From Stegostoma tigrinum (taxonomy: Eukaryota): a DNA stretch of 64,000 nt. The position numbers and the translations under genes were made by a program. Under the pieces are notes generated by a model. That model saw only the letters and a program-made list of their open reading frames with translations. It was not told the DNA's origin and ran no database searches. Positions 1 to 64,000 of this stretch are shown here, one piece after another. Each line of letters opens with the position of its first letter. Position 1 is the first letter of the stretch. The stretch lies in the NCBI RefSeq assembly GCF_030684315.1, contig NC_081398.1, positions 6,428,385 through 6,492,384 of the forward strand. The letters are read 5' to 3'.

Positions 1-612
1 ATAGAGTCATAGAGGTGTACAGCGCGGAAGCAGACCCTTCGGTCCAACTCGTCCATTCCAAACAGGTATCCCAAATTAATCTAGTCGCATTTGCCAGCAT
101 TTGACCCATATACATCTAAGACCTTGCTATGAATATACACATCCAGATGCCTTTTAAATGTTGTAATTGTACCAGCCTCCACCACTTCCTCTGGCAGCTT
201 GTTCCATACATGCACCACCCTCTGCGTGAAAAATTTGTCCTTTAGGTCCCTTTTAAATCTTTTCCCCTCTCACCTTAAACCCATGCCTCCAGTTTTGGAC
301 CCTGCTATTGCGGGCAAAAGACATTGGCTATTCACCCATTCTATGCCCCTCATGATTTTATAAACATCCATAAAGTCAGCCCTCAGCCCCCAATGCTCCA
401 GGGAAAATATCCCCAGCCTATAAGGCCCCTCCCTGTTGCACAAACCCTCCAACCCTGGCAACATCCTTGTTAATCTTTTCTGAACCCTTTCAAGTTTCAC
501 AACATCCTTCCTATAGCAGGAGGACCAGAATTGAATGTGTATTCCAAACGTGGCTTAACCAGTGTCCTGTACAGCCACAACATGACACCCCCACTCCAAT
601 ACTCAATGCTGC
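1..612 (-). mobile_element. CR1 LINE 3' fragment (ORF2 C-terminus + 3' UTR)
   Basis: Minus ORFs give LYRTLVKPRLEY and [16 protein letters not shown]...DVYKIMRG, typical of the CR1 ORF2 C-terminus; ends in a gactctat-type tail. Confidence 0.9.
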
Positions 613-614
613 AT

Positions 615-1085
615 ACAGAGAAAAAGGCAGTTAAGACTGTAGTGATTGGAGATTCAGTCATTAAGGGAACAGAGAGGTGCATCTGCAGTGGGTCTAATGA
701 CAACAGGATAGTGTGATCTGCCATGGGTGCAGTGACCCTGCAGGTTATTAGGAAGTTGCAGGGCCTTATGCAGTACGGGAAGAACACCAGCTATTGGTTG
801 TGATATAAGTTGTACGAATAACATATGTAGGAAGAGGGATGAGGTCATGAAGCCCAAATTTAAGGAGTTAGGAACCAGATTGAAAGCCAGGCCCTCAAAG
901 GTAATAATCTCCAGATTGGTGTAGGAGGGATGGCTTCAGACTTCTGTTTCAGGGAAGAGTGGGACCTCTTCAAGAAGAACATTCTTCATCCAAACAGTGA
1001 CGGGACCAATACTGTTGCAGGTGGTTTTGTTAGCTCTGTTGGGTGGACTTTAAACTAGTTTTGCAGGGGAATGGGAACCTAAGGG
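615..1085 (+). mobile_element. CR1 ORF1 esterase (SGNH) fragment, degenerate
   Basis: VVIGDSVIKG motif and later 'aaggtaataatctcc' and 'actttaaactag', paralleling ORF1 of the long CR1 at 57670-58170. Confidence 0.7.
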
Positions 1086-1185
1086 GAGGCTCTGAGTTAT
1101 TTGGAGTGGATGAGGGCTTAAGGAAAAAGAGAACCAAGATACTAAATGAAAGGAAAGGAGTAAACGAGTTGTTTAGCCCTCAGAT

Positions 1186-1789
1186 AACAAAGTGTGGAAC
1201 TGGATGAACACAGCAGGCCAAGCAGCATCTCAGGAGCACAAAAGCTGACGTTTTGGGCCTAGACCCTTCATCCGAGAGGGGGATGGGGAGAGGGAACTGG
1301 AATAAATAGGGAAAGAGGGGGAGGCGGACCAAAGATGGATGGAAACAAGATAGGTAGAGAGGAGAGTATAGATGAGGAGGTAGGGAGGGGATAGGTCAGT
1401 CCGGGGAAGATGGGCAGGTCAAGGAGGTGGGATGAGGTTAGTAGGTAGGAGATGGGGGTGCGGCTTGAGGTGGGAGGAAGGGTTGGGTGAGAGGAAGAAC
1501 AGGTTAGGGAAGCAGAGACAGGCTGGGCTGGTTTTGGGATATGGTGGGGGGAGGGGACGAGCTGGGCTGGTTTTGTGATGCAGTTGGGGGAGGAGGGGAA
1601 GAACTGGGCTGGTTTTGGGATGCAGTGGGGGGAGGGGAGATTTTGAAGCTGGTGAAGTCCACATTGATGCCATTGGTTTTGTGAGCTTTTGTGCTCCTGA
1701 GATGCTGCTTGGCCTGCTGTGTTCATCCAGCTCCACACTTTGTTATCTTGGATTCTCCAGCATCTGCAGTTCCCATTATCTCTGATACA
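1186..1789. mobile_element. Penelope-like element fragment with inverted terminal segment and 16-bp TSD
   Basis: Same family as 50463-52892. Arm ~1182-1246 is inverted at ~1683-1748; tgtttagccctcagat is duplicated at 1170-1185 and 1790-1805. Confidence 0.85.
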
Positions 1790-2344
1790 TGTTTAGCCCT
1801 CAGATGAGTGGAAACCAGATGTGACAGCAAAAGTGGGATCAGCCCCTCCACCCACCCAAAATTGGCCGAGACACCTCAGTACTGAGGAGAGAGAAATCCG
1901 GTCTGAGACTCAGGAATGCACTCAGAACACATCACCAGTAAAGGTCAAGGAGGGAGGCGGAGGGCAGGTCAATGTTCACAACATTTCATTCCTTTATTTG
2001 TCATTCGATGTACAAAAGAGAAACATCAATCTGTGGTTAAGAACGGACTGAGCTGGTTTTCATTGGTGCTCATGGATCATTCGAGGTTTTTTCCCATGGG
2101 AATGGGGTGTAACTGGGACCTGTCCTCTCACCCCCTGTGACTCTCATTATACTCTCCCACCTGTGTGCCTCTGGGTCCATTCATTCTAGATCCAGTCTGA
2201 AAAGACTCGCTTCCCTGTGAATCAATATCTGTTTCGCCTAACTAAATCAAAACCAGTTTTGGATGAGACTGAATTCTTCGTTACCCGAACTTTAATACAC
2301 AACTTCAGGTCTGGGGTTGATACATGCCTAGTGATATTTATGCC

Positions 2345-2990
2345 ATTACCATAGCCAGGTCCCAACAAGACAGAAACGAACCATCTCCTGTTATGCTCAA
2401 GAGCATTACCATCATTATATCACCTACTATGGTTTAATGGTGACCAGAACAAATTCAGATATTCCATATGAATACAGTGGCAACAAGAATGGGTCAGAAT
2501 CAGGAATGCAATTAATAACTTATCTCCTGGTCCTCCAAAGCCTGTCTACTATCGTCATAGCACAAGTCAGGACTGTGAGGGAACACTCCTCACTTGCCTG
2601 GATGGGTGCAGCACCAGTAACACTCAAGAAGCTCGATACGATCCAGGAAGAAAGCAGCCCGTTTATTGGCTCCACATCCATAAGCAATCCAGAAACTCTC
2701 ACTACGTTTTGAGAAGTGGCTGGATGTGCACACTTGCAATGCCAAGTCATATGATGCTGTGGAGCCAAGTGCTGGGAAACAGGATTTGTTTTATATAAAT
2801 AGCTGGGTCCATGCCTAGGTTCAATGGGCCGATGGGTCTTTTCCAGTGTGGCAGATCTGTGTGCCTCCAGGCATCCACTTCCTCTATCACAAGTGCTTAG
2901 TCGCAGCAGTGTGTACTATCTACAAGATACACTCACCAAGGCCCCTTAGACACAGAAATCCACAACCTCTACCATCTAGAAGGATAAGGG
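2345..2990 (+). mobile_element. L2/CR1-clade LINE 3' fragment, degenerate
   Basis: AQVRTVREHSSLAWMGAAPVTLKKLDTIQ resembles a LINE ORF2 C-terminus; related copies at 17167, 29087 and 49115. Confidence 0.65.
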
Positions 2991-3680
2991 CAGTAGATAG
3001 TGGAGGGGGTAGGACAGAGGGAGTGAATAATGGGAGTTGGAGTTCAAGGTAAAATGGAGCGTGCCCATCCCTGACAGTGAGTGGGGAAGGGAAGAGTGTA
3101 ATGGAAGGGCTACTGGGGGTGAACAGGAGGTGAACAGGATTATGGTGAGGGGATTGGGGAAGCGGAATGAGAGACATTCACAAAATGGTTGACACCTTCT
3201 GGTGGTGAACTTTGGGCTTGTAAAGACCCCATCTTCTCCAGAAACTGAGCTAAAATGAGAGGAGACTGGAAGAGGTCCATGAGGACATGGTCCGACATGA
3301 AAGGGTGCACCCGTTCTGCCACTGAGTGATGGCGAGGTGTGGGTCACTGAGCCCACAACTGCCACAACCCATTTTTGCTCCCACCACCTTTTCTTTTTTT
3401 GCCCCTTTTCAGTGGTGGGGGGAGGGAGGTCGGGGGGAGATGTGAGATTCAGGATCGAAAGGGAGCGGGGCATTGATCCCAATGATTACCTCAACCTCCA
3501 GGTGCTGCGTTCTAGAAATATCCACCGGATTCAGTCCCTCCCACCACTGCTCCCCACCCCAGCCAACCCAACTCCGCAAAACAAAGTCCATATCCTCTTT
3601 CCACTGGTTGTTCATGCTTCAACGTCTCGTCGGAATTATATCAGAATTACACAAGTCTCCAGGCGTTCTTTCCACCCAAG

Positions 3681-3850
3681 CTACAGGTTAGGGGTGGGGT
3701 CGATGGAGGTGTCACACATCTCGATGTGCACATGGGAGGTGATTTCCGGGAAAACAGCTTGAACGTTCAGCAGGGTTCCCAACCTTCGGCCCTTTGAGAT
3801 CCGTCCAGTATAGCGATCAGGCTGGAAATTGTACATCTTCACACATGAAC
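3681..3850 (-). CDS. LECT2: LECT2 last coding exon
   Basis: Acceptor ctccag|G at 3850; encodes SCVKMYN...[15 protein letters not shown]; TAG at 3683-3681. Confidence 0.95.
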
Positions 3851-6800
3851 CTGGAGTCAGAGAGATTTGGAGATATTAACCAAGGGGATTCTAAAGTGGC
3901 TTGACAGGGTCAACGCTGAGCAAATCGCATTCAGAATATCGCGAGCAGATTTGGGTGTCATACCTAAGGAAGGACGTGCTAATCTTTGAGGAGATCCAGA
4001 GGAAGTTCACAAGAACGATCTCTGGGAGGAGCGGTTGAGAATTCTGCGTCTGTACTTGCTGGAGCTTAAAAGGATAAGGGAGCAGGCATCTGATTAAAGC
4101 TTACAGAGTACAGAAAGGCCTGGATAGAGAGGACACAGAGATGTTTCCATTTGTAGGAAAGATTAGGACCCAGGGAACTGCCTTATAGTGAAGTGGGCAA
4201 CCGTTCAGAACTAAGATGAGTAATTTCTTCAGCCAGAGGGTGGTGAATCTGTGGAACCCATTGCCACAGAAGGCTGTAGATGCTAAGTCCTTGAGTGCCT
4301 CTAAGACAGGAATATACAGGTTCATGATTAGTAAGCGGGATCAAGGATTATGGGGCAAAAGCAGGAGAATGGGATTGACAAACATGTCAGCCATGGACGA
4401 ATGATGGAGCGATCGCAATGGGCCAAAAGGCCTAATTCTGCTCCTATATCTTGTGGTCTTCCAGGATGCCTTTCTCTTTTCCCTTATTTGTTCGTAGAAT
4501 GTGGGTGTCACGAGCTAGGCCAGCACTTATTGCTTGTCCATAATTGACAACAGGGTAGTTAGGAGTCCACCTCATGGACTCACATGTAGGCCTGACCATG
4601 CAAGGATGGCAGTTTCCTTCCCCAAAGGACAATAGCGAAGCAGATGGGTTTTCCCGAACAATTGATAATTATTCATGGTCATCATTAGACTCTTAATTCC
4701 AGAATTTTTTATTGAATTCGAATTCCACCATCTGGTGCAACAGGATTCAAATCCAGATCCCTTGAACATTATCTGGGTCTCTGCATTAACAGTGAAGCAA
4801 TAATACCTCCAGGCCATTGCCCTTCATAATGATTGGTTACCCTTGTGGGGGTGTGCAAGATCAGGCGGCCTCAGCTCAGAATACAGCGCAGCCAACTTCA
4901 GACTGAGATGAGGAGGAATTTCCTCTCTCAGAGGTTGCGAGTCTCTGGAACTCCTTGCCACAGAGAGCTGTGCGGGAAGAGTCCTTGGGTATACTTACCA
5001 CTGAAATAGATTCTTGATCAGTCGGAGAATCAAGGGTTACAGCAGGAACGTGTATGTGAGCAATGTCAGATCAGCTACGATCCAACTGAATGGTGGAGCA
5101 GGCTCAAGGACAAATAGTCTAGTCGTGTTCTCATTTCATATGGGCTCTATAAGGGTCAGTGCACTCAAAGTGTGATCTCTGCTTCTCACTCCACAGATTC
5201 CACCAGACCTGCTGAGTTTCCATAACGCTCTCTGTCTTTGTTGCAATGATATAATTCCTGGACTTGCAGTACTCTCAAACACCAGCACCTTTTTCAGCTC
5301 CAAATTTCCCAATCATTACTGCCAACACAACCTGGTAAATTTAGGCCACCTTTCAAAACTGGGTCTTTTGTGTGCAATGATAGTGGAGACACAGAGAATC
5401 TGTTTCCATGTTTGTTAGAGACAAACTACAGATATTACCTGAAAATTTGTAGGGTTATCCACAAACTGAAATTGAATGAAATAAGGAGGAGAAATCATAT
5501 GGAAGCTGGGGATGACCTAATGATCAGAAAGGTTTGAAAGTGGTTCTGTATGTTTGTACGTGTGTACACATGTGCCTGTGTGTGTGTGTGCACGTGTGTT
5601 TGTGTCAGTGAGATTGTATATGTATGAATGTGTTTGTTTGTGTGTGTGTGTGTGTGTGTGTGTTTAAATCTTCAGCTGTAATTCAGCAGTAACAAACCGG
5701 ACTGTCACAGAAATTCTGCAAAAGCTGAATATTTGCTTTAAAACACACACAGTGAATCAGATCTGAAAATGTGGACTATTTACTAGCTGAATTTGGGATT
5801 GTTCATAGAATTGTGTTGTGTACACAAAGTTGGTCAAATACATAAACATGGTGAACTGAGAGCTCACAATAAAGCTGATGTCAGAGTTCATTAAGACTGT
5901 AATTGCTTGGGGGCAGATGAGAGAAGGTTCATTAGTTTAATTCCAGGGATGTGGGGTCTGTCTGATGGGGAAGGACAGAGCAGTTTGAGCTTTACTGTCT
6001 TTGGATTTCAGAAGAGTGAGAGGGAATCTAATTGCGGTCTATAAGATGTTAAAGGGGATTGACAAAATGGGATAATCTAGAATTAGAGGCCACAGTTTTA
6101 GGATAAGGGAGTGGCAGATTGAAAACAGAAATGGGGAAGGTATGTTGTGAGGCACAGTCTTCTCCCTCTCACCCTGTGCCGAAATGTCTCACCTGGTCCC
6201 CGCATCATAACTCCGTTGTCAATCGCGTTACCATTGTTATAAGGATTGGCCCGTCTTATCAGCCTTCCACTGAATGGGGCATAGATCACTGATCCCTCTT
6301 TGCAGATCACATCAACTCCCAAGTGCCTGTCATTGTCTCTGGACACAAAAGAACATAGTTAGACATCTCCCCTACTATCACACACATTCGCTGAATGAAT
6401 CTTAGAGGCCCAGATAAAGTAGATGTGGAAAATACGGTTCCACCAGTAGAAGAGACTAGGATCTGAGGGAACAGCCTCAGAGTTAAGGGACAACTGTTTA
6501 GAACTGAGATGAGGAGGAATTTCTTCAACCTGAGAGTGGTGACTCTATGGAATTCATTGCCACAGAGGGCTATGGAGGTCAAGTCGTTAAGTATCTTTAG
6601 GACAGAAACAGAGTTCTTGATTAGTAATAGGGATCAAGGGTTATGGGGAGAAAACAAGAGAATGAGTTTGAGAAACATATCAGCCATGATCGAATGGCGG
6701 AGCAGACTTGATGGGCCAAATAGCCTAATTCTGCTCCGAGATCTTATGGTCTTATGGTCACTCAGGCTGAACCTTGATTGATGATGCTGTCATTTTAAGA

Positions 6801-9800
6801 GGTTATTTTGTCCTTTTTCTATTTGAAGACAGGTTGTAAGGCAGAGGTGTAGAATTGCCATAATGAAGACCACTTGTATAAATAGCTTGGGAGGCCCTTG
6901 GTTTTTTTTAAATGCATCCTGAATGGGTGTGGCCAGCTCTCACAGATCAGGATTTCTCAGTGGTAGCAAAAACTAATGGGGTCTCAAAAGAGTTGGAAGC
7001 TTCAGTGAATGTCTCCTGGCTGCAACCCTCCCCTCTAATTTTTTTCTTGATGTTGCTTGTTCCCTCCTGAATGGCAGAACTGCATGTGAGAATCTGTGTC
7101 TGCTTTTTTTTTGCCAAGACTGTCTTTTCGGAATGTTACAATGTTGGAACAGTTAATTAGCAACAGGTACTGTTTCTGTTATTCTGTTAAATTTCCAATC
7201 TAGTTATTCTAACTTCTTCTTTCTTTGATTGTATTTTAACCATAATAAGACCAATTGACATCAGAGCAGGAATTAGGCCATTCAGACCATCAAGTCCGCT
7301 CTGCCATTCAATCATGGCTGATAAGTACCTCAACTCCATTCTCCTGTTTTCTCCCTGTAACCCTTGATCCACTTGATAATCAAGAACCTACCTAGCTCAG
7401 CCTTAAATGTACTCAATGATCTGGCCTCTACAGCCTTCTGTGGCAGTGAATTCCATGGATTCACCACTCTCTGACTGAAGAAGTTTCTCCTTATCTCCAT
7501 TCTAAAAGGTCTTTCCTTTACTCTAAGGCTGTACCCTACGGTGCAAGACTCTCTTGCCAGTGGAAGCATCTTCCCATCATCCACTGTGTCCAGGCCACTC
7601 AGTATAATGTTTAAATAAATTTTGTTTTGGTTAACATCAAATAGTTTGACCAGGCTTCTTCAGGGTCAAAGAAGTCTCTGCAGAAGTTTAAAAGAACGTG
7701 GGAAAGGCAAAGCTTTCAGAGTTGACAGACAGGCAGGATTTGGGATTTCCCGGGTCTGCGTGAAAAGGGGAAATAGTGGTGGGAATTGCACAGCATTTAA
7801 AATTTTCAGAATCTTTGGAAATGGCTAAAATTCAATTGCAAACGAAGCAGGTTGGATTAGAGGCAAAACAAAGAGTCTGAATTACAATTAAAGGCAAAGC
7901 AAAAAGAAAAGGAGAGGGGAGGCATAGCAGAAGAAAGACAGACAGGAAAAGAAACCAGGACAGAAAAAAACCTCTTAAAGCATCATCAGCCTTGGGATTG
8001 TGAGGTGTATCATGAGAAAAAGCAGGCTAGGACATGGCTAGTATCTATCAGGCCTTAGCAGAGCCTCTTCCCAGCATTTTTGGCAAATTGTTGTCTATCT
8101 CTAATTACCCCTTGAGCCATGTGGGCTTGCTAGAGCCATTTCAAGGGGGCAAGAAACAAACCTATTGGTGAGTGCCTGGAGTCACATATAGGCTAGAGTA
8201 GGTAAGGACGGCAGGTTTTGTTCCCTGAAGAGCATTAGTGAACCAGATGGTTTTCACAGTGGTCCCCGTTCATTCCCCCTCAAAACCGGACACTTTCCTT
8301 TTGTTCAGATTCAGATTTCACCACCTGCGGGGTTGGAACCCATGGCCCCCAGATGATTATCTTAGGGGTTCAGCATGACAAGTCTAGCAGCAATACCTCA
8401 ATTGTCAGCTTTTCCTCAGCAAACAGTATAAATTGTTGTTCTCTTCATCTTTTGGCATTCTTGCCAGTCTGTCCTGGCCAGATGTTTGCCAGATGGCATT
8501 TGGTCTCTTTCCTCAACAATGTTCCAAAATTTTTTAAAAATCCTTCTTGGGATTTGGTCCATCGTGCCCATTCCTAACTGCCCACAGAGAAAGTGGGATA
8601 TACCTTTGTAACCTCTTCCAGCCCCTACAACCCTCCCCATCTCTGTAACTTTATACAGTTTTCCTACACCTTTCCTTATCTCTGTAACCTCTTCCAACCA
8701 CTACACCCCTCTCTATTTCTGTAACGTCCTCCAGCCCCTATAACTCTCTCTATATCTGTAACGTCCTCCAGCCGCTACATCCCTCTTTATCTCTCTAAAG
8801 TCCCCCAGCCCCTACTCTCTCCGTGTCTGTGTGAACTCATCCAGCCCCCTACACTCTTCCCTATCTCTGTGACTCTGTCCGGCTCCTACACCCTTCCCTT
8901 TCTTTGTAACCTCCTGCAGTCTGTACACCCCTCCCTACCTCTGTAATCTCATCCAGTCCCTACTGCTCTCCCTATTTTTGTCACCTCCTCACCAGCTGAG
9001 GTCCCCGTACTCTTCTAATCTGGCCTGTCAGACTTCCTAAATTATATGCACACCGCGCACCCCCCCCCCACCCCCGACCCCGACCAATGACTGCAATACA
9101 CTCAGCTGACTAGGCCCCAATCTCCAGAATTCCCTCCGTAACCCCATTTCACTCTCACTCTCTAACAATACCTGCTTGCAAAAGCATCTCTCCAGCATCA
9201 TCCTACCTCATAATGGGGTGGGGGCTGCAGATAGTGCAGTATAAAGCAGGAAGTGTGGGAACTCCACTCTAAAGCACCATGTGTTGGTTTGCCACACTGA
9301 AGGTTGCTATCAAATAGAAAATAGAAGTGGTGTTTGTTGAAGGTGTGGGTGGAGTGCTTCGCTAATGAAAATACAAACATTTACCTGGGTGCTCCATATG
9401 CTCCACTGCCATAGATATCTGTCCCCCTCACTTGGTTTGTTGGATTACCCCCGCACAGTCTATCCCAGTGACGAGCTGCAACTGTGGGACAGAGAGGCGA
9501 CCACAAACTTACCGTCACTGCCAGAGCATCTAAGATCGAAGGCAAAATATCAAGCAATCGCTTTTAATTCCTTGTGATAGAGACAGAAACAGACTGTTTA
9601 ATCTAACATGTCCATACCAACCAGATATCGTAAATTAATCTAGTCCTATTTTCCAGTAATTGGCCCATATCTTACTAAACCCTTCTTATTCATATATACA
9701 CCCAGATGCCTTTTAATTGTTATAATTGGACCAGCCTCCACCTCTTCCCCCTGGCAGATTGTTCCAAACACACTCCACCCTCTGTGTGAAAAAGTTACTC

Positions 9801-12340
9801 CTCAGGTCCCTTTTATATCTTTCCCCTCTCATCTTAAACCTATGCCATTGAGTTTTGGACACCTCCAGCTAGTGAAATGGCCTTGGCTATTCATCCTATC
9901 CATGCCCCTCTTGATTTTATAAACTCCTATAAAATCATCCCTCAGCCTCTGATGCTCCAGGGAAAATAGCCCCAGCTTATTTGGCTTCTACCTATAGCTC
10001 AAACTCTCCAACCCCAGCAACATCCTTGTAAATCTTTTCTGAACCCTTTCAAGTTTCACAACATCCTTCCTATAGCAGGAAGGCCATACTGAATGCAGTA
10101 CTCCAAAACTGGCCTAACCAATGTCTTGTACAACCACATAACGTCCCAACTCTTATACTCAATGCACTGACCGATACAGTGTTTAAAAATGGAGTTGTCT
10201 AACTGCAACTCCATCTTTAAAGAACTACGAACCTGCAGATCAAGGTCTCTTTGTTCAGCAACTCTCCCCTAAACTCTACCATTAGGTGCATTAGTCCTGC
10301 CCTGATTTGACTTACTGAAATATATCTCAGTTATCAGATGAAACTCCATCTTGTCACTCCTCAGCCCATAGGTCCATCTGATCAAGACCCATTGTATTTT
10401 GAGATAATCTTCATCACTGTTCACCATTTTGGTATCATCTACAAACTTACTAACCTTTCCTCCTATAGTTGCATCCAAATCATTTATATAAATGACAGAA
10501 AACAGTGGACCCAGCACCTATCCTTGTGGCACACCGCTGGTCACAGGCTTCCAGTATGAAAAGCAAACCTCTCCTATTACCTACAAGCCAATTTGTATCC
10601 AGTTGGGTAGCAGTCCCCAGATTCCATGTGATCTAAACAGCCTACCATGCAGAACCTTTGTGAACACTATGCTGAAGTCCATACAGCCAACACCCACCAC
10701 TCTGCAGTAACTGACCATCTTCGTCACTTTTTTAAGAAACCTCAACCAAGTTACTGAGGCACAGTTTCCCATGCACAAAATCACGCTGGCTATCCCTAAT
10801 CAGTCTTTGATTTTCAAAATACATGCAAATTCTTTTGCCCAGAATTCCTTCCAACAACTTACCCATTGATGTCAGGCTCACCAGTCTACTTCCCTAACTT
10901 TTCCTTACCACTTTTCTGAAATAATGACAACACATTAGCCAATCTCCAGTCTTCTGGCATCTCACCCATGGCTATTGTTGATACAAATATCTCAGCAAGG
11001 GGCCCAGCAATCACTTCCCTAGCTTCCCACAAAGTTCTGGGATACACCTGATCAGGTCCCAGGAGTTTATTCACTTTTATGCTTTCTAAGACATCCAGCA
11101 CCCTCTCCTGTGTAATATGAACACTTTTCTAGATAGCAATATTTATTTCTCCAAGTTATCTAGCTTCTGCATCCTTTCCCACAATAAATACCGACACAAA
11201 ATATGTGTTTGGTATCTCACCCATCTCTGGAATTTCCACATGTAGGCAGCCATGTAGATCTTAAAGGGGTCCTATTATCTCCCTAGTTACTCGTTTGCAC
11301 TTAATGTACTTTTGCTGAGAGAGTAAGAGTGGCAGTGGATTCAGAGGGAGATTAAAGTTTGTCAAGTGAGCACAGGAGAGTGTGATTAGACTGGATGGGA
11401 TATTAAAGGGATGTGACAGGCAGAAGGCGATGAGACAGGGTGGGATAATAAAAGGTGCAGGGTGTGAGGGTGAGAGTGGGATTGGACTGGGTGGGACATT
11501 AAAGGATTCAGGATGTGACGGGGAGAGTTGGACTAGGTTGGGTGAGATATTAAAGGGGGTGGGAAGTGAGGGGTAGATTGGGATTAAACTGGGTGGTAAA
11601 TTAAAGTGTATGTGAGTGAGGGGGAGAGTCGGATTAGACTGGGTGGAATCCTGAAGAATGCAGGGAGTCAACAGAGTGTGGGATTATACTTGGTGGGATA
11701 TTAAATGGTGTGTGGGTGTGAGGGGAGAGTGAGATTAGATTGGTTGGGGTATTGAAGGGTGTGGAGAGTAAGGGCGAAGAGTGGGATTAGACAGGGTAGG
11801 ATATTAAAGTGTTTATGATGTGAGGTTAAGAGTGGGCTGAGAATGAGTGGGATATTAAAGGCTGTGAGTAGTGTGGGGTAGAGTGGGAGCAGACTGGGTG
11901 GGATATTAAATGGAACAAGAAGTGAGGAGGGAGTGTGGAATTAGACTGGAAGGGATACTAAAGAGAGTGGGGAGTGAAGGAACAAATGAGTCGCTTGATG
12001 TTTGCACTTTAATCCTGGGATGGGACTGAAACTCAAGGCATTGCTATCCAGCAATAACATTGAGCTTCAGGAATAATCAATAGACAGTACTGGGAGCAAA
12101 AGGCTGAAATGACTCAGGGACAAACCCTGTTAAATAATGCCTTGAGCAGGAAATGGAAATCCCAGCTTTCAACTCCTGTATGTTTGATCATTCCAAACTT
12201 TGGACCGTTCCTGTAAACAGTTTGAAGAATAGATCACTCTAAAAGTGTAAAACATTTCAACTGTATCCCTTCCAGCCAGACACAGTATAAAGTGACTCAC
12301 CGTGAGAGAAGAGAAAGAGGAAGATAAGTCCCTTGAACAT
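3681..12340 (-). CDS. LECT2: Leukocyte cell-derived chemotaxin 2 (M23-fold, secreted); 4 coding exons, 150 aa
   Basis: join(12340-12301, 9481-9385, 6338-6193, 3850-3681) = 453 nt, all GT-AG and phase-consistent. Translation: [150 protein letters not shown]. Has HxxxD and HxH motifs, the YAPF and DPT.L hallmarks, and a signal peptide. Confidence 0.95.
3940..4460 (+). mobile_element. CR1 LINE 3' fragment (intronic)
   Basis: [19 protein letters not shown] motif plus CR1-type 3' UTR. Confidence 0.85.
4480..4820 (-). mobile_element. tRNA-related SINE (family B) with LINE-like tail
   Basis: Matches copies at 19140-19548, 38115-38445 and others (gatggtggaatttgaattcaataa...ggcaataaatgctggcc). Confidence 0.7.
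5545..5662. repeat. (TG)n microsatellite, interrupted
   Basis: Visible tg runs. Confidence 0.9.
6193..6338 (-). CDS. LECT2: LECT2 coding exon 3 (146 nt)
   Basis: gtccag|A...CCAG|gtgag; encodes [24 protein letters not shown]...NGVMMRGP. Confidence 0.95.
6395..6760 (+). mobile_element. CR1 LINE 3' fragment
   Basis: [21 protein letters not shown]; tcttatgg tandem tail. Confidence 0.85.
6780..7655 (+). mobile_element. LTR-like element interrupted by a minus-strand CR1 tail (~7241-7607)
   Basis: Colinear with 31861-32480 (aatgggtgtggccagctctcacagatca...; tgtttaaataaat...tagtttgac) on both sides of the CR1 piece. Confidence 0.65.
8607..8990. repeat. ~39-bp minisatellite (ctctgtaacctcctccagcccctacaccctccctat)
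   Basis: About ten degenerate tandem units, followed by L2-like 3' sequence. Confidence 0.85.
9385..9481 (-). CDS. LECT2: LECT2 coding exon 2 (97 nt)
   Basis: cccacag|TT...CCCAG|gtaa; encodes [31 protein letters not shown]. Confidence 0.93.
9590..11315 (-). mobile_element. 5'-truncated CR1 LINE (RT region, degenerate)
   Basis: [43 protein letters not shown]. Confidence 0.9.
11320..11980. repeat. ~51-bp minisatellite (gagagtgggattagactgggtgggatattaaaggg...)
   Basis: About 13 degenerate tandem units. Confidence 0.85.
12301..12340 (-). CDS. LECT2: LECT2 first coding exon (signal peptide)
   Basis: atcATG TTC...CAC G|gtgagt gives [13 protein letters not shown], phase 1, which joins exon 2 in frame. 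An acceptor (ctcctcag|) at 12356 suggests an upstream non-coding exon. Confidence 0.85.
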
Positions 12341-12469
12341 GATGAGATCAGAATATCTGAGGAGAACAATTCGATCATTACTTGAATAGACTTGTTCACT
12401 AATCATCAACTCCAACATTCATTAATACTCAGCACAGCTTGATCGACTTTGCTTTAGGGTTAGTCTCAA

Positions 12470-13070
12470 CTCAGAGAGAGAGGATTCAAGTACAGGAGCA
12501 GATATGTCTGGTTGCAATTTCACAGGACTTTAGTGAGGCTGCACCTGGAGCAGTTTTAATCTCCTTAGCTGAGGAATGGTGTTCTAGCTGCAGATGGAGT
12601 GAAGTGGTGGGTTACTGGACTGAATCCTAAGATAGTAGGACTGTCGTATGAAGAGCGACTGGATCAGTTAGGATTATATTCACTGATATTTTGAAGCATT
12701 GGGGAGGGGGATCTTGCAGATTCCGATAAAATTCCAAAATGATAAACACAGCAGTGACATTCCCAATGACCGGCGAGTTCAGAACCAGGGATCACAGTCT
12801 AAGGATACATCGCAAACAGTTTACAAGTGAGTTGAGGAGAATTGGCTTCACCTAGAGAGGGGTAATCCGTGGAATTCCGTGCCACAGAAAGCAGCTGAGG
12901 ACAAAACCATAAATTTCTCTAGAAGGAGTTAGGTATAGTTTCTGGGGCTAAAAGGGTCAAAGGGCTTTGGGGGGAGATAGACTGAAAGATGGGGGACTGT
13001 GTTGGATGATCAGCGATGATCATATTAATGTGGAATGGTCTCCTCCTGCTTCCATTTTCTATGTGTCTAG
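12470..13070 (+). mobile_element. Old CR1 LINE 3' fragment
   Basis: Degenerate gtgaggctgcacctggag...tggaattccgtgccacagaaagc CR1 motifs. Confidence 0.7.
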
Positions 13071-14996
13071 GATTTCTGTGAGGGGTTAAAGTGGACAATA
13101 ACATAATCCCAATCTGTCTTTGCATCGTCACAGGGAATTGTCCAATCTGGATGAGGGTCTATGGCCCACCATGACCGGGCAGACTCCCTGTGATAAAATT
13201 TGTCGCACTGTCCTTTCACCTTCCTCTCATTCAAATATATCTCTGAGTTCCCTTTGGAAAGAGACTGTTACAGCTGCTCCGAGTGCCCTTTCAGGCATCG
13301 CTTTCCAGACCTGAACTTGACTCCTGATCATATATCCAGCCCTTCTGTCAACTATGGTAACATCTGGATCCCCTCCGCAACCAGATGTCAATGTTGCTGT
13401 CACGGGTAAACATGACCCTCAGAGCTGGAATGCCTCACTGGTGTGTTTTCTTCTTTCTATCATTGATCAATCCCTCGACAAGGATGGATTAACTCAGTTG
13501 GTGGTTAGTGCATTAAAGACATTAAAGCATATTTAAAGTTAGCAAGCAGGCATTACAGCAATGCAATCGATCTCTGTGTGAGTGCAGCTTGCAGACTCAC
13601 AGCAGGCTGAGAACCAGGCAGAACATTGTATACACACAACACATGAAGACCTCTGTCCTCTCTATACACAGGGGTCTAATCCCAATCACTGCACTATCAC
13701 CAGTCAATGAGCTGAGCTGGAGAAGTCACCAATCGTGGTTGATTCAGAGATCAAGGGAGAGGAGGAGAGAAATATTACCTGCCTCTGCCAACACTGTGGA
13801 AATTCAGAGTCTTCTACCGGACGGCTCTCTGTCCTTTGTCTGAAAGCTTGTCAGGTCTTCCTCACATTAATAGTGCTGCCTGAAGTTGACTCACAGTTCA
13901 TGAGCATGTGGTAAAGGGAAATGTCGGTTATAAGCATGGGTTTTGGTGTTGTTTAAGGACATCTGATTACTGATATCATATATCGCTGACCTTGCGGTAC
14001 CCAGTGAACCACTGACTGAGGCCATTATCAAGAAAGTCATTGACCAACGCAATATTGACCTCCCTCCCTTTGTTGAAGTCCCCTTCAATAAATAAACTCT
14101 GGGCCTTGAATCTCAATAGAGCACAAGGGCACAATACTGTCTGAAACAGAGTGGAGCAGTTCAGTAGCTTAGTTAGGAGTTAAAAAACAGGACCTCACTT
14201 TAACCCACAATGAGAGTGGTCAGGTCTGGACTACCCCAGAGTCTGTGTCACCTAAAGACCATGTTGGATCAGTTCTTGACCAGGCTGACTGATGGAACAG
14301 AGTGGTTACAAAACAGGTAGAGGCCTATCAGCTCACTGAACATTAACTAGACCTCCCACAATCAATGTGGGCCAACCAATGTTTAGCTGACAGCTAACAT
14401 TCCACATCTCATTGGGTCTCATTGTCCTCCCCACTCAAAACCCATCACCTCAGTCTCCAGTGCAGTCTACGCATTGCAGGAACAGGTCGTTCAGCCCAAC
14501 TAAATGCATGCTTGAATAGAGACAAAGGCAGATTCGCCAACAGTCACACACACTCTCCTCAGAGGAGATGCGTGATGCAACGAGCAGGAATCATTCACAA
14601 TTCCTTGGAGTGGAGCTGAGGGAAGAGGGTGAGAAGGCATGTAGTACAGATGGGAAGAGACCAGCAGAGGGAGGACCTCAGTGATGCTGGTGTTGGAGAT
14701 TGAGAGACTGAGTGCAGGGAGCATACAAAAACCTGGCTCTTGGGTGAAACCTCAGGCTTGTTGCCAGAACCCTGCTGCCTTTGCAGCTCTCACCCCATCA
14801 CAGCAGGTCCTTCATTAATTGGCCAGAGACTGATGAAGTGAGATACTGTAAGGGAATGAAATGGGAACATGCTGTGGAACAGATCACATCTTTGGCTGAT
14901 ACATGCGATTTACAGATCAAAGGCCCAATTCAACAGTGAACTGAGGGGAACAGGATCCCAGGGCAGAGCCCAATGGGATGCAGTTTATTTGCAGTG

Positions 14997-16320
14997 GACA
15001 GCATGGGGTTAGATACAGAGTAATGCTACCTGTACATCATCCCCCTGTACACCATCCCCCATCAAACAGACCAATGATAGAGACAGCACAGGGTTAGGTA
15101 GACGGTAAAGCTCTCTTTTCACCATGCCCATCAAACACTTCCATGACCGGTACAGTATGGGGTTAGATACAGTGTAAAGCTTGCTCTACACTGCCCCCAT
15201 CAAACACTCCTCAGGACAGTCATAGCAGGGGATTAGAGACAGAGTAAAGCTCACTCTGCATTGTGCCCATCAAACAATCCCAGCACCCAGAAAGCATGTG
15301 TGTAGATACAGATTAAAGCTTTCTCAATTAAATACTCCCAGGACAGAGTCAGCACAAGGTTAAATGCACAGTAAAGCTGCCACTACACTGTCCCATCAAT
15401 TATTCCCAGCACTTGCACAGCACAGAATTAGATATATAAACATATAAAATAATCAGAGGGTTTTGAAACATATAAAATAATGAGGGTTAGATAGGGTGGA
15501 TAGGGAGAGCCTTTTTCCTGGGATGGTGACGGCAAGCACGAGGGGGCATAGCTTTAAATTGAGGGGTGAAAGATATAGGACAGATGTCAGAGGTAGTTTC
15601 TTTACTCAGAGAGTAGTAAGGGAATGGAACGCTTTGCCTGTAACGGTAGTAGATTCGCCAACTTTAGGTACATTTAAGTCGTCATTGGACAAGCATATGG
15701 ACGTACATGGAATAGTGTAGGTTAGATGGGCTTGAGATCGGTATGACAGGTCGGCACAACATCGAAGGCCGAAGGGCCTGTACAGTGCTGTAATGTTCTA
15801 TGTTCTGTGTTCTAAAGCTGCCTCTACACTTTCGCCCATCAAAGGTTCCAAGAATAGTTACAGTACAGGGTTAGACACAGAGTATTACACTTTCCCCGTG
15901 AAACACACCCAGGACAGGGGCAGCACAAGCGTTAGATACGGAGTAAAACTCCCTGTACTTTTTTAATCTGAAAATAAAGTCCTCCCTGCTCTCTTATACT
16001 GAAAGTAAAGCTCCCTTCGCCCCCTTGTACTGGAACTAAAGACTCATGTGCACTGTCCCCAACAAACACTTCCAGGTCAGGGATGGCATGGGGTTAGATA
16101 CAGGCAAAGCTCTCTCCACGCTGTCACTCATCAAACTCTCCGAAGGACAGGGACAACACAGGGTAATATGCAACGTAAAGCTGCCTCTACACTGCCCAAA
16201 AGGGAACATCCCCGGGAAAGGGACACCACAGGGTTAGACACAGAGTAAAGCTCTCTCTGCACTGTCGCCCCATTAAACACACCCAGGACAGGGACAGCGC
16301 AGTTTCAGAGACAGAGTATC
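14997..16320. repeat. ~68-bp satellite array interrupted by a CR1 tail
   Basis: Repeating gggttagatacagagtaaagctccctctacactgtccccatcaaacactcccaggacagggacagcac; same unit at 28500-28875. Confidence 0.85.
15436..15813 (+). mobile_element. Young CR1 3' fragment
   Basis: Open frame TRGHSFKLRGERYRTDVRGSFFTQRVVREWNALP; (atgttct)n tail. Confidence 0.9.
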
Positions 16321-17166
16321 TTCAACACAGTCGGGAATAATGTCTGTCAGAAGCAGCCTGAATGACTGTGATGCATTCCAACCCCAGCCTCAGCTTGTTT
16401 TTAATGTCGACTGGTGCTTTTGCTCGTGGAAGAAGCAGGGCCACGGTTTCATCTGTCCCACGCAGAAGGCGCACCCAATCTGGGATCGATTCACACCAAA
16501 TAGCTGAGGCAGGAGCCCTGCATTTGTCCTGCCATCTCCCCACATCCCGGAGAAGGTAAAACTGGGATTAGAACTTGTTGGTCAATCCATACGATCCGCT
16601 TTAGAGTACATAATGAAAAAAAATTACAGAAACTCTTTTTTTGAACCTTTGATCGCTGGTAGCAGAACCAGTGACCAGAGGGGTGCAGAGTGAAGGGAAT
16701 TGACAAAGTATCCAGAGAGAGGGCTGGTCACTTTTATTTCCCCAGGCTGGGAGGGGCCGGGGGCAGTGGAGCTATGTCATGATCTCCTACACATTAGCAG
16801 TAAAGCAGATTGAACTGGAATTATACAAGCAGGATTTGTAAACGTTTATCTGGAGGGGACAATCTGCATGAATACAAGATAAAGAGGCAGACACATTAGG
16901 AAAGTCTTTCAAAGAGGCCATCAGGAGTAGGATGACACGAACGGCCCCCGTCAAAGGCAGAAATCCCCTGATGAATGACCGTCTTCCCCGTACGAAAGTT
17001 GAGAGTCACTAACTGATGGGGCACTCCAGTCTTGCGTTAACTCTCCTTTTTAATTATTAATCTCCATGGATCAATCAGCCCGTGAGTCAAGAATGTCAAA
17101 ACTCAGAGTGAGGGAGCGTTCGTTTGTGATTTTATAGGTTTGTGAGTGCAAGAATTTAAAAATCTT

Positions 17167-17555
17167 GCTGCAAACATCCCACTCCCTCCACCACCGACAC
17201 TCAGTCACAGCAGTGTGTACCATCGATAAGATACGCTACAGAAATTCTCCAAAGATCCTCAGACAGCACCTTCCAAACGCATGGCCCCTTCCACCTGGAC
17301 AAACAAAGGCAGCAGATACATGGGAACACCAGTCCCCTGAAAGTTCCCCTCTGAGCCACTCCCCATCCTGACTTGGAAATACATCGGCCCGTTCCTTCAG
17401 TGTTGCTGGGTCAAAATCCTGGAACTCCCTCCCTAATGGGTATCCCGACAACACATGGACTGCAATGTTTCAAAAAGGCATCTCACCGCCACCTTCTTGA
17501 GGGGCAACTAAGGACAGGCAATAAATGCTGGCCCAGCCAGCCATGAGTGAATAAA
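17167..17555 (+). mobile_element. L2/CR1-clade LINE 3' end
   Basis: HHRHSVTAVCTIDKI...LRQHLP; ends ggcaataaatgctggccc...atgagtgaataaaaaaaa. Confidence 0.7.
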
Positions 17556-17752
17556 AAAAACAGTGGAGTTTAGATGGAACCATTTTTGGAACAATTTTGA
17601 CACTGCATGGTAGGAAGGATATATTGCATTGGAGGTAATACACTGGAGGTAGCTTCACTGTTTTGATCACTGAGATAATGGGGTTGTTCTGTATGATAAG
17701 GGACTGAGTAAATTGGGGCATTATTCTCAGAGGTTTGTCGAATGAGCCGTGA

Positions 17753-18085
17753 TGGGGTGGCATGGTGGCTCAGTTGTTAGCACTGCTGCCTCAAAGTGCT
17801 TGGGACTTGAGCTCAATTCCACTGTTGGACGACTGTCTGTGTGGAGTTTGCATGTTCTTCCTGTGTCTGCATGGGTTTCCTCTGGGTGCTCTGGTTTCCT
17901 CCCATAGTCACAAAGGTTTGCAGGTTAGGTGAATTTGCCGCAGGAAATTGTCCATAATGTCAAGAGATATACAGGCTAGGCAGGTTAGCCGTGGGAATGC
18001 AGGTTTACAGGGATAGGGTGGGATGGTCTTCAAAGGGTCAGTGTGGACTTAATGGGCCAAATGGTCTGCTTCCACACTGTCTATG
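17753..18085 (+). mobile_element. V-SINE (HE1-like) tRNA-derived SINE
   Basis: A box tggctcagttgtt, B-box-like ctcaattcc, V-core gtggagtttgcatgttct...gggtttcc, CR1-like tail. Confidence 0.85.
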
Positions 18086-19139
18086 ATCTCATTCAAATTT
18101 GCAAGACTTTGAAGGGGTTTGAAAGAGTAGGCACTGAGAGGAACGGGAAGAGAGTGATCGAGAGTAGGAGGCATTGAGATAATGGGTGATAGAGAGAGAA
18201 AATGGAAGGGAGAGTGATGTTGAGCAAGACTGGTGTTGAGAGAGAGGATAAGAGATGCAGGTGTTTGAGAGAGAATAGGAAAAATATTGGGGATAAAAGA
18301 GAGAGGGTGAATGAGATGGTGACAGAGATAGAAATGGGAAGAATGAGAGAAAAGAAGTGGTGATGGAGTGTGGAGGTGGGAAAGAGATAGAATGAGGAGA
18401 AAAGAGAGAGGGAGAGGCAAATTTTAAAGATTGAAAACTCTCTTCAAGTGTTGCATGGCTTATCCAGTTTAGAGTTGTGAATTCCTGGATGAATGATGCG
18501 CTGTCTCTTCCTCTCCATGAAGACTTATGTCTACCTGATCAAGGCCTTCATTGGTTAGTCTTTTATTCTGGAAAACAAAACTCTGTGCAAGAACTCTGAG
18601 TGAGACCATTCAGCCCAGGTACTTTAGTTCCACTCAGAAAACCACTGCCTTCACCCAGGGTTGGGAATAGCAAATTCAGTGGTGAAGGGGAATGTAAAAA
18701 TAATAAATGAGAATGAAACATGTTTTAATGATTGGAAGAGTGATGGAGAAAAGAGGTTAACATTTTGTGAAGGGCTGGAATGGCGTTCCCAGGGATGGGG
18801 GAGAGTGGACACAGAGTGCTGGATTTTTCTATGATTCCATGACAAGCTGCTAAATCAGCATGCTCATCATTCTTTGCGTGAAGTGCTTCCTCACTTTGTT
18901 CTTAGTTTGGCTTGCAGTGGTCAGGCCATGTGTCTTCTTTCTTGCTGATGCAGTTGAATTTGAGATCCCAGAAAACTGCTAGAGGGTCTAACTGCTGTGT
19001 CACCATTGGAAGGGTGGGTGGGCTGAGTAAATTGCCTCAATATTCTCAGGTGTTTAGGAAAAGCAAACAAGAGGCAACCTCATTTGGAGATTCTAGAGGG
19101 GGCTTTGATGGGGGTGGAGGGGGTAATGGTGGTGATGTC

Positions 19140-19548
19140 CCTGTGGCATTATGGCTGGACTATTCATCCAGCAACTCACCTAATGCTCTGGGGACCTTGG
19201 TTCACATCCCGCCACAGCAGATGGTGGAATTTGACTTCAATAAAGAATCTGGAATTAATAGTCTCATGATAATCATTGCCAGTTGTTGGGGGAAAACTCA
19301 TCTGGTTCACTGATGAGCCTCTGCTCCTCTGGTCCTGCCTGGCCTGTTGTGTTCATCCAGCTCTACACCTTGTTATCGCTGGTTCACTATTGTATTTTAA
19401 GGAAGGAAATCTGTCATTCTTACCTGGTGTGACCTACATGTGACACAAGACTCAAAGCAACATGGTTGACTCTTAGTTAGCTGCAGAGCAATTAGGGATG
19501 GGCAATAAATGCTGGGCCTAGCTGGTGATATCCACATCCCATGAATGA
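19140..19548 (+). mobile_element. SINE family B with a small Penelope end (~19310-19378) inserted
   Basis: ctggttcact flanks both sides of the Penelope-end sequence ggcctgttgtgttcatccagctctacacc. Confidence 0.65.
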
Positions 19549-20233
19549 TAGAGTCATGAAACATAGAAACAAACCCTTCACTCTCACTTGTCCAAATCAG
19601 CCAAACATCCCATTTGCCAGCGTTTGGCCCATATTTCTCTGAACCCTTACTTCTCATGTACCCTTTCAGATGTCTTTTAAATGTTGGTAATTGTATCAGC
19701 CTCCACCACTTCCTCTGGCAGCTGGAAATCAATAAGAAAGAAGTTGAGGGATCATTTCACTTGAGGCGGGAACATAAAACAATTCTAAAAAAGGCACTGA
19801 GGCAATTTTACTTTTATAAGCAGAAGGAGGTTCGTGTGTGGAATGAGCTTCCAGAGGAAGTGGTGGATGTGGGTACAGTTACAGCATTTAAAAGACATTT
19901 GGATAAGTCCATGAGAAGGAAGGTTTGGAGGGATATGGTCAATATGCAGGCAGGTGGAACCAATCTGGTTTGGGATTATGGTAAGCATGGAGTGGTTGGA
20001 CCGAAGGGTCTGCTTCCATGCTATGCGACTCTATGATTAATTAATTAACCTGCCCTTGATTCTTTGCAATCGATTGAACAGTATTCTCTCAACGACAACA
20101 CCAGATATCTGGTGCAGCTTTTAAGGGAGTCTGCATGTGACATTACAACACTGATACGTAAATAGCTCACCCTGTAGGCAGCAAATGTAAAGGACCCTCA
20201 TCAAATGCAGCAGACACAGATCAAACACTCATC

Positions 20234-20288
20234 ATGAATCTGATACTCCTCCCTGCCTGGACCCTTGCTGTTTCTCTGCTTGTTGTTG
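20234..20288 (+). pseudogene. Leader exon of the Ig receptor pseudogene
   Basis: atcATG, MNLILLPAWTLAVSLLVV, G|gtaaga (phase 1); joins the V exon as ...VVVHC/IPEVHIIQP. Confidence 0.75.
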
Positions 20289-20479
20289 GTAAGAGAGGGG
20301 CTTGGCTACTATTTTGGAATCTGTCTGTTCTGATCTGGCTGCTCCTTTTCAAGCTTTCTGGAGAGGTAAAATCTGAAAGCATTCCTGTTGATGTGAAAAG
20401 GTGACATCCCTGACCCATTATCTGCTGGAAGGGGGCTGGAAAGGAGAGGAGGAAGCCAGCGGCGAAGTTAAGGAGCGGG

Positions 20480-21260
20480 CAGGTGGGGGAGATGGAAGAG
20501 GACGTCAGAGAAATAAAAGGAGGCAGAATAAAGATAGATGAAGCAACAGTAAAGACAGTGAGGAAGTAGGGAGAATGCTGGACAACAGGAGAGACAGGGA
20601 GGATAATAACAAGGGAATGGAGAGAAAGACAGAGACAGAGAGAGGGGGAGACGGAAGAGAGAGACAGAGGTAACGGGAAAAACAAAGAGAATTAGGGAGC
20701 TACAAACAGCAAGAGCAAACAAGAAAAACAGAGGAAAAGACAGATAGAGAAAGAAAGAGACCTAACAGGAAACACAAAGGAAATGAGAGAGAGAGAAAGA
20801 GAGCAAGAGCTAATAGGGAAGATAGACAGAATAAGTTAGAGGAGAAAGAGAGGGAGCAAAACAGAGAGATTGAGAGAGATTGAAGATCGAGTAATATAAC
20901 AACAGGAAAAAGAGAGAGATACACAGAGAGAGAAAAAAGAGAGTTAACAGAGAGACAAAGAAAAAGAGAGAGACATAGACAAAGAGAAAGAGCAAAAATT
21001 AACAGGGAAAACAGAGAATGAGAGCAAGAAAGAAGAAAGGGAGAATCATAAGTGGGGGAAAGAGAATGGGTGAGAATAAACTGAGAGGAGAATAAGAAAG
21101 ATGAGCATAAGGGATGCAAAAGACAGAGAGAACAGAGCAAAGAAAAGAAAGGAAAAGAGAAGGAACAGAAAATGTGGGATCAAGGAGATAAATTCAGAGA
21201 AGAAAAAGAGGGAAGGTTAGAGAAAGAGGAACAGAGGCAGAGTGAGGAAACAGTGGATGA
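20480..21260. repeat. GA-rich low-complexity tract
   Basis: Purine-rich degenerate (GA)n; the overlapping S/L/F-rich ORFs are artefacts. Confidence 0.85.
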
Positions 21261-22544
21261 GTTCGACAGAAGTAAGAACAAGAGACATGGAGACACAACG
21301 CAAATTGATTTCTTTAGGGGCCAATCTTACGTTGCCTGGTCGAAAAGAGTGGGAGGTTTTATTTCGACATGCTGAGGTTATTTTGGACAGAGGATCAGGA
21401 AGCGAAGTCCAGATGGATTGTCTGGTCTGGCCTCTTGCAACTCTTGAGCCGATTGTTAATGTTTAATGAATTGACAGCGCATCATTGGCTTGAGTGGCGA
21501 TGTTCCCCAAGTGGAGAAAGGTTTGTGTCTACTCCTCGCAAGTAAAGGCGATAATGGAGACTCTGAGAAAGAATAAGGGTGCAGTGAACATTTAAATGGA
21601 AGAAACTTGGGGCTCTTAAGTAAGACTTAGATTAGAACTTGCCCTGAGGACAACTGAGTACTTTTATACAATCACGCAACATTAGAGCAACTAGCTAAAT
21701 ACATGCTGTTCGCTTCAATGTATGCACGCTGTACCTTTTAGCTTCCACGTACAAAATACGTGAGAAATTCAATTTGTTGTTTTAACCTGCAATGCTCAGA
21801 TTTATCCCATATTCTCCAATATGCAGCAACAACTCACGTTTCGAGAGCCCCTGAAATTGAACTTGAAGCCCCAAGGCACTTCATAAGAGTCTTCTCGAAT
21901 GAGCTACAATTGATGGAGGCATTTGAAAGAGAAAGATGAGAGTTTGAAATGGAAGCATGGCTTAACTTGGGAGAGGGAGGGTAGCTGGTATGGTCAGCAG
22001 GTACTGGAAAGGTTGGTGAAAAGAGGGATATAGGGGACTTGGCTTGAGTGGCAAAAGGGATAGTGTAAATTTTATTGTCCTTGCCTGTGAAAGTTGGCAA
22101 TGAACTGAATGCCTATGTAGTAAGTTCAGAGTCCATCACATTGTTGTGTGTCTGGAGTCACACATAAGCCAGGACAGGTAAGGATGGCAGATTTCCTTCC
22201 CTAAGGGGCATGAGTGAAGCAGTAGGTATTTTATAAAAAGCCAAGATAGTCAGTGCGGTCACCATGACAGGCACCACATCCCAATGCCATGATTTTGTGG
22301 CTAATGACTTTCAAATTTTTGACCACCTAACCTCGGGAAGCTTTTTAAGTCATGACCCCAGGATATGAGCCAGTGATGTTACCAATATACACGTGTGCAA
22401 GCAATGAAATGAACTTGATACTACAAGTCATTGTATTTGCTGGGGTAGATGGTGATCAGACTTTCCAAGGTTTTGGAGTAGCTTTGTAGCTGGGGTTGTG
22501 GATGATGTGGTTGGTTGGCTCATCGAGCTGGCTCGTTGTTGTTA

Positions 22545-22584
22545 GCAGACGTTTCATTACCCTTCTGGGTAACATCATCAGTAC
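22545..22584 (-). ncRNA. Minimal type I hammerhead ribozyme motif
   Basis: GUA-CUGAUGA-UGUUACCC-AGAA-GGGUAAU-GAAA-C-GUC-UGC: core boxes, stem II and a 3-bp stem I are present. Confidence 0.7.
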
Positions 22585-23073
22585 AGACTTCAATGAAACA
22601 TCTTCTTCATGGAGTGCCAGGCTTCCAGGAACTCCCGTGCCTGTCTCTGCTTTGCTTGTCCCAGAATCTTGGTGTTGTCCCAAACAAATTCGTGTTTCTC
22701 CTGATCCATGTGGATGGAGAGCAGTGAGTATTGTTCATGTCTTTTTGTAGCCAATTTGTGTTTGTGTACACTTTGTTGTTAATTTAGGGGGTACTGGGTC
22801 TTTGGTTTGGGTGAACAGCTGTCGTGCGGTTGATATAGGTTTGTGTGCCACTACCCATTATGGCAGGACCAATGTCATATACAAGATTGCCTGCAGAGAC
22901 TACAACAAACACCACATCGGAAAAACAGGAAGGAAAGCCATCAACACGCACATAGAACTTGACGCCATATGCACTCCATTGTGAAGGAAAGCCGGAAGTG
23001 AGGTAATCCAGCTCAACGGACTCCAGAGTTTAAAAACCAGATGGAAAAACACAACAGCACTTCATCAGAGGCT

Positions 23074-23113
23074 GCACTGATGATGTTAACCAGCAGGGTA
23101 ATGAAATGTCTGC
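23074..23113 (+). ncRNA. Minimal type I hammerhead ribozyme motif (slightly degenerate)
   Basis: GCA-CUGAUGA-UGUUAACC-AGCA-GGGUAAU-GAAA-U-GUC-UGC. Confidence 0.6.
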
Positions 23114-23494
23114 GGAACAGCAATGAACCAGCTTGGCAAGCCAACCAACCACAACATCAGACTCTGGAGGTAATTGTCATCCAGGGTGATCGGATCCAAC
23201 ATGGTCTCATTGAAAACAGTGAGGACTTGAATGGCCCACTTCAGCTCTACAACTCACAGTCAGACTTCATGCTCCAACCCTGAAGTTCTTGTCTCTGAGT
23301 TCTGATTCTAAATATCAATTTTGTTTTGCTCCCCCTCTCCCCTGCTGAGTTCCTCCAGCATTCTGTACATTTGATCCTTTTCCAGTTTGAGACTGGGGTC
23401 TGCAGCACTCACATGACAAAATCAAGATTCTGTTATTCGCAGCAACACACCACATACAGCCTGTTGATACTCATAACCTTCCACATGGAGTTGG

Positions 23495-24230
23495 AGAGTC
23501 ATACAGCATAGAAATAGACCCTTCACTCCAAATCATCCATGTCAAACAGATATTCTAAATTAAACAGGTCCCATTTTCCTGTATTTGGCCAGTATCGCTC
23601 AAAACCCACCCTATTCAAATAACCATCAAGATGCCTTTTCAGTAATGTAATTGTACCTGCCTACATCACTTCCACTAGCAGTTCAGTCCACACATGAATC
23701 ACTCTCTTTGTGAAAAAGTTGCCTCCCAGGTCCCCTTTAAACATTTCCCCTCACACTTCAAGCCTATGCCTTGTAGTTTTGGACTCCCCTACCCTTTGAA
23801 TAAGACCTTGACAATTCACACTATCCATGCCCCGCATGATTTTACAAACCTCTGAGGTCACCGCTTTCCAGAGAAAATAACCCCAGTCTATTCGGCTTCT
23901 CCCGATAGCTCAAACTCTCCAACCCTGGTGACATCCTTTGTCACCACCCTTTCAAGTTTAACGACATCTTTCATCCAGCAGGGAGTCCAGAATTGAATGC
24001 AATATTTGAAAAGTGGCCTAAACAATCTGCTGTACAGCTGCAACATGACATCCCAACTCCAATATTCAATACACTGACCAATAAAGGCAAGTGTACCAAA
24101 CGCCTTCTACACAGGCTTCCCTTAGAAGTCAAACACTCCAATCCCGGTAACATCCTGATAAATCTTTTCTGCACTGCTTTCAATTGAATAACATCCTTCG
24201 TATAGCAGGGTGAGCAGAACTGTAGGCAGA
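23495..24230 (-). mobile_element. CR1 LINE 3' fragments (two joined pieces)
   Basis: QFCSPCYTKDVIQLKAVQKRFIRMLPGLE plus CR1 tail. Confidence 0.8.
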
Positions 24231-25366
24231 ACCCCAAAGAGTTTGGCCCATATGTTGGGCTTGCAACCCTGGGAACTATTAACAATGCCTAGCACTGGAT
24301 TAATGTTCCAAGTTGATGATGAAGTTTAATTGCCTCTTCCTTTTTTCTGTCACTTTAATGAATCTCATGTTGCTTTTTTCCACAAAGATGGAAAGTGAAA
24401 TCCTCCAGAGGCCCTCCTTTCGCACACTTTCTGAAGTCAAAGCCACATTTCTGCACTGCATCTTATGAACACAAACCACAGACATAATGGAACTGAACTT
24501 CACCTGGACTGTTGGCAGCTCAAAGATAATCTGTGCTTATTTTTCTATGTCCTGCCAGGGTGAAAATTCTGATCCAAAATTTTCCATCACAGTTCATTTA
24601 GTAAACAAATCTTCAATCTCAACCATCAACTGTGCATCTCTAAACTAGATTGGTGTCTATAGGTGTCAGGCCCAAATCTTCAAACCTTACCCAGTCTAGA
24701 CACTCACTGACAATGGATCTGTTGTACTGGTGCAAAGTAGGTGCTGCTTAAGCCTTCCTACCACTATCAAAAATGCATGATTACATTTCTGTTCCATCTT
24801 AAACTGCAATGGTCCTATCTCAGGCCCAGCATGTTTTGGCACAACAAACAAGGACAGGACTTGTACAATTAATGGTGGAGCCTTTGGGTAGTGGTGTCGA
24901 ACCCTAGGCGTTCAAGCACAAAACCCCTGGAAGTTTGCGTCATATGTAAACAGGGTGGTTTAAAAGACATTGCTTGAGATCTAGTGACCATCAGGTTAAA
25001 CATGTCTCTCCAATGATGTGAGTGGGGGCATGGCAACTTAACAACTAAATATATGCTGTTCAGCTGAACTGTTTCCTGAGGGACGAAGTCGCACACTTAC
25101 CCATTCTCTGAACAACAATGTTTCTCCAGAGTTCCCATCTAGATTTAATTGTGACTCTTCCAGATCAATACAGAAGCCTAAGTTCTGTTCTCCAGTAGAA
25201 GTAGGGCCATCTTCTCGATCTATCTGTTGATCTCTCTCATTGTCTTCTATCAGATCATCCCTCTGCCTCCTGGGGAATGTGTGCATGTTTTCTGATGATT
25301 TATCCTCATTCGTATTTAAATATCTGGTGACTCTGAGTCCGTGGACACCTTCAATGACTTATCCAG

Positions 25367-25870
25367 TCCACTGCATACCAGAGGTCCACATCATCCAGCC
25401 AACTTTAGGTGCATTTAAGTCGTCATTGGATAAGCATATGGATGTACATGGAATATTGTAGGTTAGATGGGCTTGAGATCGGTATGATAGGTCGGCACAA
25501 CGTCGAGAGCCGAAGGGCCTGTACTGTGCTGTAATGTTCTATGTTCTATGTTCTATGTTCTCTCATTGTAAGCGAGGGAGAAGTTATCAAACTGAACTGT
25601 ACCTTGCGAACAGCAGTTATAAGCCTGGAAGAGCTCACCTTCACCTGGATGAGACGGGGTACTGAGGTTTCCGGCCATGTAATGGCTAATGTTTCTGAAA
25701 TGCTGCACTGTGACAGCCAGGACCCATGAGTCTCTGTGTTGGCTCATTTACCGACTCAATCCTCTGTCAAGTATCAAGCAAGGAAGTCTGAAGGATGCTG
25801 AGACCTACCAATGCCACATTGAAGTCCTCAAAGCCAGCTGATGGCAATGGATCTGTCCTGTCAATACAGG
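25367..25870 (+). pseudogene. Disrupted V-set Ig exon
   Basis: tatccag|TC; VHCIPEVHIIQP[CR1 insert]SLIVSEGEVIKLNCTL...FTWMR...DP*VSV...(frameshift)SIKQGSLKDAETYQCHIEVLK(frameshift)GNGSVLSIQ, then G|ctaagg where gtaagg is expected. B-strand C, C-strand W, DxxxYxC and the J-like GxG are recognisable. Confidence 0.85.
25402..25560 (+). mobile_element. Short young CR1 3' insertion inside the V exon
   Basis: Near-identical to 15661-15813; (atgttct)n tail; gcca microhomology at the 5' junction. Confidence 0.9.
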
Positions 25871-26404
25871 CTAAGGGCTCATTAACTCTTGATCTCCTCT
25901 TCCAAACACTTTTGTTCGCCTCTGTCTCAAATTGTGTTTGCCTCTTCTCTGCCCACTTCCTTCTAGCTTGCTTCTTCCCCTCTCTGCAAGTTGGGAACAC
26001 CCACCCAGTGTTTGGGGAGTGAGTGACTCCGGGCCGAACGACGGGATTTTAGGGGAGCAGCTGGGGAGGACAGAGTAAGTCGGCAAGCCAGTCAACTCCA
26101 AGGAGAGGTAACACAAACTCCCATCTCTGAATTCATTGCTGGAATATCACTGGAAGAAAACCAGAGAGTGCTGGAGAAACTCAGCAGGGTCAGGGAGCAT
26201 CAGTGGAGAGAGAAAAAAGAGTGAACATCTCAAGCCCAGTGATCCTTCTTCAGAGTGGATATGGGATATTTCACCGGGATGGATAAGGGTTTCTTTGTAG
26301 CCAATGCCAGATGTAATGTATTTAACCTGAAATGATTATTTCGAACACTTGAATGGATTGTCATTAACACTTTCAGATGGGTGGATCAATCAGTTCAGCA
26401 GTGC

Positions 26405-27190
26405 TGGAGTCGTAGAGTCACACAGCACGGAAACAGAACCTTCGGTCCAACTAGCCCATGCTGACCAGATTTCCAAAACTGAACTTGCCCCCTTGCCTGC
26501 ATTTGGCTCATAGCTCTCCACAGCCCTCCAAATGCCTTTTAAATGTTGTCATTTTACCCATGTCTACCACTTGCTCTGGCAGGACTGTCTGTTCACGCAC
26601 CACTCTCTGTGTGAAAATGTTGCCCCTCAGCTCCCTTTTAAATCTTCACCTTAAACCTATGCCCTCTAGTTCTGGGCTTCTCTATCCTGAGGGAAAAGAC
26701 CTTGTCTATTCACCCTATCCATGCCCCTCAGGATTTTACAAACCACTATATTTCAGCCCTCAGCCTCCAATTCTCCAGAAAAAATAATCCCAGCTTATCC
26801 AGTCTCTCCTGAGAACTCAAACCCTTCAGTCTTGGTAACATCTTTGTAAATCTTTCTTTGCACGCTTTAACATTTTACAACATCATTCCTATAACAGGGA
26901 GACCAGAATTGAATGCAGTATTCCAAAAGTGACTGAACCAATGTCCTGTACAGTCGCAACATGACCTCCCAGCTCCTATACTCAATGCACAGATCAATAA
27001 AGGCGAGCGCACCAAATGTCGTCTTCACTATCTTTTCTACCTGGGACTCCACCTTCAAGGACCCCAAGGTCTCTTTGTTCAGCAACACTCCCCACGGCCC
27101 TGCTACTCAGTGTACAAGTCCTGCCCTGATTTGCCTTTCCAAAACACAGCACCTCACATTTATCTAAACAAAACTCCATTTGCCACTCCT
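26405..27190 (-). mobile_element. CR1 LINE 3' fragment
   Basis: MEFCLDKCEVLCFG; LRLYRTLVQSLLEYCIQFWSP. Confidence 0.9.
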
Positions 27191-27444
27191 AACAGGATCT
27201 GTCTTTTGTTGGACTTGCTTGCAACCTGCACCAACAGCATAAAGACTCTTGTGCTGCAGTGGTAGTGTCCTGATGTCTAGCCTAGGAATCCTGGATTCAA
27301 GTCCCACAAGCCCCTGAGCAGTGATGCAATGTGTAAGGGAACTGTGGATTACAGGGAAGAAGCAGGAAAGTGGATGATCAGGTCATCCTGGATCTCTGTG
27401 AACAGAGACGAGGCTCAGTGGGTTGAATGGCCTTTGTCAGTTCT

Positions 27445-28124
27445 AGATGGCTCACCAGGAGAGTTAACACCCATGGAAAAGTGGGAGGCCGCAGTTCCAA
27501 AACACCGCGGCAATTGAAAAACTGATCAAAGCTCTGATGCGAAGGACCAGAGCATCTGTTCTGGCCTTGTAGATGCAACAGTCAAGAAGGCACAACAATG
27601 CGTCCTCTTCCTCAGTCAGCCCACAAAATTTGGCACGTCCATAAGGTCCCTCACAGACTCCTACAGATGCACCACTGAAAGCATACTGTCCGGGTGCATA
27701 ACAGCCTGGTACAGCAATTGCTCTGTCCGGGACCGTAAGAAAATACAGATGGTGGTGTGCACAGCCCAGACCATCAGGGAAGCCAACCTTCCATCTATGG
27801 ACTCTATTTTCATGGCTCGCTGCCAAGGAAATGGGTCCAATATTATCAAAGACCCATCCTACCCCAGTAATGATCTCCTGCAACCTCTTCTGACAGGCAG
27901 AAGATACAGAAGCCAGAACACACGCACAAACAGGTTCAAGAGCAGCTTCTTTCCGGCCGTTATCAAACTGTTGAGTGGACTCTTGCCTCAAATAATGCAA
28001 CCTGCATGCAGCCAAGTCTTTTTGAAGTGTACACCCTTTGATTGCTGTGATCTGCCTGTACCTCTCGTAAACAAAGCTTTCCATTGTATTTCCATACACG
28101 TGACAACAATGAAATCAATCAATC
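27445..28124 (+). mobile_element. Rex1/Babar-like LINE 3' fragment
   Basis: YRCTTESILSGCITAWYSNC...RTNRFKSSFFPAVIKLL; (aatc)n tail. Confidence 0.8.
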
Positions 28125-28230
28125 ACCTCACACCCCTCAGTTCTTTCTCCTAACCTTTCTTTCCTATCACATCTTCCCCTTTCTGTCAGCGGCTGATTCA
28201 CATTGTATTGTTCTTTTGGCAAGGTGTTAG

Positions 28231-28371
28231 CAAAACAGATTTCTCTTTTCGGAAATAGGACACCAAGCTCCTTGTTCCTTGCTGTGCTGTTTGCAGTTGC
28301 AACCTCAGTTTTGCTGCTAGTCTTCATCATTGCTTGTTTGAGCTACATTCTGGTGTCAAAATGGAACAAAG
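28231..28371 (+). pseudogene. Transmembrane exon of the Ig receptor pseudogene (5' boundary uncertain)
   Basis: RTPSSLFLAVLFAVATSVLLLVFIIACLSYILVSKWNK G|gtgaat; no charged residue in the TM. Confidence 0.65.
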
Positions 28372-28499
28372 GTGAATCGAATCTCACTTGATAGTTGTGG
28401 TGATGAATATTTTTCACGTTGCTTTATTTTGGGGATCGGTAAACTCTGCCTGCAATAGGCTGTCTAGAAATGAGGGCTCAAATCTCACATAAACCAAAA

Positions 28500-28875
28500 T
28501 CAAAGCTCCCTCCACACTGCCCACCCAATCAAACTCTCCTAGGACAGGGACAGCATAGGGTTGGGTCCAGCGTAAAGGTCTCAACACTGTCTCCAATCAA
28601 ACACTCCCAGGACAGGGACAGCACAGGGTTAGGTACAGAGTTTAGCTCTCTCAACACTGTCCTCATCAAACACTCCCAGTACAGGGACTGCACAGGATTA
28701 GATACAGAGTAAAGCTCCCTTTACACTGTTCCCATCAAACACTCCCAGGACAGGGACAGCACGTGGTAAGATACAGAGTAAAGCTCCCTCTGCACTGTCC
28801 CCCTTCAAACACTCCCAGCATGGGGACAGCATGGGGTTAGATACAGGGTAAAGTTAACTCTACACTGCCCCCATA
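28500..28875. repeat. ~68-bp satellite array
   Basis: Five to six units, same as 14997-16320. Confidence 0.85.
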
Positions 28876-28876
28876 G

Positions 28877-29055
28877 TCAGAGAGTGAGTGCTGAGGGAAT
28901 GCCACACTGTTGGAGAGTCAGTACTGAGGGTGTGCCACGCTGTCAGAGGGTCAGTTGTGAGGGAGTGGACACTGTCGGACACTCAGGGCTGACGGAGGTC
29001 TGCACCATAACAGAGGCTATCTTTCAAAGGAGACATTAAACTGGGTCACCTGTCT
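28877..29055 (+). repeat. ~33-bp tandem repeat leading into a Deu-SINE-like core
   Basis: gtcagtgctgagggagtgccacactgtcggag units, then ctttcaaaggagacattaaac. Confidence 0.6.
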
Positions 29056-29086
29056 ACCTCTTTGAGTAAGGTTACAACATCCTGTG

Positions 29087-29630
29087 GCAGTTTTTGGGCA
29101 TATACAATTGTATTGGGACTGCAACTAACTGCTCTGTCATGTATAATATAAACTGGCAATTTGGACATAATATTCAGCTGCTTCAGCAATGATCTCTCCA
29201 GCATAAGGTCAGAAGTGATCATGTTCATCACCATTCGCAACTCCTCCAATACTGCAGCAGACAATATCCAAAGCACTTGACTTGACTGATACACCAGCAC
29301 CCAACCTTGAGCATTCACTCTCTCCTGAGACAGCACCTTCCAAACACTTGACCACTTCCATCTAGAAGGCAAGGGCAGCAGATACATTGGAACACCAGCC
29401 CCTTGAACTTCTCCTCTGATCTGTTCACCATCCTGACTTGGAAATATATCAGCCACCCCTTTAGTGTCAGTGTCACTGGCCTGGAATTCCCTCTCTAACG
29501 ACACAGTATGGGTGTCCCTACACCACATGGACTACAGTGGTTCAAGAAGGCAGCTCATCCCCACCTTCTCAAGGGGCAGCTAGGAATGGGCGTTAACCCC
29601 TGGACCAGCTAGCGATGTCCACACCCCACA
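29087..29630 (+). mobile_element. L2/CR1-clade LINE 3' fragment
   Basis: Homologous to 17167-17555. Confidence 0.65.
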
Positions 29631-30544
29631 TGTTGCATGGAGGGTCAGTGCTGCACTGGGAAGGGTCAGCTTTGATTTTTCTGCTTGAGGTCTGAAGGGG
29701 AGTCAGAGGAAGGCATGTGCCTTGAACCAGGAATCCTGAGGCTCAGAAATATGAGATATAGCTCTGACAAATATTAATGGAACAAATTTTAACATTCGTG
29801 CTTAGTCATTTATATTTTCTAATATTTCGCCATCTTCAAAACATCTTTTTTTGGAGCCAAAAAATTTGCTGAACTAAATATTCTGACTTTTAATAAAAGA
29901 TTTGTGTTTGTATATTAGTCATAGTATATTGTACACATATAGTATATGAGGGGCCTGTCTATGAATAGAATAGATTATCTTTTAATGTCACATGTAGTCC
30001 ATACTCTATTGCAGAAGTGCAGTGAAAATATTTTCCAATATTTACTTCTTATGGTACCATCTCAGGTGCCAGTACCTAGGCACAAATTTTGAATACAAAA
30101 GAGGGGTAAAAAGTAGTTGCATTACTTTACAGAGTTTAAAATATAAATCAACATTAAAGGATTGGTATTACATTCAGAAAAATAGTTTAAATGGACACTA
30201 CACAGTAGCAGTCCAGCACAGGGCCTCCACCAATGATCTGACCACCAGCACCAGGTCCCAGTCCAACAGCCATCCCCACTCCATTCCAAGCCTCTGTCCA
30301 CTCCGTACTGGCACTCGGCTACTCCAATGTAAGTTCCAGGGCTGCCTCCCCTGCGCCAGTCCCCACCTGGGCCTCGCTGCCTGTGTGCTGTTCCAGGAAT
30401 CGCTCCCTACATGCTGGTTCAGGACTCCCTGCCCCTGTGCTGTTCCAGAGTCTGCTGCCCACACACTACGCTGGGGCACACCACCTGCCCGCTCCAGGAC
30501 TGGCAGCCCACGCTATTCCGGGACTTGCAGCCAACGCAGGAAAG

Positions 30545-31350
30545 ATTGAGCAATTTAGGCTTATACTCTGTAGAGTTTAGAAGAATGAGATCTAATTGCA
30601 GTCTGTAAGATGCTTAAGGGAGTTGGCAAAATAGAAGCAGAGAAGATATTTCCTCATCTGGTTGAGAGTTGACCTTATAGAGGTCTATAAAATCATGAGG
30701 GGTATAGATAGGTTGAATGGGAAGTGTCTTTTCCCTAGGGTGGGGGATATTAAGACTATTTTTAAAGTGAGAGGAGAGAGATTTAAAAGAGACAAGGCCT
30801 GCCAAAATTTTTTATGCAGAAGATGGTTTGCATGCGGAATGAACTTCCTGAGGAAGTGGTGGATATGGGCACAGTTGCAATGTTTAAAAGACATTTGGAT
30901 AAATACATGAATAGGAAAATTTTGGAGGGATATGGGCCAGGAGCAGGCCGGTGGGATTAGTTTAGTTTGGGATTATGGTTGGCACTGGTTAGGCCAAAGG
31001 GTCTGTTTCCGTGCTGTGTGATTCTATGACTCTATGACTCTATGTGAGCCATTCTAGAACAAAAGATCATAGTTTTAGGATGAGGGGTAGCAGATTTAAA
31101 ATAGAGATGAGGAGGAATTACTTCTCTCAAGGGTCAGGAATCTGAGGAATTCACTCCCTCAGAGTGCAATAGATACCAGGGTACTGAGTTAATTTAAGGA
31201 AGAGACAGAGTTTTCATTAGTAATGTGGTTAGAGGTTATGGGGAGTGGATAGGGAAGTGGAACTGAGGCCAAGATGAGATCAGCCATGATTGTATTGAAT
31301 GGCAGGGCAGGCTCGATGGGCTGAATGGCCTACTCTTGCTTCCAGTCTTT
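30545..31350 (+). mobile_element. Nested CR1 3' fragments (younger ~30660-31043 inside an older copy)
   Basis: DLIEVYKIMRGIDR; internal (ctatgact)n tail; older CR1 sequence resumes at ~31045. Confidence 0.8.
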
Positions 31351-31860
31351 ATGAAGTATTACTGTACACTCATCTAAGAGTAAACCAAAGTGACATCGAG
31401 CCAGAAGGGATGGTATTAAACCAGACACAAAGTCTCCTCTTTGTTTGCTCATTTAATTACAGGATACTGAATTACAAATGCCTGCCTCCTGCATAATAAA
31501 CTGAGTGTCCCAGCAATCTCTCTTTACAAGTGCTCTGAGTCCTTAATTCACTAATTCTTTTGCATCATAAGAATGGGATTAAGATTCCATTAACCATAGA
31601 TTAGTGACTCACAGGCAATTCGCCAGCTCTCCCATCACTGGAAAACAATTTGCTTTCAACCTTTGAAATAAATCTGAGTTTTCGTGACAGTGACCAGGAA
31701 GTTGTTATAAAAACCCACGTGTTGCACTCATGTCCTTTAAGGAATGAAATCTGCCTTCCTTAACCAGTCTGCTCTACCTGTGACCCCAACCATGTAGCCT
31801 CACTGTTGACTCCTTATGCCCTCTAAAGTGGACAGGCCATCCATTCAGTTTCAAGGGTAA

Positions 31861-32480
31861 TGTGATGGCTTTTCAGAGATCATTTTGTCCTGGTTTCTTT
31901 TATGAGAGAAATTGATCGAGAGGCGCCTAGCTGCCTACTAAAAATCATTTGAGTAAACTGCTTGGAAAGCCTTAGTTTTTTTTAATGCAGCCTAAATGGG
32001 TGTGGCCAGCTCTCACAGATCACGATTTCTGAGCAGCATCAGAAGCTGTTGGGGTCTCTAAAGAGTTGAAAGCTTCAGTGAATGTTTCCTGGCTGCCCCT
32101 CTCTCTCAATTTTCTCTTGATGTTTTCTTTTTGTCTTCTTGGATTGGAGAACTGCATGTGAGAATCTGTGTCAGAATTTTTCTTTTTGCCAAGGGGTGTA
32201 TTTATGGGATGTTGCTATATTGGAACAGCTAATTTAGTGATAGCTGTCGTATCTATTATTCTGTTAAGTTTTCTAATTGAGTTAAGTTATTCTAAGTTTT
32301 TCCTTCTTTTTATTTTAACTACAGCGTTTAAAATAAATTATGTTTTGGCTAACATTGAGTAGTTTGACAAGTCGCATTGCATCTGGAACAGAGCACTTCA
32401 CTCTACCTTTAACATAAGGAAATGTTAGGGTCTAAGCTACAGTCTTTTTGAGGGCGTCTAGTCTGGCCTGGTCCATAACT
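31861..32480 (+). mobile_element. Solo LTR (620 bp) inserted in a SINE
   Basis: Starts TGT, ends ataact (ataaca expected); flanked by gtaa/gtag; internal AATAAA; splits the SINE motif tcaagggcaa|ttaggga. Confidence 0.7.
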
Positions 32481-33039
32481 GTAGTTAGGGACAGGCAATA
32501 TTGACTGGCCCTATCAATGATGTCCAGATCCCATGAATACACAGAGGCAGTTGAAGGTCTTCAAACAGATCCATTAAACTGCTAGATTAGTGCAGATTGC
32601 AAAGCAGGGGATGAAACTCTCTTTCTGTCTCTTTCTCCCCACTATCTCGTTTTAATCTGAAGTTTGTGTGTTATTCTCTGTGCCCTTGGGCCTAAACATG
32701 CTCTGACCAATCCAATTCTTATGTAAATAATTGGCCACAGGTCGCCTGCTTTGTTCTTGTTTGTAATTCCTGCATCCTGCACCATTCGCCTGAAGCTACC
32801 TTCCGGAGAGTTCTTTTCCCCGAACCACCCTCTGCAATATCCAGCGGGCAGCAATGAGTCCTGGGACATCATTGAATGATGCAACAGGCTTGAGGGGCTG
32901 AATGGCCCACTCCTACGCCTATTTTCTGGGTTTCTATCCCACTCCAGGGTTGCTTCTGTTTAACACTTGAACCTCATTGTCACGCTCTTTGTCTGCAGGA
33001 ACTCCTCAGGACAAGACACTAAGGTGAGAGGCTCAGTAC

Positions 33040-33655
33040 CTGGATATTACTAAACTAAGAAGGGTTCAAAAAAGATTTACCAGGATGTTGTAGGGACTGG
33101 AGGGTTTGAGTTGTAAGAAGAAGCTGGGACATTTTTCCACTGGAGCATAGGAGGTTAATGGGTGACCTTATAGCGGTTTATAAAATCATGAGAAACATAG
33201 ATAAGGTGCATAACAAAACTCCTTTCTCTCAGTTGGGGGTGTCCAAAATTAGAGGACGTAGGTTTAAGGTCAGAGGGGAAAGATTTAAAAGGGACTCGAG
33301 GTGCAACACAGAGGGTGGTGCATGTTTGGAAGAGCTGCCAGAGGAAGTGGTGGAGGCTGCTACAATCACAACATTTAAAAGACATTTGGACAGGGACATG
33401 AATAGGAAGGGTTAGGAGAGATATAGGCCAAATGCTGGCAAATGAAACTGGGCTAATTCCGGATATCTGGTTGGCATGGACAAGTGGCCCAAAGGATCTG
33501 TTTGTGGCTCAATGACATTTGATTAAGCATGTGAATAGGAAAGGTTCGGAAGGATATGAGCCAAATGCAGGAAAATGGGACCAGATTAGGTTGGGAAACT
33601 CGGTTGGCATGGACGAATTGGACCAAAGGGTCTGTTCTGTGCTGTATGCCATTAT
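33040..33655 (+). mobile_element. CR1 LINE 3' fragment with a duplicated tail
   Basis: GDLIAVYKIMRNIDK...TFKRHLDRDM; the tail occurs twice. Confidence 0.8.
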
Positions 33656-34142
33656 AACCCGGGATTGAATCCCGCCACGGCAGATGGGTGGAATCCGAAT
33701 TCAATAAATATTTGGGTCCAACTGTTGGGGAGGAAAAAAAATACTACCTGGTTCACTAATGTCCTTCAGGGAAGGAAATCTGCCATCCTCAAACGATCTG
33801 GCCCACACATGACACCAGAAACACTGCAATGTGGTTGGCACAGAAAGCTAGCCCACATCCCATGAACGAATAAAAATAAAAGCAAGCGCAGTGAGCATCG
33901 ACAATAAGCAGGCGCAGATAATCACAGAAACATAGAACTGAATCTCAGGAGAATCATTAACAGCAGAGCATAGCCCATTGGTCAAAAAACCTGGTGAGAA
34001 TGATAAAGTTGAAGTTAATGGTAGTTTCTCAGAGTGGCAGCTAACAGTATCCTATGTGATCCAGGCCATTCAGTTTTGACAAACAACCCCGAATAACCTC
34101 CAGCAACTCTGTTGCAAATTGTCGTAATGAATTATTAGTTTA

Positions 34143-34725
34143 GTGTCACACAGTATGGAAATGGACCCTTCAGCCCAACCAGTCCATGCCGACCATAATC
34201 CAAAACTAAACTAGTCCCACCTACCTGTACTTGGCCCAAATCCTTCCAAACCTTTCTCCATCATGAGCTTATCCAAATTTCTTTTAAATGTTGTAACTGC
34301 ACCTGCATCCACCACTTCCTCTGGAAGTTTATTCCATACACAAACCACACTGTGTATAAAAAGGTTGCCCCTCATTTACTTTTTAAATCTTTCTCCTCTC
34401 ACCTCAAAAATATGCCCTGTAGTCCTAAAATCTCCCTCTCTGAGGAAAAGAAGCCTACAACCAATTCTATCTATACTCTTCATGATTATATAAACTCTAA
34501 AAGGCCACCCCATCAATGCTCCAGTGGAAAATTTCCCAGCCTATCCAGCCACTCCTTATAACTCAAACCTTCCCTTCCTGGCAACATCCTGGCAAATCTC
34601 TTCTGAACCTTCTCCAGTTTAATAATATCCTTCCTATCACAAGGAGACAAGAGCTGGACGCAGTATTCCAGAAGAGGCCTCACCAATGTCCTGTGCAGCC
34701 TCAACATTACTTCCTAACTCCTAAG
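34143..34725 (-). mobile_element. CR1 LINE 3' fragment
   Basis: LRLHRTLVRPLLEYCVQ...KVQKRFARMLPG. Confidence 0.9.
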
Positions 34726-35004
34726 CTTCCTCAACTCTTGACTGTAAAAACACTTACTGACTGCACCCTCACTGTTGAGCTTCCGGGTTGAAATTCAACT
34801 CTAGACCCTGAGCTCCAAAATCTCAGCTAATATTCCGGTGTGTGGGACTAACGGAGAACTGCACTGGAGGAAGGGTCAGTTTTTGGATGAGGCATGAGCT
34901 GATGTCCCAGGCTCCTGCTCAACTGATGATCCCAAGGCTATACATCAACAAAGAGAAGTGAGAGTGCTCTCCCTCCCCCAGTATCTCTGGTCAATAATAC
35001 CTCT

Positions 35005-36480
35005 TGAATGTCACGCCAAGGAAAGACAATCTGGTAGCGACCATATTTGGTACAAAATTGGCTTGACAAGTGAGGGACAGAGAGTGGTGGCAGAGGGTTG
35101 CTGTTCAGCCTGGATCCCCATGTCCAGTGGTGCACCACAAGGATTGGTGCTGGATCCATTGTAATTCATCATTTCTACAACCATTTAGGTGAGGATATCA
35201 GAGACATGGTGAGTAAGTTTGCAGATGACACCAAAACTGTTGGTGCACTGGACAGTGAACAAGGTTATCTGAGAGCATAATGGGGTCTTGATCAGCTGGG
35301 CCAGTGGGCCAAGGAGTGGCAGATAGAGTTTCATTTGGATAAATGCGAGGTGTTGTGCCTTGGTAAAACAAACAAGAGCAGGACCTATACACTTAATAGT
35401 CATGTTCTGGAGAGTGTTGTCGAGCAAAGAGACCGAGGGGAGCAGGTACATGGCTCTTTGAAAGTGGCATCATAGGAAGGCAGGGCAAAAAAAAAGTGTT
35501 CAGCGTGGTTTCCTTCATCGGTCAGAGCATTGAGTACCATTGTTGGGATGTCATGTTATGGCTGCTCTGGATATTGGTGAGGTCACCTTTGAAGTGCTGT
35601 GTACAATTCTGGTCACCCTGACCTTGGAAGGATACTATTAAAGGATAAGGGGTGCAGAAAAGATTTACAAGAACGTTCCAGCAACTGTAGGTTTTGAGTC
35701 ATAAGGAAAAGCTGTATAGGCTGGGATTTGTTTTCCCTGGAGCATTAGAGGGTGATCTTGACCTTATAGAGGTTCATGAGATCATGAGAGGCATAGATAG
35801 GTTGAAAAGCCAAGGTCTTTTCCCCAGAGTAGGGAGTCCAAACTAAAAGGCATATTTTTAAGGTGAGAGAGGAAATAATTAGAAGGGACCTGAGGGGCAA
35901 CACTTTCACACAAAGGGTGCTGTATATGGAGTGAGCTGATAGCAAAAGTGGTAGAGGCTGGTAAAATGGCAACATTTAAAAGACATTTGGACAGGTACAG
36001 GGAGAGAAAAAGGATAAGAACATAAGAACTAGGGCCAGGAGTGGGCCATCCGGCCCCTCGAGCCTGCCCCGCCATTTAATAAGATCATGGCTGATGTTTT
36101 TGAGACTCAGCTCCACTTTCCCGCCCACTCACCATAACCCTTAATTCCTTTACTCTTCAAAAATTGACCTAGCCTTGCCTTAAAAAACATTCAGTGAGGT
36201 AACTTCAACCACTTCACTGGGCATGGAATTCCACGGATTCACAACCCTTTGGGTGAAGAAGTTCCTCCTGACCTCAGTCCTACACCTGCTTCCCTTTATT
36301 TTGAGGCAATGCCCCCTAGTCCCAGTTTCACCTGCTAGCGGAAACAACCTCCCTGCCTCCACCTTACCTATTCCCTCACCTTATCTATGGAATAAGGGCC
36401 AAAGGCCTGCAAATCAGAAACCAAGTTGGCATGGATGAGTTGGGCTGAAGGGCCTGTTTCCATGCTGTATTATTCTCTGA
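35005..36480 (+). mobile_element. CR1 RT fragment with a nested minus-strand CR1 tail (36016-36371)
   Basis: SGAPQGLVLDP and VSKFADDTK; the nested piece matches 60900-61250. Confidence 0.9.
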
Positions 36481-36640
36481 CTCCATGCTTGTGGGATCTT
36501 GCTGAGCATGAACTGACAGATGCGTGTCCCACAGGACTGCAGTGCAGATTCAATTGCCTTGAAAAGACCAGCAGTCACATAAGGTGCTACATAAATGCAA
36601 GTTTTTCTCTGTTTGGAATGCACTCTCTCTTTTTCAACAG

Positions 36641-36703
36641 GTTGTAGGATCAGCGCTCCTCAGGGTAGAGGCAAAATGCAGGAACGAATGAGCAAGAGGA
36701 TGA
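36641..36703 (+). pseudogene. Putative cytoplasmic exon (phase 1-1)
   Basis: ctctctctttttcaacag|...GATGA|gtaagt; only phase 1 is open: CRISAPQGRGKMQERMSKRM. Confidence 0.5.
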
Positions 36704-38114
36704 GTAAGTAGCTCATATACAGAGCTCTGTCAGTCTGCTCAAATGAAGACTACTTTATTTGCCCCATTGCATCTCTGGCTAAATTACCACTGGCGCTCAG
36801 CTGAGGGCATGCTACGTTGTTAGAGATGCCCCCTTCCAGCTGAGAGTGGCAACCAATTATGCTTTGGTAGACATAAATATGTTCCTGGCTGCGATCTTCA
36901 GGAAGAGCCGAGGAGCCTTCCTGAGTCTTTAGAGATTATTTACCCCCTCCCTTGACATTACAAGAGAGCAAAAATGCCACAAATTGCTGCTTCCCTGATC
37001 TGACTGGGTGCAAATAGACTGCTGGATATCCTACATTACACCTTGGAAGGATCTTCACTGGCCGAGCTGTCTGGCACTCACAAGGGTAGCTATATAAACG
37101 TAGGACTTTCTTTCCACATCATTCTAAGGTGAGGGATTCATGAGGATGATCCCTGGTATGGAGAGATTGTCTTATGAGCCAAGGTTAAACAGGTTGGGAC
37201 TCTAGAAGAATGAGAGGTGATCTCATTGAAATATATCAGATCCTTATGGATTAATGCTGAGAGGATGTTTCCCTACATGAGAGAGTCCAGGACAGGAGGG
37301 CACAGTCCCAGAATAAAGGGATGTCCATTTCAGACAGAAATGTGGAAGAATTTCTTCTCTCAGAGTCTTTGGAAATCCTTGCCACAGTGATCTGTGGGGG
37401 CAGAGACCTTGTGTAAATTGAAGGCTGACATAGATTCTTGATCAGTCGGGGAATTAAGGGTTATGGGGCAGGGCAGGAAAGTGGACGTGAGAAATGTTGG
37501 ATCAGCCACAGTCCTATTGAATGGTGGAGCAGGCTCAATGGGCCGCACTGCCAAATCCTGTTCCCATTTCTCGTCCCTTATGGCCCCATGAGCTCAGCAG
37601 ATATGCTAGAAAGTTGTTTTCTAAGTCCCTAGGTCCTGTAATGTCAATTTAACTCAGGGAGAGGTCATGAACTCTCTATGGATTAATGAGATATGCAATT
37701 GCAGTTATGAACTCTGCTATAACAATGGTGGCTGTGGCTAGAGGTGTGAGGAGTGATGTAAGTGTTCGCTTTTAATAACATCTTGCTGCTTAAGACCGCA
37801 GGCTGTTATACTTCATGTAAAGGAGAGAACCAGAACCAATCTGTACACAGTTATACACTTATTTGCAGAGTAAGAGATTACACCTCCTAACTCTAAGATA
37901 AAAGCCCAATTTAATGCTTTTCACCTCAATATAATTAAACATACTTAGCGCGTTATTAAACAGTGCTTCTCTTCCTTAAATGGTCAGTAGGATTAGAGCA
38001 TAACTCAAGTTCAAGCATATCTGTATCTTAACTCCAGTTTCCAGTTGTGGTTTTGTTGGGCTTCTTTACTAGACAGGTACACTGGAGTGGTTGAAGTGAA
38101 AGGGGAGTTATTTT

Positions 38115-38445
38115 TATTCATTAATGGGTTAAGGGCATCACTGGCTAGGCAGCATTTATTGCCAATCCCTAATTTCCTAGAGGGCAGTTAAGAATCAGCC
38201 ACATTGCTATACACCTGACCAAGTAAAAATGGCAGTTGCTTCCCGAAAGGACATTAGTGAACCAGATGGGTTCTTCCCAACAATCAGCAATGGATCCACA
38301 GCTGTCATTAGATTCTAAATTTCAGAAATTTTATTGAATTCAAATTCCACCATCTGCCGTGGCGAGATTTGAACCCAGGTTGCCAGAACACTACCTGGGT
38401 CTCTGCGTTAAGAGTCCAGCCATAATACCACTAGGCCATCACCTC
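38115..38445 (-). mobile_element. SINE family B
   Basis: Well-preserved copy of the 4480/19140 family. Confidence 0.75.
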
Positions 38446-38597
38446 TCCATGTATAGGAGTTGTCCAAGTACATAAGGGAGATAGGAATGTTGACCGATGG
38501 GTTGAGAGGAAGGAATGGTGTGAGCAGGATTGTGTGGAGTATAGCTTAATGTTTATAGGTCACTTAAATTCATTGTAGTTTTATCGAACATCCATTC

Positions 38598-39910
38598 ATT
38601 AGAACATAACACACAGGAGCAGAGATAGGCCATTCAGCCCATTGGAACCTGTTCTGCATTCAGTGGCTGATTTCAACATCTTCAACTCCACTTTTCTGCC
38701 TTCCCCCCTCATTACCCTTCCTGATTCAAAATCTGTCTCTGCCTTGAATATGCTTAATGACCCAGCCTCTGCAGTAAAGAATTCCACAGGTTCACTCCGC
38801 TCAGAGAAAAGAAGTTCCTCCTCATCTTTGTCTTCAGTGGGTGACCCCTTACTCTGAGACGATGCCCCTCTGGTCCTGGACTCTCCCACAAGGGGAAATA
38901 ACCTCTCCACATCTCCCCTGTCCAGTCTCCCTGAGAATCATGTATGTTGCATCAAGGTTGCCTCTCATTCACCTAAACTCCAATGAATAAAGGGCCCAAC
39001 CCTTTCAAACACTCCTCATAAGTCAGTCTTTTCATACCCAGGATCAGCCGAATGAACCTTCTTTGAACTGTCTCCAATGCCAGTCTATCTTTCACAGAAT
39101 CCCTACAGTGTGGAAAGAAAACATTTGACTCATTCAATAATGCACTGACCCTCTGAAGATTATCCTGCCTACCCCCATAACCACACATTTAGTACGGCTA
39201 ACCCACGTAGCCTTCACGTCCCTGGACACTATGGGACAACTTAGCATGGCCAACCTACCCTAACCTGCATATTCTTGTGGGAGGAAACCAGAGCATCCGG
39301 AAGAAACTCACGCAGGCACGGGGAGAATATGCAAATTCTACACAGGCAGTCACCCGAGGATGGAATCGAACCCAGGACCCTGGTGCTGTCACACTAACCA
39401 CTGAGTCACCCATACCATCAAAACATCAGGTCAGGAGCATAACTCACTTTTATCTAAGGCTTCCAGATAAGATGGTATTCCCTTAGTGCTAACCACTGGA
39501 TCACTGTACCACCCCTTAGCCTTATCTAGAGAGTCCAAAATCATCCACAGTATTCCAGCTGTGACCTGTCTAGTGCCTTATATAATTTTAGAGAAACCTT
39601 CCCACCTATATACACAATTCCCTTTGGAATAAAGACCAACATTCCATTTGCCTTCTCTATTACTCATTGAATTTGAATGTTCATTTTTTTGTATTTCATG
39701 GATGAGGACTCACAAATCCCTCTGTTCAGGTAGATTTATGCAGTCTTTCTCCATTTAAATAATATTCAGCTCCTCAATTCTTCCTGCCAGAATGCACATT
39801 TTCCCACATTATTCTTCCATCTGCCAAGAATTTTGCACACTCACCACAACCCTCTGCACACTTTATGTCCTTCTCCCCACTTGTCTCGCCAACTATTTTT
39901 GTGTCATTCT
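38598..39910 (-). mobile_element. CR1 fragments with a nested V-SINE (~39097-39415)
   Basis: ALETVQRRFIRLILGM; reverse complement of the V-SINE core. Confidence 0.75.
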
Positions 39911-40011
39911 TGAGAAAAACAAATATGCAACTATTCCAACAGAATGTAATATCATTGCACAGTGCTTAAAAACACTGCTAAGCTCAATTTATTCACTCTT
40001 CCTCCAATCAG

Positions 40012-40310
40012 GAAGCCTGGTGTATGGTCTTCCCCCATACACTGCGTCATGGAGAAGCAACTGCTATGGTGATAAACACAGGATTTCTATCGACTCTGGC
40101 CCCGTTCCGTTGTCAATGATCCTGCTGAGACCTGGAGGAAATGCAGAGAAACACAGAGCGTTTATTGTGTCGAAGGAGGCCACTCTGCCCTTCTGCAAGA
40201 GTCGCTCCGCTCCCCCCACCTTATTCTCCATAATCCCGCAGATCCTGTTTGAGATAACAATCCAGTTCCCAGCACCCATTCCTCACTCACCTGAAGCGAT
40301 GAAGAAATGA
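40012..40310 (+). pseudogene. Putative terminal cytoplasmic exon
   Basis: ctcttcctccaatcag|GA (phase 1); open frame SLVYGLPPY...PPTLFSII...AMKK*; non-repetitive sequence. Confidence 0.4.
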
Positions 40311-41699
40311 TTACCGCCCAGCCCTAAGCTGTTGTCTTGAACCAATAGTGAAGAGACTTTGAAGTTTGTATACCAACCACTCTGTGCCTCATTCAAAAAA
40401 GAAAGAGTGGAAGAATCTGGTGAAATATAGCAAAAGAACAGAATGCCTTACGAAGAAAAAGAAACATCTCAACATGTGGACTGGTACTATTGAACTGTGT
40501 TTCCCATGTTTTGTTTGCTTCCTAATGGGATTTTGCTGTGTGAAATAATGGCTGACCAAGGAATAGACCAGAGGTCACATCATTCCATTTTCTGCATTTC
40601 TGACTGTGGGCTAAAATGGGGGAAGGGTCTATGGAAGTAATTGATGCTTTTTTTAAAAAAACAAGTTAGTGAAACTCATCATCTCTGTTTGGACCACTGC
40701 CCTCTTCAACAAGTGAGGGGAATGCATTTGTTGGTGACACTGGGTGGGCATGTACTGTATAATATGGCCAACAACAAGAAGCTGATGTTTTGTAATGTAA
40801 ATGTGACAAACCTTAGAAGGCAAAGATCATGAGCTTGACGAGCAGTCTCTGATTAGTTCTATTCCTGGGTAGCTTGTGGTTGTGAACAATATGGTGAGAA
40901 GCCTTTGGACTGTTATAAGGGCAGGCTGTGAATCTTTCTGTCCCTGCAGCAAAAATATCTGAGCAGCCTAAATAAAGCCAGTTATTTTCTCTCACCAATT
41001 GCTCTGAGCTTGAACCAGTAACTAAGTGACTTTATGGTTCGTGTAACAATTGTGCTGTGCCTCCTGTGAGAAAAAAACAGAACTGGAAAGATCTGGAGGA
41101 ACCCCACTTTCTTAGCCATCCCAATAAACTTGTTACAAATTAACAATCTGTGCATCTCCTCCTTATATTACTCAGTGACCCAGTATCCACCACACTCTGG
41201 GAGAGGGAACTCCACAGATTCACGAATTTTTGAGAGAAATAATTCCTCCCCACCTGCCACCCTTAACATAAAACTGTGACCACTCATTCTAGCATGCTCT
41301 GCATGGGGAAGCATCCTCTCCACAACAATTTTGTCAATCGTCCTTAGTATCTTATATAAGTGATGCAAAAATTCACGTACTCAATAATGAAGAGGATGGC
41401 TGCTGACTGCACAAAGGCATTAATGGTTTGGCTGAGTGGGTAGGAATGTGGCAAATGGGACTCAATGCAGAGAAGCACCAGATTATACATTTGAGAGCAA
41501 GGAAGGAGTCAGTCAATAAATCATACGATCTTGATTGCATGTTCACAGATACCTGGTGATGGCAGGATAGGTCAATGTGGTGGTAATGAAGGCAGAGGGA
41601 ATACGAACCTTCATTGGAGAGGTACTGAAGGCAGGATCAGGAAAGCAATGCTGGGCTACAGCTGATGTTTCCTGTATATTCCTGGTCGCACATTACAGA

Positions 41700-42510
41700 A
41701 GGGCAGGGGAGAGAGGGGGAGAGGGGGAGAGAGAGAGCATGCTTGGGGATGAGGGGAGAAAGAAAGAAAAAAAAAGAGAGGTAGAGAAAGAAAGAGAAAG
41801 AGGGGGAGAGCAGGAAAGAGGGCTCGAGAAAGAGAGGAAAAAAGAAACAGAGTGTGAGAGAGAGATAGAAAGGAGAGACAGAGACAAAAACAGCCTGACG
41901 GAGAGAGGAAACACAGAGAGCTAGAGAAAGAAAGAAAGTGAGAAAGAAAGAGAGAAAGAGAGATCATATGAGTGAGAGAAAGAGAGANNNNNNNNNNNNN
42001 NNNNNNNNNNNNNNNNNNNNNNNNNNNNNNNNNNNNNNNNNNNNNNNNNNNNNNNNNNNNNNNNNNNNNNNNNNNNNNNNNNNNNNNNNNNNNNNNNNNN
42101 NNNNNNNNNNNNNNNNNNNNNNNNNNNNNNNNNNNNGAGAGAAAAGAGAGAAAAGAGAGAAAAGAGNNNNNNNNNNNNNNNNNNNNNNNNNNNNNNNNNN
42201 NNNNNNNNNNNNNNNNNNNNNNNNNNNNNNNNNNNNNNNNNNNNNNNNNNNNNNNNNNNNNNNNNNNNNNNNNNNNNNNNNNNNNNNNNNNNNNNNNNNN
42301 NNNNNNNNNAAAGAGAGAAAAGAGAGAAAAGAGAGAAAAGTGNNNNNNNNNNNNNNNNNNNNNNNNNNNNNNNNNNNNNNNNNNNNNNNNNNNNNNNNNN
42401 NNNNNNNNNNNNNNNNNNNNNNNNNNNNNNNNNNNNNNNNNNNNNNNNNNNNNNNNNNNNNNNNNNNNNNNNNNNNNNNNNNNNNNNNNNGACAGGAAAG
42501 AAAGAGAGGG
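41700..42510. repeat. GA-rich/(GAGAAAA)n tract with three N gaps (41988-42136, 42166-42309, 42343-42490)
   Basis: Directly visible. Confidence 0.95.
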
Positions 42511-43954
42511 GGTGAAATGTCTTTAGGACAGATAGGTTCTTGACTACAAAGAACAAAAAACAATGAACAAAGAACAGTACAGCACAGGAACAGGCCCTTT
42601 GGCCCAGCATGCCTGTGCTGAGATATGACACCTTTCTAAATTAAAAACCTTGTGTGGTCCATGTCCCTCTATTCCTGCCTATTCATGTATCCTTCAAGAT
42701 GCCCATTAATCGTTGCTGTTACATCTACCTCCAGCACCTCCTCTGGCAGCACATTCTCGGGGCTTATCAGAGATAGTAAGAACTGCAGATGCTGGAGTCA
42801 GTCCAAACACAGCATGAAGCTGGAGGAACACGGCAGGCCAGGCAGCAGAGTCGCAGGAAAGTTGATGTTGCGAGTCGGGAAGACTTGTTTCTGAAGAACA
42901 GTCCTGGCCAGAAACGTCAACTGTGCTCCTCCAGATCCACACTGCATTATGCCAGGCACTTATCACCACCTTTGCGATAAACCTGCCTCTCACATCTCCT
43001 CTAAACTTTTCCCATTTACATTTAAATTATATACCCCAGGAATTGGACATTACTACCCTGGGCAAAAGATTCTGACTCTTCATTCAATCCTTACCTCTCA
43101 TAATTTAGTGAACTTCTGTCAGATTAATAAGGGTTACGGGGAGAAGGCAGGAGAATGGGGTCGGGAAACTTCAATCATGATCGAAAGGAGGAGCAGACTT
43201 TGATGGGTTGAATGGTCTAAGTCTGCTCCTATTTCTTATGGTCAAATGGGTATAGATGAATTGCCAGGATTTGAAATTTGCAGTTGTAGGACAGATCAGA
43301 TAGATGAGCTTAGCTTGCCTTTCAACAGAAGAGATGAGTTCATCAATGCGCATATAGCATGTACAGATAAGATCGCTTTCCCCTAGTGAAGAGGTGAATT
43401 ACAGGCAACACAGAACTAAATAGAAGGATAACACCAAGATGTGAGAAAAATCTCTTCTCGGAGGGTTGTCAGGATTTCACTGCCCACAGCAAAGCCGTCA
43501 ATGCACTGAAAAACAATCTGGATTGTTACAAAACCCATTGATCCCTTTAGCCCCAGGGTCTACATCCAATCCCTTCTTGAACACATTTAAGGATTCTTTT
43601 TTAAATCATTCATAGATGTGAGCTACTATGGCTGGACTAGCATTTATTTCCTATCACTAATTACCCAGAAATCAGTTAAAGTCAGTGACATTAGACCATA
43701 AGATAAAAGAACAGAATTAGGCCCATTCAAACTGTCATGTCTGCTCTGCCATTCGATCATGGCTGGTATGTTTCTCAACACCTCCCCCCACCACCCTTCT
43801 CCCCATAACTTTTGACCACCCCACCAGCCCCCACCTTTCTAATCAAGAACCTATGCATCTCTATCCGAAACACAGTCAATGGCTTGGCCTATGGGCCTGG
43901 AGTCACATATCGGCCACACCAGTTAAGTTTGGCAGTTTCCTTCCCTAAAGGACA

Positions 43955-46900
43955 TGAGAACACAAAACAGAACAGTGCAGCACAGCATAGGCCCTTCAGC
44001 CCATGATATTGTGCCGAGCATTTATCTGAATCCTAAGGTCTATCTAACAGCCACTCTACCTTAAACTATAATCCATATGCCTATTTAATAGCTGTTTAAA
44101 TGTCCCTAATGAGGCTGACTCCACTACCCACTCCGGCAATGCATTCCATGCCCCAACCACTCTCTGCGTAAAGAACCTACCTCTGATGTCTCCCCTATAT
44201 CTACCTCCTTTCACTTTAAAACTATGCCCCCGCATAATAGCTAACTCCACCCTAGGAAAAAGTCTCTGGCTGTTCACTATCTACACCTCTATCAATATAC
44301 CTCTCATCCTTCATCACTCTAAAGAGAAAAGTTCTAGCTTTCTCAATCTTTTCTCGTAAGACCTTCTCTCCATTTCAGGCAACATCCTGGTAAACCTCCT
44401 CTGCACCTTTTTCAACACTTCCACATCTTACCTGTAATGAGGCGACCAGAACTGGACACGATACTCCAAATGTGTATGAACTAGGGTTTTGTATAACTGG
44501 ACCATAACTTCACAGCTCTTGAACTCAGTCCCTCTATTAATGAAAGCTAACACACCATATGCCTTCTTAACAACTCTATCCACCTGGGTGGCAGCTTTCA
44601 GGGAACAGTGAACGTGAATCACAAGATCCCTCTGCCCCTCCACACTGCCAAGATTCTTTCTGTTAACCCTATATTTTGCTTTAAAGTTTGTCCTTCCAAA
44701 ATGCATCACCTCACACTTTTCAGGGTTAAACTCCATCTGCCACTTCTCAGCTCAGCTCTGCATCCTATCAAATATCCCTTTGTAGCCTAGAACAGTCCTC
44801 TGCACTATCTACAACTCGTCCCACCTTCGTATCATCCGCGAATTTACTAATCCACCTTTCCACTCCTTCATCCAAATCATTTACAAAAATCACAATTAGA
44901 AGAGGACCGAGAACAGATCTTTGTGGTACACCACTCATAACTGAGCACCATGTTGAATATTTTCCCTCCACTACCACCTCATGTCTTCTAAGGGTCAGAC
45001 AATTCTGAATCCAATCTGCCACATTTTGTCCTATCCCACGCCTCCTTACCTTCTGCACGAGCCTACAATGGGGAACCTTATCAAACGCCTTGCTTAAATC
45101 CATGTATACCACATCCACTGCTCTAATCCACTGCTCTACCCTCATCCACGTGTTTGATCACCTCTTCAAATAATTCAGTGAGGTTTGTGAGGTATGATCT
45201 ACCTCTCACAAATCCATGCTGACTATCACTAATCAAACTGTGCCTATCCAAGTGATCATAAATCCTATCTCTCAGAGCCCTTTCCAATAATTTGCCCACC
45301 ACTGACATAAGAGTAACTGGCTTGTAATTTCCAGGGTTATCCCTATTCCCTTTATTGAACAAGAGAATGATGTTTGCCTCTTTCCAATCTTCTGGCACTG
45401 TACCTGTGGACAGCGAGAATAAAAAGATCATCGCCAAAGGCCCTACAATCTCTTCCCTCGCTTCCTTTGACCCTTGCTTGAATCCTTGGATAAATCCCAT
45501 CAGGCCTGGGTGACTTATCTATTTTCAAGTTCTTCAAAATTCCTAGTACATTTTCTTTACTAACATCCACTTCCTCTAGCCTACCAGCCTGTTTCACACT
45601 ATCCTCCTCTACAGCTAGGTCCCTCTCAGTTATCAATACTGAAGAAAAGTATTCATTAAGGATCTCTCCTATTTCTTTAGACTCCATGCACAAATTCCCT
45701 TTACAATCCTTGATCGGCCCTATCCTTTCTCTGGTCATTCTCTTATCCCTCATGTACATGTAAAGAGCCTTGGAGTTTTCCTTGATCCTAACTGCCAAGG
45801 TTTTCTCATGCCCCCGTTTAGCTCTCCTAAGTCCTTTCTTCAGCTCCTTCCTGGATAACTTGTATCTCTCGAGCCTTTTCTGTCCCTTGTTTCCTAAGCC
45901 TTCCATAAGCCTCCTTCTTCCGCTTAACCAGTCGTTCGACCTTTCTGAAGAATCAAGCTTCCCTCACTCAACCACATCTTCCCTGCCTGCTAGGGACGAA
46001 CGTATCGCACACACACAGTATGCATTCCTTAAACAATCTCCACATTTCAATAGTGCTCTTCCCTGACAGCATCTGTTCCCAATTTATGTTACCCAGTTCT
46101 TGCCTAACAGAATTGTAATTCCCCTTCCCCCAATTATAAACCTTACCCTGCGGTATGTACCTAACCTTTTCCATGACTATTGTGAAAGTAACAGTTATGA
46201 TCGCTACCGCCAAAATGCTCTCTTACCAAAAGGTCTAACACTTGGCCCGGTTCATTGCCAAGCACCAAATCCAAAGTGGTCTCTTCTTGTGTTGGCCTAT
46301 CTCCATTCTGTGTCAGAAATCCTTCCTGGACAAAACCTGCTGGACAAAACCTGCTCCATCTAAACTATTACAACTAAAATGTTTCCAATCAATATTTGGA
46401 AAGTTGAAGTCACCCATAACTACAACCCTGTGACTTCTGCATCTTTCCAGTATTTGCCTCCCAATCCGGTCCCCTACTTCTCTGCAACTATTAAGCGGTT
46501 TGTAAAAAACCCCCAAAGTGACTTCTCCTTTCTTGTTCCTGACCTCAACCCAAACTGACTCTGTAGACATATTCTCGAACTGCCTTTCAGTAGCTGTTAT
46601 ACTAGCCCTGACTAGCAATGCCACTCCCCCGCCTCTTTTTCCACCACCGCGTCCCCCCGCCCACACCACCGTTTCTTTTAAAGCCTGGAACTTCCAACAA
46701 CCATTCCTCTCCCCGAGTTACCCAAGTTTCTGCAATGGCCACAACATCATTGTTCCAAGTACCAAGGCATGTTCTAAGTTCATCTGCCTTATTTCTGATA
46801 CTTCTAGCATTGAAGCATACACACCTCAAACCATCCCTGTGTACACAATTACGCACCAATGGCCATGTTCCTTTATCAAAAACTTCACTCCCTGTTGTGT

Positions 46901-47150
46901 CTGTTGGAAGGCTGAACACCTCATCCTCCAAATTACAAATCCGGTTCCCCAGCTCCTGCCAACCTAGTTTAAGTCATCGCGTACAGCTTGAGCAAACCTC
47001 CCTCCCAGGATATTTGTGCCCTTCCAATACAGGCGCAACCCATCTTTACTGTACAGGTCCGACCTGCCCCAGAATGTGCTCCAATTATGCACGTAATGGA
47101 AGCCCTCCCTCCTACACCAGCCCTGCAGCCACGCGTTTAGCCATACTCTC
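43955..47150 (-). mobile_element. CR1 LINE: end of ORF1 plus whole ORF2, degenerate
   Basis: APE motifs CFNARSIRNK, VAIAETW, VVMGDFN; RT motifs QHGFVRGR, YMDLSKAFDKV, GVPQRSVLGP, KFADDT. Confidence 0.95.
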
Positions 47151-47209
47151 TCCCTATTTCGCTTCTACAGTAAACCACATGGGGTTTTTTTTCTGACGAT
47201 GGTTTCCTT

Positions 47210-47820
47210 GAATCATAGAATCAAATAGCATGGAAACAGATCCTTTGTCGAACTTGCCCCTGCCAACCAGGGGTTGCCAAACTAAACCAGTCCCAGCTGC
47301 CTGAGCTTGGCCCATATCCCTCTAAACTTTTCCTATTCATGTACCTCTTCATATGTCTATTAAATGCTATAACTTACCTGCATCTACTACTTCCTCCAAC
47401 AGTTCACTCCATATCAGAGCCACCCTCTGTGCGAAAAAGTTGGCCCTCATGCCTCTTTTAAATCTTTCCCCTCTCACCTTAAACCTATGTCCGTCTGGTT
47501 TTGGACTTCTGCTAGCCTTGGGAAAAAAGACCTTGGCTAATCATCTTATCCGTACCCCTCTTGATTTTATAAACCTCTTTCAGGTCACGAGTCTACCTCC
47601 TGCGCTCCAGAAAAGAAAAGCCTCTCCTTATAAGTCAAACCCGCTGGTCTTGGCAACATCCTTGTAAATATTTTTCGCACCCTTTCAAGTTTAAAAAGAT
47701 CCTTCCTGTAGCAGGGCGACCAGAACTGTATGCAATACATTAAAAGTGGCCTCACCAACATTCTGTACAACCTCACCATGACATGCCAACTCCCGTACTC
47801 AATGCTCTGAATAATGAAGG
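47210..47820 (-). mobile_element. CR1 LINE 3' fragment
   Basis: RLYRMLVRPLLMYCIQFWSPCYRKD. Confidence 0.85.
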
Positions 47821-47931
47821 TCCTATCCTGTATACTTAGCCTGTAATCCTCTGGCTCTGGATTCCCCACAGACCCTGGGAATATCCTTCCTGCCTACTCC
47901 TATTAGAACACCTGACAAAGATAGGCCATTT

Positions 47932-48250
47932 GGGTGGCACGGTGGCTCAGTGGTTAGCACTGCAGCCTCTGAGCGCCAGGGACTCAGGTTCAATTCCAGC
48001 CTTGGGTAACTGCCTGCGTGGAGTTTGCACATTCTCCCCATGTCTGCATGGGTTTCTTCCGGGTGCTCCGATTTCCTCCCACAGTCCAAAGATGTGCAGG
48101 CTAGGTAGATTGGCCTTGCTAAATTGCCTGTCGTGTTCAGGGATGTGTGGGTTATCGGGGGATGGGTCTGGGTGGGATGCTCCAAGGGGCGGTGTGGACT
48201 TGTTGGGCCAAAGGGCCTGTTTCCACACTGTAGGTAATCTAATCTAATCA
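47932..48250 (+). mobile_element. V-SINE (HE1-like)
   Basis: gggtggcacggtggctcagtggttagc A box, ggttcaattcc B box, V core, (taatc)n tail. Confidence 0.9.
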
Positions 48251-48344
48251 TTTGGCCTCTTGATGACAAGGGGCAGCAAGTGCAAGGTAAGGAGGAAGAG
48301 TTAGTAAGAAATATTGGAGGGACTTATCATATAATCCCTGAAGA

Positions 48345-48662
48345 GTGGAATCAGGCCATTTTCCCCATCAAGTCCACACTAGCCATCCAAAGATTGTAGC
48401 ATCCAGACCCACACTCCAATCCTATCCCTGCATATCCCATGGCTAAGCCTCCTCACCTTCGCATCCCTGGATACTACAGGGCAATTTAGCATCCACCTAA
48501 GCTGCACATCTTTGTGGGAGCAGGCCAGAGTACGCGAAGGAAACCCGCGTAGACACAGGGAGAATGCACCAACTCCACACAGACAGTCGCCTCAGGCTGG
48601 AACTGAGCCTGGATCCATGGCACTGTGAGGCAGCACTGCTAACCACTGAGTCACCGTGCCAC
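48345..48662 (-). mobile_element. V-SINE (HE1-like), inverted relative to the 47932 copy
   Basis: Reverse complement of the same head and core. Confidence 0.85.
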
Positions 48663-48738
48663 TCATAAGTTTCAGACGTCTGGTCAGGAACACAACTCAC
48701 CTTTATCCACGGCTTTCAGATGAGAAGATGGTGCTCCG

Positions 48739-48963
48739 TTACCTTCTCATTTCCAACAATGCACACGGGCGGGTGAAAGACGGGTGGCTACGTAGATGTT
48801 GGTCGCACTCCAATGTTCCACTGGTGATTTGCGAGTAGACCTCCCCATCCTCGGTTGGGGTTTGAGACATTATCGATGCCATCCCCAGCGCTGTGATTGC
48901 ACTGTACAAAACAGTGTCAGACTCCCCCGCCTCATCGACCTGGTCCTGAGACACCTCAGTGAG
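48739..48963 (-). CDS. Terminal cytoplasmic exon with two tyrosine motifs
   Basis: ctttccag|CTC (phase 0): LTEVSQDQVDEAGESDTVLYSAITALGMASIMSQTPTEDGEVYSQITSG...MRR*. Confidence 0.7.
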   Translation of the reverse strand, partial: LTEVSQDQVDEAGESDTVLYSAITALGMASIMSQTPTEDGEVYSQITSGTLECDQHLRSHPSFTRPCALLEMRR

Positions 48964-51900
48964 CTGGAAAGGTCATGCAGATGTTAAACAGTCAGTTGCA
49001 CATCACTGTTTGACTGAGGAGTTCATTTTAACTCAGAGGCCGGTCAGCCCATTAATCCTGCCTTGCTATTCTACATCATGGTTCCTCAATGATCCACCAC
49101 TGATTAGACACAAGTCAGGAGTGTAAGAAAATAATCCCTGCTTTGCCTGGATGTGTACAACTCCACCAACACTCGAGGCTTAACACCATCCCGAACAAAG
49201 CAGCCCCCGCTTGACTCAGCACCACTTCCACAAACATCCTCTCCCTCCACCTCCGATGCTCAGTAGCAGCAGCGTACCATCTAAAGATGCACCGCAGAAA
49301 TTCACCAAAGATCCTCAGACAGCACCTTCCAAACCCACAACCACTTGAAGGATAAGGGCAGCAGATACATGGTAACACCACCCCCTGCACACTCTGCTCG
49401 CCATCCTGATTTGGAAATATAGCAGCTGTTCTTTTAGTATTATTGGGGCAAAATCCTGGAGATCCCTCCCTACAGCACATGGACATCAGCGATTCATCAA
49501 ACAGAAAGACCTAAAGGTTCAGTTACATAGTTTTTTTTGAAAGGTGCATCACATGTAGGCAGGATGGTTAAGAAGGCATTTTACATGCTTGCTTTCATTG
49601 CTCAGACCTTTGAGTATAGGAGTTGGGATGTGATATTGTACAGGATATTGGTGAGGCCTTTTCTGGAATACTGTGTCCAGTTCTGGTCATGCTGCCATAG
49701 GAGGATATCCTTCAGTCTGAGAGGGTTCAGAAAAGAATGCTGCCAGGACTGGAGGGTTTGAGTTATCTGGATAGCTGGGAGTTTTTCTTCACTAGAGTGT
49801 GGGAGCCTGAGCAGTGTCTTTATAGAGGTTTACACCGTCATGAGGGGTATAAATAAGGTGAGTGGCAAGGGTCTTTTCCCTCGGATGGAAGAGTTCAAAA
49901 CTAGGGAGCATCAAAATCTTGAAGGTGATAGGAAAAAGATTTATAAAGGACCTGAATGGAAACATTTTCACAGTGTGTGGTTCGTATGTGAAGTGAGCTG
50001 CCACAGGAAGTGGTGAAGGCAGGTCTGATTACAACATTTAAAAGACACTCAGATCGGTACATAGATAGGAAAGTTTGAGAGGGTTATGGGCCAAATGCAG
50101 CCAAGTTTAGTTTGGGAAACCTGGTCACCATGGACAAGTTGGACCGAAGGGTCTGTTTCTGAGGAAGGGTCACTCGAACCGACACATTAACTCCTAACTT
50201 CTCTCCATTGGTCCAGCCGGACCAGCTGACCTTTTCCAGGAATTTCTTTTTCTTGTTTCTGATGAACAGCAACCGCAGTCCTTTCGGTCTGTTTCCGGGC
50301 TGCATGTCCTTAAGATGGCTAAGCACCACCTTCTCCAGGGGCGGTTAGGGACAGTCAAAAGTACTGGGCCGGCCAACAACGCCCACATCCCATGAGTAAA
50401 CGGGGGCGAAAAAAATCCTCTATTATCTCTGAATCCTTTAACGTAATTGACTTCCAGAAGTCCAAGATAATAAAATGTGAGGCTGGATGAACACAGCAGG
50501 CCAAGCAGCATCTCAGGAGCACAAAAGCTGACGTTTCGGGCCTAGACCCTTCATCAGAGAGGGGGATGGGGAGAGGGAACTGGAATAAATAGGGAGAGAG
50601 GGGGAGGCGGACCGAAGATGGAGAGTGAAGAAGATAGGTGGAGAGAGTATAGGTGGGGAGGTAGGGAGGGGATAGGTCAGTCCAGGGAAGACGGACAGGT
50701 CAAGGAGGTGGGATGAGGTTAGTAGGTAGATGGGGGTGCGGCTTGGGGTGGGAGGAAGGGATGGGTGAGAGGAAGAACCGGTTAGGGAGGCAGAGACAGG
50801 TTGGACTGGTTTTGGGATGCAGTGGGTGGGGGGGAAGAGCTGGGCTGGTTGTGTGGTGCAGTGGGGGGAGGGGACGAACTGGGCTGGTTTAGGGATGCAG
50901 TGGGGGAAGGGGAGATTTTGAAACTGGTGAAGTCCACATTGATACCATTAGGCTGCATGGTTGCCAGGCGGAATATGAGTTGCTGTTCCTGCAACATTCA
51001 GGTGGCATCATTGTGGCAGTGCAGGAGGCCCATGATGGACATGTCATCTAGAGAGTGGGAGGTGGAGTGGAAATGGTTTGCGACTGGGAGGTGCAGTTGT
51101 TTGTTGCGAACTGAGCGGAGGTGTTCTGCAAAGCGGTCTCCAAGCCTCCGCTTGGTTTCCCCAATGTAGAGGAAGCCGCACCGGGTACAGTGGATGCAGT
51201 ATACCACATTGGCAGATGTGCAGGTGAACCTCTGCTTAATGTGGAATGTCATCTTGGGGCCTGGGATAGGGGTGAGGGAGGAGGTGTGGGGGCAAGGGTA
51301 GCACTTCCTGCGGTTGCAGGGGAAGGTGCCGGGTGTGGTGGGGTTGGAGGGCAGTGTGGAGCGAACAAGGGAGTCACGGAGAGAGTGGTCTCTCCGGAAA
51401 GCAGACAGGGGTGGGGATGGAAAAATGTCTTGGGTGGTGGGGTTGGATTGTAAATGGCGAAAGTGTCGGAGGATGATGCGTTGTATCCGGAGGTTGGTAG
51501 GGTGGTGTGTGAGAACGAGGGGGATCCTCTTAGGGCAGTTGTGGCGGGGGCGGGGTGTGAGGGAAGTGTTGCGGGAAATACGGGAGACGCGGTCAAGGGC
51601 GTTCTCGATCACTGTGGGGGGTAAGTTGCGGTCCTTAAAGAACTTGGACATCTGGGATGTGCGGGAGTGGAATGTCTTATCGTGGGAGCAGATGCGGCAG
51701 AGGCGGAGGAATTGGGAATTCCCAATTCCCAAGTCTCCCGTATTTCCCGCAACACTTCCCTCACACCCCGCCCCCGCCACAACTGCCCTAAGAGGATCCC
51801 CCTCGTTCTCACACACCACCCTACCAACCTCCGGATACAACACATCATCCTCCGACACTTTCGCCATTTACAATCCAACCCCACCACCCAAGACATTTTT

Positions 51901-54900
51901 CCATCCCCACCCCTGTCTGCTTTCCGGAGAGACCACTCTCTCCGTGACTCCCTTGTTCGCTCCACACTGCCCTCCAACCCCACCACACCCGGCACCTTCC
52001 CCTGCAACCGCAGGAAGTGCTACCCTTGCCCCCACACCTCCTCCCTCACCCCTATCCCAGGCCCCAAGATGACATTCCACATTAAGCAGAGGTTCACCTG
52101 CACATCTGCCAATGTGGTATACTGCATCCACTGTACCCGGTGCGGCTTCCTCTACATTGGGGAAACCAAGCGGAGGCTTGGAGACCGCTTTGCAGAACAC
52201 CTCCGCTCAGTTCGCAACAAACAACTGCACCTCCCAGTCGCAAACCATTTCCACTCCCCCTCCCACTCTCTAGATGACATGTCCATCATGGGCCTCCTGC
52301 ACTGCCACAATGATGCCACCCGAAGGTTGCAGGAACAGCAACTCATATTCTGCCTGGGAACCCTGCAGCCTAATGGTATCAATGTGGACTTCACCAGTTT
52401 CAAAATCTCCCCTTCCCCTACTGCATCTCTAAACCAGCCCAGTTCGTCCCCTCCCCCCACTGCACCACACAACCAGCCCAGCTCTTCCCCCCCCCACCCA
52501 CTGCATCCCAAAACCAGTCCAACCTGTCTCTGTCTCCCTAACCAGTTCTTCCTCTCACCCATCCCTTCCTCCCACCCCAAGCCACACCCCCATCTACCTA
52601 CTAACCTCATCCCACCTCCTTGACCTGTCCGTCTTCCCTGGACTGACCTATCCCCTCCCTACCTCCCCACCTATACTCTCTCCACCTATCTTCTTTAGTC
52701 TCCATCTTCGGTCCGCCTCCCCCTCTCTCCCTATTTATTCCAGTTCCATCTCCCCATCCCCCTCTCTGATGAAGGGTCCAGGCCCGAAACGTCAGCTTTT
52801 GTGCTCCTGAGATGCTGCTTGGCCTGCTGTGTTCATCCAGCCTCACATTTTATTTCTTGGAATTCTCCAGCATCTGCAGTTCCCATTATCTCTGACTTCC
52901 AGAAGTCTCCTGCTTTTTGTCTGGAACCTACTTAATGGTTGAGGGATGTGCCTCTCTCCTCCTCATGCTTTCTGCAGTTTTGATCTTGATTCTGCAAGAG
53001 ACTCATGAACATATAGAGGGAAGTCAACGCCGACAAGCGGGGGGGGAATAGCCATTTGGAACTGGCTTATCTGCCTCTGATTAAATCCCTTACTGCTCGA
53101 CAATCTTCTAAATCATCTCTCAGCCAGCACAGAGCTTGAGGGATAAGGAGCTGGTAAAGTTAGAAAGCAACAATAATTGCAAAGATGTAACACCCTCTGA
53201 TTCAAGAAATCCCTCCTCATTCTCTGTCCTGGAGGACTTGCCGTTATTCTAAGATTGCACTGTCTCATCCTATCTTTGCCATTCAGGGGAAATACCCTTG
53301 TCTACATCGTGCCACACCTTGTGAGCATTGTGCAAGGCTGGACGAGATCATTTCTCTGTTAGTCTGTGGAATGCAGATATATGGGGACGGCAAACTTCGT
53401 TTTAACCGGCACTTTCCGATCAAACGGCAGCCTCGGTAACATAGCGACTGCGACATCTGAGACAATAAAATGTGAGGCTGGATGAACACAGCAGGCCAAG
53501 CAGCATCTCAGGAGCACAAAAGCTGACGTTTCGGGCCTAGACCCTTCATCAGAGAATAAAATATTACATTTGCGTGTACACCAGGCACTACGATTCTTCT
53601 ACTTACCATTTGTATTTACATTGATTTTAGGAAGTTTTTACATTGATTTTTTTGAACCTTGCTGATACCTCAAAATTTCATTTGGTCAGGATTGACAGCG
53701 TTTCTCTGTGCCCATTGATTATCCGGAATATTTAGCGAACAGGCATGTCGTGGTCCACTAGGTGCCAGTTAATAAAAGGCGCTACGTATGGAGGTCGGCC
53801 GCAGATCAACCAATGAATGGTGAAACAGGCTCAAAGAGCTGAATGGCCGACTTCTGCTCCTAATAAGGAATTTGGAGCTGTTACAATTGGCCCCACATTC
53901 CCCCTCCCCCCCCACAACTTATTGCCTCACCCTCCAAACAGGATGGGAGGATTTACCAGAATAAATTTACTTGGAATAACAGACACATCAAATAGGGACA
54001 CAGAACCAAACTATGAAAATTGGGATCGAGGGTTGATTAAGAAAATAAGATTAGAAATTGTACAGGCCCCTAAGAGGGGAGAGGGAAAACCCCTTTCTTA
54101 AATGTTGCTGAACAGAGAGACGTGAGAGGGTAGGTTCACTGTTCCCTGAAAGTGGAGTCCCAGGCAGACAGGATAGTGAAGAAGGCATTTAGTACGCTTG
54201 CCCTATATTGGTCAGTGCACTGAGTGTAGAAGTTGGGATGTCATGTTGTGGACTTACAGGACATTGGTCAGGCCACTTTCAGAATACTGTTCAATTCCAG
54301 TGTCCCTCCTATAGAAAGGATGTTGACAGGGTTCAGAAAAGATCTACAAGCGTGTTGGCAGGGTTGGACGGTTTGACCTATAGGGAGAGGCTAAATAGGC
54401 TGGGGCCATTTTCCCTAGAGTGTTGGAGGCTGAGGGGTGACCTTATAAAGGTGTATAGAATCATGAGGGCAATAGATCGGCTGAATAGCCAAGGTCTTTT
54501 CTCCAGGGTACAACAGTCCAAAACTAGAGGGGCATAGCTTTAATGTGAAGGAAAGGGAAATATTTAGAAGAGACCTAAGGGGCAACTTTTTCACACAGAG
54601 GGTGGTGTGTGTATGGAATGAGCTGCCAGAGGAAGTGGTAGAGGCTGGTACAATTATTGTATCAGAGATAATGGGAGCTGCAGATGCTGGAGAATCCGAG
54701 ACAACAAAGTGTGAAGCTGGATGAACACAGCAGGCCAAGCAGCATCTTAGGAGCTCAGAAGCTGAAGATGAAGGGTCTAGGCCCAAAACGTCAGCTTTTG
54801 TGCTCCTAAGATGCTGCTTGGCCTGCTGTGTGGGTACATGAATGGGAAGTGTTCACTGCGATATGGGCTGGACTAGATTAATTTGGGATAGTGGTCGGCG

Positions 54901-57900
54901 TGGATAAGTTGGACCAGAAGATCTGGTTCCATGCTGTATGGGTCTATGCATCTGTGTATGGAACTCAATCACCCCTTGCACATTTGACATAAAACTGTCT
55001 CTCTCTCTCTCTCTCTGTGTCTTTCTCTGTCTCTCTCCTGTAATGTGATCTGCTTCTAAAACATCAATATTTATTTGCCTGAGTTCTGTAGCTTCTATTT
55101 CTTTCTCCACAATAAAAACTGATGTGGAATATTCACTTAATATCTCTCCTATCCAAAGAATCTCTTTGGATTATCCTTAACCTGATCTGCCAATACTATC
55201 TCATAACCCTTCTTTTTCTGTCCTTCAGGATGGAAAGAGATCCTTCTTTGCCAATCGTAACTCCAAACTAAACTAGTCCCAGCTACCTATTCCTGGTCCA
55301 TACAAGACCAAAGCATTCCTACTCATGTACTTATCCAAATGTCTTTTAAACGTTGTAACTATACCCATATCCATCACTTTCTCAGGGAGTTCATTCCACA
55401 CATGAACTGCTCTCTGTGTGAAAAGATTCCCCTCAGGTCTTTATTAAATCGGTCTCCTCTCACCTGAAAAATATGCCCCCACTCTTGAAATCCCCCACTC
55501 TAGGGAAAAGACACCTGCTATTTGTCTTATCTATATCATTCATTATTTTATAAACCTCTACAAGGTCACCTCTCAACCTCTACTCTCCAGTGATAAAAGT
55601 CGCACCCTGTCCAGTCTTTCTTTATAACGCAAACCTTCCATACCCGGCAACATCCTGGTAAATCTCTTCTGAACTCTCTCCAGCTTAATAATACTCTTCC
55701 TGTGACAGGGTGACCAGAAGTGGACACAGTATTCCAGAGGACGCCTCACCAGTATCCTGCACAAGTTCAATAATAACATCCCAACTTAACAGACTGAGCA
55801 ATGAAGGCAAGTATACCAAACGTCTTTTTAACCATCCTGTCTATATGTGATTATTCAAGGGATTCATTTGTACTCAGAGCTGTCTATCTCTAATATAAGA
55901 TTCTCTTTTATTCTTGACGAGAATGTCAGTGTCTTTATTCATCTATTATTCCTCAATCTCACCTGCCTCACCTTAACAGGAACATAGTTATTCTGAACTT
56001 TCATCATCATGCTTTTGAAAGCCTCTCTCCCCAGACCTTGTTGAGATTCTCCAGCAACTTCCTCATGCTCTGACGCCAGATCACAGGGCTCATCTCTTCC
56101 TCCAGCTTCCTGTGATACTGATGCCGATCCTGCAAGACATTCCTCAACGTTAGGAGAGAAGACAAAGCCAATGAGAGGAGGAGAGACAGACTTTTGGAGT
56201 CGGTTCATCTGTCTCTTAATTACACAAGAGCCCTTCAATCAAATCCTGAACTGTCCCTTAGTAAATGCAGAGCCTGGGGGCTAAGGAGCTAGGAAAGCAG
56301 AACATCGTGGCTCAGTGGTTAGCACTGCTCCCTCACAGTGCCAGGGACCCAGATTCAATCCCAGCCTCGGGTGAGCATCAGCGTGGAGTTTGCACAGTCT
56401 CCCCGTGTCTGCGTGGGTTTCCTCTCACAGTCCAAAGATGTGCAGTTTAGGTGGAGTTGGCCATGAGCTAAAATGCCCCATTGTGACCTGGGATGTGCAG
56501 ACATGTTAGGTTAACTATGCTAAAAGCAGGTTATGGTGGTAGGGTGGGATGATCTTTGAAGGGTCAGTGCAGACTTAATGGGTCAAGTGGCCGTTTTTTG
56601 CAGTGCACGACTTCTATGAAACTGTGGCTGGATAATTGGAAGAACGGGCTAGTTTCTCAACAGCAAGGCTTTGGAATTCTGAAGTACAAAGGGACTTTAG
56701 ACTCTTAGTTCAGGATTCTCTTAAAGTTAACATGCAGGTTCAGTTGGCAGTTAGGAAGCCAAATGGAACTTAGCATTCATTTTGAGAGAGCTAGAATACA
56801 AGAGTAGGGATGCACTGCTGAGGCTGTATAAGGCTCTGGTCAGACTGCATTGCTTCAGTGGCAGGATCCTAGGAGAAAGCGCGAGGACAGCCTGGGAAGG
56901 TAAGCTTCCACCCAATAAATTTGGGAGTTGACTAACACCTGAGACCCTACACGCGCATTGTCTCCCACCCTTCCACCTCCTCTAACCTAAGAATAACAAC
57001 TAAGTGTGGTGAGCAGATAAGCTATTTACATTTTTTTTTCCTCATCTCTTTGTTATCTTTCAGGGTGATCACCGAGACACCAAATCCTCTGGGAAGGGGT
57101 TGGAAGGCAAAGTTTATTTCAGTATATAACGGAGTAAACTTACTCCGTTACTACTGCAGCAAACACTGCGAAATTTTTAAAAAACTAATTAATTTTAAGT
57201 AATTAACTAAATAGAGATGGCAGGCCAGGTCATGTGTTGTAGCTGTATGATGTGGGAGCTGGCTGATCCCATTGACAACGGCAGTGACCACATCCGCAGC
57301 AAGTGTTGGCTGTTTGAGGAGCTCCGGCTCAAAATTGATGAAGCTGGAATCCGAACTGTAATCACTGCTGCACATCCGGGAGGGGGAGAAATACCTGGAT
57401 ACTGTGTTCCAGGAAGCAGTCCTACCTGGTAGATTAACTAATGTTAATTCAATTGGTGGGCAAGGACAGCAGTGTGTGACTGCGAGTGAGGCAGACAGAG
57501 GGACCCTGCAGACAGGAACAGAGGAGCCGCAGCCCTTGACATTGTCCCACAGGTATGAGGCACTTGCTCCCTGCGTGGATGAGGAGCAGGGCTGCAGGAA
57601 GGATGGGTCAACTGACCATGGCACCACGGCCCAGCGGCCATTCAAGAGGGAGGAGCTAAAAGACAGACTGTAGTTGTAGGGGATTCCATCATCAGGGGGA
57701 TAGACAGTATCCTTTGTGAGCAGGATAGAGAATCCCACATGGTGTATTGCCTGCCTGGTGCCAGGGTGCGAGGCATCTCTGACCGGCTTGAGAGGATACT
57801 AGAGAGGGAGGGAGAGGATCCAATTGTTGTGGCCCACGTAGGTATCAACAATATAGGCAGGGCTGGGAAAACAGGCCTGTTTCAAGATTATGGAAAGCTA

Positions 57901-60900
57901 GGAACAAAATTAAAAAACAGGTCTTCAAGGGTCATAATCTCTGGATTGCTGCCTGAGCCACATGTAAATTGGCAGAGGGAGGCGAGGATCAGGGAAGTAA
58001 ACATGTGGCTAAAATAGTGGTGTGGAAGAGAGAGTTTCCTTTTCATGGGGCACTGGCATTAGTTCTGGGACAGGAGGGATCTACCGCTGGGATGGACTCC
58101 ACCTGAACAGGGCCAGGCCCAGTGTTCTGGCAAAAAGGGTAAATAGGGTGGTTCATAGGGCTTTAAATTAGTAAGGAGGGGGGAAGGGAGAAGTGAGCGT
58201 AGAGGGAGAATAACAATTAGTGTAAGGCAAAGCAGCAGGTTAGCAGGTGACGAGGAAGCTTCAACTTCATGGAAAATCAGGAAAAAAGTTAAAGGGAGGA
58301 GAACTCAAGAGCTGTTAGTAATGGAGGTGATAGGGCCCAAAAAGAAGGCGCAAAAACTGGCATTAGGGCACTTTATCTGAATGCTCAGAGTATTCGAAAC
58401 AAGGTGGGTGAGTTGACGGTGCAAATCGTGGCAAATGGGTATGATTTAGTGGCCATTACAGAGACACAGCTACAGGATGGTCATGACTGGGAGTTATATA
58501 TCCAGGGGTATCAAACTGTTCTGAAGGACAGACAGAAAGGTGAGGGAGGTGGTCTCACTCTGATTTTTAAGGATAATATCAGGGCAGTAGTGAGAGATGA
58601 TATCGGCTCTACTGAACAAAATGTTGAATTCATTTGCGTGGAAATTAGGAATAGCAGGGAGAAAAAGTCATTCATGGGTGTGGTCTATAGGCCACTAAAT
58701 AATGACATCGTGGTGGGGAGGGCAATAAACATAGAAATAGCGAATGCATGTAAAAATGGTGCAGCAATTATCATGGGGGATTTTAATCTACATAACGATT
58801 GGTCAAACCAGGTCGGTCATGGAAGCCTTGAAGAGAGGTTCACAGAATGCGTCTGCGATAATTTCTTTGAACAATATGTAATGGAACCTACGAGGGAGTA
58901 AGCCATCCTAGATCTAGTCCTGTGTAATGAGACAGGAATAATTAATGATCTCACAGTTAGGGATCCTCTCGGAAGGAGCAATCACAATGCAGTCGAATTT
59001 AAAATACAGATGGAGCGCGAGAAGGTTAAATCCAGTACCTACGTCCTGTGCTTACACAAAGGAGACTATGAAGGAATGAGGAAGGAGTTAGCTAAGGTTG
59101 AATGGGAACAAAAACTTTATGGTGGGTCAATTGAGGAACAGTGGAGGACTTTCAGAACAATTTTTCACAGTGCTCAGCAGAAGTATATTCCAGTGATAAG
59201 GAAGAACTGTAGGAAAAGAGATAGTCAACCATGGATGTCTGAGGAAATAAAGAAAAGTATCAGACTGAAAAAAAAAAGCACATACAAAAAAGCAAAGAGT
59301 AGTGGGAAACTAGTAGACTGGGAACTCTTTAAAGGCCAACAGAAAGCCACAAAAGAACTTATAAAGAAAGATAAGATAGATTATGAGAGTAAACTAGCTC
59401 AGAATATAAAAACAGGCAGCAAAAGTTTCTATAAATATGTAAATCGTAAAAGTGTGGCAAAGGTAAACATTGGTCCTTTAGAGGATGAGAAGGCCAATTT
59501 AATAACGGGGAATGAGGAAATTAAACAATTATTTCATGTCGGTCTTCACAGTGGAAGACACAAATAACATGCTGAAAACTGAAGGCAAGAAGTTTATCGC
59601 AGGTGAGGACCTAGAAACTAATGTTATCACTAAGGAGGCAGTGCTGGGCAAACTAATGGGGCTAAAGGTAGACAAGTCTCCTGGCTCTGATGAAATGCAT
59701 CCTAGGGTACTAAAAGAGGTGATAGGGGAAATAGCAAATGCACTAGTAATTATGTACCAAAGTTCACTGGACTCTGGGGTGGTTCCCGCAGATTGGAAAA
59801 CAGCCAATATGCTGTCACTGTTTAAAAAAGGAAGTAGACAAAAAGCATGTAACTATAAGCCAGTTAGCGTAACTTTGGTAGTGGGGGAAATGCTTGAATC
59901 TATCATTAAGGAAAAAATAGCAAGACATCTGGATATAAATTGTCCCAGTGGGAACACCCAGCATGGGTTCATGAAGGGTAAGTCATGTTTAACTAATTTA
60001 GTGGAATTCTTTGAGGACATTACTTGCATGGTGGACTATGGGGAACCTGTGGATGTGGTGTATCTGGATTTCCAGAAGGCATTTGCAAGACCAAAAGCTG
60101 CTACATAAGATAAAGTTGCATGGTATTACAGGTAATGTATCGGCATGGATAGAGGATTGGTTGACCAGTAGAAAGCAAAGACCAGGGGTAAATGGGTTTT
60201 TCTGGTTGGTGGTTAGTGGCTAGTGGTGTGCCTCAGGGATCAGTGTTGGGACCTAAATGATTTCAAATTTACGTGGATGATTTGGAGTTGGGGACTAAGT
60301 GTGGTGTGTCAAAATTTGCTGATGACACTAAGCTGTGTGGTAGAGCAAAGTGTGCAGAAGAAACTGAAAGTCGACAGAGGGATATAGAGTCTAGGTGAGT
60401 GGGCAAAGGTCTGGCAGATGGAGTACAATGTTGATAAGTGTGCGGTCATCCATTTTGGTAGGAATAACAGCAAAATGGACTATGTTTTAAATATAGTAAA
60501 AATATTTTGAAAAGTAAAAAATTGTAGCACACTGCTGTGCAGAGGGACTTGCCCATGAATCGCTGAAGGTGGGATTGCAGGTGCAGCTGGTAATTAAAAA
60601 GGCAAATGGAATTTTGTCTGCCATTGCTCAAGGGATGGAATTTAAAAACAGGGAGGCTATGCTGCATCTATATAGGGTCCTGGTGAGGCCACACCTGGAG
60701 TATTGTGTGCAGTTTTGGTCTCCTTACTTGAGAAGAGATATACTAGCACTGGAGGAGGTGCAGAGAAGATTCACTCGGTTGATTCCAAAGTTGAGAGGGT
60801 TGGATTATGAGGAGAGACTGAGTAGACTGGGATTATGCTCATTGGAATTCAGAAGAATGATGGGAGGTTTTATAGAAACATATAAGATTCTGAAGGGAAT

Positions 60901-63900
60901 AGATAAGGTGGAGGCAGGGAGGTTGTTTCTGCTAGCAGGGGAAACTAGGACTAGAAGGCATCACCTCAAAATAAAGGGAAGCAGATGTAGGACTGAGGTC
61001 AGGAGGAATTTTTTCACCCAAAGGGTTGTGAATCTGGGGAATTCCCTGCCCAGTGAAGTGGTTGAAGTTACCTCACTGAATGTTTTTTAAGGCAAGGCTA
61101 GGTCAATTTTTGAAGAGTAAAGGAATTAAGGGTTATGGTGAGTGGGCGGGAAAGTGGAGCTGAGTCTCAAAAACATCAGCCATGATCTTATTAAATGGTG
61201 GGGCAGGCTGAAGGGGCCGGATGGCCCACTCCTGCTCCTAGTTCTTATGTTCATATGTTATATTTTTGGTCAGAAAGTAAGAATGATTCCAGGGACTGGA
61301 GCAGGCCATTCAACCCATTGGATCCATTCTATCATTGAGCCAGATGGCTGCTCATGGTATCCAGAGTGAGGAAGAGGATGGGAATTGGAATGTGGTAAGC
61401 CCTGCTCAGCTGGGATTTCTTTCAACATCCTATGGATTTCAGGGCTAATGGAGAATTTTCCAAGGAGTGGCACCAGGCGACCGTCTACTAACTGCAATGA
61501 AACCTTCTAGATGTTCTGATTTGAAAGGATACACTTGCAGGGTGGGAGGTAGAAGGTATGGTGGATGAATTTCCTTGGTGTCATGCACAATTTTCTAGAG
61601 AATTGCCTTTGATTCCACAACATCAGATGGAAAGACATCAGAAAATCCGGTCTAACATCTCAGACCAGGATTTGTCCTTGAGCATTCAGAACTAGCACCG
61701 CCCCCCCCAACCCCCGCCAAACCCCCGATAACCCTGACGCCTGTAAAAAAAGATGCTACAATAATTAGCTCACGAATGTACACACTAGTCAGTTTCCTCT
61801 CTTTGACAATGAAGATTATTGCAGCCAGCACGCATAGGAGGATTCCAGAGACCAGCCAAGCTACCGTCGGCATCCATTCCATATCAGTGTAAAATTCCAG
61901 AGGGGCCTTTCCTGGAAAGGAGAAAGAACCATTGGGTTAGACAGGAACCAACTCCGGGAAAAGCGCTTTCTCACTCCCTCTGCTCACGCCCTCAACTGAA
62001 TTCAAAGCTTGCTGGAGATTTCATTCCAGACAGCATTCTGAGGGAGATATCGGAGGAGTAGGGTTGAGGGTAACAGAAAGACAGCCACGTGTACTACCCG
62101 CGAACCCCTGCCCTCTGTTCTCCTCCTCTCCAGCCCTGATTTCAACCATTATCCTCTCTCTCTTTCTGTCTCTCTCTCCTCCTCTCTCTCTCTCTCTCTC
62201 TAATTCTCTCTCTCTCCACTTCTCTTTCTATCTCTCCCTCTCTCCAACCCAACTCGGTACAGTCATAGAGCACAGAAACGGACCCTTTGGCCCAACCAGT
62301 CCACACTGACCATAATTCGAAACTAAACTAGTCCCACCTGCCTGTGCTTGGCCCACATCCCTCCAAACTCTTCTCATTCATGTGCTTAAATAAATGTCTT
62401 TTAAATGTTGTAACTGTACCTAAATCCACCATTTCCTCTGGCAGCCCATTTTATGTGCGAACCAGTCTGTGTAAAAAAAAATTGCCCCTCGTGGCATTTA
62501 AAAATATTTCTCCTCTAACCTTAAAATAATATCCCCTAGTCTTGAAATCCCCCACCCTAGGGAAAGACTCTCTCTTTCTCTCAGTCTCTCTCTTTCTCTG
62601 ACTGCCTCAGTCTCTCTCTCTCTCAACTCTTTCCCTCTCTTTCTGTCTCTCTCAGTCTCTGTTTCTCTGTCTTTCTCTCCCTCTCTCTCCCCATGTCTCT
62701 CCCCGTTTCTCTTCCTCTCCCTCTGCCCTACCATCTGTGTCTGTCTCTCTCTCTCTGTTTCTTTCTCTCCCCTCTCTGTTCCCCTCTCTCTTCCCTTCTC
62801 GCGCTCTCTCTCTCTCTGTCTTGCTTGTTGCATCTTTGGCTCTCTCCCTCTCCTCTTTTGTCTGCCTCTTTTTCTGACATTCTCTCTCTCATCGTTTCGC
62901 TCTTTCCCTCCCTCTCTGTCTCCCTCCCTCTCGCTCCCTCTATCTCTCTCTCCATCTCAATCTATCTCTGTCTGTCCCTGTCTGTTTCTCACTCAAGGCT
63001 CACACTCAGTGTGTTCCCAAGGGAGTCCTATCCTATCAGACACTCACTCATCTTTCAGATAGTGGCAATCTGAATTCACAAACTACCCTCCTTACCCAGT
63101 CTGATCTACACATGACTCCAGACACTACAACCAGTGTGGCTGACTCTTAAATGCCCCCCTGCAACAGCTGACCAAGCCCCTCAAGGGCAAACAGGGAAGG
63201 GCAATAAATGCTGGCCCAGCCAGACACACCCACATCCTGTGAATGATTTAAAACAGAATCAAATCTGATCCTGAGTAATTGCGTCTAGAAGCTGCTCTGT
63301 CACTGAAGTTAAGCTGACAGTGTTTGAGGCAACTGACTAATGCCTATGGCACAGGAAGAGGACCTTCAACCCATCCATGGATGGAACCAGAAAGAGGCTT
63401 TTTGGCCCATCTGTGGTGGATTATAGCACAGACAGAGGCCCTTCTGCCCATCTGTGGGGTTCCACAGTGCAAGATGGGGCCTTTCAGCCCATCTGTGGAG
63501 ATCTAGAGCATAGGAAGATGCCATTCTGCCAATCTGTGATGGTCTGGAGCCCAGGAAAAGGCATTTTAGCCCATCTGTGGAGCGCTATAGTAAAAGATGA
63601 GGCTTTTCAGCCCATCTGTGGAAGTCTACAGAACAGAAAAGGGCCATTCAGCCCATCTATATTAATCTCATTTCCCAGTACACTTGGCCCACAGCCTTGG
63701 TGTCGCAAGAGCACATCTCAACGCTTCCTCAAGGTGATGAGGGGTTTCTGCCTCTCCCACCCACACAGGCAGTGAGTTCCAGATTCCCCACCACCCTCTG
63801 GGCAAATCCCACCACCTTCGTTCAATGAGGGGGAAACAAATGCTTGCAATCCTTGAGTCTGGCGAGTCCAAGGAACAACTGAAAAATTGCGGCCTGTGCC

Positions 63901-64000
63901 TCCTCAATGTCCACCCTCCCTTCCTTCAAAATCCTCGGAATACCTGATGCCTCAACTATCAAAACTGTTCCGTTCCCCTGTCCTCTCAGAATTGGGATGG
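48739..64000 (-). CDS. Partial V-set Ig receptor gene with ITIM-like tail (5' part beyond the window)
   Basis: V-exon end 64000-63944, TM exon 61911-61774, tail exons 56129-56037 and 48963-48739. One phase junction is unresolved. Confidence 0.7.
49115..49495 (+). mobile_element. L2/CR1-clade LINE fragment
   Basis: Homologous to the 2560-2990 and 17167 copies. Confidence 0.7.
49495..50160 (+). mobile_element. CR1 LINE 3' fragment
   Basis: VKKAFYMLAFIAQTFEYRSW...LEYCVQFWS. Confidence 0.85.
50528..50559 (-). ncRNA. Minimal hammerhead ribozyme motif
   Basis: CU-CUGAUGA-AGGG-UCUAGG-CCC-GAAA-C-GUC-AG. Confidence 0.7.
52764..52795 (+). ncRNA. Minimal hammerhead ribozyme motif
   Basis: CU-CUGAUGA-AGGG-UCCAGG-CCC-GAAA-C-GUC-AG. 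Confidence 0.7.
53464..53562 (-). mobile_element. Tiny Penelope-end insertion carrying an intact hammerhead motif (53523-53554)
   Basis: Matches 50469-50560; flanked by aataaaat on both sides. Confidence 0.8.
54100..54950 (+). mobile_element. CR1 3' fragment with a small fold-back Penelope end (~54658-54831)
   Basis: LRGDLIKVYRIMRAIDR; the insert has cacagcaggccaagcagcatcttaggagc and its reverse complement. Confidence 0.85.
55230..55870 (-). mobile_element. CR1 LINE 3' fragment
   Basis: LEYCVHFWSP...[16 protein letters not shown]. Confidence 0.85.
56037..56129 (-). CDS. Putative 93-nt cytoplasmic exon
   Basis: cctaac branch point...cttgcag|GAT...AAG|gtctgg. Phase 0 reads DRHQYHRKLEEEMSPVIWRQSMRKLLENLNK; phase 1 is also open. 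Confidence 0.5.
56303..56618 (+). mobile_element. V-SINE (HE1-like)
   Basis: tRNA-like head plus V core. Confidence 0.8.
56855..61257 (+). mobile_element. Near full-length CR1 LINE (5' UTR, ORF1 Zn-finger + SGNH esterase, ORF2 APE + RT), inactivated
   Basis: ORF1 MAGQVMCCSCMMWE..HIRSKC, VVVGDSIIRGID, CLPGARV; ORF2 YLNAQSIRNK, AITET, IIMGDFN, QHGFMKGK, YLDFQKAF, GVPQGSVLGP, FADD; (ttatgttc) tail; several stops and frameshifts. Confidence 0.95.
61774..61911 (-). CDS. Stalk + transmembrane exon
   Basis: ttctttctcctttccag|GA; KAPLEFYTDMEWMPTVAWLVSGILLCVLAAIIFIVKERKLTSVYI C|gtgag; uncharged TM followed by a basic stop-transfer. Confidence 0.8.
62262..62565 (-). mobile_element. CR1 3' tail inside a CT-rich tract (62150-62990)
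   Basis: Similar to 34143-34450. Confidence 0.8.
63340..63660. repeat. ~40-bp minisatellite (gcccatctgtggagtctagagcacagaaagaggcctttca)
   Basis: About eight units; continues into a minus-strand CR1 tail at 63660-63810. Confidence 0.85.
63944..64000 (-). CDS. 3' end of a V-set Ig exon (G strand)
   Basis: IPILRGQGNGTVLIVEAS G|gtattc; phase 1, in frame with the TM exon. Confidence 0.8.

Follow-up and report, generated by a model that had tools for sequence, protein, structure and literature searches.

In a 2024 survey, the CD28 family comprises nine genes, recognised by an IgV–TM–cytoplasmic architecture with one V domain, an FG-loop proline motif followed by GxG, and tyrosine signalling motifs in the tail (PMC11599192). 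No ITIM-bearing CD28H paralogue (CD28HL3, recognised by a tail ITIM pair and by PRKAB1/PLA2G1B/TMEM233 synteny) was found in Chondrichthyes in that survey (Quiniou et al. 2024, PMC11599192). The related CD28H (TMIGD2), CD28HL1 and CD28HL2 have an EIP(P) loop and YxNx or YESF tails, and PD-1 (PDCD1) combines one V domain with two tail tyrosines and likely SHP recruitment. NKp30, the product of NCR3, is encoded by a non-rearranging single VJ exon and has a charged transmembrane segment and a short tail.

Here we describe an intact five-exon gene that lies largely within a 64,000-nucleotide stretch of the Stegostoma tigrinum genome (hereafter the window) and encodes a predicted cell-surface protein with a single Ig-like domain and two tyrosines in its tail. 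Though probably related to the CD28/PD-1 checkpoint receptors, it matches none of the nine described genes; with a probability of roughly 0.6, we assign it to the CD28H-like group as a lineage of elasmobranchs, likely to act as an inhibitory leukocyte co-receptor.

Exon chain and reading frame

The five exons join via GT-AG sites into an open frame of 960 nt, encoding 319 residues (Table 1). A preliminary description of the window had noted a V-exon end with a GNGTVL-type J-like motif, spliced in phase to an uncharged TM exon, and two tail motifs with tyrosines 23 codons apart, all of which were borne out on the minus strand. Extending the window rightwards recovered the leader exon and the full V exon, free of the disruption that had been named beforehand as grounds for dismissing the receptor. 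The TM segment, VAWLVSGILLCVLAAIIFIV, holds zero charged residues, and the TM exon lacks a YxxxxT motif. A rearranging or germline-joined Ig/TCR gene was rejected, as the TM follows V directly here and in the orthologues.

Table 1 Exons and tail motifs of the receptor gene (window positions unless prefixed L002)
Feature	Position	Strand	Details
Leader exon	L002:9206-9140, ~4.2 kb past the window's right end		67 nt
Complete V(J) exon	L002:5306-4944, starts 306 bases beyond the window's right end		363 nt, intact
V(J) exon, 3' end	63944..64000	minus	IPILRGQGNGTVLIVEAS, phase-1 donor
Stalk and TM exon	61774..61911	minus	138 nt, phase 1/1, uncharged membrane span; 83% to whale shark
First cytoplasmic exon	55963..56129	minus	Phase 1 in, phase 0 out; 85% identical to whale shark model
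Second cytoplasmic (tyrosine) exon	48739..48963	minus	Phase 0, 74 codons plus stop
VLYSAI, canonical ITIM (Y265)	48895..48912	minus	Horn shark counterpart VLYNEI
EVYSQI, ITIM-like YxxI (Y288)	48826..48843	minus	Glu at -2
Probable terminal exon	39988..40131	minus	AATAAA at 39993; matches last 20 residues of whale shark model

The first cytoplasmic exon had been overlooked, leaving the earlier chain from TM to tyrosine exon incomplete. Direct splicing between the two is rejected: a phase-1 end on the TM exon does not fit the phase-0 start of the tyrosine exon, so that the joined frame stops at residue 191, and the intervening exon restores it. This exon encodes Y238 (NNYVPV) and can be spliced from either of two donors separated by 9 nt, after 55972 or after 55963; it gave no BLASTP alignment with the horn shark protein, to which its start looks alike by eye. 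The tyrosine exon, first taken for the terminal one, is likely the last coding exon instead, because no A(A/T)TAAA occurs within 740 bases past its stop, a consensus donor (AAG/GTGAGT, probably used after 48701) follows 38 bases after that stop, and a further exon lies at 40131. The latter probably belongs to the gene, either as 3' UTR or, where splicing omits the tyrosine exon, as a short coding end.

A two-tyrosine tail shared with horn shark

VLYSAI satisfies the ITIM consensus (S/I/V/L)xYxx(I/V/L), whereas EVYSQI, owing to its Glu at -2, is neither an ITIM nor an ITSM; of the tandem ITIM-like motifs proposed earlier, the first thus stands as canonical and the second is non-canonical. An ITIM followed by YxxI/L/V is not rare in itself: the six-frame translation of 459 kb contains 97, two of which lie on the minus strand between 40000 and 61773. 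Homology raises the tyrosine exon above chance, since the horn shark protein XP_067879962 has a homologous tail with VLYNEI and QVYSEI (BLASTP E 2e-6, 21/57 identical): of all 11,867 open frames in these 459 kb the exon scores best against that tail, and 0 of 5000 shuffles reach its score. YS(E/Q)I recurs in three of the four other orthologue models with a tail (horn shark, sawfish and stingray). Only horn shark shares the canonical first ITIM with this gene, the sawfish and stingray models having the distal motif only, and a third horn shark motif, SLYTQI, aligns to HLRSHP here.

It is improbable, in our view, that carpet sharks skip or lose the tyrosine exon and make a 259-residue ITIM-less receptor whose role would be that of a decoy or adhesion molecule. 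In whale shark, the RefSeq model does connect the first cytoplasmic exon straight to the 40131 exon, without the tyrosine exon or any ITIM, and the equivalent join is in frame here with a stop at residue 259; moreover, the third tyrosine is lost, neighbouring genes are pseudogenes, and a search with the tyrosine exon alone scored 0 of 37 candidate proteins, a weak test that also missed the horn shark protein. Against this, the exon's 74 codons are uninterrupted and its good acceptor lies in the right phase, both tyrosines and their +3 Ile are kept relative to horn shark although the surrounding identity is only 37%, and full-length and skipped isoforms could coexist. A search of sequencing runs for the tyrosine exon listed four, all from a single study, and none of them is recorded as RNA.

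The full-length product is a predicted type I membrane protein with a V(J) domain, an uncharged span, one ITIM and one ITIM-like tyrosine. A surface ligand, for which a B7-family member is the likeliest candidate by analogy with other CD28-family V domains, would bind its conserved FG loop; a Src-family kinase could then phosphorylate Y265 and Y288, which the paired SH2 domains of SHP-1, SHP-2 or SHP-2L may engage, and the phosphatase, opened by binding, would dampen activation.

V domain, orthologues and described relatives

The V(J) domain (C26, W41, C95) has the FG loop QIERPIP, the G strand GQGNGTVLIV and four N-glycan sequons, with a Pfam V-set match (E 2.8e-14) and a predicted structure (pLDDT 95.6). 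Its fold matches TCR V-alpha equally well as CTLA-4 or CD28, and the top hits from sequence and fold searches of the PDB are generic V domains, antibodies and TCR alpha; that TMIGD2 and NKp30 are absent among the matches listed excludes nothing. Orthologues were found in four other sharks (whale shark, 78% in V; Chiloscyllium; Scyliorhinus; horn shark) and two rays (sawfish and stingray), all named "uncharacterized" or "hypothetical" in the databases. The whale shark (LOC125487770), horn shark (XP_067879962), sawfish (LOC127586521) and stingray (LOC132396365) orthologues were identified by the tree and by a contig shared with cluster genes; their records are automatic models with no name or function, and their tails differ in the number of tyrosine motifs. 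YYCxxxxE(R/K)PxPI..GxGxGT is invariant in all seven sequences, as are E100, P102, P104 and I105, and the FG loop takes the form (Q/H)(I/V)E(R/K)PxPI across sharks and rays. Genome-wide, the gene is single copy, the other 12 of 13 matches being 26-34% identical.

The orthologues form one starred clade (97/95) in a tree of 41 V rows. This phylogeny, of the type that the preliminary description had called for, yielded a clear clade and a softer position: the clade falls among CD28H, CD28HL1 and CD28HL2, weakly supported and not starred (84/87), in a set that left out CD28, CTLA4, PD-1 and verified CD28HL3. In a feature search of the Atlas, usable as a lead only, the named clusters nearest to the horn shark protein are PDCD1, CTLA4-like and CD28 (0.95-0.96). 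The gene has the single-V IgV–TM–cytoplasmic architecture of the CD28 family, a proline FG loop followed by GxG, and tail tyrosine motifs (VLYSAI, EVYSQI) with homologues in horn shark (criteria of PMC11599192). It shares the proline loop and GxG with CD28H, CD28HL1 and CD28HL2 and differs from them in its ERPxP loop, distinct from the EIP and PPP forms, and in its ITIM-type tyrosines; the genome has its own copies of these, on contigs C38 and C1. The exon chain and the nameless shark-ray clade support what had been suggested earlier, a putative uncharacterised chondrichthyan VJ-type receptor with an inhibitory-looking tail, and a search for 1:1 orthology with PD-1, NCR3, CD28H, CD28HL1/2 and, less firmly, CD28HL3 found none.

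CD28HL3 resembles the gene in its single VJ domain, GNGT G strand, uncharged TM and two inhibitory-type tyrosines. VLYSAI fits the CD28HL3 pattern [IV]xYxxL loosely (Ile at +3), EVYSQI compares with VTYxxV/VLYSxI, and the piranha and catfish pairs (VLYAAL..VLYSDV, VVYAAV..VLYSDI) look similar. The clade's sister in the best tree (69/52) is alewife P0090 (XP_076126410), which we take by eye for a teleost CD28HL3. The gene could accordingly be the CD28HL3 that cartilaginous fish seemed to lack, relocated from its customary surroundings, a reading to which we give little weight. The tyrosines are 23 residues apart here, against about 33-39 in teleost CD28HL3 and more in bichir and sterlet, and the block families (PRKAB, PLA2 and CD225/TMEM233-type, with PRKAB1, PLA2G1B and TMEM233 identities inferred from Pfam families and adjacency) are co-located on contig C34, a CD225/TMEM233-type exon lying 48 kb from PRKAB; 0 of their 4, 13 and 30 matches fall on C58, which carries the gene. 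C34 has its own, better-placed candidate, a VJ-TM gene with the tail SIYATL/VEYSTV/MVYTPL, 1.9 Mb from PRKAB, whose grouping with P0090 is not rejected (p-AU 0.15) in trees that held no verified CD28HL3 row. Because the synteny block lies on C34 together with another ITIM-bearing VJ gene, the gene described here is probably not CD28HL3.

Receptor cluster and chromosomal setting

On C58 the gene is part of a cluster made up of VJ receptor genes and pseudogenes, next to which lie PILR-like exons (130-160 kb away) and B7-like exons; orthologues of the cluster genes carry tails of like plan (VLYAVL/TAYAEI/SVYTVV). This setting, and a tree joining the clade with the neighbouring cluster genes that is not rejected (p-AU 0.19), would suit an inhibitory member of a fast-changing innate cluster (NITR/PILR/Siglec-like) sensing microbes, glycans or MHC, with a superficial likeness to CD28H. 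We regard this as slightly less probable still, given the single copy, the FG loop invariant from sharks to rays, a best tree that keeps the gene apart from the cluster clade, and the lack of a charged-TM twin among the cluster proteins examined.

That the gene is shark PD-1 or NCR3 under another name is very unlikely in spite of the VJ exon, the paired tail tyrosines and the PDCD1 clusters close to it in the Atlas feature search: PD-1, the closest model for how it might work, is rejected because its shark V and tail motifs differ (YGC(Q/E)L...KKANATN without prolines or GxG; MDYAVL..SCYATI; judged by eye from the catshark, skate and epaulette shark sequences in the literature), the gene has no ITSM and the catshark genus has a separate orthologue of it, while NCR3, described as MHC-linked (PMC12227049), is an unlikely match to a gene off the MHC class I contig (C44, with 36 of 36 class I matches; a class II search was blank) with an uncharged TM and a long inhibitory-type tail.

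As a CD28H-like elasmobranch lineage, the gene would add an inhibitory-looking receptor that is conserved in both sharks and rays and located apart from the synteny blocks named by the survey (PMC11599192), and a likely shark CD28HL3 has turned up at another locus, on C34. More tentatively, it may be a tenth, ITIM-bearing CD28-family lineage that stably anchors an inhibitory receptor complex, hitherto undescribed, in elasmobranchs; in this complex, receptors with one or several VJ domains would join PILR-like and B7-like genes on the 7q22-matching small chromosome. Were this so, and were the C34 gene the true CD28HL3, the number of inhibitory CD28-type checkpoints in sharks would be three or more, CTLA4-like genes aside. 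The finding widens the receptor inventory and reveals no new mechanism; genes with a single VJ exon are also relevant to how antigen receptors arose. As to the chromosome itself, C58 is not the 19q13.2 LIPE block, since LIPE is on C53; the small chromosome of the gene matches human 7q22.

Gene structure and orthologues

The minus-strand V(J)-type immunoglobulin receptor gene, whose window (G000:C58:6428385-6492384) lies on a 15.9 Mb contig of the 3.2 Gb zebra shark genome in surroundings (459 kb) that are about 80% repeats, is almost certainly real. Extension rightwards recovered the leader and an intact V exon, whose domain matches Pfam V-set (E 2.8e-14) and has a predicted fold with a mean pLDDT of 95.6 (40-row alignment). 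The preliminary description had listed an in-phase, uncharged transmembrane (TM) exon and the tyrosine exon; both stand, but a first cytoplasmic exon between them was missed, which joins the phase 1 end of the TM exon to the phase 0 start of the tyrosine exon. Together the five exons give a predicted model of 960 nt and 319 residues with zero internal stops and tail tyrosines at 188, 238, 265 and 288. A donor site 38 bases past the stop, with a downstream exon carrying AATAAA, suggests that the predicted transcript has a spliced 3′ UTR.

Orthologue searches (E 0.001; 150 of 210 matches listed) identified whale shark LOC125487770 (whale shark being also the source of the closest named relative among the matches listed), Chiloscyllium chiPu_0019843, Scyliorhinus scyTo_0024916, horn shark XP_067879962, sawfish LOC127586521 and stingray LOC132396365. 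All are annotated as uncharacterized or hypothetical, and in a V-domain tree of 41 rows picked from 94, with long and redundant rows dropped, they form a single starred clade with the query (97/95), which bears out the earlier suggestion of an uncharacterised chondrichthyan receptor. The gene is single copy in its own genome, the remainder of its 13 matches being 26–34% identical (150 scored of 175 candidates). The intron preceding the tyrosine exon contains, at window 50500-52850, two copies of a retroelement-like open frame in opposite orientation (289 and 332 codons), flanked by a short repeated unit.

Features of the receptor gene, its neighbourhood and the gene on contig C34 (bare five-digit or shorter positions are window coordinates)
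Feature	Position	Strand	Remarks
Leader exon	beyond window right end	-	67 nt
V exon	mostly beyond window right end	-	363 nt, intact
TM exon	61911-61774	-	in phase, uncharged, ends phase 1
First cytoplasmic exon	56129-55963	-	links TM exon to tyrosine exon
Tyrosine exon	48963-48739	-	VLYSAI (Y265), EVYSQI (Y288)
40131 exon	40131; AATAAA at 39993	-	candidate spliced 3′ UTR
Broken two-V receptor gene	24388-24735, 25559-25896, ~28225-28373, 32998-33042	+	pseudogene
LECT2-like exon	6191-6340	-	E 3e-12 to human LECT2
Open VJ exon, LEPLP loop	G000:C58:5727313-5727639	-	orthologue XP_067879631
Frameshifted copy of LEPLP-loop VJ exon	G000:C58:6380260-6380712	-	
B7/butyrophilin-like V exon	C58:6521292-6521699	-	29 kb right of V exon; nearest CD276
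B7/butyrophilin-like V exon	C58:6589491-6590069	+	97 kb right of V exon
PILR-like V exons (three)	C58:6624413-6659581		L015-L019; PILRA E 1.7e-19
VJ-TM gene on C34	G000:C34:42434594-42441215	+	loci L045, L085, L086

The tyrosine exon and a proposed mechanism

On its own the tyrosine motif pair occurs often, with 97 instances across the six frames of the 459 kb; the exon stands beyond chance because it is homologous to the tail of the horn shark orthologue, in which VLYNEIT...QVYSEIS...ECDQ aligns to VLYSAIT...EVYSQIT...ECDQ of the query. Scored against this tail, the exon ranks first among 11,867 open frames in the 459 kb, its score is reached by 0 of 5000 shuffles, and BLASTP gives E 2e-6. 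By the ITIM definition in PMC12151841, the tandem ITIM-like pair first described is half sustained: VLYSAI fits the consensus but EVYSQI, with Glu at -2, does not. Of the tail motifs, the distal YS(E/Q)I is best kept: it is present in horn shark, sawfish and stingray and absent from the automatic whale shark model, and the models for Chiloscyllium and Scyliorhinus end too early to be informative. A third horn shark motif has a counterpart without tyrosine in the query, where another frame reads IYVATRL and may reflect an old frameshift or assembly error.

Use of the tyrosine exon is probable. The whale shark model counts against our reading, omitting this exon and finishing in the 40131 exon; the equivalent zebra shark form is predicted to stay in frame (259 residues) and may coexist as a non-signalling isoform. 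The proposed mechanism starts from observed architecture, motifs and conservation. Ligand binding via the invariant FG loop of the V domain would be followed by phosphorylation of Y265 and Y288, to which the tandem SH2 domains of SHP-1, SHP-2 or SHP-2L would bind, as described for PD-1 in PMC12151841, damping leukocyte activation. We put the probability of the reading as a whole at 0.62. The gene itself is genuine and conserved: an elasmobranch receptor that has no name and follows a familiar inhibitory design.

Family placement and the CD28HL3 question

In the 41-row tree the query clade falls in an unstarred fork (84/87) with CD28H, CD28HL1, CD28HL2 and a group from contig C14, where the CD28H/HL1/HL2 labels were assigned by eye, from agreement with the CDR3 and tail motifs that the CD28-family survey PMC11599192 gives in supplement S4; platypus TMIGD2 is labelled from its database name, and one CD28HL1 row carries the source name TMIGD2-like. 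The zebra shark's own CD28H-, HL1- and HL2-like exons lie on contigs C38 and C1.

The serious rival is that the gene is the CD28HL3 of cartilaginous fish. CD28HL3 bears an ITIM pair and is given as undetected in Chondrichthyes in PMC11599192. Against this identity, PRKAB lies on contig C34 (at 40.54 Mb), together with a CD225-family exon at 40.49 Mb and PLA2 exons at 39.79 Mb, and another VJ-TM gene, with SIYATL, VEYSTV and MVYTPL, stands there at 42.43-42.44 Mb. The trees, whose rows include zero verified CD28HL3 sequences, are compatible with either gene: an alewife protein resembling teleost CD28HL3 groups with the query clade (69/52), and its grouping with the C34 gene is not rejected (p-AU 0.15). 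Sharing its contig with PRKAB, a TMEM233-type exon and PLA2, adjoining Ig light-chain-like V exons and having orthologues in Chiloscyllium (XP_072443033) and great white (XP_041058996/7), the C34 gene is the best candidate for a cartilaginous-fish CD28HL3, which PMC11599192 did not detect. NCR3 is described as MHC-linked in PMC12227049, and 36 of 36 MHC class I matches fall on contig C44, the query gene on C58. PD-1 identity is ruled out by its different motifs.

Structure searches with the query V returned TCR V-alpha, CTLA-4 (TM 0.79) and CD28 (Z 13.5, rmsd 2.5, 111 aligned) and do not separate these as nearest. At C14:31995352-32552869 (L043, L049, L050) lie three VJ exons whose loops read EIPPP or TIPPPP and which have been assigned to no named gene; two fall in a starred clade apart from CD28H/HL1/HL2 in the 41-row tree.

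Judged by listings, with most subscription papers outside the search, we found no paper on the query gene; Ohta 2019, reportedly a catalogue of VJ genes, and Flajnik 2012 may mention the locus. Term searches across all nine files of PMC11599192 yielded neither IERP, VERP or VEKP, which could escape if broken across alignment lines, nor the accession from whale shark or the genus names Rhincodon, Pristis, Hypanus and Heterodontus, and a term search of PMC10751288 gave no match.

The neighbourhood on contig C58

The broken two-V gene has three stops in V1 (80% to whale shark LOC125487821), one stop and one frameshift in V2, a TM exon and a cytoplasmic exon with a stop; LOC125487821 is intact, with IVYLLV/SAYTEI. 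Another broken V exon lies about 100 kb to the left within the 459 kb. The two B7/butyrophilin-like neighbours, the further of which found no match in a PDB search at 1e-6, are possible ligands of the query receptor. Of the PILR-like V exons, one has a stop, another is truncated, and the third is undamaged and accompanied by an uncharged TM-like exon near 6657190. A Bin3/MEPCE-type exon occurs at C58:9.41 Mb; PILR and MEPCE adjoin each other at human 7q22. Cysteine-rich exons at C58:6679536-6683529 (-) look PLAC8/cornifelin-like by eye, one piece giving no Pfam match at 0.001.

At least five further LECT2-like pieces lie leftwards (C58 6.24-6.42 Mb). Horn shark model XP_067879862 fuses a LECT2-like exon to a multi-V receptor, probably an annotation artefact, which implies that horn shark has the zebra shark's gene order. 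In whale shark, horn shark, sawfish and stingray alike, the orthologue and the cluster genes come from contigs of equal length, hence likely from a single contig, and several cluster proteins carry two or three tail tyrosines on the same plan as the query.
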